DNA of 64,000 nt from Terriglobia bacterium. GTDB lineage: Bacteria; Acidobacteriota; Terriglobia; JAJPHL01; JAPKYU01. Both the position numbers and the translations under genes were made by a program. Every line of letters begins with the position of its first letter. The first letter of the stretch is position 1. Location: positions 32,001-96,000 of the forward strand of contig CBDCVK010000006.1 of assembly GCA_965223005.1 (NCBI GenBank), read 5' to 3'. Positions 1 through 64,000 of this stretch are shown here, one piece after another. The notes below the pieces were generated by a model. That model was given only the letters and a program-made list of their open reading frames with translations, was not told the DNA's origin and searched no databases.

Positions 1-977
1 GCGCCGGGCAGCTTCCTGAACCTGCTCGCCGAAGCCGGACTCCTGGCTGGCGCGCTCCACCAGCGCCCGGTGTGCGGCCCGGATGTTCTCAGCCGAGCGG
101 CAAACGGGCAGCAGGTCGCAGCCAGCTTCGACAGCGGCGACGGCGGCCTCGCCAATCGAGCGGCCGGTCAGCATGCCGCCCATCCCAAGGTCGTCGGAAA
201 CCACTACCCCGCGGAAGCCGATACGTTCCCGCAGCAGCCCCCGCAGGAGCTGGCTGGAAAGGGAAGCCGGTTGCGCGGTCTCGCCCGTGGCCTCCAGCGA
301 CGGATACCAGGCGTGGCTCACCATCACCAGGGGAATCTCATTGTGCAGTTCCCGAAAAGGAAGCAGGTCTTCCTCCCACATCTGCTCGGCCGGCTTTTCC
401 ACACGGGGCAACTCGATATGAGTATCCTCGGACGCGCTGCCCAGGCCTGGAAAATGCTTGCCGCAGCCGACTATGCCCTGGCGGGTGAGGCCCGCCAGGA
501 AGTTGCGGCCGAAGCGCACCACTTGTGGGGGATCCGCGCTGACTGCGCGGGGGCCCAGCACAGGTTCCGCCGGCGCGCTGGCTAAATCGAGCACGGGCGC
601 CAGGTCCACATTGAGCCCGAAGCTGGCCAGCGCTTCCCCCACTAGCGCACCAAAATCGCGGACGAAAAGATCGTCGTTTGTAGCGGCCACCGCTCGCGGT
701 GAAGGGAACGGCGCCAGGACGTTGCGCAGCTGGTCCACCGGGCCGCCCTCCAGGTCCATCGCCAGCAGGGGAGACCCGCCGGGCGGCCCGTGCTCGGCCA
801 GCGCCTGGACAATCTGCTGGACCAGCGCGGCAAATTCGGCCGCCCCGGCAATATTGTGTCCGAAGAGGATTGCGCCGGCCGGCCGGATCTCGGTCAGCAA
901 CCGCGCCAGTTCCTCATCAAATGTGTTTTGTTCAAAGCCGACCAACAAGAGCCGGCCGACGGCAGTTTCTGTGTCCA

Positions 978-981
<4 letters not shown>
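1..981 (-). CDS. nagZ: beta-N-acetylhexosaminidase, GH3 N-terminal domain (NagZ-like); 3' end runs off the window
   Basis: Not in the ORF track. Manual translation gives MMDTETAVGRLLLVGF...AMDLEGGPV...APVLD...CGKHFPGLGSASEDTH...VMVSH...VSDDLGMGG (GH3 KHFPG and SDDLxM motifs). Its ATG overlaps the mutS stop (ATGA). Confidence 0.85.
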
Positions 982-3599
<2,618 letters not shown>

Positions 3600-3802
3600 C
3601 CTTCAGTGATTATAGTTCGCTTCCCCGGCTTTCGGTTCGCTTCGTTGCGTCGATTAGCATCCTACCGATGGTCGTCAATCCATCTCGCAAATCCTTCTTC
3701 CGCAACAGAAAAGGTGTGCCGACGCACGGTACCTTCAAGTAACCTGATGAGCTTAGAGAAAGTCCAGGCGGCGGCGAAGTGACGAGTTTGTAGAGGCCGA
3801 TA

Positions 3803-4588
3803 GTGAAATCCATTATTGAATGGAGAAGATGGGGCCAGACGGACCCACTCTATGCTGCTGTATCTTGGCCTGGTAAGCAAAAGACAGGCGTTCATCCCTG
3901 GACAGAGGAGGAGTTTCTTGCCACGGGTGCCCTGGATTGGGAAAACTACCGGCAGCAGTGGCAGCAGTATGGACTGAACAAAAGCAGTTGTGTGGAGATC
4001 GGCTGCGGCCCGGGACGCATGATCCTTCCCTTAAGCCGCCATTTCGAGAGATTTTACGCAGTGGACATCTCCGAGGAGATGATTCGCTATGCTCGTCCTC
4101 ACGTCGAAGAAAAGTCCGTCCATTTTTGCATCGCTGGCGGAAACGCACTGCCGCTCTCGAGTCGCTCAGTTTGTTCGGTGTTTTCTACGCAAGTATTTCA
4201 GCACTTCGACCACGTTTCCCAGGGGGCGGCCTGCTTCGGAGAGATCTTTCGCATCCTTGCGCCGTGTGGAACAATGATGGTTCAGTTGCCGCTCTGCGCC
4301 TGGCCGCGGCTACACTGGCTCTATCGCCCCGTCTATGTTCTTCAAAAGGCTTTGGGGCAATTCAGAGCCGATTGTCGGAGATACCGGCTCCGGCGCGGGC
4401 AAGGAAAATTGTTCATGCGAATGTTGTCTTACGAAGTAGGCTGGCTTTACACAACCCTCTCGGGAATAGGATTCGAGAACATCCAAGTTCGAATCTTCCC
4501 GCTAAACGTCATTCAGGGCTGGAACGTGTCCTGCGTGCTCGCCAGTAAGCCCGGCCAGAATCAGGGCAAAGCAAACCTGGGTCAGTGA
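3803..4588 (+). CDS. class I SAM-dependent methyltransferase
   Basis: EIGCGPGR motif I, AVDISEEM, VFQHF. Confidence 0.8.
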   Translation: MKSIIEWRRWGQTDPLYAAVSWPGKQKTGVHPWTEEEFLATGALDWENYRQQWQQYGLNKSSCVEIGCGPGRMILPLSRHFERFYAVDISEEMIRYARPHVEEKSVHFCIAGGNALPLSSRSVCSVFSTQVFQHFDHVSQGAACFGEIFRILAPCGTMMVQLPLCAWPRLHWLYRPVYVLQKALGQFRADCRRYRLRRGQGKLFMRMLSYEVGWLYTTLSGIGFENIQVRIFPLNVIQGWNVSCVLASKPGQNQGKANLGQ

Positions 4589-4724
4589 GATTTTGGCGCG
4601 ACGCAACTGAGGAGTAGCTGCTTCAAGACCCCGCCCTCCATGCTCCTGTTTCATTCCAACGACCGGCGTCCATGCAGGATTGTGGCTCGACCTTGGCTGC
4701 GCGAACCCGTTATGATACGGCGCC

Positions 4725-6008
4725 ATGGCTAAGGCGGGCGGAACTCCGCTGCACCAGAAGATTCTCTACGGGATGGTGGCCGGCGCCGGCGCCGGCCTGG
4801 TTGCAAACTGGGCGTGGGGACCAACAGAGGGGCTGCAAGACTTCGTCCGCACAGTCACCTACCCGGCCGGCCAGATTTTCCTGCGCCTGATCTTCATGGT
4901 AGTGATCCCGCTCATCTTCTCAGCACTGGTGCTGGGAGTGGCGGAGCTGGGCGACGTGCGCAGGCTGGGCCGAGTGGGCCTGAAGACTGTCGTCTTCACT
5001 CTAGTGCTCAGCAGCCTCTCGGTGCTGATTGGGATTACCCTGGTCAACCTGATCCGGCCGGGTGTCGGCATGCAGGAGGCCGACAAAGCCAATTTGCTGG
5101 AGATTCTCGGCCGCTCGGCGGCTGACATCGAGCCGCCGCCACCGAAGGCGGGCATCGAAATTGTGCTCGACCTGATTCCCGCGAACCCCTTGCAGGCGAT
5201 GGTGAACGCTTTTCAGGGCGAGATGGTTGCGGTGATGGTCTTCTCGCTCCTCATGGGCATTGCCGTCACACTGTGCCCGCGCGAGCGCGTCCAGCCCCTG
5301 ATCAGCTTGCTTCAGGCCGTTTACGAGGTGGTGATGAAGGTGATCGGGCTGGCGATGAAGCTGGCCCCCTACGGTGTGGCGGCGCTGCTGTTCAGCCTGA
5401 CGGCGCGCTTCGGCTTCGAGATTCTTCAAAAGCTGGCCTGGTACGTCGGTGTCGTCATCGGCGGGCTGGCGTTGCACATGTTTGTTGTGTACTCGCTCTT
5501 TTTGAGATACGCGGTTGGGTATTCGCCCCGCCAGTTCTTCCGGCGCACCCGGGAGATTCTGTTGACGGGTTTCGCCACCTCTTCGAGTAACGCGACCCTG
5601 CCGGTCACCCTGCGGGTGGCCGAGCAGGAGCTGGGCGTGCCACGCCAGATCGGCGGCTTTGTGCTGACGGTGGGCTCGACCGCCAACCAGAACGGCACCG
5701 CGCTCTACGAGGGGGTCACCGTGTTGTTCCTGGCACAGTTCTTCGGCGTGGACTTGAGCTTGGGCGCACAGGTCAGCGTGGTGCTGCTTTCCATTCTGGC
5801 GGGAGTGGGTACTGCCGGCGTGCCGGGCGGCTCGCTGCCCATGGTGGGGGCCCTGCTGGTGACGGTGGGCGTGCCCTGGGAGGGCTTGGGGATCATCCTG
5901 GGAGTGGACCGCCTGCTGGACATGTGCCGCACCGTGCTCAACATCACCGGCGACGTGGTCACGGCCGCCTACGTCGCCCGCTCCGAAGGCCACACGCTGC
6001 GCGCCTGA
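4725..6008 (+). CDS. dicarboxylate/amino acid:cation symporter (DAACS, GltP-like)
   Basis: FLRLIFMVVIPL, FATSSSNATLP, TANQNGTALYE, AGVPGG and GVDRLLDMCRTVLN motifs; multiple TM helices. Confidence 0.93.
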   Translation: MAKAGGTPLHQKILYGMVAGAGAGLVANWAWGPTEGLQDFVRTVTYPAGQIFLRLIFMVVIPLIFSALVLGVAELGDVRRLGRVGLKTVVFTLVLSSLSVLIGITLVNLIRPGVGMQEADKANLLEILGRSAADIEPPPPKAGIEIVLDLIPANPLQAMVNAFQGEMVAVMVFSLLMGIAVTLCPRERVQPLISLLQAVYEVVMKVIGLAMKLAPYGVAALLFSLTARFGFEILQKLAWYVGVVIGGLALHMFVVYSLFLRYAVGYSPRQFFRRTREILLTGFATSSSNATLPVTLRVAEQELGVPRQIGGFVLTVGSTANQNGTALYEGVTVLFLAQFFGVDLSLGAQVSVVLLSILAGVGTAGVPGGSLPMVGALLVTVGVPWEGLGIILGVDRLLDMCRTVLNITGDVVTAAYVARSEGHTLRA

Positions 6009-6093
6009 CCCCGCACGTCCACATAGCGAGTTTCAGACTGCCACAGTGCCCTTGAGCCCGGGGTTACAATTGACCGAGAGTTGCCTGAGTTCG

Positions 6094-7086
6094 ATGGCAT
6101 CGAAAGCAAGCGCAGCCGACTTCACTATTCTCAGCCAAGACTTTGAGCCTGCCTACATGGCTCTACACCGCAGCGGCGAGCTGCGCCGGCGAGCCGAGGA
6201 GGCGGTGACGCGGCTGTCGCACTGCCTGGTCTGCCCGCGCAACTGCGGCGTGGATCGCACGGTCGACAAGACCGCCGCCTGCCACACCGGCCGCTACGCC
6301 CAGGTGAGCAGCCACTTTCCACACTTCGGCGAGGAGAACTGCCTGCGGGGCTCGCGGGGCAGCGGCACCATTTTCTTTTCGATGTGCAACCTGCGCTGCG
6401 TCTTCTGCCAGAACTACGACATCAGCCAGGCGCACCGCGGACCGGAGACGCCGCCCGAGCAGCTTGCGGAGATGATGCTGGAGCTGCAGGCCCAAGGCTG
6501 CCACAACGTCAATTTCGTTACCCCGGAGCACGTGGTGCCCGAGGTGCTCGAGGCGTTGCCGATCGCTGTTGAGGCAGGCCTGCGGTTGCCCATCGTCTAC
6601 AACACCTCAGCTTACGACTCCCTCGACAGCCTCCACCTGCTGGACGGCGTCGTGGACGTCTACATGCCGGACTTCAAGTTCTGGGACCCCGAGCTTTCCC
6701 TCCGCTACATGAAGGCCAGGGACTATCCGGAGGCGGCGCGACGGACCATCCGGGAGATGCACCGGCAGGTGGGCGCGCTGAAGTTCGACGAGCGGGGCAT
6801 GGCCAAGCGAGGCGTGCTGGTGCGGCACCTGATCATGCCGGGTGAGATTGCCAGCAGCGCCTCCATCATGCGCTTTCTGGCCGAGGAAATCTCGCCCGAC
6901 ACCTACGTCAACATCATGGACCAGTACTACCCGGCGGGGCGCGTTGCGGGCGCCCAGTTCGCGGAAATCGGTCGCGGAATTAGCGAAGGCGAATACGAGT
7001 GGGCTCTGGAAGCCGCACGGGCAGCCGGTTTGTGGCGCCTCGATCACCGCCGCTCCCACTCCTCCCGCATCCCCTGGTGGAACTAA
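6094..7086 (+). CDS. radical SAM protein, PflX-like
   Basis: N-terminal CLVCPRNC, HFGEE, GSGTIFF, CNLRCVFCQN (CxxxCxxC), NFVTP, YMPDFK. Start placed at ATG 6094. Confidence 0.85.
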   Translation: MASKASAADFTILSQDFEPAYMALHRSGELRRRAEEAVTRLSHCLVCPRNCGVDRTVDKTAACHTGRYAQVSSHFPHFGEENCLRGSRGSGTIFFSMCNLRCVFCQNYDISQAHRGPETPPEQLAEMMLELQAQGCHNVNFVTPEHVVPEVLEALPIAVEAGLRLPIVYNTSAYDSLDSLHLLDGVVDVYMPDFKFWDPELSLRYMKARDYPEAARRTIREMHRQVGALKFDERGMAKRGVLVRHLIMPGEIASSASIMRFLAEEISPDTYVNIMDQYYPAGRVAGAQFAEIGRGISEGEYEWALEAARAAGLWRLDHRRSHSSRIPWWN

Positions 7087-7125
7087 TTCGCCAGGGGGAG
7101 ACATCAGCAAGCCAGGACGAAAGAG

Positions 7126-7479
7126 ATGACACAAGAAGCGGCATTGAAACACATCAAGCAGGCTTGGGTGGCCGGCATCATCTCAGCAGGGATTACGCTG
7201 TTGGTCATCTTGGTTGCCGCTTCTGGCTCGACGGTTTTCGCCAAACTCGGTGTTGATTGGTGGAGCCTGATCGACGTCGTAACCGTTCTTGGTCTCTCGT
7301 TCGGCCTATACAAAAAGAGCCGCATTTGTGCTGTGCTGCTGTTCGTCTATTTTGTCGGTTCAAAGATCATCCTGTGGGCGACGATGGGCAACGTGCGAGG
7401 GGTGACCATGGCAATTTTGTTCGGCTATTTCTTTTTCCAAGGGATTCGAGGGACATTCGCCTACCATTCCTTGAGTTGA
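7126..7479 (+). CDS. hypothetical membrane protein (~4 TM)
   Basis: 117-aa ORF with four hydrophobic segments. Confidence 0.65.
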   Translation: MTQEAALKHIKQAWVAGIISAGITLLVILVAASGSTVFAKLGVDWWSLIDVVTVLGLSFGLYKKSRICAVLLFVYFVGSKIILWATMGNVRGVTMAILFGYFFFQGIRGTFAYHSLS

Positions 7480-7510
7480 GCAAACTCTCCAAGAAAGGCA
7501 GGGTTCTGGA

Positions 7511-7993
7511 ATGCCTAAGTGGTTGTGGATACTGGGAGGATCGGTCACGTTTGTGGTCGTTGTTCTACTAAGCCTCGTCATATATGTGGGTATCGTCGGC
7601 CCGGATATTGAGGTTGTTCCCGGCGCCCAGTTGCCCGAGAGATTCCTTTCAAAGATTCGCGCGTTGGATTTACTTGAACCTGGAGAGCAGGTTAAGTTTT
7701 TCTATTCCGATGCACTCGTCAACATAGAAGATGGCTTCTACCTTTTCACCGAGCGCAAGGTGGTCGTTTATAAGAGTGAATATGAGCAACCAGCCCTGAT
7801 TCTTCCTTTCGCAGAGATAAAAGACATGGACATAGAATTCTCTGAGTCCACGTTTTGGGAGGACAGCCAAGTCTACCTGACACTGGCCGATAATAGCGTC
7901 GTTTCGTTTCCGGTTTCCAGTGAAAGCGGAGGAGACAAGAGATTCTATGAAGCCTTAAAGGGAACGTGGGACTCGTTCGCCAAGCAGGAATAA
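7511..7993 (+). CDS. hypothetical protein with N-terminal membrane anchor
   Basis: 160-aa ORF, one N-terminal TM followed by a soluble domain; co-oriented with the upstream gene. Confidence 0.65.
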   Translation: MPKWLWILGGSVTFVVVVLLSLVIYVGIVGPDIEVVPGAQLPERFLSKIRALDLLEPGEQVKFFYSDALVNIEDGFYLFTERKVVVYKSEYEQPALILPFAEIKDMDIEFSESTFWEDSQVYLTLADNSVVSFPVSSESGGDKRFYEALKGTWDSFAKQE

Positions 7994-8025
7994 GTGAGCC
8001 AGGTGCACTGGCTCGAGAAAGCGAG

Positions 8026-9387
8026 TTATGAAAGGGTTTCGAGGACGCGGCGGAGGGTGGATTCCTGGTGGGGGAGCACGGTACGCAGGTCGAGCAGGAC
8101 GCGGTCCTGCTCGACTCGGGCAATCACCGGTGGAGTGGAGGCCCGCAGGCGTGCCTCCACCTCGGTAGCGCTCAGCGCGGGGTGCGCGAGGGCGATCAGT
8201 GTGGTCGTGAGCGACTGGCCGGGGGTGGAACCGCCGCCCACCACCGACTTGCCAGGCACCAGCTCCACCGGCAGCGACAGTCCGGCGACCAGCGCGCGGG
8301 CGCGCGCGGCAATCTCGTCGGAGCTGGCACGGATCATGTGCATCACGGGTAGCGCGTTGAGCTCGCCGCGCAAGTAAATCGCCAGCGTGGCTTCGAGCGC
8401 TGCGTAGGTCATCTTGTCCACACGCAGGGCACGAAAGAGTGGGTTGCGGCGAACCTGCTCGACCAAATCCTGCCGGCCGGCGATGATGCCCGCCTGCGGC
8501 CCGCCCAGCAACTTGTCGCCACTGAAGCTGACCAGGTCGGCGCCAGCCTTCAGGCTGTCGCCGGCCAGCGGCTCGTCGATGATCCCGAAGGGACGCAAAT
8601 CCACCAAGCAGCCGCTGCCCAGGTCTTCGAACACGGGCACGCCCGCGCGGCGACCCAACCCGACAAGTTCCTCAAGCGAGGGACGTTCGGTAAAGCCCAC
8701 GATGCGGTAGTTGCTGGGGTGGACTCGGAGCAACAAGCGGGTCCGGCCCGGCACGATAGCGGTCTCGTAATCGGCCAGGCGAGTGCGGTTGGTGGTGCCC
8801 ACCTCGCGCCGCACCGCACCGCTCTTGGCCATCACGTCGGGAATGCGAAACGAGTCGCCAATCTCGATCAGCTCGCCGCGCGAGACCACAACCTCGCCAC
8901 CCTCGGCCAGCGTGTTCAGCACCAGCAGCAGTGCGGCGGCATTGTTGTTGACCACCACCGCTGGCGCCCCCAGCAGTTGGCGGAGCAGGCGGGCGGTGTG
9001 CACGTCGCGCTTGCCGCGCTTGCCCCGACCCAGATCGTACTCCAAGTTGCTGTAGGAGCCAGCGGCCTCACCTACCCGTGCCACGGCGCCGGCCGCCAGC
9101 GGCGCGCGCCCCAGATTAGTGTGCAAGATGACTCCGGTGGCGTTAATCACCGTGCCCAACGACGGCTCCAGCGCGTTCCGGACCCGCTCAGCGATGCGCG
9201 CTTCCAGGTTGGCCAGCGGGTGTTCTCCTCCCGTGCCGGAGCGGATTTCGGCGCGCACTTCCTCCAGCACCTCGCGTACGCGTTCTGCCACGTAGCCGCG
9301 GCTGACTTGTGCGGCCAGCGCCGACAGTTCCGGCCGGCCCAGTAGTTCATCCACTGAAGGAATTTCGCGGAGCAGAGAAGTTTTCAT
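8026..9387 (-). CDS. selA: L-seryl-tRNA(Sec) selenium transferase
   Basis: VINATGVILHTNLGRAPL, VNNNAAA, SRGELIEIG, EVGTTNRT, EDLGSG, FSGDKLLGGPQAG and RALRVDK motifs. Start placed at ATG 9387. Confidence 0.96.
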   Translation of the reverse strand: MKTSLLREIPSVDELLGRPELSALAAQVSRGYVAERVREVLEEVRAEIRSGTGGEHPLANLEARIAERVRNALEPSLGTVINATGVILHTNLGRAPLAAGAVARVGEAAGSYSNLEYDLGRGKRGKRDVHTARLLRQLLGAPAVVVNNNAAALLLVLNTLAEGGEVVVSRGELIEIGDSFRIPDVMAKSGAVRREVGTTNRTRLADYETAIVPGRTRLLLRVHPSNYRIVGFTERPSLEELVGLGRRAGVPVFEDLGSGCLVDLRPFGIIDEPLAGDSLKAGADLVSFSGDKLLGGPQAGIIAGRQDLVEQVRRNPLFRALRVDKMTYAALEATLAIYLRGELNALPVMHMIRASSDEIAARARALVAGLSLPVELVPGKSVVGGGSTPGQSLTTTLIALAHPALSATEVEARLRASTPPVIARVEQDRVLLDLRTVLPHQESTLRRVLETLS

Positions 9388-9570
9388 ACCCACGTTGCGG
9401 GCGCTTGCCAGTCCGCCACGAGGCATCGGAACGGGCCAGACATGCGTTCAACCCGCAGGAGCAACTCGAGTATAGCACTGCTTATAACATTGCTGAATGC
9501 GCGGCGGTTCAGCTATGCTGACTATAAGCGGAGTGGAATGGTCAAGCTCCCAGTGCGGAGTGTGGAGTAG

Positions 9571-11127
9571 GTGATGCGCAAGAAGAACGGCGATACCGTG
9601 AAGCAGCGTGTGTTGATCTTGGGGCTGCTGCTGCTGATGGCTGCGCCGGCGGCTGGGCAGTCACTGGAAGAGTTTGAGAAAACAGTCACTGAGTTTACGC
9701 TGGCCAACGGGATGCATTTCATCGTGGTGGAGCGGCATGAGGTGCCCATTGTGGCCTTCCACACGTATATGGACGTGGGCGCGGTGGACGAGAACATCGG
9801 CCAAACCGGCGTCGCCCACCTGTTCGAGCACATGGCGTTCAAGGGCACCCGCACCATTGGTACGAAGAACTACAAGAAGGAGAAGGAGGCGCTGGAGAAG
9901 CTGGACGCGGCCTACCGGGCGCTCGAAACCGAGCGGGCCAGGGGCCAACGGCCTGACTCCGCCCGCCTGAAGGAGCTTGAAGAAGCTTTCCGCAAAGCGC
10001 AGGAGGAGGCGGGTAGCTTCGTGGTCACTGACGAGTTTATGGAGATCGTGGAGCGCGCGGGCGGTGTGGGACTCAATGCATCGACCTCCTCCGACGCCAC
10101 CCGCTACTTTTTCTCCCTACCGTCCAACAAGCTGGAACTCTGGTTCGCGCTGGAGTCGCTGCGCTTCCTGGAGCCGGTGGCTCGTGAATTTTACAAGGAG
10201 CGCAACGTGGTGATGGAAGAGCGGCGGATGCGCACCGAAAGCCGACCCTTCGGCAAGCTGATCGAAGAGTTCCTCGCCATTGCCTACAAAGCGCACCCCT
10301 ATGGGCAGCCGGTGGTTGGGCACCGCAGCGAACTCACGCGGCTGCGGCGGAGCGAGGCCGCGGAATTTTTCCGCAAGCACTACGTGGCGCAGGCCATGAC
10401 GGCGGTAATTGTGGGTGACGCGGACCCTCAGCAGGTCCGGCGGCTAGCCGAGACGTACTTCGGGCGGCTAGCCAAGCGCCCGCGGCCCGAGCCGGTGCGC
10501 ACCGTGGAGCCGCCGCAGGAGGGCGAGCGCCGGGTCATGGTGGAGGCCGCCTCCCAGCCCTATGTTTTGGTCGGCTATCACCGGCCAGGAGTAAAACACC
10601 CGGACAGCGCCACCCTGGACGTCATCAGTGACGTCCTGGGCGGCGGCCGTACCTCCTGGCTTTACAAGAGCCTGGTGAAGGAGAAGAAGATCGCAGTGGC
10701 CGCCTCGGCCTTCACCGGCTTTCCGGGCTACAAGTATCCCGGCCTGTTCCTCTTCTTCGCCGTCCCCTCGGCTGGGCACACTGCCGAAGAGGTGGAGAAG
10801 GCTTTGGATGAACAGATCGAGCGCATCAAAAAGGAACAAGTTCCGTCCGAGCGGCTGGAGCAGGTGAAGCGGCGGGCGCGGGCCACGGTCCTGCGCGGGT
10901 TGCGCTCCAACGGCGGCCTGGCCTCTGCACTGGCCATGAATCAGGCGCTGCTCGGCGACTGGCGCTATCTGTTCCGCGACCTGGACGCCATCGAAAAAGT
11001 CACAGCCGAGGATGTGCAACAGGCCGCCCATCGATACTTTCAGCGCAAGAACCGGACCGTGGGAGTGATCGTGCCGGCCGAGTCCGCGGCACCGACGGCA
11101 CAGAGCGATTCAACGAAAAGCGACTAG
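9571..11127 (+). CDS. M16 (pitrilysin-family) zinc peptidase, catalytic subunit, secreted
   Basis: Signal peptide; GVAHLFEHMAFKGT (HxxEH); NASTS; ERNVVMEERRMR. Confidence 0.92.
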   Translation: MMRKKNGDTVKQRVLILGLLLLMAAPAAGQSLEEFEKTVTEFTLANGMHFIVVERHEVPIVAFHTYMDVGAVDENIGQTGVAHLFEHMAFKGTRTIGTKNYKKEKEALEKLDAAYRALETERARGQRPDSARLKELEEAFRKAQEEAGSFVVTDEFMEIVERAGGVGLNASTSSDATRYFFSLPSNKLELWFALESLRFLEPVAREFYKERNVVMEERRMRTESRPFGKLIEEFLAIAYKAHPYGQPVVGHRSELTRLRRSEAAEFFRKHYVAQAMTAVIVGDADPQQVRRLAETYFGRLAKRPRPEPVRTVEPPQEGERRVMVEAASQPYVLVGYHRPGVKHPDSATLDVISDVLGGGRTSWLYKSLVKEKKIAVAASAFTGFPGYKYPGLFLFFAVPSAGHTAEEVEKALDEQIERIKKEQVPSERLEQVKRRARATVLRGLRSNGGLASALAMNQALLGDWRYLFRDLDAIEKVTAEDVQQAAHRYFQRKNRTVGVIVPAESAAPTAQSDSTKSD

Positions 11128-11227
11128 TGAATCGCCAAGACGTAAAGGCAGCGAGGCAACTTTTAAACACTTCTTCTGGTGGTGTCTTCGCGGCTGATTT
11201 GCTTTTTCCTAGCTGCGAATCGGGGTA

Positions 11228-13387
11228 TTGACGATGACCCGCTGGCTAACGCTGATCTGGATTCTCTGGTTTGGGGTCGTGTCGCCGCTTGCGGCGCAGC
11301 ACAAGGCGAGTACGGCCAAGGACTGGAAGCAGCTCAAGTATCCGCCGCTACGCGACGTCAAGCTCCCGGAGATCAAGCGCTACACGCTCTCGAACGGCAT
11401 CCGCCTGTTCGTGGTGGAGGACCACCGGCTACCGCTGGTCGGCGGCGCGGCGATGATCCATACCGGCAGCCGCTGGGAGCCGGCGGAGAAGACCGGCTTG
11501 GCCAGTATAGCCGGTCAGGTGATGCGCAGCGGCGGCACGGCCACCAAAACCGGCGACGAGCTGGACGAGGAGCTGGAGGCGCTGGCCGCCTCGGTGGAAA
11601 CCGGCATCGGTTTGGGCTCCGGCAGCGCCAGGTTCTCCGCGTTGAAGGGCGATGAGGACCGTGTCCTGGCCATCTTTGCTGATGTACTGATGAACCCGGA
11701 GTTCCGCCAGGACAAGATCGAGCTGGCCAAGACCTTCGTCCGCACTGCCATCTCACGCCGCAACGACGAACCCAGGGGTATCAACGCGCGCGAGTTTCGC
11801 AAGCTGATTTACGGGTCGGAGAGTGCCTACGCTCGCCACACCGAGTATGCCACCATTGACGCCATCCGCCGCGAGGACCTGATCGAGTTTCACCGCCGCT
11901 ATTACCATCCCAACAACGTGATGATCGGCATTTCCGGCGACGTCGACGCCGAGCAAATTCGGCAGAAGGTGGAAGCTGCCTTTGCCGCCTGGAGGCCGGC
12001 GCCCGAGCTCCAACTGCCCCCGCTGCCGCCGGTCGAAGTGAAGCGGAACGCCTCGGTGAACTTCATCCGCAAGCAGGATATCAACCAGACCTCGATTCGC
12101 ATCGGGCATCTGGCTGGGCGGCGCGACGATCCCGACTACTTCGCGCTACGGGTGATGACCCAGATTCTGGCGGCCGGCCCTTCCAGTCGCATGTTCAAGC
12201 GCATTCGTACGGAAATGGGCCTGGCCTACGCGGCCACCGGCTTCTGGGGCGCCCGATATGACCACCCGGGAACCTTTAGTGTGTTTGTCGGGACGAAGTC
12301 GGAGACTACCGTAGAGGCAACTGAAGCAGTGCTGCGCGAGTTGCGGCTCATCCGCGAAACGGAGGTCACCGACGAAGAATTGCAGGTGGCCAAGGAATCG
12401 ATCCTGAACTCATTCGTCTTCAACTTTGCCGATCCCGGCCAGATCATGGGCCGGATCATGACCTACATCTACTTCGGCTATCCGGAGGATTTTCTCCAGC
12501 AATACAAGACCAATGTGGAGAAGGTCACCAAGGCTGAAGTGTTGCGGGTGGCGCGCAAGCATCTGGAGCCGGACAGGCTCACCATCCTGGCGGTGGGCAA
12601 CGACAAGGATTTCGACAGGCCACTTGCAGAACTGGTGCTGGCCGAGGGCAAGGTGAACACCATTGACATTGCGATTCCTGAGGCGCAGCCGGCAATTGCC
12701 GCTGCTCCGGCCACTGCGGCGGCGCTGGAGCGCGGCCGTGCCGTGCTGACGGCGGCACAGGCGGCGGCCGGTGGCCTGGAGCGGCTGCGGGCGATCACCG
12801 ATGTTGCAGTCACCAGTTCGGGCAAAGTCACCACGCCGCGAGGCGAGATGGCTATGAGTAGCCGCGACACCGTTGTCTTTCCCGGTGTACTGCGCAGCGA
12901 ACAGACCCTGCCCTTTGGCACCATGATCACCTACTACGACGGCGACGGCGGCTGGATCAGCACTCCGCGAGGGGTTCGGGACCTGCCTGACCGCAGGAGG
13001 AAGTCGCTGGAAGGCCAGGTCGCGCGAAATACTCTCAACCTGCTGCGCGCGGAAGGTGACTTCACGGTGCAGTTTGAGAAACGCGACAAGGTGGGAGAAA
13101 CCGAAGCCGACGTCATCGCCATCTCCAAAGAAGGGCGGAGCGTACGTTTGTTCGTAGATTCTTCGACCGGCGCCGTTCTGAAAAAAGCCTATCGGGCGCC
13201 GTCGCAAGGGGGCGGCCTGGCCGACATAGAAGAAATTTACTCGGAGTACAAAGAGGTATCTGGCATAAAAGTACCTTTCCGCGTGCAGGTCATTCGAAAC
13301 GGCTCGAATTTCATGGATGCTTCCGTGACCGAAGTGAAGTTCGACACCGGCGTGGATCCCTCCGACCTCTCGAAAAAGCCGCAGTGA
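11228..13387 (+). CDS. M16 peptidase partner subunit (no HxxEH) with an extra C-terminal beta-rich domain
   Basis: Signal peptide; TLSNGIRLFVVEDHRLPLV; SRMFKRIRTEMGLAY (R/Y pair); about 240 additional aa after an Ala-rich linker. Confidence 0.85.
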   Translation: MTMTRWLTLIWILWFGVVSPLAAQHKASTAKDWKQLKYPPLRDVKLPEIKRYTLSNGIRLFVVEDHRLPLVGGAAMIHTGSRWEPAEKTGLASIAGQVMRSGGTATKTGDELDEELEALAASVETGIGLGSGSARFSALKGDEDRVLAIFADVLMNPEFRQDKIELAKTFVRTAISRRNDEPRGINAREFRKLIYGSESAYARHTEYATIDAIRREDLIEFHRRYYHPNNVMIGISGDVDAEQIRQKVEAAFAAWRPAPELQLPPLPPVEVKRNASVNFIRKQDINQTSIRIGHLAGRRDDPDYFALRVMTQILAAGPSSRMFKRIRTEMGLAYAATGFWGARYDHPGTFSVFVGTKSETTVEATEAVLRELRLIRETEVTDEELQVAKESILNSFVFNFADPGQIMGRIMTYIYFGYPEDFLQQYKTNVEKVTKAEVLRVARKHLEPDRLTILAVGNDKDFDRPLAELVLAEGKVNTIDIAIPEAQPAIAAAPATAAALERGRAVLTAAQAAAGGLERLRAITDVAVTSSGKVTTPRGEMAMSSRDTVVFPGVLRSEQTLPFGTMITYYDGDGGWISTPRGVRDLPDRRRKSLEGQVARNTLNLLRAEGDFTVQFEKRDKVGETEADVIAISKEGRSVRLFVDSSTGAVLKKAYRAPSQGGGLADIEEIYSEYKEVSGIKVPFRVQVIRNGSNFMDASVTEVKFDTGVDPSDLSKKPQ

Positions 13388-13433
13388 AGATTCGCGTTGA
13401 GGGACCGTTTCGAAACGAGAATCGCCGCTTCTC

Positions 13434-14297
13434 CTATTGGCGGGAGGATGCGATGCCCTCCGCAGCCGGCGCCACTCCGATGAACTTTCGCAGGCGTTCC
13501 AAATAGCGTTCACTGCCGACTACGAAGCTATCCGCGTGCCCGGCTCCCTCGACAGGGAGAAAGGATTTGGGTTCGCGCGCCGCTTGGTAAAGCTCTTGGC
13601 CCATGGGAAAGGGAATGAGCTGGTCCTGTGTGCCGTGCACGATTAGAACGGGACATCGCACCTGCCCGATTTTTCTTAGCGAGTCAAAACGGCTCTTGGG
13701 GACGTATTCCAGCAAGGGAAGGAGCAACATCCGTCGAGCCATCTCACGGGCTGAGGTGAAGGAGCTTTCGACGATCAGACCGCCGCATTCGCGCCGTGAG
13801 GCCAGCTCAACGGCCACCGCCCCGCCCAGCGACTGGCCGTGCAAGAGAATGTCGCGGGGCTTATGACCCTTAACCTCGACCAGGTACTGGTAGGCTGCGT
13901 TTGCGTCCCGATACAGGCCGACCTCGTACGGCGACCCCTCGCTTTTGCCGTAGCCTCGATAGTCCACTTCAAATAGGCTCACCCCGAGGCGCGCGAAGAA
14001 CTGCAAGCGCGACAGGTCGGTGCCAAGGTTGGTGGCGTTGCCATGAAACAGCAGCAGAACCTTGGAAGCGCTGGGACTCGCCAGATACCAGGCGTTCAGC
14101 CGCACATTGTCTTCTGCTCTCAGCCAGACTTCTTCGACCCGCAGGCCGTATTTTTCCGGAAGCGGAAGCTCCACAGAATCGCGGGGAGGAAAATAGATAA
14201 AACGACCCTCAAAGAGGCGAATTCCGACAACCACGAGGGCCAGCCCTGCGGCAATTCCAACGATCACACTCATGACGGACCTAGGCAGGCGTACCAC
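13434..14297 (-). CDS. alpha/beta hydrolase (ABHD-like) with N-terminal TM
   Basis: FHGNA, DYRGYGKSEG, GQSLGG nucleophile elbow, HGTQD, GAGH. Confidence 0.9.
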   Translation of the reverse strand: MVRLPRSVMSVIVGIAAGLALVVVGIRLFEGRFIYFPPRDSVELPLPEKYGLRVEEVWLRAEDNVRLNAWYLASPSASKVLLLFHGNATNLGTDLSRLQFFARLGVSLFEVDYRGYGKSEGSPYEVGLYRDANAAYQYLVEVKGHKPRDILLHGQSLGGAVAVELASRRECGGLIVESSFTSAREMARRMLLLPLLEYVPKSRFDSLRKIGQVRCPVLIVHGTQDQLIPFPMGQELYQAAREPKSFLPVEGAGHADSFVVGSERYLERLRKFIGVAPAAEGIASSRQ

Positions 14298-14438
14298 GTT
14301 CCGGACTCAGCTTACCCTCTCCGGCACTCTCCGAAGTGTTGCTATCTGTTGGGCTCTACCCGGCGTAGGCAAGCTGGACTTCGGGAGCAAGTCCGAGAAT
14401 TTTGACGGAGCCCGTTCTGTCCGGCTCTCTCTTGCGAC

Positions 14439-14663
14439 TCAGTCTTGAACCTGTTCCACCACCGGGACACCCACCCGTCGCAGCACCGCTTCTACGCCCT
14501 TCTCATCCAATCGCGTGGCGTCGTATTCCACGATGATGAGTTTCCGGGCTTCGTCTAGCAGGATGCGCCGGATGCCGAAGTAGCCGTGCTGCTCCTGAGT
14601 GCGAGGCAGCAGTTCAGTCCGAAGCTGGCCTTGATAGCGAAACCTGATCTCTACGGTGGTCAT
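14439..14663 (-). CDS. small hypothetical protein (HMA/ferredoxin-like fold possible)
   Basis: 74-aa ORF; IIVEYDATRL...VEAVLRRVGVPV resembles an HMA-like C-terminus without the Cys motif. Confidence 0.6.
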   Translation of the reverse strand: MTTVEIRFRYQGQLRTELLPRTQEQHGYFGIRRILLDEARKLIIVEYDATRLDEKGVEAVLRRVGVPVVEQVQD

Positions 14664-14932
14664 AAGCGAACCGCCTTATCATACCCGTGAAACTTCCTTG
14701 CCGCTCGTGAGACTTGCTTCCTTTAAGTCCTGGGCGACTGACCCCTGATGAAGGATCCATCTGGTGCCGTCGGCCAAGCCGGACTTCGCGAGCCAGTTAA
14801 GGGGGGAGTTTGAACAAAGTGGTACCTCGCTGACGGCGGACGGGCCGAGCTGTGGCGCTGTGCTCATTTTTTTGCTACCGTAAGTTCATTTGAGACCGCT
14901 TGTCCGCACTGTGACGGCCCGCGGGCAGACCG

Positions 14933-16461
14933 ATGATCATTATTCCCATCAGCCACGAAGACCTGAGCGGCCGACGGTGGCCCTACGTCACCGCTGCCAT
15001 CCTGCTGCTGAACGTTCTGATCTTCTTGACCACGCACTGGAGTATCCAGAGGCAGCATGGAGCGTTCGTGAAGCGGCTGAACATCGCCTTTGACTACTAT
15101 GTCTCTCACCCCTATCTGGAGCCGAAGCCACCCCTAGACAAGTTCTTGACCCAGATCGCAGGGGCGTCGCGCAAGGACCGGCTCATGGTGGAATCCATGA
15201 AAGCGCTGCACGAAGACTCGGTTCAGGCCCGGGGCGGAGTGAAACCCGCCACCCAGGCCCGCCAGCAGGCGCGACTGGACAAGATGTGCGCGGCGGTGGC
15301 CGAGGCCGAAAAAGCTTCTCCTTTAACGAAGTACGCCTACATCCCCGCCGAGAACAACGCGCTGGGCCTGATTACCTCGCAGTTCCTGCACGGCGGCTGG
15401 ATGCACCTGATCTTCAATATGCTGTTCTTGTGGCTGGCCGGTTGTAACATCGAGGATCGCTGGGGCCGAGTGGTGTTCCCCCTGTTCTACCTGAGCGCTG
15501 GCGTAGTGGCGGCGCTGAGCCACAAAGCTTCCGCCCCGCAGAGTTTCATCCCGTTGATCGGTGCTTCCGGTGCCATTGCGGGCGCCATGGGGGCGTTTCT
15601 GATGAAGTTTGCCCGGACCCGCATCAAGTTTTTCTGGTTCTTTTGGATGTTCTTTTTCATTCGCGCCGGGACTTTCCACGCTCCGGCTTACCTGATGTTG
15701 CCCTTGTGGTTGGGCAGCCAACTTTTTTTTGCGGCCTGTTGACCTCTGGCCAGGGCGGTGGCGTCGCCTTTTGGGCGCACGTTGGCGGATTCGTCTACGG
15801 TGTGGTGTTTGCCCTGGCGCTCGGAGTGAGCGGCATTGAGGAGAAGGTAAACCGCGGAATTGAGGGCCAGATTTCGCTGCATCAGGACCCACAGATCGTC
15901 AAAGCGGGAGAGTTGATTGACGCAGGTCAGACGGCCGAGGCCATTGGTCTGCTGGAGCAAGTCGGGGCAAAGGACCCCAGCAGCGTGGACGCACAACTGG
16001 AATTGCTACGAGCTGCCAAAGCCGCCGAGGACCAGGAGCGGGCAAGGCGCGCCTACGTGCGCCTGATCGGTCTATATGTGAAACAGAACAGCCTGGACAC
16101 GGCTCTGGATCTCTACGAGGAGATGAGTCAAGCGGAACTGGAAACTGCAGTGCCGGCAGCATTGCGGCTGCGCCTGGCCAAACATCTGGAAAAAAGCAAT
16201 TTCCTGGATGGTGCAGCGCAGGAATATTGCAACATCTACAGCAACAGCGCCGCCGACAACACATCCTTCCAGGCGCTACTGGCACACGCCAACCTGATGT
16301 TGCGGATGGGTCGGAAAGCAGAAGCTTTGCAGTTGTTCACCGTCGCCCAGAGCTCCCCTCTTCCTCACCTGGAGTGGGATGCCACCATTGCCCATGGATT
16401 GAAGCAGGCCGAGGCGCTTCCTGATGCAGAGGCACAGTCCTCGGGCACACCAGGTGTCTAG
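14933..16461 (+). pseudogene. rhomboid intramembrane serine protease with C-terminal TPR-like domain, frameshifted at a T8 run
   Basis: First frame (14933-15742) has FLHGGWMHLIFNM and IGASGAIAG. The catalytic-His motif WAHVGGF and the helical repeat domain are in the second frame (to 16461). The switch is at T8, 15723-15730. Confidence 0.8.
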
Positions 16462-16586
16462 GCACACAGACTGCGTCGCTGGATGGCCGGTTCGGAGTTG
16501 GAAGCAGGCGCCCTTTCGGGTGCTTGCGTTCCGGCATTCGCAAAGCTACGGCGAACTATAGTCCCGCGGGGATCGCGGCCACCTCG

Positions 16587-17783
16587 TCAGCTTTGCTTGA
16601 GGAAGCTGCCGCCGCGCCGCGGCGGATGCGCCTTGAGTGCCTGTTCATTGGGCTGTGTGCCCCAGCCCGGGGTTTTGCCAAGGATCAGGTAACCGTCCTC
16701 GATCTTCGGCGCGATGGTGAACAGTTCGTCCCTCCAGGGCACGTGATCCATATCGATCTCCATGATCCGGAAGTTAGGGACCGCTGCGACGAAGTGGGCG
16801 CTCATCATGGTCGACAGGTGGCCGTAGAAGTTGTGCGGCGCGATGTTGACCTCGTGGGCCTCGGCCACGGCAGCGATCTTCATCGATTGCCAGACGCCGT
16901 TCCACACCGCGTCAATAATTGCTACGTCCATGGACTGCTGCTCGAAATACGGCCGGAACTCTCGGAGGCCGATTAGGGTTTCGCAGGAACTGATCGGCGT
17001 GGTGCTGCGCCGCCGGACGAGCGCAAGCGCCTCTGGGTTGTAGCTGTCGATCTCGATCCAAAACAACGTCAGTGGCGCCAGGGCGTCGACGATTTTCAGA
17101 TACCCTTCTGTCTTAAAGTTGAAGTTAAGATCGAGCAGGATGTCGATGTCAGGTCCCGCACCCTCGCGGAAGGCTTCCATCTCCGCTCTCAGGCCATGGA
17201 TGACGTCTCGTTCCGCGTTCAGCTCGGGATAGCCACCAGGACGGTTGAATCCCGGAAAGTAACCGGCTGGTGTGCGGTCAAACAAGAAGATGTTGGTCTT
17301 AAGAGCCGTGAAGCGATTTTCCTTTACCTCCCGGCCAAGCGCCTTGACATCATCGAGTGAAGTGACTGGCGGGTAATCGTGCACGTCCGGCCAGTTGACC
17401 CGGTAGGTACCGCAATGGGACCAGTACAGCCGGATCCGCTCGCGCACCGCACCGCCCAGGATCTCGTATGCTGGAACTCCATAGTGCTTCGCTTTGACGT
17501 CCAGCAGCGCGTTTTCAATCGCGCCGATGGCCTCTGCCACGACACCGCCGGCCGCTGGGCGGGTGGAGGCGTAGAGGTCCCAGAAAATCTTTTCTGTGTT
17601 CCGTGGATCCTGACCGATCGTCGGGCCGGCAAGGCCTTCGATCGCTGCACTGACGCCTGGTGAGCCGAAGCCCTCTTGGTACTCGCTCCAGCCAACGAGG
17701 CCAGTATCGGTGGTGAGTTTGACGAACGAGAAATTCCGCCAGCCGGCGTCGCAATGGAGGGTTTCGACGGCTGTGATCTTCAC
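16587..17783 (-). CDS. mandelate racemase/muconate lactonizing family (enolase superfamily) acid-sugar dehydratase-like
   Basis: MKITAVET, ENALLDVKAK..GVPAYEILGG, metal ligands DLN/EID/SCE, APHNFYG. Confidence 0.9.
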   Translation of the reverse strand: MKITAVETLHCDAGWRNFSFVKLTTDTGLVGWSEYQEGFGSPGVSAAIEGLAGPTIGQDPRNTEKIFWDLYASTRPAAGGVVAEAIGAIENALLDVKAKHYGVPAYEILGGAVRERIRLYWSHCGTYRVNWPDVHDYPPVTSLDDVKALGREVKENRFTALKTNIFLFDRTPAGYFPGFNRPGGYPELNAERDVIHGLRAEMEAFREGAGPDIDILLDLNFNFKTEGYLKIVDALAPLTLFWIEIDSYNPEALALVRRRSTTPISSCETLIGLREFRPYFEQQSMDVAIIDAVWNGVWQSMKIAAVAEAHEVNIAPHNFYGHLSTMMSAHFVAAVPNFRIMEIDMDHVPWRDELFTIAPKIEDGYLILGKTPGWGTQPNEQALKAHPPRRGGSFLKQS

Positions 17784-17784
17784 T

Positions 17785-20284
17785 TCACAGGCCTGGCGCG
17801 ACTGGTAACGTTACTCCTCCGCCCGAGCCAATTCCGTCCACGGTGACCTCCACCGCAGCATTCCCGGACTGAAGGCCCTCGGGTACCGTCACGTTGATCT
17901 GATAGAGCCCAACGAAGCCTGGAGCTGCTCCGGCGTGGTGCACGGTTGCCGAGCGGCCGCCGATGGTGACTGTAACGTTGCCGGTCACCGGCGCCGCGCC
18001 CGCCGCCGGTTCGCCCGAGACTTGTGACGGGCGAGTTTCTCCCAGACCGGTAGCGTACAACAGGATTGTCTCTCCAGGGGTGGTCGGTCGTTCCGGTGTC
18101 ACGGGCTCGAAATCGCCATGCAGCGCGACGGCAGTTCCTGTGCCCGTCATGGTGCTGGTAAACAGGGCTGGCAGAGCCGGCCAGATGCGAATCCCCTGGG
18201 GAGCGCCGAACAGGCCGTTGTTGTCAACCACCACGTCGGCGTAAGTCACTCCTGCCAGTTCCACGGGTATCTGGAAGTGGATTTGGGAAGAGCTGTCGTC
18301 GCTCGCTGCCACGGCCAACAGAGGGGCCGCGATGCCACCCACCAGGACCTGCACGCCCGCAAGTTCCCTGGGCAGCGGCTGGCTGGCTGCAAACGCGGTG
18401 GCCGGCGTCAGATCCAGACCAAACATGCTCACCAGTGAGCCCGGGGCGACCGGCGTCGGGTCCGGGGCAAAGCTGGCCGCGCTAACCACACCACCGGGGA
18501 AGATGGCCGGAATGAGCTCAGGACTGCCTTCCAGGTCCCCGCCGACGCCAAACGGTGGCGAACTTGTCCCTCCCTGGGTGGCCACAGCAGTTAGAGCCAC
18601 TGGCCCTTCGCTCAGGCTGCGGAACACACCGCTGTAGACTCCCGCGCCCAGATCGTCCAGGGTGAACTCCGGCTCCAGGTTGCTGGAAGCTACCAGCACC
18701 TCGGCGCCTTCCACCGGTGCACCTGCGGAGTCCGTCACCAGTACCTGAACCTCCAGTGGGAGCTGTGCGGTAGCGATGAATGCCGACGGAGGTTCCAGGA
18801 ATTCTCCTTCTAGCCCTGCCGCCTGCTGGGCGCCTGCAAGGGTGCGGGACAGAGCTATGGTCGGTAGCGCTCCTGTGCCTTCCTCTGCCACTGCCGGACT
18901 GACCAGTAGGACCACCTTCAGCGTGGTCGGAGTGACCCCAGTTCCTAGAAAGACGACTGCCCCTCGATACCTGCCCGCCGCAAGGCCGGCAATATCCACC
19001 TCCACGCTCACGCTGCTGGGCGCGGTACCACTGGTGGGGTCAACGGGTAGTAGCCAGGGGCCGCCATTGCGGGTGCTCACGAAGGTCTCAAAGGGGATGC
19101 TGGGGGCCCCATGGGCCGTCACTTCGACTTCGGCTGGCGCCGGATTTTCTCCGCCTTCTGTGGCTCGGAACACGACGGCGCCCGGCCGGGTACGCAGGCG
19201 CGGCAGCCCGGCTGGCGTTCCGATTCGCAGGACAACCGGAATACTGCGCTCCTCCATCACTGCCCCATCAATTTCCAGCATGACCAGGCCTATGTAAATG
19301 CCGGTTGGCAGGTCCCCGGGCGTGGCGCTGACGTTGATGGTTCCTGGAATCTCGTCGGACTCAGTTTCGATGTTTAACCAGTCACCTCCGCTACTGGTGA
19401 TGGGGGTGGCGGTGAACGTCAACCCGCTCAGGCTTGAATGCAGGCGCACGTCCACCGAGGCCGGGGGCGGTGGTCCCGTTGGTGGCGGTAAAGTTGATTA
19501 CGGGCGGAGAAATTTGCACTGCTGTTTGGTTGGAGGTGGATGACTCCTCGGCGCCATTGTCACCGTTACCGGATTGGCCAACGATGCGCAGCCATACGCG
19601 AGCGGTCCTGGTTTTGTCGCCCGCGCTTACCTCCACCATGCCCGTATAGTGGCCGGGCTCCAGACCGTTGGGATCGACCGAAAGCTCGATGGTGTCGGGT
19701 GTCGTTCCGCTGGGAGGGTCAATTGAAAGCCAGTCGCCTTCGCTTGTGGAGTCTTCTGCTGTCCAGTCCAACTCCCCATGCCCGGCGCTCTTCACGTGCA
19801 GTGTCTTTGGGGCCGGGGGAGGGCCGTCGGGATGCATGATGAAATTAAAGGCCCGCGGATGGATCACCAGGTTCGCCGGCGCTGGTGGTCGCACTAGCAG
19901 CCTTACACGGACCTCAACGGAGGTATCTCCGCTGGTGACGGTAATCGAGCCATCGTGCTGGCCGGCTGACAGACCCTCGCCGTCCACGGTTGCGGTGATG
20001 GCCCCGGGTCCAGTACTCGAGGTGGGGTCAATATCCAGCCAAGTTCCCATGGGCGTCGCCGTCCACTCGAATTCTTCGCCGCCCGTGGGACTGAAAACTG
20101 TCAGGGTGCGCGGCTCGGGGTTGTCGCCCCCCTCGGCCATGTGAAAGACCAACGCCCGCGGCCGCGCCAGAACCGCTGGCCCCCCGGCTCCGCCATTGGG
20201 CGGACCCTGGGCTAGCGCAAGTGCGCCGGCCAAGAAGCTAACTGTGCAAAACAATGCGGAAGTCTTTAGGCGAATGGATAGCAC
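17785..20284 (-). pseudogene. secreted surface protein with four BACON-like repeats and a Solibacter-type (TIGR03437-like) C-terminal domain; single frameshift near 19463-19467
   Basis: GTG start at 20284 after AGGAGG; signal peptide; repeats of P...F.....P.P..L.V...WL...P.SG..P..I.V.VD..GL..G.Y.G.V; C-terminal APGFVGLYQINVTVP. ORFs 19391-20314 and 17785-19455 join if one base is removed. Confidence 0.78.
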
Positions 20285-20343
20285 CGAAGTTTTCCTCCTG
20301 ACAGCAGGGTACAATTCACCGGCAAGGGGGGGGGGTAAACCTG

Positions 20344-20373
20344 ATTCTCTGGTAACTGCAGGGCTGCTGTCAA
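20344..20373 (-). promoter_or_regulatory. putative sigma70 promoter of the BACON-repeat gene
   Basis: Minus strand TTGACA-N18-GAGAAT upstream of a C10 tract and the AGGAGG SD. Confidence 0.4.
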
Positions 20374-20503
20374 TCTAACTTTCGTACTGGCAGTACTACG
20401 GGCACATAGAGGGGATCTCCTTGCCGTCATCCGTCGGACGGAGTTCCATCTGAGTTAAGAGAGATGGAGCCGCTTTGGCGTAAGATTATCCGGAGGTTTT
20501 CTG

Positions 20504-21859
20504 ATGCATCCGATCCTGATTCTAGCAATCGCGGTGGTGCTCATTTTTCTCCTCATCATCCGGCTGCACGTGAACGCCTTCATTGCGCTCATCACCGGCG
20601 CGCTGGTGGTGGGAATCCTTTCGCCACGGGTGCCGTTGGCCGACGCCATGAAGGAAGCCACGCGCATCTTTGGGGAAACGGCCGGCAAGATTGGGATTGT
20701 CATTGCGCTGGCTGCCGTCATTGGGCAGTGCCTGATGGAAAGCGGTGCAGCCGACAAGATTACGCGCCGCATTGTCGGATTCCTCGGCGAGAAGTTTTCT
20801 TCGCTGTCCCTTCTCGGGAGCGGTTACGTTCTGGCAGTGCCGGTGTTCTTCGACACAGTATTTTATTTGCTGATCCCGCTGGCCCGCGCGATGCGCGTGC
20901 GGACAGGCAAGAACTACCTGCTGTACGTCATGTCCATCTGCGCAGGTGCTGCGGTGACCCATTCTCTGGTCCCGCCAACCCCCGGTCCCGTAGCCATGGC
21001 GACGACGCTTCAGGTGGACCTGGGAATGGTGATCCTAGTGGGAATTTCCGTGGCTTTACCTGCTTCCTTCGCCGGCTGGCTGTATGCGAATTATATGGAC
21101 CGCAAGATGCACGTGGAGTTTCGGGAAGCCCCGGGCCTGCGAATGGAGGAGCTAAAGGAACTGGCTCTGAAACCTGAAAGCGAGCTACCGAGCTTTGTGG
21201 TTTCACTGCTTCCCATCGTGCTCCCCATCGTTTTCATCACCTCGAACACTGTGGTGAGCTCCCTCGACAAGGGTAGCTCTTTGGCGCAGGTGACAGCTTT
21301 CCTGGGAAATCCCAGTTTCGCGTTGTTGGTTTCCACCGCGATTGCTCTTTACATCCTGGCCCGTCAAAAGGGCTACTCACTGGCGCAGTTAGCCCAGCCT
21401 GTGGAAACCGGTCTGGCCAGTGGAGGAATCATCATTCTGATCACCAGTGCCGGGGGAGCCTTTGGCGGAATGCTGGTGATGGCAGGCGTGGGAGACATGC
21501 TGAATCAACTCTCCCAACATCTTGGGCTCTCGGTCCTGCTGCTGGCCTTTTTTCTGGCATCTCTGTTCAAGATTGCCCAGGGCTCCGGGACAGTGGCTAT
21601 GATTACTACTGCGGCCATCGTGAGCCCCTTGGTTCAACCGGCAGCCTTGCCCTTCCATCCGGTCTATATCACCATGGCGATCGGCGCAGGCTCCAAAATC
21701 GGCTCTTGGATGAATGACAGCGGTTTTTGGGTGGTGAAGCAGATGTCCGGGCTGACGGAGATGGAAACCCTGAAAACATGGTCGCTCATGCTCGCCATTA
21801 TGGGCGTGGTGGCTTTCGCCGTGACCGCCCTGGCCAGCTGGCTGTTCCCGCTGGTGTAG
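20504..21859 (+). CDS. GntP family (gluconate:H+ symporter-like) permease
   Basis: HVNAFIAL, ESGAADKI, VPVFFD, HSLVPPTPGP, KIAQGSGTVAMIT, SWMNDSGFW. Confidence 0.92.
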   Translation: MHPILILAIAVVLIFLLIIRLHVNAFIALITGALVVGILSPRVPLADAMKEATRIFGETAGKIGIVIALAAVIGQCLMESGAADKITRRIVGFLGEKFSSLSLLGSGYVLAVPVFFDTVFYLLIPLARAMRVRTGKNYLLYVMSICAGAAVTHSLVPPTPGPVAMATTLQVDLGMVILVGISVALPASFAGWLYANYMDRKMHVEFREAPGLRMEELKELALKPESELPSFVVSLLPIVLPIVFITSNTVVSSLDKGSSLAQVTAFLGNPSFALLVSTAIALYILARQKGYSLAQLAQPVETGLASGGIIILITSAGGAFGGMLVMAGVGDMLNQLSQHLGLSVLLLAFFLASLFKIAQGSGTVAMITTAAIVSPLVQPAALPFHPVYITMAIGAGSKIGSWMNDSGFWVVKQMSGLTEMETLKTWSLMLAIMGVVAFAVTALASWLFPLV

Positions 21860-22001
21860 TGCGACCCCGCTTGTGTAGTGAAACTTGGTGAGGTGCTTGG
21901 CGGAGGGAGAAGGCGCCAGGGCGGCTGGCGTATGATTCCGGACGAACGTAAAGTTAAAGTAGAAGATCTCCGCTCAACCTATTCTATTAAAAGCTACTTG
22001 T

Positions 22002-22056
22002 GGTCTGTCGGGCACAGGACACCCGCCTGGGGTGCCCGGAGACCGGCACGTTTTTT
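22002..22056 (+). terminator. GC-rich hairpin followed by T6 between convergent genes
   Basis: GGTCT(gt)CGGGCAC...GTGCCCG(g)AGACC, then TTTTTT at 22051-22056. Confidence 0.45.
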
Positions 22057-22090
22057 GTCTAGGATTCCGAAAACTAAACGATCTGTTGGA

Positions 22091-23311
22091 CTACTCGTAC
22101 CGTAGTGCTTCGATCGGGTCTAGAAGGGCAGCCTTATGCGCAGGGTAAAAGCCAAAGAAGACCCCGACAAAGCCGGAGAAGGCAACTGCGATGACGATCG
22201 AGACAGGAGAAAGTAACGTTGGCCAGCCCAGAAGTCCAGAGATAGCATAGGAACCACCAACGCCGGTCGTCACCCCTAGGAGACCGCCCAGAGTGCATAG
22301 GACCATCGACTCGGCCAAGAACTGCACGCGTATTTGGTTGGGACGAGCGCCGATGGCCATTCGGATGCCGATCTCTCGGGTGCGTTCGGTCACGGCTACA
22401 AGCATGATGTTCATGATGCCGATGCCTCCTACAAGAAGAGAGACGGCGGCAATGCTGGCGAGCAAGGCAGTTAGAATGCGATTGGTAGCTGCAGCGGCAT
22501 CCGCAATGTCGCTCAGGTTCCGCACGGAGAAGTCATCGTCCTGTACAGCCCGCAGACGGTGGCGCTGGCGCAGCGTGGCTTTGATTTGCTGCTCCGCAGT
22601 GTAGGTGGCGCGCGCACTGACCGCGGAGACCATGGCTGACTGGATGTGCATAATCCCGCCCAGCAGTTTCTTTTGTGCCGTAGTGTAAGGAACAATGATG
22701 ACGTCATCCTGATCCCGTCCCCACCGATTTTGTCCCTTCACATCCAAGACTCCCAATACGTGGAAGGGCAGGTTGCGAATCCGGATCGTTTGGCCCACGG
22801 GGTCGCTTCCTGAGAACAGAATGTCGCCTAAAGTCTGACCTAGAACCGCCACCCTTGCGGACGTCTTCACGTGGCCTTCGTCGAAAAAGGTTCCGCGCAC
22901 TACTTGCCATTTGCGTATTTCGGGGAAATGCTGGTTAAAACCTTCTACTCGTGTATTCCAATTTTGGTTGCCGAAAACGACCTGGGCCAGGGTCCCCACA
23001 CTGGGGCTCGCAATATGCACGGAAGGGCATTCCTGCACGATAGCCGCAATATCCGCCGGAGTCAGGGTATTCACCGTGCCTGGGCCGCCCTGGAGTCCCC
23101 AAGCGCGCCGGCTGCCGGCTCTGAGGTAGAGCATGTTGGTGCCCATGGCAGCGATCTGTTCTTGGACTTGTTGCTGGGCCCCTTGCCCCAGGCTGACCAT
23201 GGAAATCAAGGCGGCGACGCCGATAATGATGCCGAGCATCGTCAGAATCGACCGGATCTTGTTACGCCTCAGAGCTCTGAGGGAAATTCGGAGAATCATT
23301 TGCAGATTCAT
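22091..23311 (-). CDS. ABC transporter permease, MacB/FtsX family
   Basis: RSILTMLGIIIGVA, VGGIGIMNIMLVAVTERTREIGIRMAIGA, DPIEALRYE. Confidence 0.95.
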   Translation of the reverse strand: MNLQMILRISLRALRRNKIRSILTMLGIIIGVAALISMVSLGQGAQQQVQEQIAAMGTNMLYLRAGSRRAWGLQGGPGTVNTLTPADIAAIVQECPSVHIASPSVGTLAQVVFGNQNWNTRVEGFNQHFPEIRKWQVVRGTFFDEGHVKTSARVAVLGQTLGDILFSGSDPVGQTIRIRNLPFHVLGVLDVKGQNRWGRDQDDVIIVPYTTAQKKLLGGIMHIQSAMVSAVSARATYTAEQQIKATLRQRHRLRAVQDDDFSVRNLSDIADAAAATNRILTALLASIAAVSLLVGGIGIMNIMLVAVTERTREIGIRMAIGARPNQIRVQFLAESMVLCTLGGLLGVTTGVGGSYAISGLLGWPTLLSPVSIVIAVAFSGFVGVFFGFYPAHKAALLDPIEALRYE

Positions 23312-23386
23312 GGCGTGCCTCGTTTATGAATTCGGACGCACCGCACAGTAACGCTCGCACGGTATTCCGCCCGGGCTCGGAATCGT

Positions 23387-24175
23387 TTAGAGAAGTTGGT
23401 TTGCATTCTCCTCATCCCGTTGAATGCGGCCGTCTCTCATGTGGATGATCCGAGCGGCGTAGGCGGCTATATCGGCCTCGTGGGTCACCAGGAGCAATGT
23501 GAGACCATGCTGAGCGTTGAGATCACGGAGGAAACGCATGATCTCCTGCGAAGTAACACTATCCAGGTTTCCCGTGGGCTCGTCCGCCAGCAGGAGTGCC
23601 GGGCGATTGACCAGTGCCCGAGCCACGGCCACCCGTTGCTGCTGGCCTCCAGAAAGCTGAGTGGGCAGGGCATTCGCTTTTTCCGCAATTCCGACAGTCT
23701 CGAGCACCTGCCGGACCCGGTGGCCGCGCTCCGCCTTTGGCAAGCCGGCATAGAGTAGGGGCGCCTCTACATTTTCCCAGACCGTCGTCCGCGGCAAGAG
23801 ATTGAAATTCTGGAAGACAAAGCCAATCTTTCGATTACGAATGTCGGAACGCTGGGCGGAGGAGAGATCGGACGCATCCTCGCCGTCCAGAAGATAAGTC
23901 CCGCTGGACGGTCGGTCCAGGCATCCTACGATATTGAGCATTGTGGATTTGCCCGAACCAGAAGCCCCCATCATGCCCAAAAACTGACCCCGTGGAATTT
24001 CCAAGGAAATATCTTGGAGGGCGCGTACAGTTTGCTCGCCCAAGCTGTAATTCTTATGGATATGTTGAAGAGAAATGAGACTTGATGACGCCGCTTCTTG
24101 GTCCTCTGCCTTCCCGTTCGCGCTTACGCTTGTTCCCATACGCGCTTCATGCAGGTTCGCTTGTGGATTCGGCAC
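23387..24175 (-). CDS. ABC transporter ATP-binding protein (MacB/LolD-like)
   Basis: [34 protein letters not shown]. Confidence 0.95.
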
Positions 24176-24177
24176 GG

Positions 24178-25920
24178 CTAGCGTCGCCTACGCTGCTGTC
24201 TTCTAGGCCGGCGGCTCCCGAATGGCCCACCAAAAGGCGAGCGCGCGCCAACCTCATCACCATCCAGGTACTCACCCGTGACGATCAGGGCGCCTTCAGA
24301 GAGTTCTCCCTCAAGGACCGCCGTCTCCCTTCCATTGGTGATGCCGAGTTTGACACGGTGGGGCGCGAGTTCTCCGTTCTCATCCAGCGCCCAAACGGTG
24401 CTCCAACGCGGCCTGGATACCTCCGTTGGGGGAAAGTGGATCTTCGCCGCCTGCTGGACGCGATAACGGTCTGGACTAGGATTGTCAGCCAGGGTAGGAC
24501 GCTCGGCATCCGCCCGGAGCGGTCCGGAGCCCGCTCGGGGCTTTCCCGGTGGCTGTTGCCCTTTCTGGTTCCGAGCTGAACCGGGAGCACCGTCATCCCT
24601 GCCGCGGCTCCAGCCCGTTCCTCTTCTGGGACCGCTACCCTTCGGCTTACCTCCTTGTGAGGAAGACGCCTCTTGAACGGTGCCTGCAGGTGCACCGGAC
24701 TTCGGCGAGTGTTCCAGCTTCTCGAGCTGTTCCGACATGCGCTCATCGTCTGGCTGATAGCGCAAGGCGGCATTCGCTATCTTCAGCACGTTCTGCTCCG
24801 CGGCGACAGTAAAAGTCACGTTGGCTGTCATCCCCGGCCTCAACTTTAGGTCGGGATTGGCCACATCGATGATGACGTTATAGGTCACCACGTTGGAGGT
24901 AGTCGCTCCCCCTGTGGTGGAATCAGGCGTTGAGCTGGCGGGAAGCTTGGAGCTCAATCGTATCTCAGAAATCTTGCCGTGAAAGGTATCTTGAGGGAAG
25001 GCATCCACAATGAATTCCACCTGTGCCTCTTCGGAAAGGGCACCAATGTCAGCTTCGTCCACCTGAGCAATTACCTGCATCTGCCTCAGATCATTGGCGA
25101 GCAGAAATAGCACGGGAGCTTGAAAGCTTGCGGCCACCGTTTGTCCAATGTCCACATTGCGTTCGATCACGACACCATCAATCGGCGATATGATCCTGGT
25201 GTGCTTAAGGTTCACTTCAGCGACGCGCAGCTCCGCTTCCGCTTGCTTAACGCTGGCCTCAGCCTGCTCTAATTGGGCATGTGCGGAACCGATGGCTGCT
25301 TCGATTTGGTTCACCTGGGCGGCTGCTTGATTCTCCCTGGCCGTGGCCTCTTCAAAGGCGGCTTGGGCTGCTTCGATCTCGCGCTCGGGGATGAGCGCGT
25401 CCTCATGGAGCTCCCGGGCACGTTTCAGGACTTGCGCGGCGTCCCTGCGGGTCACACTGGCAGCCTCCAGGTTGGCCTTGGAGCTAATCAGTTCCGCCCT
25501 GCGGTTGACCAGGGCCGCTTCCGCGTTCTTAACGTTGGCTCTTGCAATGCCCAAAGCGGCTCGAGCCCTGGCCGTTTGGGCTTCAAAGTTTGCCGGGTCG
25601 ATGACCGCCAGGAGCTGCCCCTTTTTCACTAGGCTGTTGAAGTCCGCATCAAGCTCCCTCACACGTCCCGAGACCTCGCTTCCCACCTGTACGGTTACTA
25701 CCGCCTGAAGGATCCCTGTGGAGCTGACAGAGTGTCGGATACTTCCACGGGTAGCTTCCACTGTGATATATGTATCGTTGCCCCCGTCATCCCCGTCCTT
25801 CAATCCCAGATATGCGACTCCCGTGACCACCAACCCCAAAGGGACTAGAAAGCGGAGACGTAGAAAGCGATGCCTCTGGAAAGTTTCGCTAAGACGTATC
25901 CGTTTTATAAACTGAATCAT
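24178..25920 (-). CDS. efflux periplasmic adaptor subunit (MacA-like)
   Basis: VQVGSEVSG, DFNSLVKKGQLLA, long coiled-coil hairpin, SPIDGVVI, GQTVAASFQAP, LRPGMTA. Confidence 0.93.
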   Translation of the reverse strand: MIQFIKRIRLSETFQRHRFLRLRFLVPLGLVVTGVAYLGLKDGDDGGNDTYITVEATRGSIRHSVSSTGILQAVVTVQVGSEVSGRVRELDADFNSLVKKGQLLAVIDPANFEAQTARARAALGIARANVKNAEAALVNRRAELISSKANLEAASVTRRDAAQVLKRARELHEDALIPEREIEAAQAAFEEATARENQAAAQVNQIEAAIGSAHAQLEQAEASVKQAEAELRVAEVNLKHTRIISPIDGVVIERNVDIGQTVAASFQAPVLFLLANDLRQMQVIAQVDEADIGALSEEAQVEFIVDAFPQDTFHGKISEIRLSSKLPASSTPDSTTGGATTSNVVTYNVIIDVANPDLKLRPGMTANVTFTVAAEQNVLKIANAALRYQPDDERMSEQLEKLEHSPKSGAPAGTVQEASSSQGGKPKGSGPRRGTGWSRGRDDGAPGSARNQKGQQPPGKPRAGSGPLRADAERPTLADNPSPDRYRVQQAAKIHFPPTEVSRPRWSTVWALDENGELAPHRVKLGITNGRETAVLEGELSEGALIVTGEYLDGDEVGARSPFGGPFGSRRPRRQQRRRR

Positions 25921-26479
25921 TTCAGCAGATTCTTCCTTCGCCTCAGCCCCCGGTTTCGCCGGTCCCCGCGTTGGCGTGCCATCTGGAGTGGCGCAGAAGC
26001 CGCTGGGCGCGCAACCCCACAGGCCGCACCTGCTAAAGCTCTAAACACGAAAATATCCGGGAAGTTGCTACCCCAACAGCTCGGCATCAGCTGCTACTCC
26101 ACTATCCGGTGAAGATCTGTCCCACCCTTAAACCGCTTGGCTGATCCACTCGAGGATTATACCAGCTTAGGGCGCCCCTCGGAGCCTTGCCTTACCGGCA
26201 CCGATTGCCTGGCTATGCCGATCGCTGGAATCTGCGGCCGTTTTTTCTCGGCTCCAAACCAAAGGGCAACTGCAATTGATTGCCAGTGCAGGGCTGCGTC
26301 GCCCTGCCCACGAAGCGACGGTTTATGATGGGTCTGCATGACTTCGCGGCGAACCTGCCCGCGCCACGGGTTGAACGCTTTCCGGGGCCTCTTTCCTCTC
26401 GCTTTTTGACTCGACGGAACTGACGGGACTGCGTTAGTGTTTCAGCCAACGACACTCTGCCACCGACGGGAGCAGGTTT

Positions 26480-27226
26480 GTGAAAGTCATCGCCATTGAC
26501 TGTAGCCCGCCATTCGATTCCAGCCGGACGATCCTGATCCTGGGCCCCTTCATTGCGGGAATCAGGGATCGGGGAGCGGACGTCGAAGTTTTCTTCTTGA
26601 GGGATCTTCGTTTAGCACTTTCCGAGGGGGACCTGAGCCCGTGGCTGAAAGGAAAGGGGAGGCGTGCGCGGAAGGACGATATGGATATCCTTCGGCCCAG
26701 GCTGGAAGAAGCTGACGTCTGGGTGTTCGCCACTCCGGTCTATTGCGACGGTATGTGCGCCCAGATGAAAAACCTCCTGGACCGGATGACTGCGCTGACC
26801 CCTCCGTTTCTAGAGGTGCGCGACGGTCGCTCGCCGAAGCACTCCCGGCCGACGAAGCCCGGCAAGTTTGTGTTGGTCGCGACCTCCACGGCCTGGGAAT
26901 TGGATACGTTTGCCCCGTTGCTGGCGCATGTCAGGGCTTATTGCGCGAACACCACACGAGAATTTGCGGGTGCGCTGCTCCGGCCTCATTCGGCGGCCTT
27001 GACTTGGTTGCTTGATCGAGGTCTGCCGGCGGCCGACGTTTTCGAGGCTGCTTACCAAGCGGGCTGTGGGACGGTGACCTCAGGGTTGATTGAGGACGCC
27101 AACAGTGAAGTCGTCAGCCGCCCGTTGGTACGGCTTGATCTCTACGTTGACCTTTTCAATCAGCGATTGCAGCAGCGATTGCAGCAAGAGATAGGCCATC
27201 CCTCTCGTAAAGCTCGGGCGCGTTGA
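26480..27226 (+). CDS. flavodoxin-family / NADPH-dependent FMN reductase (iron-sulfur flavoprotein-like)
   Basis: MKVIAIDCSP, KDDM, ADVWVFATPVY, MKNLLDR. Confidence 0.82.
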   Translation: MKVIAIDCSPPFDSSRTILILGPFIAGIRDRGADVEVFFLRDLRLALSEGDLSPWLKGKGRRARKDDMDILRPRLEEADVWVFATPVYCDGMCAQMKNLLDRMTALTPPFLEVRDGRSPKHSRPTKPGKFVLVATSTAWELDTFAPLLAHVRAYCANTTREFAGALLRPHSAALTWLLDRGLPAADVFEAAYQAGCGTVTSGLIEDANSEVVSRPLVRLDLYVDLFNQRLQQRLQQEIGHPSRKARAR

Positions 27227-27228
27227 AT

Positions 27229-27271
27229 AGCCGTGTGCAGGTGGACAGCCAGCCTTATCTGCACGACGGCT
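27229..27271. terminator. inverted repeat just after the flavodoxin gene, between convergent genes
   Basis: AGCCGT-GTGCAG ... CTGCAC-GACGGCT; no U-tract. Confidence 0.3.
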
Positions 27272-27479
27272 CAGCCCCCGTAGGGTCGGCGACATTGTTT
27301 GTGCCCGTTATTCGTCCCTGCGTAGGCACATTGGCTTGGAGTGGGAATGCGTATCACTGTGGTTTTTCACAATACGTGGAGGTGAGCAGAAGTGGTGCGC
27401 CGTTCTTAGCGGGCGCAAAGGGCCTCGCGTAGCCCCTCCTGAGCAGGATCGAAGCCCTCGAATACCAGCGACTACGAGT

Positions 27480-28343
27480 TCATCGGGAATCTTTTTCTAA
27501 TTTGGATGTAAGTAGTTGGAGAAAGTGCCTAACCTCGCCCGCATTCTGCAGGGAATACCGAGCTGCGGTTCCGCGGGGTCCGTTTCGGACCACGATCCCC
27601 ACTCCGCGGCCCGCTAGGGCCTTGAAAGCATCCTCATCGGTTACGTCATCACCGATATAGATGGGCAGAACGTCGGGCCGATCCAGTCCTAGCTTCTGCA
27701 GTAGCCACAGGACGGCCTTGCCTTTGTCCCAGTTGACTTTTGGCTGCAGGTCGTACACTTTCTTGCCGCATAGCTTGCGTAACTCCGGGTGACGTGACAG
27801 CAATTGGTCAATTATGTCCCCCACCACGCGTTCGTTTTCCTCTCTAACTCTTCGGAAATGGGCTGCAACGGAGAACTTCTTGCGTTCCACGAGGACGCCG
27901 GCAATCTTCCCCAGTCGCTCACGGAGCTCTTGCTCGACGCTGTCGAGCACAGGGAGCAAATCGGTAGCTTGTTCCTTCTGCAGAGGCGAGTTCCGAGGCC
28001 CCTTGATCTCGAAGCCATGGCTGCCTGCATAGAAGATCTCCTGCAGGCCCACTAGCCGTTTGATGTCGGGCAGGTCTCTTCCACTTATGATTGCCACCGT
28101 ACACCGCCTTGAGAGTTGGTCGACAGTACTGCGGACGGTTTCGGAGAGTACTGCCTGGTCAGGATGATCCACAATTGGTGTGAGCGTCCCATCGTAGTCA
28201 AGAAAAACAGCGATACGCTTGCCGGGCAAACCGCCAGCAATCTCCTCAATACGCCCCGTGGCGGAGGGAAGATCCTCGGTATTCGGGTCTGAGCTGGAAG
28301 GTATATCCGACACAGCAACTCCCGACAGATCGCTTACCCCCAC
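27480..28343 (-). CDS. otsB: trehalose-6-phosphate phosphatase (HAD IIB)
   Basis: FLDYDGTLTPIV, ISGR, YAGSHG, WDKGKA, IGDDVTDEDAF. Confidence 0.93.
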   Translation of the reverse strand: MGVSDLSGVAVSDIPSSSDPNTEDLPSATGRIEEIAGGLPGKRIAVFLDYDGTLTPIVDHPDQAVLSETVRSTVDQLSRRCTVAIISGRDLPDIKRLVGLQEIFYAGSHGFEIKGPRNSPLQKEQATDLLPVLDSVEQELRERLGKIAGVLVERKKFSVAAHFRRVREENERVVGDIIDQLLSRHPELRKLCGKKVYDLQPKVNWDKGKAVLWLLQKLGLDRPDVLPIYIGDDVTDEDAFKALAGRGVGIVVRNGPRGTAARYSLQNAGEVRHFLQLLTSKLEKDSR

Positions 28344-28500
28344 ATCCGCTCCATTCTCTCATAGACTCTTCGCGTAGCCGCAGCCTCCGGATCCATGGGG
28401 GAGGTCCGCAGGTACCTTTCAAAGATCTTTAAGATGCGCACAAAAGATTTTCTGTTGAGCCAGTGGGGAATCTAAAAACTTAGGTTAAAATTGTGGAAGA

Positions 28501-29523
28501 GTGGACCGTAGACGTTTCCTCATCATTAGCACGGTCGGGAGTGCCTGGTTCGTGGGGCTGTTGACGCTTTACAACAAGTTTGGCCCCAAGCCGGTCGACT
28601 CCCGCGTCCGGGTCGAAGATTACCTGCACCTGGGTGAGCGGGCAGCACTCGAGGCCATCACTTCGAACGCAGATTTCTACATCACTTCGAAGGGCTGGAC
28701 TCCGCAGATCAAAGTGGACGAGTGGCGGTTGGTCATCGACGGCTTGGTCGAAAACCCGGTAACGCTAACGTTGCCGCAGGTCAAGGCACTGCCGCAGCTG
28801 GAGCGCACGCTGACGCTGGAGTGCATCGAGAACCGCGTAGGAGGCCCCGCTATTGGCAATGCACGCTGGCGCGGCAGCGCGCTTCGGCCCCTGCTGGAGC
28901 GCGCACGCCCCCTCAAGGAAGCTCAATCGGCCCTGCTCCACGCAGCAGATGGCTATACCACCGGCATTCCCTTGGAACGCCTTCTTTGGGAGGACAATTT
29001 TCTGGCCTATGAGATGAATGGCGAACCGCTGCCGCTTGCGCACGGCTATCCGCTACGGGTCTTCTTTCCCGGCAAGTACGGGATGAAGCAGCCGAAATGG
29101 CTCACCCGAATTGAGTTCCTGGCCGAGCATCAACCGGGCTTTTGGGAGCAACGCGGCTGGTCCGACACCGCTGAGCGGCAGACTCGAGGTGTGATCGACG
29201 GCCCGAGACCACGCCGGGGAGTCACCCTTTCCGGCCGGAGTTTTCTCCTGGTTGGCTACGCCGTCGCTGACGCCTCCGGAATTACGCGGGTCGAGGTGAG
29301 CGATGACGATGGCCGGTCCTGGCAACCTGTCGAGATTTTCAGCAACCCCTCACCCTACGTCTGGACCTTCTGGCGCTATGAGTGGCGGCCTTCAGCCGCG
29401 GGCACCTACAACCTGCGAGTGCGGGCTGTGAACGGCCGCGGGGAGGTGCAAACGGCCACCAAACATGACTCTTGGCCGGAAGGCGCCACCGGCCACCACC
29501 GCATCCAGCTCGAGCTCGCCTGA
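28501..29523 (+). CDS. sulfite oxidase-family molybdopterin oxidoreductase, Tat-exported
   Basis: DRRRFL twin-arginine motif; LECIEN (Mo-ligating Cys), GNARWRG, HGYPLR, YGMKQPKWL; C-terminal Ig-like dimerisation domain. Confidence 0.9.
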   Translation: MDRRRFLIISTVGSAWFVGLLTLYNKFGPKPVDSRVRVEDYLHLGERAALEAITSNADFYITSKGWTPQIKVDEWRLVIDGLVENPVTLTLPQVKALPQLERTLTLECIENRVGGPAIGNARWRGSALRPLLERARPLKEAQSALLHAADGYTTGIPLERLLWEDNFLAYEMNGEPLPLAHGYPLRVFFPGKYGMKQPKWLTRIEFLAEHQPGFWEQRGWSDTAERQTRGVIDGPRPRRGVTLSGRSFLLVGYAVADASGITRVEVSDDDGRSWQPVEIFSNPSPYVWTFWRYEWRPSAAGTYNLRVRAVNGRGEVQTATKHDSWPEGATGHHRIQLELA

Positions 29524-29970
29524 CCTTAACACTTACATGCGCTGCTTCCAGAAGCGGCTCAGTCTTACTGGACGCGTTGGTGACCCACCATCAAAGAAAT
29601 TGTCCGGACATCCAAGGATCGCATTGGGCCGACTGGCAGGTTTTGATGGTCTTGTAAGTTCCACTTCTGTGAATGCTCAAAACTTCTGTGCCTCAGTGGT
29701 AGCCCACTCCCGAATCTCGGCGGACCAAAGTGGCTCTCAGCTGTTAAGTGACGCTGCCTCAGGGGAGGCACTTGTCCGGTTTGCCGACTATACGTCCAAG
29801 TGAAACCGGGATTGATAAACGCTAGCCCGTTAGGGTGGACCTATCCGGCATTCCCCATAGCTGTCGGCGAAATTGGGTGGACTCCCCGGAACAAGGAACG
29901 GACGACGTCGTTGCATACTAGACGCCCGCAAACACCACGGAAACCTACTGATGGGCCTGACCGCGGCGTG

Positions 29971-30000
29971 TTGTGAATTCGAAAAATACTGTGTTAAACT
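29971..30000 (+). promoter_or_regulatory. putative sigma70 promoter of the radical SAM operon
   Basis: TTGTGA-N18-TAAACT with an extended -10 TG, in an AT-rich stretch about 45 bp before ATG 30045. Confidence 0.45.
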
Positions 30001-30044
30001 TCGCTCCAAGCTCGTGGTGGGCTAGCTTGGCAAGGGATCGTCGC

Positions 30045-31562
30045 ATGCGATCAAAACGGATTTCCAAAAAGAAGGTTGTTTTTTTCTTTCCTGCGTTCTC
30101 AAGTCTCGAAGCCACAGCTCCATTGGGAATCCTGGCCGTGTCCACTCCCCTTTTGCGCGCCGGCTATCAAATCTGCATCATCGATTCCACCATCACTTCC
30201 GATTTCCAAAAGCGTGTCCTCGAGGAACTTGAGGATGCTCTGTGCCTGGCGGTTTCTCTGGTCACGGGTCCGATGATCCGCGAGACAGTGGAGATCGCCC
30301 AGGCAGCGAAGAAGCTGTACCCTCGTCTGCCTGTCATTCTCGGGGGATGGCATCCTTCGCTGCTTCCGGATCAGACCTTGGCCGCAGAATATGTGGACAT
30401 CGTTATCCGCGGCCAGGGCGAGGACGCGCTTCTGGAGGTCGTCCAGCGCTTGGAGGACGGATCATCGCTGGAAGGAATCGCAGGAGTAGGCTACAAGGAA
30501 GACGCAAAGCTCATTTTCAACCCGCCGCGGCTCCTCAAACCCATCGGCGGCTTACCTCCGAAGGCTTATCATTTGGCTGACTTTGACGCCTACGAACGAG
30601 TTTGTGGGCGCCGCTGGGCCATGTATATCTCGAGCCTCGCCTGCCCCTATAGTTGTGCGTATTGCACGAATGAGGGCGTCTACGGCAGGCAATGGAATGC
30701 GCTCGAAGCCGAGCGGGTGGTGGATGAAACCGCTGATCTTGTGTCGCGCTATGGTCTGGAACTGCTGTGGGTGGTAGACGACAACTTCCTGGTGGATCGG
30801 GAGCGTGCCCTAAAGATTGCAGAGGGCCTAGTGTGTCGGGGTGTGCGGTTTGACTGGAGCATCCAGGCATCGACCAACCTAGTGGCCCGGCTGACGGTGG
30901 AGGAATTGAGACTTCTGCGTCGTGCCGGACTTTCCCAGATTTGTCACGGGGCTGAATCAGGATCGCCCAAAGTGCTGAAACTCATGAACAAGGACTTCCA
31001 GAAGATCGAAACCATTTACACGGCGGCGGAAAGATGCGTTCAGGCCGGAATCCGACCTTCGTTCAACGTCATCTTTGCTTTCCCTGGAGAAGGCGACCGA
31101 GAGCGCCGCGAGACAATTCGGTTGATCATGGACGTCTGCCGCCGCTATCCGGGAGCGGAATTCTGGACGAACATCTTTACCCCCTATCCAGGAGCTCCCA
31201 TCATGCAGCGGGCGGGGGACTTCGGGATCGAAGCTCCCAAGTCCTTCGAAGGATGGGCGGAGTTCTTCCCGCGTTATACCGTTCTTCCCTGGCTGAACGG
31301 GCGTAAGCACCGCAGGCTGCAAGTCATCCGCGACTATCTTCGGCTTGCCTTCCACCGCGTGCCAATCGCAGAGGATCGCAGGCGTCCCATCACCCGCGCA
31401 GTGCATGAACTGATCAGCATCCCTGCCCGCTGGCGCCTGGAGCACGATGTGTACACGTGTCCGTTTGAGATTTGGCTCAAGAATTTGGTGAATCGGACTT
31501 TTGAATCACCCAAACCGAAGGTGGACGCCCAGCAGCTCTCTACTGATCCGGTGACATGTTGA
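30045..31562 (+). CDS. B12-binding domain radical SAM protein 1
   Basis: PLGIL, GGWHPS, GQGE, SLACPYSCAYC, DDNF, GAESGS, FTPYPG. Start at ATG 30045 with an AAGGGA SD. Confidence 0.92.
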   Translation: MRSKRISKKKVVFFFPAFSSLEATAPLGILAVSTPLLRAGYQICIIDSTITSDFQKRVLEELEDALCLAVSLVTGPMIRETVEIAQAAKKLYPRLPVILGGWHPSLLPDQTLAAEYVDIVIRGQGEDALLEVVQRLEDGSSLEGIAGVGYKEDAKLIFNPPRLLKPIGGLPPKAYHLADFDAYERVCGRRWAMYISSLACPYSCAYCTNEGVYGRQWNALEAERVVDETADLVSRYGLELLWVVDDNFLVDRERALKIAEGLVCRGVRFDWSIQASTNLVARLTVEELRLLRRAGLSQICHGAESGSPKVLKLMNKDFQKIETIYTAAERCVQAGIRPSFNVIFAFPGEGDRERRETIRLIMDVCRRYPGAEFWTNIFTPYPGAPIMQRAGDFGIEAPKSFEGWAEFFPRYTVLPWLNGRKHRRLQVIRDYLRLAFHRVPIAEDRRRPITRAVHELISIPARWRLEHDVYTCPFEIWLKNLVNRTFESPKPKVDAQQLSTDPVTC

Positions 31563-31605
31563 ACGGCAAGCCAGTGCGATTTCCTGCGCGTGACGGCTTA
31601 CACCG

Positions 31606-33105
31606 ATGAGGAAGGTCGTCCTATTCCTCCCACCGTACCCTGGTCCGGTCCTAGGCCCCCCGGTCGGTCTTCTGTGTCTGGCGTCGCCCCTCCGCCAAGC
31701 GGGATACCACGTAAAGATCATCGACTCCGCCTTGTTCCCGAACTATCTTGCGGCGATCGAACGCGAAATTCCGGACGCCCTCTGCTTCGGCATCTCCCTG
31801 CTGACTGGTCCTATGATTACCGATGCCATAGCCGCTGGCCATCTCGTCAGGGGCCTGCGGCCCGAACTACCGATCGTGTTCGGCGGATGGCATCCTAGCC
31901 TGATGCCAGAACAGACCTTGCGCGAAAGCTTTGTTGACGTTGTGGTGCGGCACCAGGGAGAGGTGACGCTTCTCGAGGTCGTCCGAAGGATCGACCAGGG
32001 CCGGAGCCTGGAGGGGGTAGCCGGTTGCTGGTTCAAGCGGAACGGCGGCCTCCATCAAAATCCCGATCGGCCTGCTGTGCCCATCAGCTCGCTTCCACCT
32101 CCCGCCTATGATCTCGTAGATTTCGATGCTTATGAACGCGTGACGGGCGAACGCAAACTGCTCTATGGCACCAGTGTAGGCTGCCCCTATGCCTGCCATT
32201 ACTGCACCGATACGGTCTTTTACAACCGGCGCTTCAACGCCTACAGCGCCCAGCGGGCGGAAGAGGAAATCACAGACCTAGTATCCCGCCACCGTCTGGA
32301 TAAGGTAGCTTTGCTGGATTCGAACTTTCTGGTGGATACACGGCGCACCGTGGAAATCGCACGAAGATTGCTCGCATCCGGCTTGCAATTCCAGTGGAGC
32401 TTTCAGGCCTCAACAGATCTGCTCTGCCGGCTGACGGATGAGGAAGTCCGCCTGCTGGGCGAAAGCGGCGTGAACCATATCGGGTTCGGCACCGAGTCGG
32501 GTTCGGAAGAAGTCCTGCTGAAGATGAACAAGCGTCACCAGCGGATTCCGGACATGTTCGAGACAGCACGCAAATGCCGGCAGGCCGGGATCCGCGTTAC
32601 CTTCAACCTCATCGTGGGCTACCCAGGAGAGACCGAGGCCGACCGCCAGGAAACCCTCCGGATTATGGGAGAAATCGGTGGACGCTTCGATAACGTCACT
32701 TTCTCGCCGAACGTATTCACGCCCTACCCCGGCATCCCCATCTGGCCGGAACTGCGACGCCTGGGGGTCAAGGAGCCGCAATCTCTGGAAGCCTGGACCG
32801 ACATCGCCCTGGGAACCAACCTATTACCCTGGTTGCAGGGCGAGCCGTACAGCCGCGTGAAACGGAGCCTGTCCTTCTTCCTGCTGAACAACGAGGTCAC
32901 CAAGGCGGTGCGCCGGACCCGGGCTTCACGCTTTCAACGCCTCCTGCTGCGGGCTTTCCGTCAACCGTTGCGAATGCGGATGAAGTATCAGTTCTTTCGA
33001 TGGCCCTTGGAGCTTTGGCTGGTCCACGCGAAAAACAAGCTGGTCGTGCGCCGTTCCCTGCTGACCGGGCAAGGCCTCGGTTACAGCCTGGAGAAGATTT
33101 GCTAG
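31606..33105 (+). CDS. B12-binding domain radical SAM protein 2
   Basis: PVGLL, GGWHPS, HQGE, SVGCPYACHYC, DSNF, GTESGS, FTPYPG. Confidence 0.92.
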   Translation: MRKVVLFLPPYPGPVLGPPVGLLCLASPLRQAGYHVKIIDSALFPNYLAAIEREIPDALCFGISLLTGPMITDAIAAGHLVRGLRPELPIVFGGWHPSLMPEQTLRESFVDVVVRHQGEVTLLEVVRRIDQGRSLEGVAGCWFKRNGGLHQNPDRPAVPISSLPPPAYDLVDFDAYERVTGERKLLYGTSVGCPYACHYCTDTVFYNRRFNAYSAQRAEEEITDLVSRHRLDKVALLDSNFLVDTRRTVEIARRLLASGLQFQWSFQASTDLLCRLTDEEVRLLGESGVNHIGFGTESGSEEVLLKMNKRHQRIPDMFETARKCRQAGIRVTFNLIVGYPGETEADRQETLRIMGEIGGRFDNVTFSPNVFTPYPGIPIWPELRRLGVKEPQSLEAWTDIALGTNLLPWLQGEPYSRVKRSLSFFLLNNEVTKAVRRTRASRFQRLLLRAFRQPLRMRMKYQFFRWPLELWLVHAKNKLVVRRSLLTGQGLGYSLEKIC

Positions 33106-33163
33106 GTGCCGGTTGGAACGCCGAAAGGAGGCAAGACCGGAAGCAGAATAGGGATCGAATCCG

Positions 33164-34606
33164 ATGGTCGATATCCTCCTGACCCATTGCAACCATCTGT
33201 TCTTTGATCCGAAGCAGGTGCGGAAGATGCAGCCCTATCCTCCGCTGCAGACTCTGCTGGCGGCTGCTTTTCTGCGCCAGGAAGGATTCGACGTCGCCCT
33301 CTTTGATTCCACGTGGAGTCCTCCAGAGGAGGGATTTCGATCCGCCATGGCGCGGCATCGCCCGCGCCTGGTGGCTCTGTGCGAGGACAATTTTAACTTC
33401 CTCTCCAAGATGTGTCTGGCGAGGAACCGCGAGCTGGCCTTTTCCATGTGTCGCGCCGCCAAGGAGGCCGGAATCCCGACTCTGGTCAACAGTTCGGATG
33501 CCTCTGATCACGTGGCGGAGTACCTGGACCGGGATCTGGACTTCGTCCTGGTAGGCGAGCTTGAGATCACATTGTTGGAGATTACGCGGCATCTGCTGGG
33601 TCGCTCTTCGCGCCCAATGGAAGAGATTCCCGGCCTAGCCTACCGTCATCCCAGGGAGCGCGAGATCCGTCGCAATGCGCCTCGGCAGCCGATGACCAAC
33701 TTGGACCGACTGCCACTTCCGGCATGGGACTTGGTCGAGATTTCCAAGTACCGCGACGCCTGGGTCAGGGCCCACGGCTATTTCTCCCTCAACATGGTGT
33801 CCAGCCGTGGCTGCCCGTATCGATGCAACTGGTGCGCTAAGCCCATTTACGGCCAGACTTCCCAATTCCAAACACCGGAGCGAGTGGCCGAGGAAATGGG
33901 TTGCTTGAAGTCGACCCTTCGACCTGACCACCTCTGGTTTGCCGACGACATCTTCGCCCTTTCCCCGGGATGGACCTGGCGATTCGCCGAGGAGGTGGAA
34001 AAGCGGCAGGCCCAGATATCCTTTAAGATGCAGTCGCGCTGTGATTTGATGACTCGCGATACGGCGGATGCCCTCCGACGCGCAGGCTGCACCGAAATCT
34101 GGATGGGCGCCGAATCAGGTTCCCAAAAAGTCCTGGACGCGATGGAAAAAGGAATCCGCGTCGAGCAAATTTACGAGGCTTGTGAAAACCTGCGGCGCCA
34201 CGGGATCCGTGCCTGCCTCTTCCTCCAGTTTGGCTATCCGGGCGAAACGTGGCAGGACATTGAAAATACAATTCGGCTGGTCAGAGAAACAAGACCCGAC
34301 GACATTGGGGTCTCGGTTTCCTATCCATTACCGGGAACCAAATTTTTCGATTTCGTTTCGGCCCAGCTTGGCGCCAAGCGAAACTGGTCCGATAGCGACG
34401 GCCTGACGATCATGTTTCGCGGAAGCTATTCTAGCGATTTTTATCGCGTTCTCCGCGATGCGCTACATCTGGAAGTTAACTTACGCAATAGGAGGTGCCA
34501 AAACGGCGACAACCTGCAACGGCTTCAACACTTGTGGTCTCGAGTCAGAAAATTGGAGAAAACTTGCGTTAACCCCAATCCCACACCTTTATGGACCTGT
34601 TGCTGA
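33164..34606 (+). CDS. B12-binding domain radical SAM protein 3
   Basis: PYPPLQTL, SRGCPYRCNWC, DDIF, GAESGS, GYPGE, SYPLPGT. Confidence 0.92.
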   Translation: MVDILLTHCNHLFFDPKQVRKMQPYPPLQTLLAAAFLRQEGFDVALFDSTWSPPEEGFRSAMARHRPRLVALCEDNFNFLSKMCLARNRELAFSMCRAAKEAGIPTLVNSSDASDHVAEYLDRDLDFVLVGELEITLLEITRHLLGRSSRPMEEIPGLAYRHPREREIRRNAPRQPMTNLDRLPLPAWDLVEISKYRDAWVRAHGYFSLNMVSSRGCPYRCNWCAKPIYGQTSQFQTPERVAEEMGCLKSTLRPDHLWFADDIFALSPGWTWRFAEEVEKRQAQISFKMQSRCDLMTRDTADALRRAGCTEIWMGAESGSQKVLDAMEKGIRVEQIYEACENLRRHGIRACLFLQFGYPGETWQDIENTIRLVRETRPDDIGVSVSYPLPGTKFFDFVSAQLGAKRNWSDSDGLTIMFRGSYSSDFYRVLRDALHLEVNLRNRRCQNGDNLQRLQHLWSRVRKLEKTCVNPNPTPLWTCC

Positions 34607-35976
34607 CCCACGGCTACTTCCTCTACGAGGATACAAAAGAGCTTCAGATCATGAAGCAGTACGTGACCCTGGGAATCCTCTATCTCTCTTCCCACCTGCG
34701 AGAAAAGGGCTTCGACGTAGAAATTTACGACAGCACATTTGGGTCTCGGCAGGAGCTTTTCCGGATTCTTGAAACTGGGCCGCCTTCGGTGGTGGGAATC
34801 TACGTTAACCTCATGACCCGCCGGAATGTTCTGGACATCGCGGCGGCTGCACGGGCGGCGGGGTGGACCGTGGTCCTGGGAGGCCCCGAACCTTCGAACT
34901 ATCCTGGCGAGTATCTGCAGGCCGGCGCCCACGCCATCGTCGAGGGAGAAGGGGAAGTGACGATGGAGGAGCTATTGCACACCCTGGGTCAGAAGGAGGC
35001 GCTGCAACGGGTAAACCGAATCATATTCCGGCGACGAGATGGATCCGTGGCCCGTACTCCACCCCGAGCCCTTATTCCCAACCTGGATGCACAGCCCTGG
35101 CCTGACCGCGAGCGGGTGGACATGGACCGGTACTTGAAAGTGTGGCGCGAACACCACGGCGCGGGCTCCGTGTCGGTCATCACGGCACGCGGATGCCCTT
35201 ACCACTGCCGCTGGTGCAGCCACTCCACTTTCGGCAAGACCCACAGGCGCCGATCTATCCAAAGTGTAGCGGACGAAGTGGCGTGGGTCCTCGAGCGCTA
35301 TCAACCTGACATGCTGTGGATGGCCGACGATGTCTTTACAATTCATCCCGGCTGGATCCTGGAATACGCCGCGGAGATGAAACGGCGTGGGTTGCGAATC
35401 CCGTTCGAATGCATTACCCGTGCTGACCGGCTGAATCCGCGCATCGCTGAGGCTTTGGCCGAGCTCGGATGCTTCCGCGTCTGGATCGGCTCGGAGAGCG
35501 GGTCGCAGCGGATACTGGATGCCATGCAACGAGGGGTGACGGTAGAACAGGTTCGCGAGTCAGTTCGTCTCTGCCAGCAGCAGGGGATCCAGACGGGTAT
35601 GTTTCTTATGTGGGGCTACAACGGAGAGGAGTTGTCGGACATTGAGGCCACCGTGCAACACGTGAAAAGCTGCCAGCCGGATGTGTTCCTGACAACAGTT
35701 TCCTACCCTATTCAGGGAACTCCTTACTATGACTAGGTGGCGCCGCGTCTGATGCAGGTCCGCGACTGGGCGGAGAGCACGGACCGCGAACTAAAGATCG
35801 CCGGTCGTCATTCCAGGGGCTTTTACCAGTTCGCTGACCAGTTGCTGAAGAGCGAGGTGACCCTACAGAAGTTGGGCAACGCTACAGAGGATTCTGCTGC
35901 TGTGGCCACGCTGCGAAGCCAGATCGAGACCGCCCGCCGTGGGTTACTGGAAGCCTACGGGGAAGTGGAAGCATGA
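34591..35976 (+). CDS. B12-binding domain radical SAM protein 4, interrupted by an in-frame TAG at 35734-35736
   Basis: LGILYL, GGPEPS, GEGE, ARGCPYHCRWC, DDVF, GSESGS. ORF 35737-35976 continues in the same frame and aligns with the C-terminus of protein 3. Confidence 0.88.
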
Positions 35977-36755
35977 GCGTTGCCGAAGCCTTTGATCAGC
36001 TGGCCCCCCGCTACGACGAGACGTGGACACGCTCTGTTGTCGGGCGCCTTCAGCGCGAGGCCGTCTGGAGAGAAATCGCCCCCCTCTTCCTCCCAGGAGC
36101 GCGGGTTTTGGATCTGGGTTGCGGAACGGGGGAGGACGCCTTGCACCTAGCTCGCGGTGGCGTCCGGGTCCATGCCATCGATGTTGCGCCGGGAATGGTC
36201 AAGATGACAAGGCAACGGCTGGAGTCGGACGGGCTTACGGGCCAGATCACGTGCGAAGTCTTGGCTGCCGAGGATCTTTTTCGCCTGAAAACTACAGGCG
36301 TATTTGACGGCGCGATCACAAACTTTGGCGTTCTGAACTGTGTTCGAGATCTCCGATCCTTGGCAGGGGAGCTAGCGCGGCTGGTTCGACCGGGCGGCCG
36401 GCTCGTGCTGTGTCCGATGGGGCGTTTCTACCTGTGGGAGACGATCTGGTATCTGCTGCGTGCCCGACTCGGCAAGGCCTTCCGCCGCCTGCGTCGCGGT
36501 GGCGTCACCGCTTCGGTGGGTTCTGGCCACTTTTTCCCGGTTTTCTACGCTTCGGTGGCCGACATCAGTGCGGCTTTTGAGCCATACTTCCGGCGAGTGG
36601 GTTTCCGGGGAATCGGGGTCTTTGTCCCGCCCCCTTCTGTAAAAGCCTCCCCTGGAGTATTCCGAGCATTGGTGTTGCTAGATCGGCTTTTCGCCGGCTG
36701 GCCGCTTCTGCGGGCCATAGGGGATCATTACCTGCTTATTTTTGTCCGAAGATGA
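35973..36755 (+). CDS. class I SAM-dependent methyltransferase
   Basis: AFDQLAPRYD, LDLGCGTG, NFGVLNC; ATGA overlap with the upstream stop. Confidence 0.9.
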   Translation: MSVAEAFDQLAPRYDETWTRSVVGRLQREAVWREIAPLFLPGARVLDLGCGTGEDALHLARGGVRVHAIDVAPGMVKMTRQRLESDGLTGQITCEVLAAEDLFRLKTTGVFDGAITNFGVLNCVRDLRSLAGELARLVRPGGRLVLCPMGRFYLWETIWYLLRARLGKAFRRLRRGGVTASVGSGHFFPVFYASVADISAAFEPYFRRVGFRGIGVFVPPPSVKASPGVFRALVLLDRLFAGWPLLRAIGDHYLLIFVRR

Positions 36756-36758
36756 TCC

Positions 36759-37730
36759 ATGGCTGCTACTTCCTACGCAACTTCGCCGGAAGCGGGGACT
36801 CCTGATCTCGGGAGATCTGCATTCTTGAGGCTTCGCTGTCCTGCCTGCCTCCGACCTTCCGTCCGGCTGCAAGAGGTCACAGCCGAAGGGATGGTTTGCC
36901 TCAGCTGCGGCTACGCGCTGCGCAAAACTGAGAACATTCTGCGGGCGCTCCTACCAGGGCGTCAGAAATATTACGAGCATTCCAGGAAAGAATATTCAAA
37001 GATCCGTCGGGCAGAGGGCCGAGGATCCGAGAATCCATCTTACTATCTCGAATTGCCCTATAGGGATTTGACCGGCCGGCGTCGCGACGAGTGGGCCATC
37101 CGCGCGAAGACCTATCGGTACTTTGAAACCCACGTGCTTCCGGCTCAAACTCTGGATATCCTCGACCTGGGTGCCGGGAACGGCTGGACTTCTCACCGGC
37201 TGTCCCGGCGAGGCCATCGGCCGGTGGCCGTGGATATCCTCACAGATCCGATGGACGGCCTAGACGCGGCCCGGCACTATGGCGGCTTTCCCCTGGTGGA
37301 AGCGGAGTTTGACCGACTGCCTTTTGTCGACGGCCAGTTTGATCTGGCCATCTTCAACTCTGCACTGCATTACTCGACCGACTACCATCGGACCCTGCTC
37401 GAGGCGCGGCGCTGCCTGCGACCGACGGGCCGCATCGTCATTCTGGATTCGCCAATCTATAAACAGCGAAAGCATGGGGAGCAGATGCGGCGAGAGCGTC
37501 ACGAGCGATTTGAGGCGCTTTATGGCTTCCGCTCCGACAGCATTCCCAGTCTTGAGTACCTGTACGATTCGCTGCTCAAGCAGTTGTCCAGCGACCTGGG
37601 GCTGAGCTGGCAAATCCACCGGCCCTGGTACGGGTGGGGATGGCACCTCCGCCCCTGGAAGGCGCGCCTTGGGGGGCAGAGGCCGCCCTCCCGGTTCTGG
37701 ATCCTCGTTGGGAGCTTTTCGCAGCCATGA
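36759..37730 (+). CDS. class I SAM-dependent methyltransferase with N-terminal Zn-ribbon
   Basis: LRCPAC...CLSC; LDLGAGNGW; FDRLPF; NSALHY. Confidence 0.88.
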   Translation: MAATSYATSPEAGTPDLGRSAFLRLRCPACLRPSVRLQEVTAEGMVCLSCGYALRKTENILRALLPGRQKYYEHSRKEYSKIRRAEGRGSENPSYYLELPYRDLTGRRRDEWAIRAKTYRYFETHVLPAQTLDILDLGAGNGWTSHRLSRRGHRPVAVDILTDPMDGLDAARHYGGFPLVEAEFDRLPFVDGQFDLAIFNSALHYSTDYHRTLLEARRCLRPTGRIVILDSPIYKQRKHGEQMRRERHERFEALYGFRSDSIPSLEYLYDSLLKQLSSDLGLSWQIHRPWYGWGWHLRPWKARLGGQRPPSRFWILVGSFSQP

Positions 37731-39187
37731 TCGTCCTTCTGCATCCCCGGGCCACCAGGCCCAAGAACCGGCGCTTCCCCCTCTCCATCCTTGCGGTGGC
37801 GTCGGTCATCGAGGGCAGGGAAGATTACACGATCGTGGATGGTAACGTCGATCCTCACCCCTGGGAGTCCCTAGAACAGATTATGAAAGAAACCCCAGCG
37901 GAGCTTCTGGCGGTTTCTGTGATGCCCGGGCCTCAGATGGGGGCGGCCATCCCGCTTTGTCGCGCGTTTCGCCAAAAGTACCCGTCGGTTCCGATTGTCT
38001 GGGGTGGGTACTTTCCTTCCCTTTATCCCGACGCAACTCTTAATGCCCCGTACGTGGATTTCGCAGTCCGCGGGCAGGGAGAAGACACTTTTCTCGAGCT
38101 GCTCGCTGCCCTGCGCGACAGCTGGGACTTTTCCCGGATTTGCGGCCTCTCCTACAAAGATCGTTGTGGGTTGCACGTCCACAATCCTGAGCGGCCGATA
38201 CGGTCGCCGGAAGATTTTCCCTGGTTCCCCTATCACCGACTGGATACTTCGAAGTACATCCTACCGACGTTTCTCGGTTCGCGCACCGCCGTGCACCAGG
38301 CCAGCATTGGATGTCCGTTCCGTTGCAACTTCTGCGGAGTAGTCCCCGTCTACGGCCGGCAGAAAGTGGAATCCCCGTCGCGCACTGCTGCAGTGCTGGG
38401 ACATCTGAAGGAGCACTACGGGGTGAACGCCATCCAATTTTATGACAACAATTTCTTCCTGCGCGAGGATCACGCTCGAGAGCTAGCGGACCGCCTGACG
38501 CCGCTGCAGATGCGTTGGTGGTGTGAAGGACGCATCGACACGGTGCTCCGATACTCCGACGAAACGCTGCGTACACTCAAACGTGCAGGCGCCACCATGA
38601 TCTTCTTTGGCGCTGAGTCCGGTTCCGATGCCGTGCTCCGGCAAATGAAGAAGCAACTCAAAGCCGAGCAGATCCTGGCTCTGGCCAAAAGGATCCGGGA
38701 ATTTGGGATCGTCCCCGAGTTTTCCTTTGTCTTGGGCAACCCACAGGATCCGGAGCGTGACACCGAGGAGACGATCGCCTTCATCCGGAAGATCAAGCGG
38801 ATCAACACCCAGGCCGAGATCATCGTACAGCACTACATCCCCACGCCTCAACGGGATGAAATGTACGGTGGGGTCGACGGCAAAATCCAATTCCCGACCA
38901 CCCCGGAGCAGTGGGCTACCGAGCGGTGGTACAACTTCGCCACCCGAACTGATCCGCAGCTCGCTTGGCTTCCGGGCCGGATCAAGCAGCGCATCGACGA
39001 TTTCGAACTGGTGGTGACCTCACGCTGGCCAACTATCCAGGATATCCGCCTAAAACACTGGGGGCGGACCTTCCTTCAATTGCTGAGTAGTTGGCGCTAC
39101 AGGCTCGGCGTTTACGGGTACCCGTGGGAGCTCCAGTGGGCGCAGAAACTCGTCCATCTCAGAAAGCCTCGGTTGGAAAGCCTTTGA
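37727..39187 (+). CDS. B12-binding domain radical SAM protein 5
   Basis: PLSIL, GGYFPS, GQGE, SIGCPFRCNFC, DNNF, GAESGS. Start at ATG 37727 overlaps the upstream TGA. Confidence 0.92.
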   Translation: MIVLLHPRATRPKNRRFPLSILAVASVIEGREDYTIVDGNVDPHPWESLEQIMKETPAELLAVSVMPGPQMGAAIPLCRAFRQKYPSVPIVWGGYFPSLYPDATLNAPYVDFAVRGQGEDTFLELLAALRDSWDFSRICGLSYKDRCGLHVHNPERPIRSPEDFPWFPYHRLDTSKYILPTFLGSRTAVHQASIGCPFRCNFCGVVPVYGRQKVESPSRTAAVLGHLKEHYGVNAIQFYDNNFFLREDHARELADRLTPLQMRWWCEGRIDTVLRYSDETLRTLKRAGATMIFFGAESGSDAVLRQMKKQLKAEQILALAKRIREFGIVPEFSFVLGNPQDPERDTEETIAFIRKIKRINTQAEIIVQHYIPTPQRDEMYGGVDGKIQFPTTPEQWATERWYNFATRTDPQLAWLPGRIKQRIDDFELVVTSRWPTIQDIRLKHWGRTFLQLLSSWRYRLGVYGYPWELQWAQKLVHLRKPRLESL

Positions 39188-39858
39188 AAGTTGCGCCGCT
39201 CGAAGGACACCGGCTCTGGTCTGAAACCTACGATGCCGATCCGAACCCGATGCTGGCGCTGGAATTCCGCATTGTCTCTGGAATGACGGGCAATCTGCTG
39301 GGAAAGCTCTTCCTAGACCTTGGTTGCGGAACGGGACGATGGCTAGCTGAGGCCCGAAGACAAGGTGCCAGGATCCTCGGTGTGGATCTGTGTCGCGACA
39401 TGTTGGTGCAAGCGGAACGCAAAGCGGGGCTTGCAGGTCGAGTAGCGCTGGCCGACGTTCGCCGCCTTCCCGTGCCGGATGGTAGCGCCGACGTGGTCCT
39501 GTGCGCCTTTTGTCTGGCATACCTGGAATCGCTGGCTACGGTGATGCAAGAACTGGCCCGGGCAGTAAAACCGGGGGGAGAGGTCATCACGAGCGACCTG
39601 CATCCGCAGACGCACTGCCGAGGTTGGACGCGCTCGTTTCGGAGCGGTTCTCAGGTTTACGAGATCGAACAACACCATTACACGGCCCGGGAACTTCTCG
39701 ATGCCGGTCACAGGGTGGGCCTGAAGCTGGAGGAGCTAGTGGAAGCTCGTTTTGCTGAGCCAGAGCGGGAGATCTTTCGCCGGGCAGGGAGGGAGCAGCT
39801 TTTCGACGAGCTGAGAGAAATCCCCGCCGTGCTGATCGCCCGGTGGAAGCGCCGGTGA
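39184..39858 (+). CDS. class I SAM-dependent methyltransferase (BioC-like)
   Basis: WSETYD, LDLGCGTGR, GVDL, SDLHP. Probable TTG start overlapping the upstream TGA. Confidence 0.87.
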   Translation: MKVAPLEGHRLWSETYDADPNPMLALEFRIVSGMTGNLLGKLFLDLGCGTGRWLAEARRQGARILGVDLCRDMLVQAERKAGLAGRVALADVRRLPVPDGSADVVLCAFCLAYLESLATVMQELARAVKPGGEVITSDLHPQTHCRGWTRSFRSGSQVYEIEQHHYTARELLDAGHRVGLKLEELVEARFAEPEREIFRRAGREQLFDELREIPAVLIARWKRR

Positions 39859-39868
39859 GGAAGCGAGC

Positions 39869-41086
39869 ATGGCCCGACAGCGCTCGTGGATTTTGAGTGG
39901 CGCCAGAGTGGCCCTTGGGCCGGCCCGGGCTAACAAGCGGGAGATTGAAATCCGGGCCGGGAAGATCTGGGCAATTCGGGCGCCGGGGGAACGGCGGCGC
40001 ACGCGAAACACGCCGATCCTGGACCTCCGCGGCCACTTGATCCTCCCCGGGCTGATCAACGCCCACGATCATCTGGAGCTGAACCTTTTCCCCCGCCAGG
40101 GTCGCGGTCCTTATCCGAATGCGGCGGCTTGGGCCCGCCACATCTACCGGCCCGGGGAATCTCCGATCAAGGATCACCTGCGGATACCCAAGGCCACGCG
40201 TCTTGTGTGGGGCGGCCTAAAGAACCTCCTCAGCGGCGTGACCACGGTCTGCCACCATAATCCCCGGGAGAACTCGATCTTGGACCGCAACTTCCCCGTC
40301 CGCGTGGTAAAGCGATTTGGATGGGCGCATTCCCTCGAGTTCAGCCCCGACCTGGCCGAGCGTTTTCGCCGAACCCCGCCCGGTTGGCCTTTCCTGGTGC
40401 ACCTGGGAGAAGCGACGGATAGAGCCGGCAGGTGCGAGGTCTTTCGGCTGGATCAGATGGGGGCCCTCGACCATCGTACAGTACTGGTTCATGCCGTCGC
40501 ACTGGATCGCCAGGGGTGGCGCCTCGTGCAAAGCAAAGCCGCCTCCGTGGTTTGGTGCCCCAGCTCGAATCTGTTCCTGTTGGGCCGCACGCTGACTCCT
40601 GGGGTGCTACGAAGCGGCATTCTTGTGGCCCTGGGCACCGATTCAGCGCTGACGGCGACCGGCGATCTTCTGGACGAACTCCGCGCAGCGCGGAGTGCCA
40701 GTCGTCTGTCGCGCGGCGATCTTTACCGCATGGTAACCGAACAGGCGGCACAGGTCTTGCGTCTGGAAAAGGGAGCGGGCAGAGTGTCAGAGGGAGGCCC
40801 CGCCGACCTTGTGGCCGTCCGCGACCGAGGACGAAGCCCGGCCGCAACACTCTGTGGCCTGGTGAGCCGGGGCCCTGAAATGGTTATGGTCGCCGGTCAG
40901 ATCAAGCTTGTTTCTCCTTCCCTGGCGGTTCAGCTACCGGCTTTCGTTCGTCGCCGCCTCTATCCGCTGGCCGTCCAAGGGAGAGGAAAAGCTCTGGTTG
41001 ACGCCAACGTTCCTGAGCTGCATCGCCGGGCGACTCGAGTGCTGGGTCCCGAAATTCGCGTCGCGGGAAAGCGGGTGCGGGCATGA
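39869..41086 (+). CDS. metal-dependent amidohydrolase (nucleoside/SAH deaminase-like)
   Basis: PGLINAHDHL (HxH), GVTT, VHLGE, VHAV, WCPSSN, ALGTDS, ADLV. Confidence 0.88.
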   Translation: MARQRSWILSGARVALGPARANKREIEIRAGKIWAIRAPGERRRTRNTPILDLRGHLILPGLINAHDHLELNLFPRQGRGPYPNAAAWARHIYRPGESPIKDHLRIPKATRLVWGGLKNLLSGVTTVCHHNPRENSILDRNFPVRVVKRFGWAHSLEFSPDLAERFRRTPPGWPFLVHLGEATDRAGRCEVFRLDQMGALDHRTVLVHAVALDRQGWRLVQSKAASVVWCPSSNLFLLGRTLTPGVLRSGILVALGTDSALTATGDLLDELRAARSASRLSRGDLYRMVTEQAAQVLRLEKGAGRVSEGGPADLVAVRDRGRSPAATLCGLVSRGPEMVMVAGQIKLVSPSLAVQLPAFVRRRLYPLAVQGRGKALVDANVPELHRRATRVLGPEIRVAGKRVRA

Positions 41087-42099
41087 ATTCCTCCCGGCAG
41101 AACTACGAGATCGAGAAGCTGCCCATTCTCATTCTGTTTCCGCACAGTCGCTGCAATTGCCGTTGCATCATGTGCGACATCTGGAAAATCGAGACTGTCC
41201 GGGAAATCGCCGCCGCCGAGCTAGATCGTCACGCCGGGGACATCGAGGCTCTGGGCGTGGAATGGGTCGTTTTTTCCGGCGGTGAACCGCTCATGCATTC
41301 GGACCTGTTCCGGTTGTGCGAACGCCTCCGGGCGTTGGGAATTCGCACCACGATTCTGACCACCGGCCTTCTGCTCGGTAGGTATTCCCGTCGAATCGTC
41401 GAGCACCTGGACGGCGTAATTGTTTCCCTGGATGGCCCCCCAGAGGTTCACGACCGCATACGTCGTATCCCGCACGCTTTCGACCTCCTGGCGGCAGGCG
41501 TGCGAGCCTTGCGCCGGCTAAGGCCGGAATTCCACGTGGCAGCTCGCTGCACGGTCCAGAAGCAGAACGTCGGCCGTTTAGCGGAAACAGTGAAGGCGGC
41601 GCGTCAGCTCGGCCTGCGATCGATTTCGTTCCTCGCAGCGGATTTGAACTCTACTGCGTTCAATCGGCCGCAGAGCTGGCCAACCGAGCGCCAGGCGGAA
41701 GTCGGCTTGAACACGGAAGAGCTGCTTGTCCTTGAGAAAGAGATAGAGGCGATGATCCGCGATGACGCGGGCTATCTGAAGACCGGATTCATTCTGGAGG
41801 CGCCGGAAAAGTTGCGACGTATCGTCCATCATTTTCGGGCGCACCAGGGTATGGTGGAGCCGGTCGCGCCGCGTTGCAACGCACCATGGGTGTCCGCCGT
41901 TGTGGAATCGGATGGTACAGTTCGCCCCTGTTTCTTTCACCGACCGATTGGTAATCTTGGAGGGCGTTCACTTCGGCAGGTCCTGAACAGCCCAGAGGCC
42001 TTCGAGTTCCGGAGGACCCTGGACATCCCGCGAAATCCTATTTGCCAGCGCTGTGTCTGCTCCCTTTACTTGACATCAAACAAGCCCCTCCCCTCCTGA
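41083..42099 (+). CDS. radical SAM protein with C-terminal Twitch/SPASM-type Fe-S domain
   Basis: CNCRCIMC, SGGEPL, VSLDG; C-terminal CNAPW...DGTVRPC...IGNL...CQRCVC. Confidence 0.92.
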   Translation: MNSSRQNYEIEKLPILILFPHSRCNCRCIMCDIWKIETVREIAAAELDRHAGDIEALGVEWVVFSGGEPLMHSDLFRLCERLRALGIRTTILTTGLLLGRYSRRIVEHLDGVIVSLDGPPEVHDRIRRIPHAFDLLAAGVRALRRLRPEFHVAARCTVQKQNVGRLAETVKAARQLGLRSISFLAADLNSTAFNRPQSWPTERQAEVGLNTEELLVLEKEIEAMIRDDAGYLKTGFILEAPEKLRRIVHHFRAHQGMVEPVAPRCNAPWVSAVVESDGTVRPCFFHRPIGNLGGRSLRQVLNSPEAFEFRRTLDIPRNPICQRCVCSLYLTSNKPLPS

Positions 42100-42558
42100 A
42101 TTCGGCTAGACGCTTGCACGGGAAAGCCAAATAACCTGTTGGACTGCCCAAGCGAAATCACTGTAGCGGGGAGTCAAAGTGCAGGCGGTGAGAAGCTCTC
42201 TGGATGCCGGGCAATTTCTCTCTTCCTCGCGCTATCTTGGCGCCTGGGTACAATTGATTACCCATACTTGCTCGGGCAGTTAGTGTTGTCCCAAAGAATC
42301 TGTCACTCTGGCTGGGCTGGTTGCTTTTTCTTCTCGGCGCCCTCTGTGCTTTCTTCTACGCTTAATACTTGCATGACTGAGGGAGAGAGGGCGATGGCAC
42401 CCTTGCCCTTTCCGACGCCTCTACTTGGCGGTGTTGTGTGAGGGCACAAGCCTAGTTTGGCAGGGCGATATGAGACGCACTCCGGCGCGCCTTTAGGTTG
42501 GTTTTGGAACCAAATGGAACCGAGATGGGGTAGGGAAGACCCCGAAGTGTTTGAAAAA

Positions 42559-42634
42559 TGGTGGCCAGGGACGGAATCGAACCGCCGACGCCAGCCTTTT
42601 CAGGGCTGCGCTCTACCGACTGAGCTACCTGGCC
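42559..42634 (-). tRNA. tRNA-Phe (GAA)
   Basis: GGCCAGGTAGCTCAGTCGGTAGAGC-GCAGCC-CTGAAAA-GGCTG-GCGTCGGCGGTTCGATTCCGTCCCTGGCCACCA; 76-nt cloverleaf with encoded CCA. Confidence 0.97.
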
Positions 42635-42735
42635 CAAAGGGGCCCAAGCATTTTATGTGGCGGGTTGGGAGGCTGTCAAACGGAGGCAGTAACTAGCTTC
42701 GGCCAGCGAGGCTGGCGCCAGCCTTAAAAACGACG

Positions 42736-43542
42736 TTACGTCGGGAAGAATGGGTTCAAAGTGCCGCAAGCGGGACAATCGTAGCGGGGCAAGACCTTGC
42801 CCCGCACGTGCCCCAGTGTGCGCAACCAGGCCGCATCATGGCTGCTGCCGCAGCGGATACAGACGTTGGATTCCGACGGGTCTTCCGAAACTTCCCGACC
42901 GCCCTGACGGCTGAAGTGGAACAGCCAGCCGTAAGTGCTCCAGCGGGTTCCCAGGCGACGGTCGGCGGCCCGGACCAGGGCATTCCAGGCCAGCAGAGTG
43001 ACACGCAGGAAGCGCGGAGGTGCCCAGTTCAAAACCTGCGCCCGACCGCCCCATCGCTGGCCCGGCTGCCGATTCAAAAACGAATAGGAGGAATAGAGCA
43101 AGCGATAGCGCTGGGGCCACAAGCCACCTTCCCGCGCGGCCGCCACCAGCTCCTCCCGACGGAAGCGGTTCACGTGTTCGCGTCCCTTGTCTAGGAAGCG
43201 GAAGAGCGCGGCCGATAGACAGTATCCGTCGGGAACGTTAACCAGCACGATCCCTTCTGGTTTCAAGACGCGGGCCGCTTCGCGCAGAGCGCTTGGCCAA
43301 TTTCGGATGTGCTCCAGGGTGTGGTTGGCGATAATTAGATCGCAGCAAGCATCGGGCAGTGGTAGCGACGCCGCATCTGCTCGCACAAAACCACCCTGAC
43401 GCAGGTGGGGAATTACTGGCGGCGCGCGCAAATCTACACCCACGACGCAGCAGGAGGCAACGGCGTAGGAGAGGCTGCCAGCCCCGCAGCCCAGGTCGAG
43501 CGCCATTTGCTTCGGACCAAGTTGGGCCAGTAGCCGGTTCAC
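42736..43542 (-). CDS. class I SAM-dependent methyltransferase with C-terminal Zn-ribbon
   Basis: LDLGCGAG, ADAASLP, HTLEH; C-terminal CIRC...CPAC. Confidence 0.85.
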   Translation of the reverse strand: MNRLLAQLGPKQMALDLGCGAGSLSYAVASCCVVGVDLRAPPVIPHLRQGGFVRADAASLPLPDACCDLIIANHTLEHIRNWPSALREAARVLKPEGIVLVNVPDGYCLSAALFRFLDKGREHVNRFRREELVAAAREGGLWPQRYRLLYSSYSFLNRQPGQRWGGRAQVLNWAPPRFLRVTLLAWNALVRAADRRLGTRWSTYGWLFHFSRQGGREVSEDPSESNVCIRCGSSHDAAWLRTLGHVRGKVLPRYDCPACGTLNPFFPT

Positions 43543-43768
43543 GCGCCGATTCTACGCCAGGTTCCCCTCAGGCGCTGCTGCCTTCGATCCTCCGATAAGC
43601 ACGATTGCCTTTCGCAAGCTTCTTCCTGGCGCATCGGCGGGGCTGTCGGTGCGTCACAAGCGTGTTGGACCTCTCGTACTACCTCAAAATGAGCCTTTCG
43701 GCCTATAGCGTTACTGACCTACGCGTGTCAAAAAAGAAACAGGCTGCCGGTCCTGGAGGTAGGCTGCA

Positions 43769-43984
43769 ATGAAGTTAACTCACGAAGAGGTGCGAGAGTG
43801 GTTTGTGATGCGCGACCATGTGCGGAGGGTAGTGCAGCAGCTGGAAGTGTGTAATCGCTGCTGGCGAGTGCGCGATCAGGCCCACTTGATCCGGATCGCT
43901 GGACTGCATTGTTGCAGCCCGGATGATGAGGAAGGCTGCCTGAGCCCTCGGGCAACGCGCAGAGTCCGAGCTCGGACAGCCTGA
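43769..43984 (+). CDS. small Cys-containing hypothetical protein
   Basis: 71 aa; GGAGG SD upstream; CNRC and HCC motifs; occupies an otherwise empty intergenic gap. Confidence 0.5.
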   Translation: MKLTHEEVREWFVMRDHVRRVVQQLEVCNRCWRVRDQAHLIRIAGLHCCSPDDEEGCLSPRATRRVRARTA

Positions 43985-44115
43985 CTCCTTCCGAGCTGCG
44001 CCCAGTTGCGTCTGCGGCGGCAGGCTACGCACCTCTTTCATTTGGATACTCCCGCGCCGGACGATTCATCGAGAAACAGTTGTGGTAGGAGGCCAGCCAG
44101 ACCAATTGTTTCCGG

Positions 44116-46440
44116 TTAGCGTATCTGCTGGTCCACTTCGGCCAGCCATGCGGGCCGGCTGAGAACCTCGCGGGGTTTGCTTCCGTCGGGGGGCCCGATG
44201 ATGCCATCCCTCTGCATCATATCCAGCAGGCGGGCGGCACGGCCGTAGCCCAGTCGTAGGCGGCGCTGCAAGATGGAGGTGGAGGCCTTCCCCATCTCAA
44301 CGATCATCCGCACCGCTTCGTCGTAGAGTGGGTCATCGCCGGCTCCCGATTCTTCGCCACCCTCGGCCTCTTCTCCCTCTTCGGCCGGGGACGCCAGATA
44401 CTGGTGTTCATAGGTGGGCTTGGACTGGGCCCGCCAGAACTCCACCACGTCGGCGATTTCCTTCTCAGTCACCAGCGGTCCATGCACTCGCAGCAGGCGA
44501 GCCGAGCCTGGCGGCAAGTACAACATGTCGCCGCGGCCCAACAACGCCTCGGCTCCGTTGCTATCAAGGATGGTGCGAGAGTCCACCTTGGTGGCTACCC
44601 GGAACGAGATACGGGCCGGGAAGTTCGCTTTGATCAGGCCGGTGATGACGTCCACACTGGGCCGCTGTGTGGCGAGGATCAGGTGGATGCCGACGGCGCG
44701 AGCCATTTGGGCCAGCCGGGTGATGGATTCTTCCACGTTGCGCGAGTCTATCAGCATCAGGTCAGCCAGCTCGTCAATCACAATGACCACGTAGGGCAGC
44801 GGCCGCTCCGGCTCACCCTTCGGGTCAAACAAGCTGAGCGTCGCGGGACGCTCGAAGAGCCGGTTGTACTGATCGATGTGGCGAACCCCCTTCTCTGCCA
44901 GCAGCTTCAGTCGCCGTTCCATCTCCCGGACGGCATTGCGCAGCGCGTTCGCAGCCTGTTTCGGCTCGGTGATGATCGGCGTCATCAGATGTGGAACGCC
45001 CTCATACAGCCCTAGTTCCAGACGCTTGGGATCCACCAGAATCAGGCGAACCTGGTCGGGAGTGGACTTATAGAGGAAGGAAACAATGAAGGAGTTGATG
45101 GCCACGCTCTTGCCCGTGCCGGTGGAGCCGGCAATCAGTAAGTGCGGCATGGAGGCTAGGTCAGCGATGCGAATGCGCCCGTTAATGTCCTTACCCAGCG
45201 CCATGGTCAGGCGCGATGGTGAGTCGGCGAACTCCGCGGTTTGCAAAATGTCGCGCAGGTAGATGGTGGCACGGTGTGAGTTGGGTACTTCGATACCAAC
45301 CGTAGACTTGCCGGGGATGCGCTCGATCAAGATGGATTCTGCCTGCAGCGCCAGGCACAGGTCATCTACGAGGTTAGTTATTCGGCTGTACTTGACTCCA
45401 GCTTCCGGCTTGAATTCGAACGTGGTGACCACTGGGCCAGGGTTTACCTGAGTGACTGTGCCCGTCACTCCAAACTCTTCGCACTTCATCTTCAGCAGGG
45501 CGGCTAGGTGCTTCAGCCCCTCCTCCTCAATCCCTTCGGCTGGATCGGACTCCCGCAACAACGCCAGCGATGGCATCCGGAAGCCGCCAGCGATTCTTGG
45601 CGCCAGCCCGAGGCGGCGGGGTGGGGAAGCGGACTCGGACGCCGCATTTCCGAGTGTGTCCGGGAGTTCCGCAGAGGATTGCACCGTTGATGCAACCAGC
45701 GGGCGTGAGGCGGGCGGTTGGATTGTGCCGCTAGATGGTACACGGGGGTTCTCAGGCACACCCGACTGAACAGCCACAGGCCGGCCCTTGGCCCGCAACC
45801 TTTCTAGCCGCGCCCGCAGTCTTGCCTTTTGGTGCGCTTCCCGCCAGCTCTGCCAGCGCTCCCGTAGCTGGCTCAGCCGGCCCAGCCAAGCCAAACGAAC
45901 TCGCACCTGCGAGATGGAGAGTGCGGTCAGCAGGTAGAGCGAGCCGACGAAGCTCAGGGCCAGCAGGACCAGCGTACCGGTCAGGTTCAACAGGTGCAGC
46001 GAAGCGGAAGCCAGTAGCGTGCCGGCTAAGCCGCCGGGTGCGATGGCTCCCTGCCAGCGCCAGGACCATCTCCCGAACACTTCGGGTAGCGCCAAGCCGC
46101 CGCATAGCGCCGTGACCAGCAGCAGAGCCCCGGCTGTTCGTGCCCAGCCAGGGCCGGCCGGCTGTCCAACAGGCCTGCGCCAGTTCGCCACCGGGGCGGC
46201 CAGCAGTCCCACCGGGATCAGAAAAGCCACCAATCCCAGAACCTGCAATAGCAGGTCCGCGACGTAGGAACCTACGAGCCCCACCAAGTTCTGCACAGGC
46301 TGGTGGGGCGGGGGCGCCGAGTTCAGGGATGGGTCAAAAGGATGGTAAGAGACGAGCGCCAGCGCCACGAGCAACCCGAAGGCGCCGTAGACGAATGCAA
46401 ACAGTTCTTGAAACCTGCGGCTCTTCCCAGTGTCGGGCAA
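44116..46440 (-). CDS. ftsK: DNA translocase FtsK
   Basis: N-terminal TM region, GPVVTTFE, MPHLLIAGSTGTGKS, VIDELADLM, ATQRPSVDVITG, gamma domain LQRRLRLGYGRAARL. Confidence 0.97.
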   Translation of the reverse strand: MPDTGKSRRFQELFAFVYGAFGLLVALALVSYHPFDPSLNSAPPPHQPVQNLVGLVGSYVADLLLQVLGLVAFLIPVGLLAAPVANWRRPVGQPAGPGWARTAGALLLVTALCGGLALPEVFGRWSWRWQGAIAPGGLAGTLLASASLHLLNLTGTLVLLALSFVGSLYLLTALSISQVRVRLAWLGRLSQLRERWQSWREAHQKARLRARLERLRAKGRPVAVQSGVPENPRVPSSGTIQPPASRPLVASTVQSSAELPDTLGNAASESASPPRRLGLAPRIAGGFRMPSLALLRESDPAEGIEEEGLKHLAALLKMKCEEFGVTGTVTQVNPGPVVTTFEFKPEAGVKYSRITNLVDDLCLALQAESILIERIPGKSTVGIEVPNSHRATIYLRDILQTAEFADSPSRLTMALGKDINGRIRIADLASMPHLLIAGSTGTGKSVAINSFIVSFLYKSTPDQVRLILVDPKRLELGLYEGVPHLMTPIITEPKQAANALRNAVREMERRLKLLAEKGVRHIDQYNRLFERPATLSLFDPKGEPERPLPYVVIVIDELADLMLIDSRNVEESITRLAQMARAVGIHLILATQRPSVDVITGLIKANFPARISFRVATKVDSRTILDSNGAEALLGRGDMLYLPPGSARLLRVHGPLVTEKEIADVVEFWRAQSKPTYEHQYLASPAEEGEEAEGGEESGAGDDPLYDEAVRMIVEMGKASTSILQRRLRLGYGRAARLLDMMQRDGIIGPPDGSKPREVLSRPAWLAEVDQQIR

Positions 46441-47319
46441 CTACGGAGCCGAGGAAAAAATCGCCAGTACTAGAATCATAAGCCCAAAGACCACCCGATA
46501 GTAAATAAAAATCTTTAGGGTCCGCGTCTGCAGGTACCGGATAAAGAACGCAATCACGGCGTACCCCACCAGGGCAGCTACAGCTATTCCCAACAGGAAA
46601 GGCAGGCGCATCTGGTCAGGAACGCCGGTGCTCCACAGCCCCACGCTTTCCTTGACGACTGCACCGGCGATGACAGGGGTAGCCAGCAAGAAGGAGAACC
46701 GCGCCGAAGAGTCGCGCCGGTAGTGGCGAAGAAGGGCGGCGGTGATGGTGATGCCAGACCGGGACACGCCGGGAATCAGCGCCAGCGCCTGTGCCAGGCC
46801 TACCAACAGGGTGTCGCTCAGGCCCAGGTCCTTCAACCCGTGGAGCTGCCGGGCCACGCGCTCCCCGTAGGCCATCAGGAACGCGACCAGTATCAGCGAG
46901 GCGGCCATCACGTAGGGCGAGCGCAGTGTGGTCCTGACGTGGTGTTCGAGGGAGTAGCCCACCACCGCTGCGGGAATGGTCCCCAAGGCCAGCAGCCAGA
47001 GCAGGCGGCGGTCGGCCACCGCCTCGTCATCCTCCGCCGGCGCGCCATCCAGCAAGCCCGTGCGGCGGGCCGGCCCCCGGGCTGGCTCCACCGGCGGTTT
47101 CAGTCCGAGTCCGGCAAACACGATGCGGACCCACAGGCGCCAGAAGTAAACCAGGACGGCCACCAGCGTCCCCAGGTGCAACGCAACGTTAAAGGTGAGT
47201 CCTGGATCGCGCCAGTTGAGCAGCCAGGGGACCAGAGCCAAGTGGGCGGTGCTGGAGACGGGAAGGAACTCGGTGAGGGCCTGAACCACCGCCAGGATCA
47301 CCACCTGATGAATCGGCAT
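46441..47319 (-). CDS. uppP: undecaprenyl-diphosphate phosphatase
   Basis: QALTEFLPVSSTAHL, LHLGT, PGVSRSGIT, ARFSFLLATP. Confidence 0.95.
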   Translation of the reverse strand: MPIHQVVILAVVQALTEFLPVSSTAHLALVPWLLNWRDPGLTFNVALHLGTLVAVLVYFWRLWVRIVFAGLGLKPPVEPARGPARRTGLLDGAPAEDDEAVADRRLLWLLALGTIPAAVVGYSLEHHVRTTLRSPYVMAASLILVAFLMAYGERVARQLHGLKDLGLSDTLLVGLAQALALIPGVSRSGITITAALLRHYRRDSSARFSFLLATPVIAGAVVKESVGLWSTGVPDQMRLPFLLGIAVAALVGYAVIAFFIRYLQTRTLKIFIYYRVVFGLMILVLAIFSSAP

Positions 47320-47347
47320 TCGGCAAAAGGGAGTGTAAAGTTAGCAG

Positions 47348-47668
47348 TTACTTGGCGACCAGCCGCCCTATGTAGCTTTCCAGTGCAGCAGGCGTCTCCA
47401 GGAATCTTGCAGCCACCGCCTGTTCGTAGGCGCGAACCACTTGCACTCCGGCGGAGATTGTATCCGATGCCCCCTCCAAGTCTAGTCGTAACACCCCCTC
47501 CGACCTCACTGTCGGCGCCCGTTCAGCAGTAAACAGAATGCCACCCAGGCCGAGGTTCGCCGGCTTGCCTACATACTTCTGCTCGCCGATCGTCAGCGTC
47601 AGAGTGCCCTCTACAGGGTAGCGGATATGTCGACGCCGTTCGGCCCTCCGCGCGCTCTCACCAGACAT
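47348..47668 (-). CDS. PilZ domain protein
   Basis: ERRRHIR (RxxxR), NLGLGG. Start at ATG 47668 after GGAGG. Confidence 0.8.
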   Translation of the reverse strand: MSGESARRAERRRHIRYPVEGTLTLTIGEQKYVGKPANLGLGGILFTAERAPTVRSEGVLRLDLEGASDTISAGVQVVRAYEQAVAARFLETPAALESYIGRLVAK

Positions 47669-47868
47669 GCCATTGACCTCCATGCCGAGTTCGATCAGGA
47701 GCAATCCTGCGAGGTGTAGGTAGAGACGAAACTTTCTTCCACACACCTCGGAGACTCACACGCCACTCCGCCTCCATCCGCCATCACTCGCCGCCACGGC
47801 GCCAGCGTCCACCCGTGGCCGATGGCCGCGCGAGTGAATAAAGGGTGTAAGGATGTTTGTGTTCGCGG

Positions 47869-49998
47869 TCAAATCCCCGCCGCTTGGTGCAGGCGTCCCG
47901 CAATAAACTTCCCTGCCGCCTCGCTATCGAGCGGCTTGGAGAGAAGATATCCCTGCCCATATTTACATCCCAGTTCCCTGAGTTGCGACAGTTGCTCCGC
48001 CGTTTCGACGCCTTCCGCGACCACATCAATGCCCAAATCACGGGCAAGAGTCATGATGGTGCGGACCACCTCCGGCTTTTCGAGCCCAGTGCGCGTCCCG
48101 CTGACAAAGGAACGGTCGATCTTTAACACATCAATGGGAAGGCGGTGCAGATAACTCAAGGAGGAATAGCCTGTACCAAAATCATCCATGGAGGACTGAA
48201 TCCCCAAGGCTTTCAGTTGCTGGAGCATGATGATCACCGATTCAATATTTTCCATGATCACGCTTTCGGTGATCTCCAGCTTCAAACTTCTCCCGTCCAG
48301 TGAGAACTGTTGCAGGATTTGAGTGATCTGGTCAACGAAATCAGGTTGCGAAAGCTGTTTGCCGGAAAAATTGACGTTCACAGGCACGGCCGTGCCAAAT
48401 CGGACCTGCCAGGCACACATCTGATGGCACGCCTCCTCGAGAGCCCACCGGCCGATGGGAATGATCAATCGGGTTTCTTCCGCGAGCGGGACGAACTCTG
48501 CAGGCGAAACAAAGCCACGTACCGGATGCTCCCAACGCAGAAGAGCCTCCAGTCCGATCACTTTAGCGGTTTCCAGCAACACAATGGGCTGGTAGTGAAG
48601 CCGGAACTCTTTCCGCTCCAGGGCGCGTCGCAGGTCGTGGTCCAGCTGCAAGAGTGCTACCGCACGCACGTGCATGGCCGTGTCAAACATCGAGTAGCAG
48701 GCCCTGCCCAGCGCCTTAGCACGATACATGGCTGTGTCCGTGTCGCGCAGGAACTCTTCTGGGTGGGTGTAACCCGTGGAACTCAGGGCAATTCCAATGC
48801 TCGAGGTGGTAAAGACCTCATGCCCGTCAACCTGGAAAGGGGCCCTCAAATCCTTGTGGACGCGCTCGGCAACACGGGTAGCATCGGTCTCGTCTCTAAT
48901 GTCCTCAAGGAACATTGTGAACTCGTCTCCCCCCAGACGGGCAACCGTATCCCATTGGGAGCGCAGGCACTTCTCCAGCCTTCGAGCCACCGCCCGAAGC
49001 AATTCATCGCCGATATTGTGTCCCAGGCTCTCGTTGACCAGCTTGAAGCGGTCCAGGTCCAGAAAGAGCACGGCGAAAAGGTAATCCGGATGTCGAATCC
49101 GGCGCTTCAGCGCGCGCTCGAGGCGGTCCAGTAGCAAAGCGCGGTTGGCAAGGCCCGTCAGCTCGTCGGAGAACGCATTGCGGACTAATTGCTCCTCGGC
49201 CCGTTTCCGCTCGGTGATATCCACGCGGGCCGTACGCATCCCGGTCACGGCACCTTTCGCATCGCGGATCAAGCTCTGATGGATTTCCACGGTGAGCGGT
49301 GCGCCGTCCCGGCGGATGTCTGTCCGATGAACGATCTCAAGTGGCTGTTCCCCGCGGATCTTTCGGCGAAAGGCCTGTCGAGCTGGTTCACGTTCTTCCG
49401 GTGCTATAAAGTCCCAGGTGTATTTGCCCAGGATTTCTTCGGCTTCGTAGCCGAGCAGAGTGCACTCAGCCCGGTTGACACGGAGCACGATACCCTCACA
49501 GTCAATCTCGTGGTAGGCCACCGGCGCTTCTTCAAACAGGCCCCGGAAACGTTCTTCGCTTACCCGCAGTGCCTCCTCCGTCCTCTCGCCCTCGGTGATT
49601 TCCACCGTCAGCCGCTCTCCCAAGTCACGCAGTTGCCCGATCCCAGCGCCAATTAACACTGCCATGGCCGACCCGGGCCCTCCTCCGTGCTGGAATACCG
49701 CGTCCCAGCCTTCTAGCCCGACAAAATTGAAAAGAAGCGTGTTGAGCGGGAGGCTAAGAAACCCGACAATCAAACCGCCCCGTAATCCCCAGAGCCATGC
49801 CAGCGCAATCACTGGGGCTGTGGCCAGCGCGGCCGTTCCTGGACCAGTCAGCCGGTACAATGGGAAAAACGCGAAAACATAGGCGCCTATAGCAGCCAGG
49901 CTGAATAGCACCCGCCGGAGTGGAGACTGCGCATCAAAGCGCCATGAGCGCCTGCGCTCGCAGGGTACGGTTGCCCGTCTGGGGGAAGACGAGTTCAC
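47869..49998 (-). CDS. membrane-anchored PAS-GGDEF-EAL diguanylate cyclase/phosphodiesterase
   Basis: N-terminal TMs, PAS, DELTGLANR, DLDRFK, RLGGDEF, EALLRW, EITES, DDFGTGYSS, KIDRSF, EGVE, QGY. Confidence 0.95.
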   Translation of the reverse strand: MNSSSPRRATVPCERRRSWRFDAQSPLRRVLFSLAAIGAYVFAFFPLYRLTGPGTAALATAPVIALAWLWGLRGGLIVGFLSLPLNTLLFNFVGLEGWDAVFQHGGGPGSAMAVLIGAGIGQLRDLGERLTVEITEGERTEEALRVSEERFRGLFEEAPVAYHEIDCEGIVLRVNRAECTLLGYEAEEILGKYTWDFIAPEEREPARQAFRRKIRGEQPLEIVHRTDIRRDGAPLTVEIHQSLIRDAKGAVTGMRTARVDITERKRAEEQLVRNAFSDELTGLANRALLLDRLERALKRRIRHPDYLFAVLFLDLDRFKLVNESLGHNIGDELLRAVARRLEKCLRSQWDTVARLGGDEFTMFLEDIRDETDATRVAERVHKDLRAPFQVDGHEVFTTSSIGIALSSTGYTHPEEFLRDTDTAMYRAKALGRACYSMFDTAMHVRAVALLQLDHDLRRALERKEFRLHYQPIVLLETAKVIGLEALLRWEHPVRGFVSPAEFVPLAEETRLIIPIGRWALEEACHQMCAWQVRFGTAVPVNVNFSGKQLSQPDFVDQITQILQQFSLDGRSLKLEITESVIMENIESVIIMLQQLKALGIQSSMDDFGTGYSSLSYLHRLPIDVLKIDRSFVSGTRTGLEKPEVVRTIMTLARDLGIDVVAEGVETAEQLSQLRELGCKYGQGYLLSKPLDSEAAGKFIAGRLHQAAGI

Positions 49999-51001
49999 AA
50001 TGCTCCTGATTGGCCCCAGGAATCCGTTGGTAATGATATCTATGCTCGCGACCGATCATACCCTGAATCCTGAACATGCCCGATTCGAATCCTCGATGAG
50101 TCGTATCGACAGACTAAATAAGCAAGCCCGGCTGCTGATCATGCCCGCTGAATCGGCATCAGCCAAGCGCAGGCTTTCTTCGCTCAGAACTTGCTCAAGG
50201 CGACTTCGATCTGGGAGAACACACCGATATTATTCTCGAGCGACCACAGCAACCGCTCGGCGCGCGCTGCCCATGATGCATCGAAGCTCACCGCACCGGG
50301 GCCAAGCAAAGTTTCGACTGCCTGGCGGGCTTGTTGCTTATGCCGAACCGCCTTTTCCGCGCTGAAGTGGGTTTTGCCCTGCTGTAAGTAGATTTCCACC
50401 AGCGCCGCATGCCGGTAGGCCAGCGCATAGCGCAGCTCAGTGGTGCGCTCGGAGTCCGGATAATCTTCCAGGTAGCGAGTGATCAACCCGATCTCGACTT
50501 CCGGGCAGCCCGGCGTTGATTCCCAATAGTCGCACAGGTTGGTCCGAAGCAGGAGAAAGGCGGCCTCGGCGCCGGCCCGCGTCTTGGGATAGGAGCGCAC
50601 TACCCGCTGCAGTTCCATTACGGTGCCCGTGGGGTTGATGCTGCCTATGGTGCGGGTTTCAATGCGCCAAGACAGCTCTGCTGCGCGCCACCGGGCCTCC
50701 GGCACATAGGGACCGTCTGGGACAACGGATGCCGCCCTCCGGAACAGCCGGGCGGCCGCGATCCAGGTCTGGGCTGAATCTTCCTCTGCCAGTGCCTCAG
50801 CGGCATGGAACAGCAGCCCGGGAGCGCGCGGATTGTTGTCCAGGACCACAAGGCCGATGGCCAGCGTCCAGCCCCGTTCCCCCCTTGGCGCCGTCACTTG
50901 CAGGAATGCGTCTTCGCGTCCCGTCACCGAGACCTGCTCGTCGAGCGCCAGGCGGCCCACGGTCTTGCTCTCCAGGTCTGCTTTTCGGTAGAGGTGCTGA
51001 T

Positions 51002-52440
51002 GAGAGTGTCTCACCTTTAGTTGAAAGTCGAGCGGCGGTTCGCTGACCTGGTTCCGTAGAATCGGGTTGGGAAACTTTCTGGAAAGGGGAACCGCCGTGC
51101 AGAGAAGCTACCACATCCTAGGCCGGAGCGATAGCCGAAGCTCCCGCAAACTGGCTGCCTACCTGGCTCGCCACGGGCAGTTTCTGCTGCCCTGGGTGGA
51201 GTTGATCGAACAATCGCGGTTAGCCGTCGACGAGCTGATCGACGTGGTGGGTAGGGCGGCGATTGAAGCGGTGCTGGAGTTGTCGGCCGCGCAGGTGGCC
51301 GGTCCACGCCGTCAGGGCCGGCGGCGCCGTGGGGTAGGCTGGTATGGGCGCCAGCGGGGACGGGTGCGCCTGAAGGAGAGAAAGCTGGCCGTGCACAGGC
51401 CACGGCTCCGGCGGCCAGGCCGGGGAGCGGGGAAAGAAGTTCCCCTCCCGGCCTACGAAGCCATGCAGGAGGGCGAGGGTCTGGGGGCCCGGATGTTGGA
51501 TATCTTGCTGCGGGGCGTCTCGACCCGGCAGTACCAGCGGGTGTTGCCGGAGATGGCGGACACCGTGGGTGTGTCGCGCTCCACGGTCAGCCGGGAAACG
51601 ATGGAGGCTGCCGCAGCCGAGTTAGAACGTCTGTTGAACCGCCGCTTCGAGGAAGTAGAGTTGCTGATCCTCTACATCGACGGGATGGTGTTTGGCGACC
51701 ATCACGTGATTGCGGCTGTGGGCGTGGATGCGGAAGGGCACAAGCACGTGCTGGGGATTCAGGAGGGGGCTACGGAGAACGCCGCGGCCGTCCAGGACTT
51801 GCTGGAAGGTTTAGTGCGGCGAGGGGTGCAGCCGGCCCAGAAACGGCTGTTTGTGATCGACGGCTCGAAGGCCTTGCGGGCGGCGATCCGCGCCGTGTTC
51901 GGGGCCGAGCAGCCGGTGCAGCGCTGCCGCGCCCACAAGTTGCGCAACGTCCTGGACCGGTTGCCGGAGCCAGAGCGGGACCAGGTGCGGGCGGCGATGC
52001 GGGCCGCCTGGCGGTTGGATCCGAAGACCGGCAGGGCCAAGCTGGAGAAGTTGGCCCAATGGTTGGAGCGAGATTGTCCGGCCGCGGCGGCCAGCTTGCG
52101 GGAGGGTCTGGAGGAATGTTTCACCATCAACCGGCTGGGGCTTCCGGCTTCGCTGCATCGCTGTCTGGCCACCACCAATCTCATCGAGAGTCCGCAGGCG
52201 GGAGTGAGGTTGCGAACTCGCCGGGTGTGCCGCTGGCGGGATGCGGCCATGGTCCAGCGCTGGGTCGCCTCCAGCTTCCTGGCCACGGAGAAAAACTTCC
52301 GCCGCCTGATGGGGTACCAGGACCTGTGGATGTTGAAAGCGATCCTCGAAGGATCAAAGTCGGCCACTCGACGGGAGGTGGCGTAGTATGATGGCTCCGA
52401 ACCGCCGCTACGAACTTTCAACTGAGTTCAGGACACCCTC
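51002..52440 (+). mobile_element. IS256-family insertion sequence (1439 bp)
   Basis: Imperfect ~40-bp terminal IRs (GAGAGTGTCTCACCTTTAGTTGAAAGTCGAGCGGCGGTTCG vs GAGGGTGTCCTGAACTCAGTTGAAAGTTCGTAGCGGCGGTTCG). 8-bp target duplication GTGCTGAT at 50994-51001 and 52441-52448. Confidence 0.93.
51097..52386 (+). CDS. IS256 (Mutator-type DDE) transposase
   Basis: GVSTR, LYIDG, GVDAEGHKHVLG, VIDGSKAL, QRCRAHKLRN, TTNLIES. Confidence 0.93.
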   Translation: MQRSYHILGRSDSRSSRKLAAYLARHGQFLLPWVELIEQSRLAVDELIDVVGRAAIEAVLELSAAQVAGPRRQGRRRRGVGWYGRQRGRVRLKERKLAVHRPRLRRPGRGAGKEVPLPAYEAMQEGEGLGARMLDILLRGVSTRQYQRVLPEMADTVGVSRSTVSRETMEAAAAELERLLNRRFEEVELLILYIDGMVFGDHHVIAAVGVDAEGHKHVLGIQEGATENAAAVQDLLEGLVRRGVQPAQKRLFVIDGSKALRAAIRAVFGAEQPVQRCRAHKLRNVLDRLPEPERDQVRAAMRAAWRLDPKTGRAKLEKLAQWLERDCPAAAASLREGLEECFTINRLGLPASLHRCLATTNLIESPQAGVRLRTRRVCRWRDAAMVQRWVASSFLATEKNFRRLMGYQDLWMLKAILEGSKSATRREVA

Positions 52441-52830
52441 GTGCTGATTGCTGATGACTACAGCGTGCTGCTCCACGGCGAAGGCCGCGTATGTAGTCCC
52501 GAGCATCGACACACACAACACCAGAATCTTGCTTCTCATGGAATGCGTCCCGAAGGCTCGAGGAGAATCGCCGTTCTCCAGCATACTGGGCTGCCGCGGA
52601 GGGTGGCAAGTGCAGGCGCGCTCGGAAATGACCGCAGGTGCCATTCGCTATACGCTTTGATCCGATGCTTTCTACCCGTGAGCTGCAGCTTGGCGCCACC
52701 GAGTCTTTCCGGCAAAGGGAATAAAGTGAATCTTCCGGCCGGCATCCTGTGTCAAACTGATGTGCTTGTTTCCGGGTCGATTCCGGGCGTAGCGGTGAGT
52801 ATTGTCGCCCGGAAGAGTCGAAGAAACCCC

Positions 52831-53475
52831 ATGGCGGTTCCGAAGAACCAAGCAGAACTAGCGGCGAAGAGCGCTCCGCAGGTGGATGAGGATGCCAGTC
52901 TGGTGTCTCGAGTGCAGAGCGGGGACACGGATGCATTCGAAGGGCTCGTTCGGCGCCACCAGGGACGCGTCTACCGCACACTGATTGGCATTACCGGCAA
53001 TCGCGAGGACGCCGAGGACAGTACGCAGAACGCTTTCCTGAAGGCGTTTCAGCACATCGGGGAGTTCCAGGCAGCCGCCAAGTTTTCCACCTGGCTGACA
53101 CGTATCGCCATCAACGAGGGGTTGCAGCAGCTGCGCAAACGCAAGAGCATGGAGAGCCTGGATGAGCCGGAGACGGACAGCGATCAGGGGTTTCGCCCGC
53201 GCCAGGTGCAGGCTTGGGAGGACAGTCCCGAACAGGCGTACTCTAAAGCAGAGATGCGTGAGCTGGTGGAGGGAGAACTGATGAAGCTTCCTCTCAAGTA
53301 TCGGTCGGTGGTTATGCTGCGCGACCTGGAACAGCTCTCCACCGAGGAGGCGGGGGCCGCCCTGGGGCTAACCGCTCCAGCCTTGAAGACGCGCCTGCTT
53401 CGCGGTCGCCTGATGCTGCGTGAGGCGCTGGCTCCGCACTTTCAGCGCAAACGCGGGGAGGGTAATCGTGCTTAG
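52831..53475 (+). CDS. ECF RNA polymerase sigma factor
   Basis: AFEGLVRRH, DAEDSTQNAFLKAF, FSTWLTRIAIN, LP..YRSVVMLRD, KTRLLRGR. Start placed at ATG 52831. Confidence 0.92.
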   Translation: MAVPKNQAELAAKSAPQVDEDASLVSRVQSGDTDAFEGLVRRHQGRVYRTLIGITGNREDAEDSTQNAFLKAFQHIGEFQAAAKFSTWLTRIAINEGLQQLRKRKSMESLDEPETDSDQGFRPRQVQAWEDSPEQAYSKAEMRELVEGELMKLPLKYRSVVMLRDLEQLSTEEAGAALGLTAPALKTRLLRGRLMLREALAPHFQRKRGEGNRA

Positions 53476-53707
53476 CTGTCGTGAAGTGATGGCGGAACTG
53501 TCCGTATATCTGGACGAGGATGTGGCCGCTGAATTGCGAAAGGACCTGGAAGCTCATCTGCAACAGTGCCGCACCTGCAGTGTCCTGTACGATTCCACAC
53601 GCAAGACTGTGCGGGTTCTCACCGAAAGCCGGTGCTTCGAGTTGCCCGTGGACCTATCTGCGCGTATCATGGCCAGGATCCGCGAGTCGAAGGAGGAACC
53701 TACATGA
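53468..53707 (+). CDS. zf-HC2 (ZAS) anti-sigma factor, soluble
   Basis: C-x..YLD..HLQQCRTC (HxxxCxxC); GTG start overlaps the sigma stop; no TM. Confidence 0.85.
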   Translation: MLSCREVMAELSVYLDEDVAAELRKDLEAHLQQCRTCSVLYDSTRKTVRVLTESRCFELPVDLSARIMARIRESKEEPT

Positions 53708-54258
53708 GTTTCTTGCGCGAAGTGGAGTTGAGCGAGAAATCCTTTGGTCCCTACGCTGTCCTGCAGGAAAAGTTGGGTCTCATTCCTAACATCTTTCGTG
53801 CCCAGAGCATGCGCCCCGATTTCATCGAGGCCGAGGTCCCACTCCTGCTCAGCGTGCTCGCGAAGGAGGGCGCCCTCTCGCGGCAGCAGAAGGAGTCTAT
53901 CGCCCTGGTGTGCTCGGCGGCCCGCCTGAACACATATTGCGTGCTCATGCATGGCGAGATGCTGCGCGCCATGGGCGTCAGCGACCCCGAGCTGGAGCAA
54001 CTGGCCGCGGATCACCACTACGCCGACATCACTGAGGCGGACAAGGCTTTGTTGGATTTCGCCCTCAAGCTGACCCAGGAGCCCTCCAGCGCGAATCGCC
54101 AGGACATTGAGACATTACGTCGGCACGGCTTCACCGATGAGCAGCTTCTGGAAGCGGTGGTGATGACCGGATTTGCCAACTTTTTCAACACGCTCTCACT
54201 GGGGCTGGGTACCGCCCCCGACTTCGAACATCGGCACCTCTCCTCAGCCGGGGTTTGA
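53704..54258 (+). CDS. AhpD/carboxymuconolactone decarboxylase-family peroxidase-related protein
   Basis: LGLIPNIFRA, KESIALV, TYCVLMHG, ALLDFALKLT, LRRHGFTD, ANFFN; ATGA overlap with the upstream gene. Confidence 0.85.
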   Translation: MSFLREVELSEKSFGPYAVLQEKLGLIPNIFRAQSMRPDFIEAEVPLLLSVLAKEGALSRQQKESIALVCSAARLNTYCVLMHGEMLRAMGVSDPELEQLAADHHYADITEADKALLDFALKLTQEPSSANRQDIETLRRHGFTDEQLLEAVVMTGFANFFNTLSLGLGTAPDFEHRHLSSAGV

Positions 54259-54350
54259 ACTCGACTACAGGTTTGTGTAGCGACACTCCTTGCGGGCAGA
54301 AGAGAGCTGCCCGGCGCGAGGCAGAGCGTCACTTACAGCTCTAGCCCTAC

Positions 54351-56066
54351 TTATACTTCTAGAATGACGGGCAGGATGAGGGGGCGGCGGGCCGTTTGCT
54401 TGTGGATAAAGCGCTTCAGGTCGCTGCGAATCTTCTCCTTGATAACGCCGTAGTCGGCTTTCTCTTCGTTGCTGGAACTCTCCAAGGTGCGCAGCACGAT
54501 CTGCCGCGCTGGCTCCAGGAAGCCATCTGGCTCGCCGATGGCGAAGCCGCGGGTGACGATCTCCGGGGGTGTTTCTACCTTCCCGGTGTGCTTGTCAATG
54601 GCCAGGATAGGCAGCACGATGCCCTGCTCGGAAAGGTGCCGGCGGTCGCGGATCACCACCTCCTCCACCACCTCGTCCACTGAGCCGGAGTCAATGCAAT
54701 GCCGGCCTACCGTGACCCGGCCCGCCTTGCGAGCACCGCGCTCGTCGAACTCCAGAACATCGCCGCTCTCGATCACAAAAGTCTCCTGTAGTCCGCCGGC
54801 CGCCGACTCGGAAGCCCCGGGGCGAGCTGGAGCGCCACGCACCTGCTGAGCCAGTTCGGCGTGCCGGCACAGCTGCCGGTACTCGCCATGGATGGGGATG
54901 AAGAAGCGCGGCTTCACCAGATTTAGCATCAGTTTCAGCTCTTCCTGGCTGCCGTGCCCGGAGACGTGCACCGGGCGCGAGGAGACATCCTCGTAGACCA
55001 CATGGGCGCCCCGCCGGAACAGGTGGTCCATCATGCGAAAGATGGCCTTCTCGTTGCCAGGGATGACGCGCGCGGACAGCACCACGGAATCGCCGGCCTC
55101 AACAACCGCGTGGCGGTGATTGTTCACCGCAGCCCTCGACAGCGCCGACATCGGCTCGCCTTGGCTGCCAGCGATCAAAGCCGCCACTCGGTTGCGGCTG
55201 GTCTGGGACAGGTCCGCCGGCCGGAGCAGTAGGCCGTCGGGGATTTTCAGGTAGCCCATGCGGTGCGCGATCTCCGAGGTGTTCATCATGCTGCGTCCGA
55301 AAAGGGCCAACTTGCGGTCATACTGGGAAGCCAGGTCCACCACCAGTTGAAGCCTGTGCACCGAACTGGAAAAGCAGGAAATCAGTATGCGCCCGGTGGC
55401 ATCGGCAAAAATCTCCTCTAGGCCGCCGCGTACCGCCCGCTCCGAAGGCGTGAACCCGGACCGCTCCACGTTGGTCGAGTCGGAGAACAGCGCCAACACG
55501 CCCTGCTTGCCCCACTCGGCCACGCTGTGCAAGTCAAATAGTTCGTTGTCAGTGGGTGTGGGATCCACCTTGAAATCGCCGCTGTGCACGACCACACCGA
55601 GCGGTGTGCGGATCGCCAGCATCACGCAAGCTATCGTGCTGTGGGTGACGTGGATGAACTGAATCTGGAATGGTCCGATTTCCACGCTTTCGCCAGAACG
55701 CACCTGATGCCGGTCGACCTGCTCGAGCAGCCCATGCTCTTCCAGCCGGCGCTCGAGCATGGCTAGAGTGAATGCCGTTCCGTACACCGGCATATTCATC
55801 TCGGCCAGCAAGAACGGCGTCGCCCCGACGTGGTCCTCGTGGCAGTGGGTGAGAATCAGAGCCCGGACCTGCTGCCGGTTTTCCAGCAAGAAGCTGATGT
55901 CCGGGATTACCAAGTCCACGCCCAGCAATTCGACGTCGGGGAACATCAGGCCGGCGTCAATGACGATCATGTCGTCACCGTAGCGCAGTGCCATCATGTT
56001 CATGCCGAACTCCCCCAGACCGCCAAGGGGGATAACCTGTAGCTTGCGTTCCGCCATGGGTTTCAT
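54351..56066 (-). CDS. rnj: ribonuclease J
   Basis: PLGGLGEFGMNM, THCHEDHVG, HSGDFK, SDSTN, GSQGEP, HVSGH, PIHGE. Confidence 0.96.
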   Translation of the reverse strand: MKPMAERKLQVIPLGGLGEFGMNMMALRYGDDMIVIDAGLMFPDVELLGVDLVIPDISFLLENRQQVRALILTHCHEDHVGATPFLLAEMNMPVYGTAFTLAMLERRLEEHGLLEQVDRHQVRSGESVEIGPFQIQFIHVTHSTIACVMLAIRTPLGVVVHSGDFKVDPTPTDNELFDLHSVAEWGKQGVLALFSDSTNVERSGFTPSERAVRGGLEEIFADATGRILISCFSSSVHRLQLVVDLASQYDRKLALFGRSMMNTSEIAHRMGYLKIPDGLLLRPADLSQTSRNRVAALIAGSQGEPMSALSRAAVNNHRHAVVEAGDSVVLSARVIPGNEKAIFRMMDHLFRRGAHVVYEDVSSRPVHVSGHGSQEELKLMLNLVKPRFFIPIHGEYRQLCRHAELAQQVRGAPARPGASESAAGGLQETFVIESGDVLEFDERGARKAGRVTVGRHCIDSGSVDEVVEEVVIRDRRHLSEQGIVLPILAIDKHTGKVETPPEIVTRGFAIGEPDGFLEPARQIVLRTLESSSNEEKADYGVIKEKIRSDLKRFIHKQTARRPLILPVILEV

Positions 56067-56204
56067 CCTAGCACAGACGAAGGATGCGGACCGGCCGCAT
56101 GGGCCGGCGTGCTACACTGTGCTCCTTTTCCCGCATTCTCCACGCGCCTCAGTAGTGGAGTGTTTGTCCCAGACACTGCCGAGGTCGCGTTGCCGGAGCG
56201 AACG

Positions 56205-57401
56205 GTGAAAGCTGAAGAGTCACAGATTACGCTCGTTCCCCAAGGCTTCCGATTCGCGGCCGTCACGGCCGGGCTGCGCAGCGGCGAAGGCGCAGACCTG
56301 GCCCTGATCATGTCGGAGAGGCCCGCCGCAGCCGCCGGAGTCTTCACCACGAACCTGGTAGCGGCGGCTCCAGTGGTGCTCTCACGGGCGCACTTGCGTG
56401 CCAGCGGCGGTATTGCGCGGGCAATCGTCGCCAACGCGGGCAACGCGAATTGTGCTACGCGCAACGGGCGCCGGGTGGCCGAACGCTCTGCTATGGCCAC
56501 AGCGAGCTTTTTGGGCATTCCCCGCTCAGAGGTGCTGGTCGCGTCGACGGGAGTCATCGGCGTGCCACTAGAAGAGGATCGCATTCCGAATGCGCTGCCG
56601 CGGCTGGTCAAAGAGTTGGCGCCGGAGCGGTTCGCAGAGGTTGCGTCAGCGATCCTGACTACTGATACGCGTCCCAAGCTGGCGTTCCGGCAAGTTCCAG
56701 GGAGGGGAGGACGCAACCCGGTGCGCCTGCTGGGAATGGCCAAGGGTGCGGGAATGATTCACCCCCGGATGGCGACTATGCTGGCGTTTGTGCTGACCGA
56801 CGCAGCGTTACCGACGCCAAAACTACGGCGGCTCACCAGGGCTGCCGTGGCGCGTACCTTCAATCGCATTTCGGTGGATGGGGACACTTCCACCAACGAC
56901 ACCGTGTTCGTGCTGGCCAACGGTAGTGCCGGACCGGTTGCGGAGCAGCGCCTGGCTGAAGCTCTCGAGGCGACTATGGGGGAATTGGCGAAAGCGATCG
57001 CCGCGGACGGAGAAGGGGCACGGCGGCTGGTGCAAGTCCAGGTGCGTGGAGCGCAGACGGAGAGGGAAGCCGAGTTGATCGCCCGCGCGGTCGCCAACTC
57101 TCCCCTGGTCAAGACAGCGATTGCCGGCGGTGACCCGAACTGGGGACGCATCTTGTCCGCCGCTGGCGCCTCCGGCGCGCCGCTCAATCCGGCGCTTGTC
57201 CATGTCTCGCTGAACGGCACGACGGTTTGTCGGCGCGGCCAAGCTGCTCCCTTTGACGAGGAGGCCCTGCAGGCCGGCCTGAGAGCTGCTCGCGAGGTGC
57301 AGATTCACTTGAATGTGGGGCGGGGCCGCGCTCGTGTGTGCTTTTGGACCTGCGACCTCACCGAGCAGTACATCCACATCAACGCCAGCTACCGCACTTG
57401 A
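56205..57401 (+). CDS. argJ: bifunctional ornithine acetyltransferase/N-acetylglutamate synthase
   Basis: NAGNANC, STGVIG, ILTTDT, KGAGMIHPRMATML, DGDTSTND, DGEGA, DPNWGR, TCDLT..YI.INASYRT. Confidence 0.96.
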   Translation: MKAEESQITLVPQGFRFAAVTAGLRSGEGADLALIMSERPAAAAGVFTTNLVAAAPVVLSRAHLRASGGIARAIVANAGNANCATRNGRRVAERSAMATASFLGIPRSEVLVASTGVIGVPLEEDRIPNALPRLVKELAPERFAEVASAILTTDTRPKLAFRQVPGRGGRNPVRLLGMAKGAGMIHPRMATMLAFVLTDAALPTPKLRRLTRAAVARTFNRISVDGDTSTNDTVFVLANGSAGPVAEQRLAEALEATMGELAKAIAADGEGARRLVQVQVRGAQTEREAELIARAVANSPLVKTAIAGGDPNWGRILSAAGASGAPLNPALVHVSLNGTTVCRRGQAAPFDEEALQAGLRAAREVQIHLNVGRGRARVCFWTCDLTEQYIHINASYRT

Positions 57402-57527
57402 TGTGCTTCCTGTTCCGCAGATTGGAACAGATTGAAAATCCAAGCCTGGGACCCGTCAGTTTGTGTTTGGAATGTCATCGGAGGCGGCCGTTTATCGGAG
57501 AAGCTGCGAAATCTGCGGATTGTTTGC

Positions 57528-58328
57528 TTATCGGCGGCTATGTTGCTTCAGCAATTTGTACAGGGTAACGAATTCCTCCAGACTTAGCATCTCCGCGCGA
57601 GTGGTTGAACCTCGTCCTAAGACTTCTAGGGCATCACTGATCCGCTGGGGCGAGTAACGGCCCTTCAGGTTGTTACGCAGTGTCTTGCGTTTCTGCTGAA
57701 AGCAGGCACGCACGAAAGCGAAGAAGCCCTGCCGGTCCTCAAGGCCGAGTTCCACGTCGCGACGCGCTACTGTCATGCGCACGAGTGCCGATTCCACCTT
57801 GGGTGGCGGACGAAAGGCGGTCGGGCGAATGCGAAACAGCAGTTCGGGATGCGTATGGCATTGGGTGGTCACCGAAAGCAAGCCGTAGTCGCGGCTGCCC
57901 GGAACAGCCGTAAGGCGCTCGGCCACTTCCCGCTGGACCATCACCACGATTTCCTCCAGCCTGTCGGCGAACTCAAACAGCCGCATCAGGATGGGGGAGG
58001 TGATGTAGTAGGGAAGATTGCCCACTGCGTGGGCGCGTGTATAGCCCAACTCGGCTACGAGGGAGGGCAGCGGCACTTGCAGGATATCAGCCTCCACGAC
58101 GCGTACCCGGGGATGTCCGGCAAACTTTTTTCGCAGGAAGGCTACTAGGTGCGGATCCACTTCAATAGCGGCCACCCGCCCGGCCCGCTCGGCCAGAAGC
58201 TGGGTCAGGCCACCGCGCCCGGCGCCGATTTCCACCACCAGAAACTCCGGCTGGAGTCGTAGCGCCTCTACGATCCGGCGCTGGACATGGTGGTCGATCA
58301 GAAAATGCTGCCCGAGCCTAGGAGCCAT
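57528..58328 (-). CDS. rsmA: 16S rRNA m6,2A dimethyltransferase
   Basis: LGQHFL, EIGAGRG, GNLPYYITSP, MVQREVAER, FRPPPKVES, QKRKTLRN. Confidence 0.96.
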   Translation of the reverse strand: MAPRLGQHFLIDHHVQRRIVEALRLQPEFLVVEIGAGRGGLTQLLAERAGRVAAIEVDPHLVAFLRKKFAGHPRVRVVEADILQVPLPSLVAELGYTRAHAVGNLPYYITSPILMRLFEFADRLEEIVVMVQREVAERLTAVPGSRDYGLLSVTTQCHTHPELLFRIRPTAFRPPPKVESALVRMTVARRDVELGLEDRQGFFAFVRACFQQKRKTLRNNLKGRYSPQRISDALEVLGRGSTTRAEMLSLEEFVTLYKLLKQHSRR

Positions 58329-58433
58329 GGCTGCTATTTCATCACGGCTGGGTCAAGCCGGAGACACGAGAGTGTGCCCCTCGGACCTGTGGTACAGTGT
58401 CCGGTTCATATGGATCAGTAGGAACGTTACAAG

Positions 58434-59897
58434 ATGCGCATCCTGATGGCGGCGTCGGAGGGGGTGCCGTTTTCCAAAACAGGTGGATTGGCCGATGTGA
58501 TGGGGGCTTTACCCCAGGCTATTGCCCGATTGGGTCACGAGGTGGCGGTGGTTCTGCCCCGCTACCGTACGACACCGCTGGACACGCTGCGCCCTGTGTT
58601 GCCCAGCCTGACAATCCCGTTGGGGCGGAAGCTCCACTTCCCCGCAGTGCTGGCGGGTCCCCCGAAGGACGGTCTTCGCACATTCTTCATTGACTACCCA
58701 CCGTACTTTGACCGATCGGCCCTTTATGGCACCTCGGAAGCCGGCGACTACCCGGACAACGCCGAGCGCTTCGCGCTGTTTTCTCGCGCCGTACTGGAAA
58801 CGGCCAAGTTGCTGTTCCCGACCGATATGGTGCATTGCCACGACTGGCAGACAGGCTTGGTTCCAGTGTTGCTGAAAACGGCCTACGCCGAGGATCCGGC
58901 GTTGAAAAATGCCGCCACCCTGTTTACCCTTCATAACCTGGGCTATCAGGGGCTGTTTCCTGCCGAAGTGCTGGAGCGGATCGGCCTGGGCCGGGACCTG
59001 TTCACCATTGATGGCTTGGAGTTTTTCGGCAAGATGAACTTCCTCAAGGGAGCGTTGCTCTACGCCGACTTCGTGAACACGGTCAGCAAAGCCTACACTG
59101 ACGAGATTCAGACGGCCGACTACGGCTTTGGCCTGCACAGCGTTCTCCGGCTCCGGTCGGCGGCGCTGGCAGGTATCCTGAACGGCGTGGACTACACGAC
59201 CTGGAATCCTGCCACCGACCCCTACATTGCTGCCAGCTATACCCCAGAAGACCTCAGCGGCAAACGCATTTGCAAGAAAGACCTGCTGAAGGAATTTCGG
59301 TTGCCCGCAAGGAACCTGGATCGGCCTCTGATTGGAATCGTATCGCGCTTGACAGCACAGAAAGGGGCCGATCTGGTTGCCGAAGTCGCCGGGGTTCTCG
59401 CCCAGGAGGACTTCTATCTGGTCGTTCTGGGGGCGGGCGACAAGCCATACGAGACCCTTTTTCGTCGCCTGGCGCGGCAGTACCCGCGCAAGATTGCGGT
59501 CCGGATCGCCTACGACAACGTTCTGGCCCACAAGATTGAAGCGGGCGCGGACACGTTCCTGATGCCTTCCCGCTACGAGCCCTGCGGCCTGAGCCAGATT
59601 TACAGCCTCAAGTACGGGACCGTGCCCATCGTTCGTGCCACCGGCGGCCTGGACGACACCATCGAGCCCTACCACTCTCGTACGCGCACCGGCACGGGCT
59701 TCAAATTTCGCATATACTCAGGGCAGGCCCTGCTGGAAACGGTGCGGCGGGCACTTCGCGTCTACCGGAACCGGGCCACGTGGCACCGTCTCATGCGGAA
59801 TGGCATGAGGAAGGACTTTTCCTGGGATGTTTCAGCTAGGGAGTATGTCGCCGTCTACGAGAAGGTTGTCCGCACCGGGCGGGCGGCTGCCGGCTGA
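58434..59897 (+). CDS. glgA: glycogen synthase
   Basis: KTGGLADV, HCHDWQ, HNLGYQG, GILNGVD, SRLTAQKG, PSRYEPCGL, TGGLDDT. Confidence 0.96.
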   Translation: MRILMAASEGVPFSKTGGLADVMGALPQAIARLGHEVAVVLPRYRTTPLDTLRPVLPSLTIPLGRKLHFPAVLAGPPKDGLRTFFIDYPPYFDRSALYGTSEAGDYPDNAERFALFSRAVLETAKLLFPTDMVHCHDWQTGLVPVLLKTAYAEDPALKNAATLFTLHNLGYQGLFPAEVLERIGLGRDLFTIDGLEFFGKMNFLKGALLYADFVNTVSKAYTDEIQTADYGFGLHSVLRLRSAALAGILNGVDYTTWNPATDPYIAASYTPEDLSGKRICKKDLLKEFRLPARNLDRPLIGIVSRLTAQKGADLVAEVAGVLAQEDFYLVVLGAGDKPYETLFRRLARQYPRKIAVRIAYDNVLAHKIEAGADTFLMPSRYEPCGLSQIYSLKYGTVPIVRATGGLDDTIEPYHSRTRTGTGFKFRIYSGQALLETVRRALRVYRNRATWHRLMRNGMRKDFSWDVSAREYVAVYEKVVRTGRAAAG

Positions 59898-59965
59898 ACT
59901 TCCCCTATCGGCAAAACCGGCGCGACTTTTTCCCGGTGCCGGTCATCTAATAGTTCGGAGGAGAA

Positions 59966-60298
59966 ATGGCGCCCAATGTAGTAGAACTAACGGATCAGAA
60001 TTTTGAAACTGAAGTATTGCAAGCCAAAATCCCGGTCCTGGTGGATTTCTGGGCCGAATGGTGTGGGCCCTGCCGGGTTCTGGCGCCCACGGTGGAGGCC
60101 GTGGCCAATGAGTACGTGGGTAAAGTCAAGGTCGCCAAGCTCAATGTGGACGAGAACGTGGCCACAGCTTCGCGTTACAGAATTCAGGGCATCCCCACCT
60201 TGTTGCTGTTCAAGGATGGCGAAATTCGCGAGCAACTGGTAGGCTCCCAGCCCAAGTCGGTGCTGGAAAAAACCCTTAGCCAGCACCTCAATACGTAA
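59966..60298 (+). CDS. trxA: thioredoxin
   Basis: VDFWAEWCGPC, IPTLLLFK; GGAGG SD. Confidence 0.96.
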   Translation: MAPNVVELTDQNFETEVLQAKIPVLVDFWAEWCGPCRVLAPTVEAVANEYVGKVKVAKLNVDENVATASRYRIQGIPTLLLFKDGEIREQLVGSQPKSVLEKTLSQHLNT

Positions 60299-60410
60299 AA
60301 AGATCGCCAGAGAAATTGGCTGGAGCGTGCGGCTTCCTGTTTCGCGCCGGTGAACGGCGCCGAGGGGGAAGTGCAGGCTGCGCGTGCTATACTGCTGCCC
60401 GGGCCAGATC

Positions 60411-60486
60411 GGGCGTGTAGCTCAGCTGGGAGAGCGCGGCGTTCGCAACGCTGAGGTCAGGGGTTCGAATCCCCTCACGTCCACCA
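60411..60486 (+). tRNA. tRNA-Ala (CGC)
   Basis: GGGCGTGTAGCTCAGCTGGGAGAGCG-CGGCG-TTCGCAA-CGCTG-AGGTCAGGGGTTCGAATCCCCTCACGTCCACCA; G3:U70 alanine identity pair. Confidence 0.96.
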
Positions 60487-60774
60487 TTGCTTTCAATCAC
60501 TTGCGAGCCAAAAGAGGTTCCGAACTGTTGTTCGCGGCAGCACCAGCCAGTTGACTCGAGGAATGCCTAGGGTTCTGGCCGCCGACTTGATGTGTTGACG
60601 CAGGATGTCTTACAATCCCGTCCTGATTGAGTTGGCGTCGGCAGATCATAGTTGGAGTGGATTCGGCGCCATCAGCCTTGGCTTCGGTACGGCGCGCGCT
60701 ATTCTGTGAGTGGAATGTCCATTGGCCTTATTTAACACTAGGCACAAAAACCAGTCGCACAAAAGGAGGTTTCA

Positions 60775-60903
60775 ATGGAATGGCTTATCGTATGTCTGCT
60801 GCTCATTACGGCTGTCACGATTTACTTTCCGACGGTGATCATACGCAAATCCAATCGGATCCTTAAGGTGCTGGATCAGATAGAGGCTAACACTCGCAAA
60901 TAG
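60775..60903 (+). CDS. 42-aa single-TM small protein (not in ORF track)
   Basis: AAGGAGGT SD 5 nt upstream; MEWLIVCLLLITAVTIYFPTVIIRKSNRILKVLDQIEANTRK*. Confidence 0.65.
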   Translation: MEWLIVCLLLITAVTIYFPTVIIRKSNRILKVLDQIEANTRK

Positions 60904-60955
60904 TTCGTATTTACCCGGCAGCACCTGGCCAGCAGCACTTGGTAGGAAGAGGATA

Positions 60956-61699
60956 GTGGTAAGGGAGGCGGCTGTGACGACTTCAGGCGGTTCCAAGCGT
61001 CGAGTGCTCTACCTGTATCATGCGGCAGCCGGTGGTGATGGGGATCTAAACCAAACCTACCAGCACGACAGCGCGGTCATGGCCGGACCGATCGTGAAAC
61101 AAATCGGAGAGGAAAGTGGCGCCTTCCAGACCACGGCCACCGATGACTGCAGCGTACTCACCGCAGAGAACTTGAACAACTATGACGCGATGTTGTTCTT
61201 TACGAGCGGAGAGCTACCCATTTCCGAAGAGCGGAAACAAGCGCTGCTGGATTTTGTCCACGGGGGCAAAGGACTTGCGGGTGTCCACAGCGCTACCGAC
61301 ACCTTCTACCGGTGGCCAGCGTACGGGGAGCTGATCGGCGGCTATCTCGACGGGCATCCCTGGTTCCAGGAAGTGCGCATAAAGGTGGAGGACCGCAACC
61401 ACCCGGCCACCCGGCACCTGGGCGAGGGGTTCACCATCAACGACGAGATCTACCAGTTCCGAAACTGGTCACGCGACAAGGTGCACGTGCTGCTCAGCTT
61501 GGACACCGATTCGGTGAGTTTAAACAACAAGGACATTCGCCGCGCCGACAAAGACTTCGGCGTGACTTGGACGCGCACATATGGCAAAGGGCGGGTCTTT
61601 TACTCCTCGCTGGGGCACCACCCGGGGGTCTGGGCTGACGAACTTTTCCGTACCCATCTGCTGAACGGCTTGCTGTGGGTCATGAGCGCCGCCGAGTAG
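60956..61699 (+). CDS. ThuA-domain (class I glutamine amidotransferase-like) protein
   Basis: FFTSGEL, GGKGLAGVHSATD, GHPW, DEIYQF, YGKGRVFYSSLGH. Confidence 0.88.
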   Translation: MVREAAVTTSGGSKRRVLYLYHAAAGGDGDLNQTYQHDSAVMAGPIVKQIGEESGAFQTTATDDCSVLTAENLNNYDAMLFFTSGELPISEERKQALLDFVHGGKGLAGVHSATDTFYRWPAYGELIGGYLDGHPWFQEVRIKVEDRNHPATRHLGEGFTINDEIYQFRNWSRDKVHVLLSLDTDSVSLNNKDIRRADKDFGVTWTRTYGKGRVFYSSLGHHPGVWADELFRTHLLNGLLWVMSAAE

Positions 61700-61847
61700 C
61701 GGCAGCTCCGTGCCTGCCTTATTCTGGTGGAACAGGAAATGGCATACTGTTATTTTGTGTTAAGTACTAGTCTGCCCTTCAGGGGAAGATTCTTGAGACG
61801 TCAGGGGATTTTCGATCCCATGAAGTAGGGCAGGACGAAAGGCGAAG

Positions 61848-63140
61848 ATGCGGACCCACCATCGAAGCAGCCAGCTATTTCGGCACGCGCGCGAAGCCAT
61901 CCCCGGCGGCGTGAATACTTCCATCCGGAACATCGATCCACCACTTGTCTTTACAGAAGCACGCGGGGCGGTTCTGCAGGACGCAGATGGGAATCGCTAC
62001 ATTGATTATCACGCCGCCTTCGGGCCAGTCATTCTCGGCCACAACTTCGAGGCGGTGAACTGCCGGGTGGCCGAGGCGATGCAACAGATCGATCTTCTGG
62101 GAACGGGCCTGACCGAATTGGAGATCGAGTTGGCGCATAAGATCTGCCAGCATGTTCCCTCCGCTGAGAAGGTCCTCCTGTGCAACAGCGGTGCCGAGGC
62201 TACCTACCATGCGATCCGGCTGGCCAGGGCGGTGACCGGGCGAAAGAAGATCATCAAGTTCCAAGGCTGTTATCACGGCTGGCACGACAGCGTGGCCATG
62301 AACGTGATTAGCCAGCCCGACAAGCTAGGGAAGAAGGATCCGCTTTCTGCCGGGACCCTGCCTGAAGTCATCGCCAATACCTTGGTTTGCGACTTCAACG
62401 ATCTGGATGGTGTCGAAAAAGCTGTGAAGGAGAACGGCAGGCAAATCGCCGCGATCATCCTGGAGCCGATTCCTCACAACATTGGCTGCGTACTGCCAAA
62501 GCCGGGATTCCTTCAGGGCCTGCGAGAGATCACCCGGCGCGAGGGCATCCTTCTGATCTTTGATGAAGTCATCACCGGGTTCCGCCATAGCCTCGGTGGC
62601 TACCAGAAAATCTGCGGCGTTACACCGGACCTGACGACGCTAGGGAAAGCCATCGCCAACGGCTATCCCATTGCGGCCGTGGCCGGGAAGCGTGAATGGA
62701 TGGACAGATTCAGTACTCATCCGGACGGCGATGTGTACTTTGCGGGCACCTACAATGGCCATCCGATTGGGTGCGCGGCGGCGCTGGCGACCATTGAAAC
62801 CCTTGAAACTCGGAGGGTTCATGAGCACATCTTCCGCTTGGGGGAGAAGATGCGGCTAGGCTTGGAGGAGATCGTGGGGCGGCTCGGGCTGCCGATTACG
62901 GTGGCTGGCTTCGGCTCCGTCTTCCTTCTGTACTTTCTGGAAGGTCCGATCGAAAGCTACACCGACCTGTTGCGCAATGACGGAAATCGTTTCGTCGCCC
63001 ACCGTCAAAAGATGCTCGAGCGCGGGATCTTCGAACTGCCTTTCAACCTGAAGCGAAATCACATCAGCTTCAGCCACGACAAACAACATATCGAACGGAG
63101 TCTGGACGCAACCGAACAGGTGCTCCGGGAGCTCGCCTGA
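61848..63140 (+). CDS. class III PLP aminotransferase, glutamate-1-semialdehyde aminomutase-like
   Basis: IPGGVN, CNSGAEA, KFQGCYHG, FDEVITGFR, TTLGKAIANG, AGTYNG. Confidence 0.88.
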   Translation: MRTHHRSSQLFRHAREAIPGGVNTSIRNIDPPLVFTEARGAVLQDADGNRYIDYHAAFGPVILGHNFEAVNCRVAEAMQQIDLLGTGLTELEIELAHKICQHVPSAEKVLLCNSGAEATYHAIRLARAVTGRKKIIKFQGCYHGWHDSVAMNVISQPDKLGKKDPLSAGTLPEVIANTLVCDFNDLDGVEKAVKENGRQIAAIILEPIPHNIGCVLPKPGFLQGLREITRREGILLIFDEVITGFRHSLGGYQKICGVTPDLTTLGKAIANGYPIAAVAGKREWMDRFSTHPDGDVYFAGTYNGHPIGCAAALATIETLETRRVHEHIFRLGEKMRLGLEEIVGRLGLPITVAGFGSVFLLYFLEGPIESYTDLLRNDGNRFVAHRQKMLERGIFELPFNLKRNHISFSHDKQHIERSLDATEQVLRELA

Positions 63141-63250
63141 GTCAAACCCTCCGGCCTGATTCCGTGTGGGCGTCCCAGGGCCAGTGATGTGTCAACAAAC
63201 GGAGGCTACGGGCCGATATACGGCTGGATAGATTTCCGGCGGGCAGTTTT

Positions 63251-64000
63251 CTAGCGGTCCAGCTGTTGCGCCAAAGTTCTCTGGGCGGTCTCCGCCAGTT
63301 CTTTGGCCTTTGGCAGAAGTTCGATCGCCTTCAACACCTGCCGGTCGGTCTCAAGAGCGCTCCGGTCCCCTTCGAGTTTTCCGAAAACCGAAATAAACAG
63401 GTGCTGCTTGATGCGCCGCTGGATGGTCTCCAGGTGTTCCTGAATATCCTCTTCGGTGTAGAGGATCTTCTCCCTGTCCAGAAACCGTCGGAACTCGTCC
63501 AGCACCGACTCGTCTACCTCGAAGTCCCGGGCGATCGTCTCGTGGGAAGCAAGGTAGGACCTGGCGAAGTTAAACAACGCGTATTTCCGCACGAGGGTGC
63601 GCCGGAAGCCCTTCAGGGGCGGCGTCAACATCTTCACATCGGGGGTAATTCCGCCCCCGCCGTAGACGGGGCGGCCGCTGTCAGTCATCCGAATTTGTCG
63701 CCCAGGGCGCTCATTGTCGTCCGATTCGTCTTCGTCCCGATAATAGTAGTAGTCGTAAAGAGTAATACCGGTGAACTCTCGCTGGATCAGGCGACCACTG
63801 GGCGTGTAATACCTAGCGGTGGTCAGGGCCAACCCCGTGTTTTCTCTGAGCGGGTACACGGTTTGCACCAAGCCTTTGCCAAAGCTGGTTTCGCCGACCA
63901 CCAGACCGCGGTCGTGGTCCTGCACCGCGCCCGCCACAATCTCTGCGGCACTGGCGCTCTGGCGGTCGATGAGCACCACCAACGGATACATCGCTCCCCC
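63251..64000 (-). CDS. S41 carboxyl-terminal processing protease (C-terminal part; 5' end beyond the window)
   Basis: [42 protein letters not shown]. Confidence 0.93.

Follow-up and report, generated by a model that had tools for sequence, protein, structure and literature searches.

A conserved ten-gene radical SAM operon of Acidobacteriota and its recurrent linkage to polysaccharide-assembly genes

The window analysed here is a stretch of 64,000 nucleotides from the genome of a Terriglobia bacterium (contig CBDCVK010000006.1, positions 32,001 to 96,000). Its ORF listing displays ten co-oriented, overlapping genes on the + strand at 30045–42099 (Table 1), the longest ORF of gene 1 starting at 29973; orthologues of gene 1 align from residues 5–9 of the 505-aa form. 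The operon encodes five B12-binding radical SAM enzymes, three class I methyltransferases, one deaminase-type amidohydrolase and one BlsE-like radical SAM/SPASM enzyme. Both the ORFs and their domains (Pfam) agree with the original prediction, as do the CxxxCxxC motif, found once per protein in all six radical SAM enzymes, and the gene overlaps read from the sequence (16 nt at 34591, ATGA at 35973, 37727 and 41083, TTGA at 39184). The single candidate promoter then proposed was not recovered by a sigma-70 consensus scan, which gave none 5' of gene 1. As previously described, the operon is flanked upstream by a sulfite-oxidase-like gene and downstream by a tRNA-Phe gene, a minus-strand methyltransferase gene and FtsK. 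The gene set is of a tailoring type, as had been proposed: within the window, no scaffold-forming enzyme is encoded in or beside the operon. No glycosyltransferase gene adjoins the operon within the window.

Table 1. Genes of the operon (positions in the window)
Gene	Position	Strand	Product and features
gene 1	30045..31562	+	B12-binding radical SAM enzyme, 505 aa from ATG 30045; GTG 29973 is the longest ORF start
gene 2	31606..33105	+	B12-binding radical SAM enzyme, 499 aa; optional member
gene 3	33164..34606	+	Radical SAM enzyme with weak B12-binding domain, 480 aa; core member
gene 4	34591..35976	+	B12-binding radical SAM enzyme; in-frame TAG 35734-35736; 381 aa + 79 codons beginning GTG
gene 5	35973..36755	+	Class I SAM methyltransferase, 260 aa; core member
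gene 6	36759..37730	+	Class I SAM methyltransferase, 323 aa; N-terminal extension of ~125 aa
gene 7	37727..39187	+	B12-binding radical SAM enzyme, 486 aa; best conserved member
gene 8	39184..39858	+	Class I SAM methyltransferase, 224 aa; TTG start overlaps gene 7 stop
gene 9	39869..41086	+	Amidohydrolase-superfamily deaminase-type enzyme, 405 aa; optional member
gene 10	41083..42099	+	Radical SAM enzyme with C-terminal SPASM/Twitch-type cysteine set, 338 aa; without N-terminal peptide-recognition domain

The in-frame stop of gene 4 had been overlooked. The overlap at 35973 holds for the 79-codon continuation (35737–35976) only and not for a gene 4 product ending at the TAG. All 13 gene 4 orthologues examined are uninterrupted at this site, where they carry D, K, N, R, S, Q or E. 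Furthermore, contigs from three other sequencing runs, which correspond to near-identical strains (X2, X3 and X10), have a G at position 35734 (GAG); the T is retained in run X1. As gene 4 carries a nonsense codon in this strain, the pathway may therefore be impaired or altered there.

The operon is a real conserved unit; chance falls far short of explaining its arrangement, since many other genomes carry these genes together in the same order. Of 80 related loci, 16 have the ten genes in collinear order, 14 more lack gene 2 only, and 66 contain at least seven of the ten. Full synteny extends to a genome of another class (G280), with identities of 49–76%. According to record titles, the carriers are Acidobacteriota MAGs and one isolate record. 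Across the 80 loci, gene 8 is present in 75, genes 3 and 5 in 68 each, gene 6 in 62, gene 9 in 49 and gene 2 in 42; gene 3 is retained in the reduced clusters (L037, L038, L040-43, L045-47). Gene 7 has at least 568 relatives in genome contigs, the best 80 of which display 57–79% identity. Thus, the ten genes do recur together as a set, as would be expected of the distinct system that the original prediction had proposed. The view that this is not a characterised cluster also holds, none of the ten proteins reaching an NCBIfam equivalog cut-off, and literature searches found no published description of the cassette.

Radical_SAM and B12-binding domains are above the Pfam cut-off in genes 1, 2, 4 and 7 (77.9 and 58.7 bits, respectively, for gene 1). 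Gene 3 carries a Radical_SAM domain (84 bits) and a B12-binding match of 26.7 bits, under the cut-off of 32.1. Genes 1 and 2 share 42% identity. The top NCBIfam matches are BchE for gene 1 (128 bits vs a cut-off of 481), ApyD for gene 2 (123 vs 750) and HpnJ for gene 3 (121 vs 578). The closest solved relative of gene 1 is TokK (E 7e-14), and those of gene 3 are 9ccb (E 4.5e-19) and AprD4 (6fd2, E 4.6e-15), which also figures among the closest for genes 1 and 7. The radical SAM enzymes resemble sugar-acting enzymes weakly (E 1e-10 to 1e-19), and they resemble MgmA and TokK just as much.

The methyltransferase genes 5, 6 and 8 carry Methyltransf_11/25 domains (Pfam): Methyltransf_25/11 in gene 5, with weak CpaM and UbiE/MenG-like NCBIfam matches that are all under cut-off, Methyltransf_11 over residues 135–228 in gene 6, and Methyltransf_11 at 81.8 bits in gene 8. 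Gene 9 belongs to Amidohydro_1 (Pfam) without meeting any equivalog cut-off, and its motifs HxH, HHNP, PFxxHxxE, TvlvH and LGtDS are kept across 56 sequences. Its closest solved relatives are the amidohydrolases 4dyk/4gbd (E about 2e-15) and the MTA/SAH deaminase 4f0r, and it is closer to purine/adenosine deaminases than to sugar deacetylases. DadD exemplifies the amidohydrolase-superfamily deaminases of MTA/SAH/5'-deoxyadenosine. Gene 9 shares metal and catalytic motifs with such enzymes and matches these proteins (4f0r, TM0936 1p1m), and by-product clearing would fit an operon of nine SAM users. However, these matches lie mainly over residues 174–320 (E 1e-6 to 1e-15), and gene 9 scores 61 bits vs 522 for the 5'-deoxyadenosine deaminase model.

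Gene 10 combines Radical_SAM and SPASM domains (Pfam), and the cysteines C24/C28/C31, C265, C283, C321, C324 and C326 are invariant in 29 sequences. BlsE (7vob) is the top fold match of its AlphaFold model, whose pLDDT is 91.2 (Foldseek E 3e-17, TM 0.65/0.67), and also its top sequence match (phmmer E 7e-17). Fold matches 2–10 are all RiPP maturases, but gene 10 lacks the extra peptide-binding domain of the next-best of these.

These RiPP-type fold matches are consistent with a role of the cassette in the maturation of a ribosomal peptide, or the modification of a protein, whose gene lies elsewhere, by proteusin-like C-methylation. Polytheonamide-type proteusin clusters carry several B12 radical SAM C-methyltransferases, and, as in the cassette, the same operon also encodes a class I methyltransferase and a further radical SAM enzyme. 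Models of B12 radical SAM RiPP methylases (ApyD, rSAM_ocin_1; NCBIfam) match at E 1e-20 to 1e-35, and the closest solved relative of genes 3 and 7 is MgmA (9ccb), a protein methylase according to the available part of PMC11796369. An HprK-like kinase and an NTP_transf_5 protein, often encoded near the module (see below), would then have a serine as their target, as happens in certain lasso peptide clusters; the available part of PMC6993621 describes a lasso peptide acted on by an HprK-type kinase and an NTP-transferase-like protein. However, no conserved small ORF (18–130 aa) turned up inside the cassette or up to 700 nt from it, the most widespread family being limited to 6 loci that do not include the window, and the families that recur in the flanks include neither a protease nor a transporter. 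The genome of the strain yielded no PqqD domain, control genomes having given matches, and gene 10 has no N-terminal recognition domain, since its radical SAM core starts at residue 21. Unlike proteusin-type clusters, the cassette therefore lacks a conserved precursor, a recognition domain and PqqD, and all RiPP family scores are far under cut-off (NCBIfam). A peptide or protein substrate, including the distantly encoded peptide that had been among the candidates, is thus very unlikely.

The original prediction favoured a lipid substrate, the cassette methylating or cyclising membrane-spanning branched lipids or hopanoids. The carriers belong to a phylum that is reported to make such lipids, and the enzymes of brGDGT methylation are left unnamed in the available part of a review (PMC13459092). 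Weak NCBIfam matches to HpnJ, HpnR and rSAM_ladder_B12 point in the same direction, as do GT87 and GT-C-type neighbours, which use lipid-linked sugars. Furthermore, the hopanoid side-chain pathway (HpnH, HpnJ, HpnP/HpnR) combines radical SAM, B12-radical SAM and sugar-modifying steps on a glycolipid. However, the lipid-family scores range from 93 to 121 bits vs cut-offs of 360–650 (HpnJ 121 vs 578, HpnR 96-100 vs 650), HpnH reaching 37 vs 225, and the 96%-complete genome of the strain yielded no squalene-hopene cyclase. None of the ten proteins displays the hydrophobic segment typical of membrane enzymes, and no lipid-synthesis family recurs in the flanks. Gene 7, taken as the cassette marker, is present at E ≤ 1e-60 in only 35 of 401 genomes sampled across the phylum. 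Lipid tailoring thus appears highly improbable.

The nucleoside or cofactor option of the original prediction is still live because GTP cyclohydrolase II sits in some variants of the module. The cassette would then produce or tailor a small soluble compound originating from GTP or a different nucleotide, for example a methylated pyrimidine, pteridine or nucleoside, maybe phosphorylated or glycosylated afterwards, gene 9 being a purine/pyrimidine-type deaminase and gene 10 a BlsE-like nucleoside-sugar enzyme. A stand-alone GTP cyclohydrolase II gene lies between genes 5 and 3 in L038, a frameshifted copy is found in L037, and a divergent one, adjacent to GT87, precedes gene 1 in L034/L035; in L044, RibBA is directly upstream of an operon made of a small ORF, gene 5 and gene 9. 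Gene 9 retains the HxH/HxxE/H/D set of guanine-, cytosine- and adenosine-type deaminases, which are its top matches, and gene 10 is closest to BlsE, an enzyme of a nucleoside antibiotic pathway. However, GTP cyclohydrolase II adjoins the module in one family only, besides a few RibBA adjacencies (8 loci among those scanned), and the stand-alone copy of the genome of the strain lies among nuo genes with a MerR regulator, unlinked to the module. Furthermore, gene 9 is missing from 31 of the 80 loci, and neither an exporter nor a resistance gene is among the families that recur beside the cassette. Such a product is rather unlikely, and it would leave unexplained the linkage to Wzy, Wzx, Wzz and Bac_transf genes.

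Besides its gene content, operon structure and conservation, the cassette is characterised by this recurrent physical linkage to polysaccharide-assembly genes and to the HPr-kinase-like/NTP_transf_5 pair. In L039, L040, L045 and L046, the module is flanked by GT4, Wzy_C, Polysacc_synt (Wzx) and epimerase/dehydratase genes (Pfam). In L142, Wzx, Wzy and GT4 genes lie between genes 3 and 4; two GT4 genes directly precede gene 3 in L150, and GT1 and GT87 are translationally coupled to gene 9 in L037. Among the 64 loci whose flanks span at least 4 kb, which include many close kin and are not independent, 21 carry polysaccharide markers, 32 HprK/NTP_transf_5 genes and 26 neither, the base rates in random 10-kb segments of the genome of the strain being 3.7% and 0.4%, respectively. 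In 20 module loci, polysaccharide markers were detected in 11–12, the kinase/NTP pair in 7 and neither in 4; 40 control regions of 20 kb each, taken from these 20 genomes, gave 2 for the markers and 0 for the pair. The tblastn references were partly drawn from module loci, which biases detection toward them, and removal of self hits lowers the marker count from 12 to 11 only.

In the genome of the strain, the sole HprK-like and NTP_transf_5 genes found share one locus on another contig, with genes encoding a GT-C-like protein, two GT4, Wzy_C, Wzz and Bac_transf; no other locus combining Wzy, Wzz and an initiating sugar transferase was found in this genome. Homologues of genes of this locus (28-55% identity) directly flank the module in L051 and L031/L097. 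The linkage in other genomes and the place of the pair in the genome of the strain therefore point to Wzx/Wzy-type polysaccharide synthesis, and the operon is not the orphan it was first taken for; surface polysaccharide was not among the substrates initially considered.

The likeliest reading, whose chances we put at about even, is that the cassette is a conserved, self-contained cytoplasmic SAM-dependent unit modifying the sugars of a Wzx/Wzy-assembled surface polysaccharide or glycoconjugate. Besides the conservation and the linkage described above, the BlsE likeness of gene 10, the AprD4 and HpnJ likenesses, the PsmK/PsmN precedent (see below) and the lack of membrane-like segments in all ten proteins argue for such a unit. 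Against it stand the loci devoid of both marker classes (26/64), the window without an adjoining glycosyltransferase, the purine/adenosine-type rather than sugar deacetylase likeness of gene 9, and the stand-alone GTP cyclohydrolase II genes of L034, L035, L037 and L038, which it leaves unexplained. BlsE acts on nucleoside-linked glucuronic acid; like AprD4, GenK and GenD1, it is one of the radical SAM and B12-radical SAM enzymes that work on sugars in aminoglycoside and nucleoside antibiotic pathways. The domain architectures of AprD4 and BlsE match those of the operon enzymes, but gene 10 shares about 21% identity with BlsE and the equivalog models (NCBIfam) give 63 bits vs 400 for BlsE and 50-74 vs 500 for AprD4. 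In contrast with aminoglycoside and nucleoside pathways, the cassette includes no scaffold genes of either type, groups five paralogous B12 enzymes in one operon and has a Wzx/Wzy context.

From what is known of these families, the substrates of such a glycan-tailoring cassette would be nucleotide sugars or, prior to export, the lipid-linked repeat unit. The B12-binding radical SAM enzymes, five in number, form distinct orthologous groups, and each would have a step of its own, be it C-methylation of an unactivated carbon or some other radical rearrangement. O- or N-methyl groups would come from the three class I methyltransferases, and gene 10 would catalyse radical decarboxylation or oxidation of a sugar, for example a uronic acid. 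Gene 9 would either take an amino or amidino group off the product or clear 5'-deoxyadenosine and SAH released by the nine SAM-consuming enzymes.

Where present, the kinase/NTP_transf_5 pair would add a phosphate and a phosphate-linked sugar, as PsmK/PsmN do. Indeed, according to the available part of PMC6993621, PsmK and PsmN, an HPr-kinase-family kinase and an uncharacterised NTP-transferase-like protein, add a phosphate and then a hexose to the lasso peptide pseudomycoidin, PsmN being likened to NTP_transf_5 here by this description. Unlike PsmK/PsmN, the pair found here goes with polysaccharide genes and the radical SAM cassette rather than with a lasso cyclase or precursor. In the phylum sample, an HprK-like gene occurs in 19 genomes, 13 of which also carry gene 7 or gene 9; the HprK-like gene lies within 12 kb of the module in 12 of these 13.

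As originally predicted, the cassette is a series of ten co-oriented ORFs (genes 1–10) joined by overlapping or abutting junctions, and all six of its radical SAM proteins, five of the B12 type (genes 1, 2, 3, 4 and 7) and one of the SPASM type (gene 10), carry exactly one CxxxCxxC motif each. On sequence comparison, the parts of the cassette can be assigned to known superfamilies, and none passes a curated family test. The promoter that had been proposed upstream of gene 1 was not recovered by a sigma-70 consensus scan, terminator-like sites are no commoner around the operon than in shuffled sequence, and an Rfam search at gathering threshold gave no cobalamin or SAM riboswitch, its sole matches being two tRNAs. 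The cassette lies between a sulfite-oxidase-like gene upstream and a tRNA-Phe gene, a methyltransferase gene on the opposite strand, FtsK and BacA downstream.

Coordinates and assignments of features in the window and in related loci (L-numbers) or genomes of the phylum sample (G-numbers)
Location	Coordinates (strand)	Feature	Remark
Window, genes 1–10	30045–42099 (+)	Ten co-oriented ORFs	ORF listing
Window, gene junctions	34591	16-nt overlap	
Window, gene junctions	35973; 37727; 41083	ATGA	
Window, gene junctions	39184	TTGA	
Genes 1, 2, 4, 7		B12-binding + Radical_SAM	Pfam
Gene 3		Radical_SAM + sub-threshold B12-binding	Pfam, 26.7 bits vs cut-off 32.1
Genes 5, 6, 8		Class I methyltransferase domains	Pfam
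Gene 9		Amidohydro_1	Pfam
Gene 10		Radical_SAM + SPASM	Pfam
Window, gene 4	35734–35736 (+)	In-frame TAG	Frame continues 79 codons to 35976
Window, gene 4 tail	35881	G in window, T in four public runs	Ala in window, Ser in runs
Window	8026–9426 (-)	SelA selenocysteine synthase	
Window	42559–42634 (-)	tRNA-Phe	460 nt downstream of gene 10
Window	42736–43542 (-)	Class I methyltransferase	C-terminal CxxC...CxxC tail
Window	51067–52386 (+)	Mutator-family transposase	9 kb beyond tRNA-Phe
L119	16681–17505 (-)	Histidine phosphatase	Just after NTP_transf_5 gene
L038	10506–11183	Stand-alone GTP cyclohydrolase II	
L037	10810–11484	Stand-alone GTP cyclohydrolase II	Split by frameshift
L034	near 3285	Stand-alone GTP cyclohydrolase II	
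L035	near 16471	Stand-alone GTP cyclohydrolase II	
G385	C5:1625522–1626979	Gene 7 orthologue	One in-frame TAG
L039, L040, L045, L046		Module flanked by GT4, Wzy_C, Polysacc_synt (flippase), epimerase/dehydratase genes	Pfam
L142		Flippase, Wzy_C, GT4	Between genes 3 and 4
L150		Two GT4 genes	Before gene 3
L139, L144		Wzy_C genes	Interspersed
L037/L038		NTP_transf_5 - gene 5 - GTP cyclohydrolase II - gene 3 - gene 6 - gene 9 - GT1 - GT87	Reduced operon

The description of the operon as an orphan does not survive comparison with other genomes, as its gene set is conserved across many of them and its order is kept in multiple loci. Relatives of gene 9 (E<=1e-20) occur in 30 of the 401 genomes sampled from the phylum, and relatives of gene 7 (E<=1e-60) in 35 of them, belonging to 25 of 228 genera. 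The 20-kb stretches around the gene 9 matches include one genome (G280), from another class given that it is listed merely as "same phylum", that has the complete order of genes 1–10 with 49–76% identity, and a nearly intact order is found in five genomes of one genus from the window's own class. In a scan of one genome per species, gene 7 has at least 568 relatives. The titles of the best 80 of these loci are those of Acidobacteriota MAGs (Bryobacterales, Terriglobia, Sulfotelmatobacter and others), with one isolate, Acidobacteriaceae bacterium KBS 96, and two titles of other phyla. Many of these 80 loci are truncated by contig ends; all ten genes occur in the window's order in 16, only gene 2 is absent from 14 more, and 66 carry at least 7 of the 10 genes. 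The most dispensable members are gene 2 (42/80 loci), gene 9 (49/80) and gene 6 (62/80), and reduced clusters retain genes 3 and 5 with gene 6 or 4, plus gene 9. In three MAG contigs (L086, L073 and L088), tblastn breaks several of the cassette genes into a number of short matches, and the gene 10 region of L086 contains 3 stops, as though the copies had decayed or the assemblies were rich in frameshifts.

Few enzymes are as hard to assign as the B12-dependent radical SAM enzymes, and five conserved orthogroups of them in one operon provide a clear comparative-genomic handle. Judging from paralogue identities of 42% (genes 1 and 2), 34% (genes 3 and 4) and 32% (genes 7 and 1), the five are old paralogues, each conserved as an orthologous group in its own right, an arrangement that favours five distinct steps.

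The genes that flank the cassette in the window never recur beside it in the other genomes whose loci were compared by synteny. This includes the opposite-strand methyltransferase, whose identity to genes 6 and 8 is 30–33% across some 100 residues. What recurs is of another kind. Clustering of flanking ORFs in the larger loci gave an HPr-kinase-like (HprK-like) P-loop protein in 24 loci and a Pfam NTP_transf_5 protein in 20, the next commonest family being GT4 glycosyltransferases (13 loci). In L119, the record of an isolate, the cassette is complete and the HprK-like and NTP_transf_5 genes extend the operon through overlapping start and stop codons. More distant variants lie within polysaccharide loci, with flippase, polymerase or glycosyltransferase genes around, between or among the cassette genes (see table). 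Genes of high-GC loci were called with GC3 guidance, greedy longest-ORF calls being noisy there.

In the window itself, the module stands apart from polysaccharide genes. The only HprK-like and NTP_transf_5 genes found in its genome are neighbours on another contig. The compact locus that holds them also encodes a GT-C-like membrane protein, two GT4, Wzy_C, Wzz and a Bac_transf initiating transferase. Homologues of the genes of this locus (28–55% identity) directly flank the cassette in L051 and in L031/L097 (the locus of G280), with GT4/Wzy genes on one side and NTP_transf_5, HprK, GT-C and GT4 genes on the other. As the polysaccharide locus is contiguous with the cassette in relatives and on a separate contig here, where a tRNA-Phe gene and a Mutator-family transposase follow gene 10 downstream, the cassette may have been relocated in the window's lineage.

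The linkage was quantified in samples that include many genomes that are kin, by tblastn with references some of which come from module loci. L051–L130 include 64 loci with 4 kb of flank or more; a polysaccharide marker occurs in 21 of them, an HprK-like or NTP_transf_5 gene in 32, both in 15 and neither in 26. For comparison, 10-kb stretches drawn at random from the genome of the window carry polysaccharide markers at a frequency of 3.7% and HprK-like/NTP_transf_5 at 0.4%. In a matched test on 20 genomes, polysaccharide markers were detected at 12/20 module loci (11/20 without self-matches of the references) and the kinase/NTP pair at 7/20, versus 2/40 and 0/40 in controls consisting of 40 20-kb regions at fixed offsets in the same genomes. 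Neither class was detected at 4/20 loci, one of which (L047) has a Pfam NTP_transf_5 gene that tblastn did not detect. Furthermore, the HprK-like gene (E<=1e-15) is carried by 19 of the 401 genomes of the phylum sample, 13 of which also carry gene 7 or gene 9, versus about 2 expected under independence, and in 12 of these 13 its distance from the module is at most about 12 kb.

Globally, the cassette behaves as an accessory module of Wzx/Wzy loci would, being recurrently co-located, above background, with flippase, polymerase, chain-length, initiating-transferase and glycosyltransferase genes. From this gene context, we infer that it is a glycan-tailoring set for a Wzx/Wzy-type surface polysaccharide, a reading that we give an even chance of being right. 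It is favoured because no other reading covers this recurrent and architecturally varied linkage, and it also covers where the kinase/NTP pair sits in the genome of the window. The proteins, as soluble enzymes, would act in the cytoplasm on nucleotide sugars or lipid-linked repeat units. A more specific and rather doubtful version is that the five B12 enzymes add several C-methyl branches to the sugars of the surface polysaccharide or rearrange them by radical chemistry, maybe in concert with the HprK-like/NTP_transf_5 pair, which would append a phosphate-linked sugar or a GTP-derived group. An experimental precedent for a pair that may be comparable comes from lasso peptide biosynthesis, in which PsmK and PsmN add a phosphate, then a hexose, onto a serine of the peptide (PMC6993621).

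The enzymes themselves say less about the substrate. None of the ten proteins reaches a curated NCBIfam cut-off, the top scores being 82–128 bits versus 360–750. The B12 enzymes have the domains of class B radical SAM enzymes, with PF02310 at 57–66 bits in genes 1, 2, 4 and 7 (cut-off 32.1) and PF04055 above its cut-off in all five; gene 3 matches solely generic Acidobacteriota radical SAM clusters in the ESM Atlas. Some relatives that share this architecture, AprD4 among them, do not methylate. The nearest solved relatives (E 1e-4 to 1e-19) are AprD4, TokK, OxsB, TsrM and 9ccb, an entry that features in a paper about MgmA, the MCR glutamine methylase (PMC11796369). Such likeness does not discriminate between substrate classes. 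Scores are likewise low against BchE (TIGR02026; best 127.8 bits, gene 1, versus 481), ApyD (best 123 versus 750) and rSAM_ocin_1 (best 90 versus 282).

The original prediction had listed a membrane lipid among the candidate substrates, and this is not what the data point to. Best scores against HpnJ (120.6 bits versus 577.6), HpnR (99.7 versus 650) and HpnH (gene 10, 37.4 versus 225) are very low, the cassette has no lipid genes nearby, and membrane-like hydrophobic segments are absent from all ten proteins. In addition, a search of the window's own genome, which is 96.3% complete, gave no squalene-hopene cyclase (PF13243), the control finding it in 2 of 14 known genomes. Lipid tailoring therefore seems very improbable, and the search for brGDGT-modifying enzymes is narrowed, the cassette now being a less likely candidate.

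A distantly encoded peptide, also proposed at first, fares little better. The clustering of 2050 small ORFs, drawn from the window and from sequence between and around the genes of loci that hold five or more module members, gave no family present in more than 6 loci and none that includes the window; no PqqD domain was found in the window's own genome, and a search for the NHLP leader family gave no match, its control likewise matching nowhere. As its radical SAM core starts at residue 21, gene 10 has no room for a peptide-recognition domain. With neither precursor, PqqD domain, protease nor transporter, a peptide or protein substrate is improbable.

In an alignment of 29 orthologues, gene 10 keeps C24/C28/C31 and five C-terminal cysteines. 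Its predicted structure (pLDDT 91.2) best matches BlsE, a cytosylglucuronate decarboxylase, over the whole of both chains (E 3e-17, TM 0.65/0.67), followed by RiPP maturases about 100 residues longer and then by DesII, GDGT-MAS (7tol) ranking 22nd (TMq 0.52). BlsE is also the top sequence match, and against the equivalog TIGR04466 gene 10 scores 63 bits versus a cut-off of 400. The modelled fold would support at most that gene 10 works like BlsE. Gene 9 has the features of the deaminase branch of the amidohydrolase superfamily, with the metal ligands (HxH, a later His and Asp) and the catalytic HxxE kept in 56 aligned sequences in the motifs NAHDHLE, PFxxHxxE, TvlvH and LGtDS. Its nearest relatives are the amidohydrolases 4dyk/4gbd, MTA/SAH deaminase, 8-oxoguanine and guanine deaminases and TRZ/ATZ hydrolases, and it reaches no equivalog cut-off (TRZ/ATZ PRK09045, the best, 82 bits versus 540; guanine deaminase 67 versus 375; 5'-deoxyadenosine deaminase 61 versus 522).

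This purine-type deaminase, the likeness of gene 10 to BlsE and the GTP cyclohydrolase II genes found in or beside the cassette in one family of loci would be explained if the cassette made a GTP- or nucleoside-derived small molecule. The glycan reading leaves the cyclohydrolase genes unexplained; production of a small molecule does not explain the Wzy-type linkage, and we consider it unlikely. The two readings could be reconciled by a glycan that carries a GTP-derived group. A stand-alone GTP cyclohydrolase II gene is also present in the genome of the window; it was rejected as a member of the pathway, its neighbours being nuo genes, a MerR regulator and a histidine kinase, with nothing that links it to the module.

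What is unusual in this SAM-dependent tailoring cassette is the combination of five B12 radical SAM orthogroups with an apparent glycan context. No paper on such a cluster was found in the titles and abstracts searched or in passages of PMC13459092, and the titles and abstracts gave no report of B12 radical SAM enzymes in polysaccharide loci nor of such a glycan modification. A term search of the review PMC12931638 did not find polysaccharide, lipid, glycan, nucleoside or Acidobacteri-. If the substrate is indeed a surface polysaccharide, bacterial glycans would join antibiotics, lipids and peptides as targets of radical C-H chemistry. The phylum in which the system is widespread abounds in soils and is known for producing exopolysaccharides. 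It is also experimentally approachable, since the cultured isolate record L119 carries the cassette with a fused kinase/NTP_transf_5 pair. The histidine phosphatase gene of L119, whose top match is the alpha-ribazole phosphatase CobC (123 bits versus a cut-off of 163), belongs to a family that recurs downstream of the cassette in 5 loci; it could be a partner of the kinase or be cobalamin-related.

A feature absent from the original prediction is the TAG that interrupts the frame of gene 4, which otherwise continues until it overlaps the start of gene 5. The frame is uninterrupted in 13/13 orthologues inspected, in which the site is D, K, N, R, S, Q or E. The site was compared in contigs of four public sequencing runs from four studies. 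The T of the stop is retained in X1 (0 of 28.7 depth otherwise), versus a G, giving GAG, in X2 (17.2/17.2), X3 (14.4/14.4) and X10 (12.7/12.7); over 2165 bases, X3 and the window differ at just 4 positions. At the level of these contigs, the TAG is either a strain-level nonsense variant or a split of gene 4 into 381-aa and 79-aa products, the latter being possible because a GTG directly follows the stop. Pyrrolysine or read-through was rejected, given the varied ordinary residues of the orthologues and the GAG of sister strains. The window also carries a SelA gene that has no relation to this TAG; owing to its presence, the organism probably uses selenocysteine. All four runs, including X1, which shares the TAG, differ from the window at a second position in the tail of gene 4, where the G is either private to the window or an assembly error. 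An in-frame TAG is also found in the gene 7 orthologue of another genome, G385.
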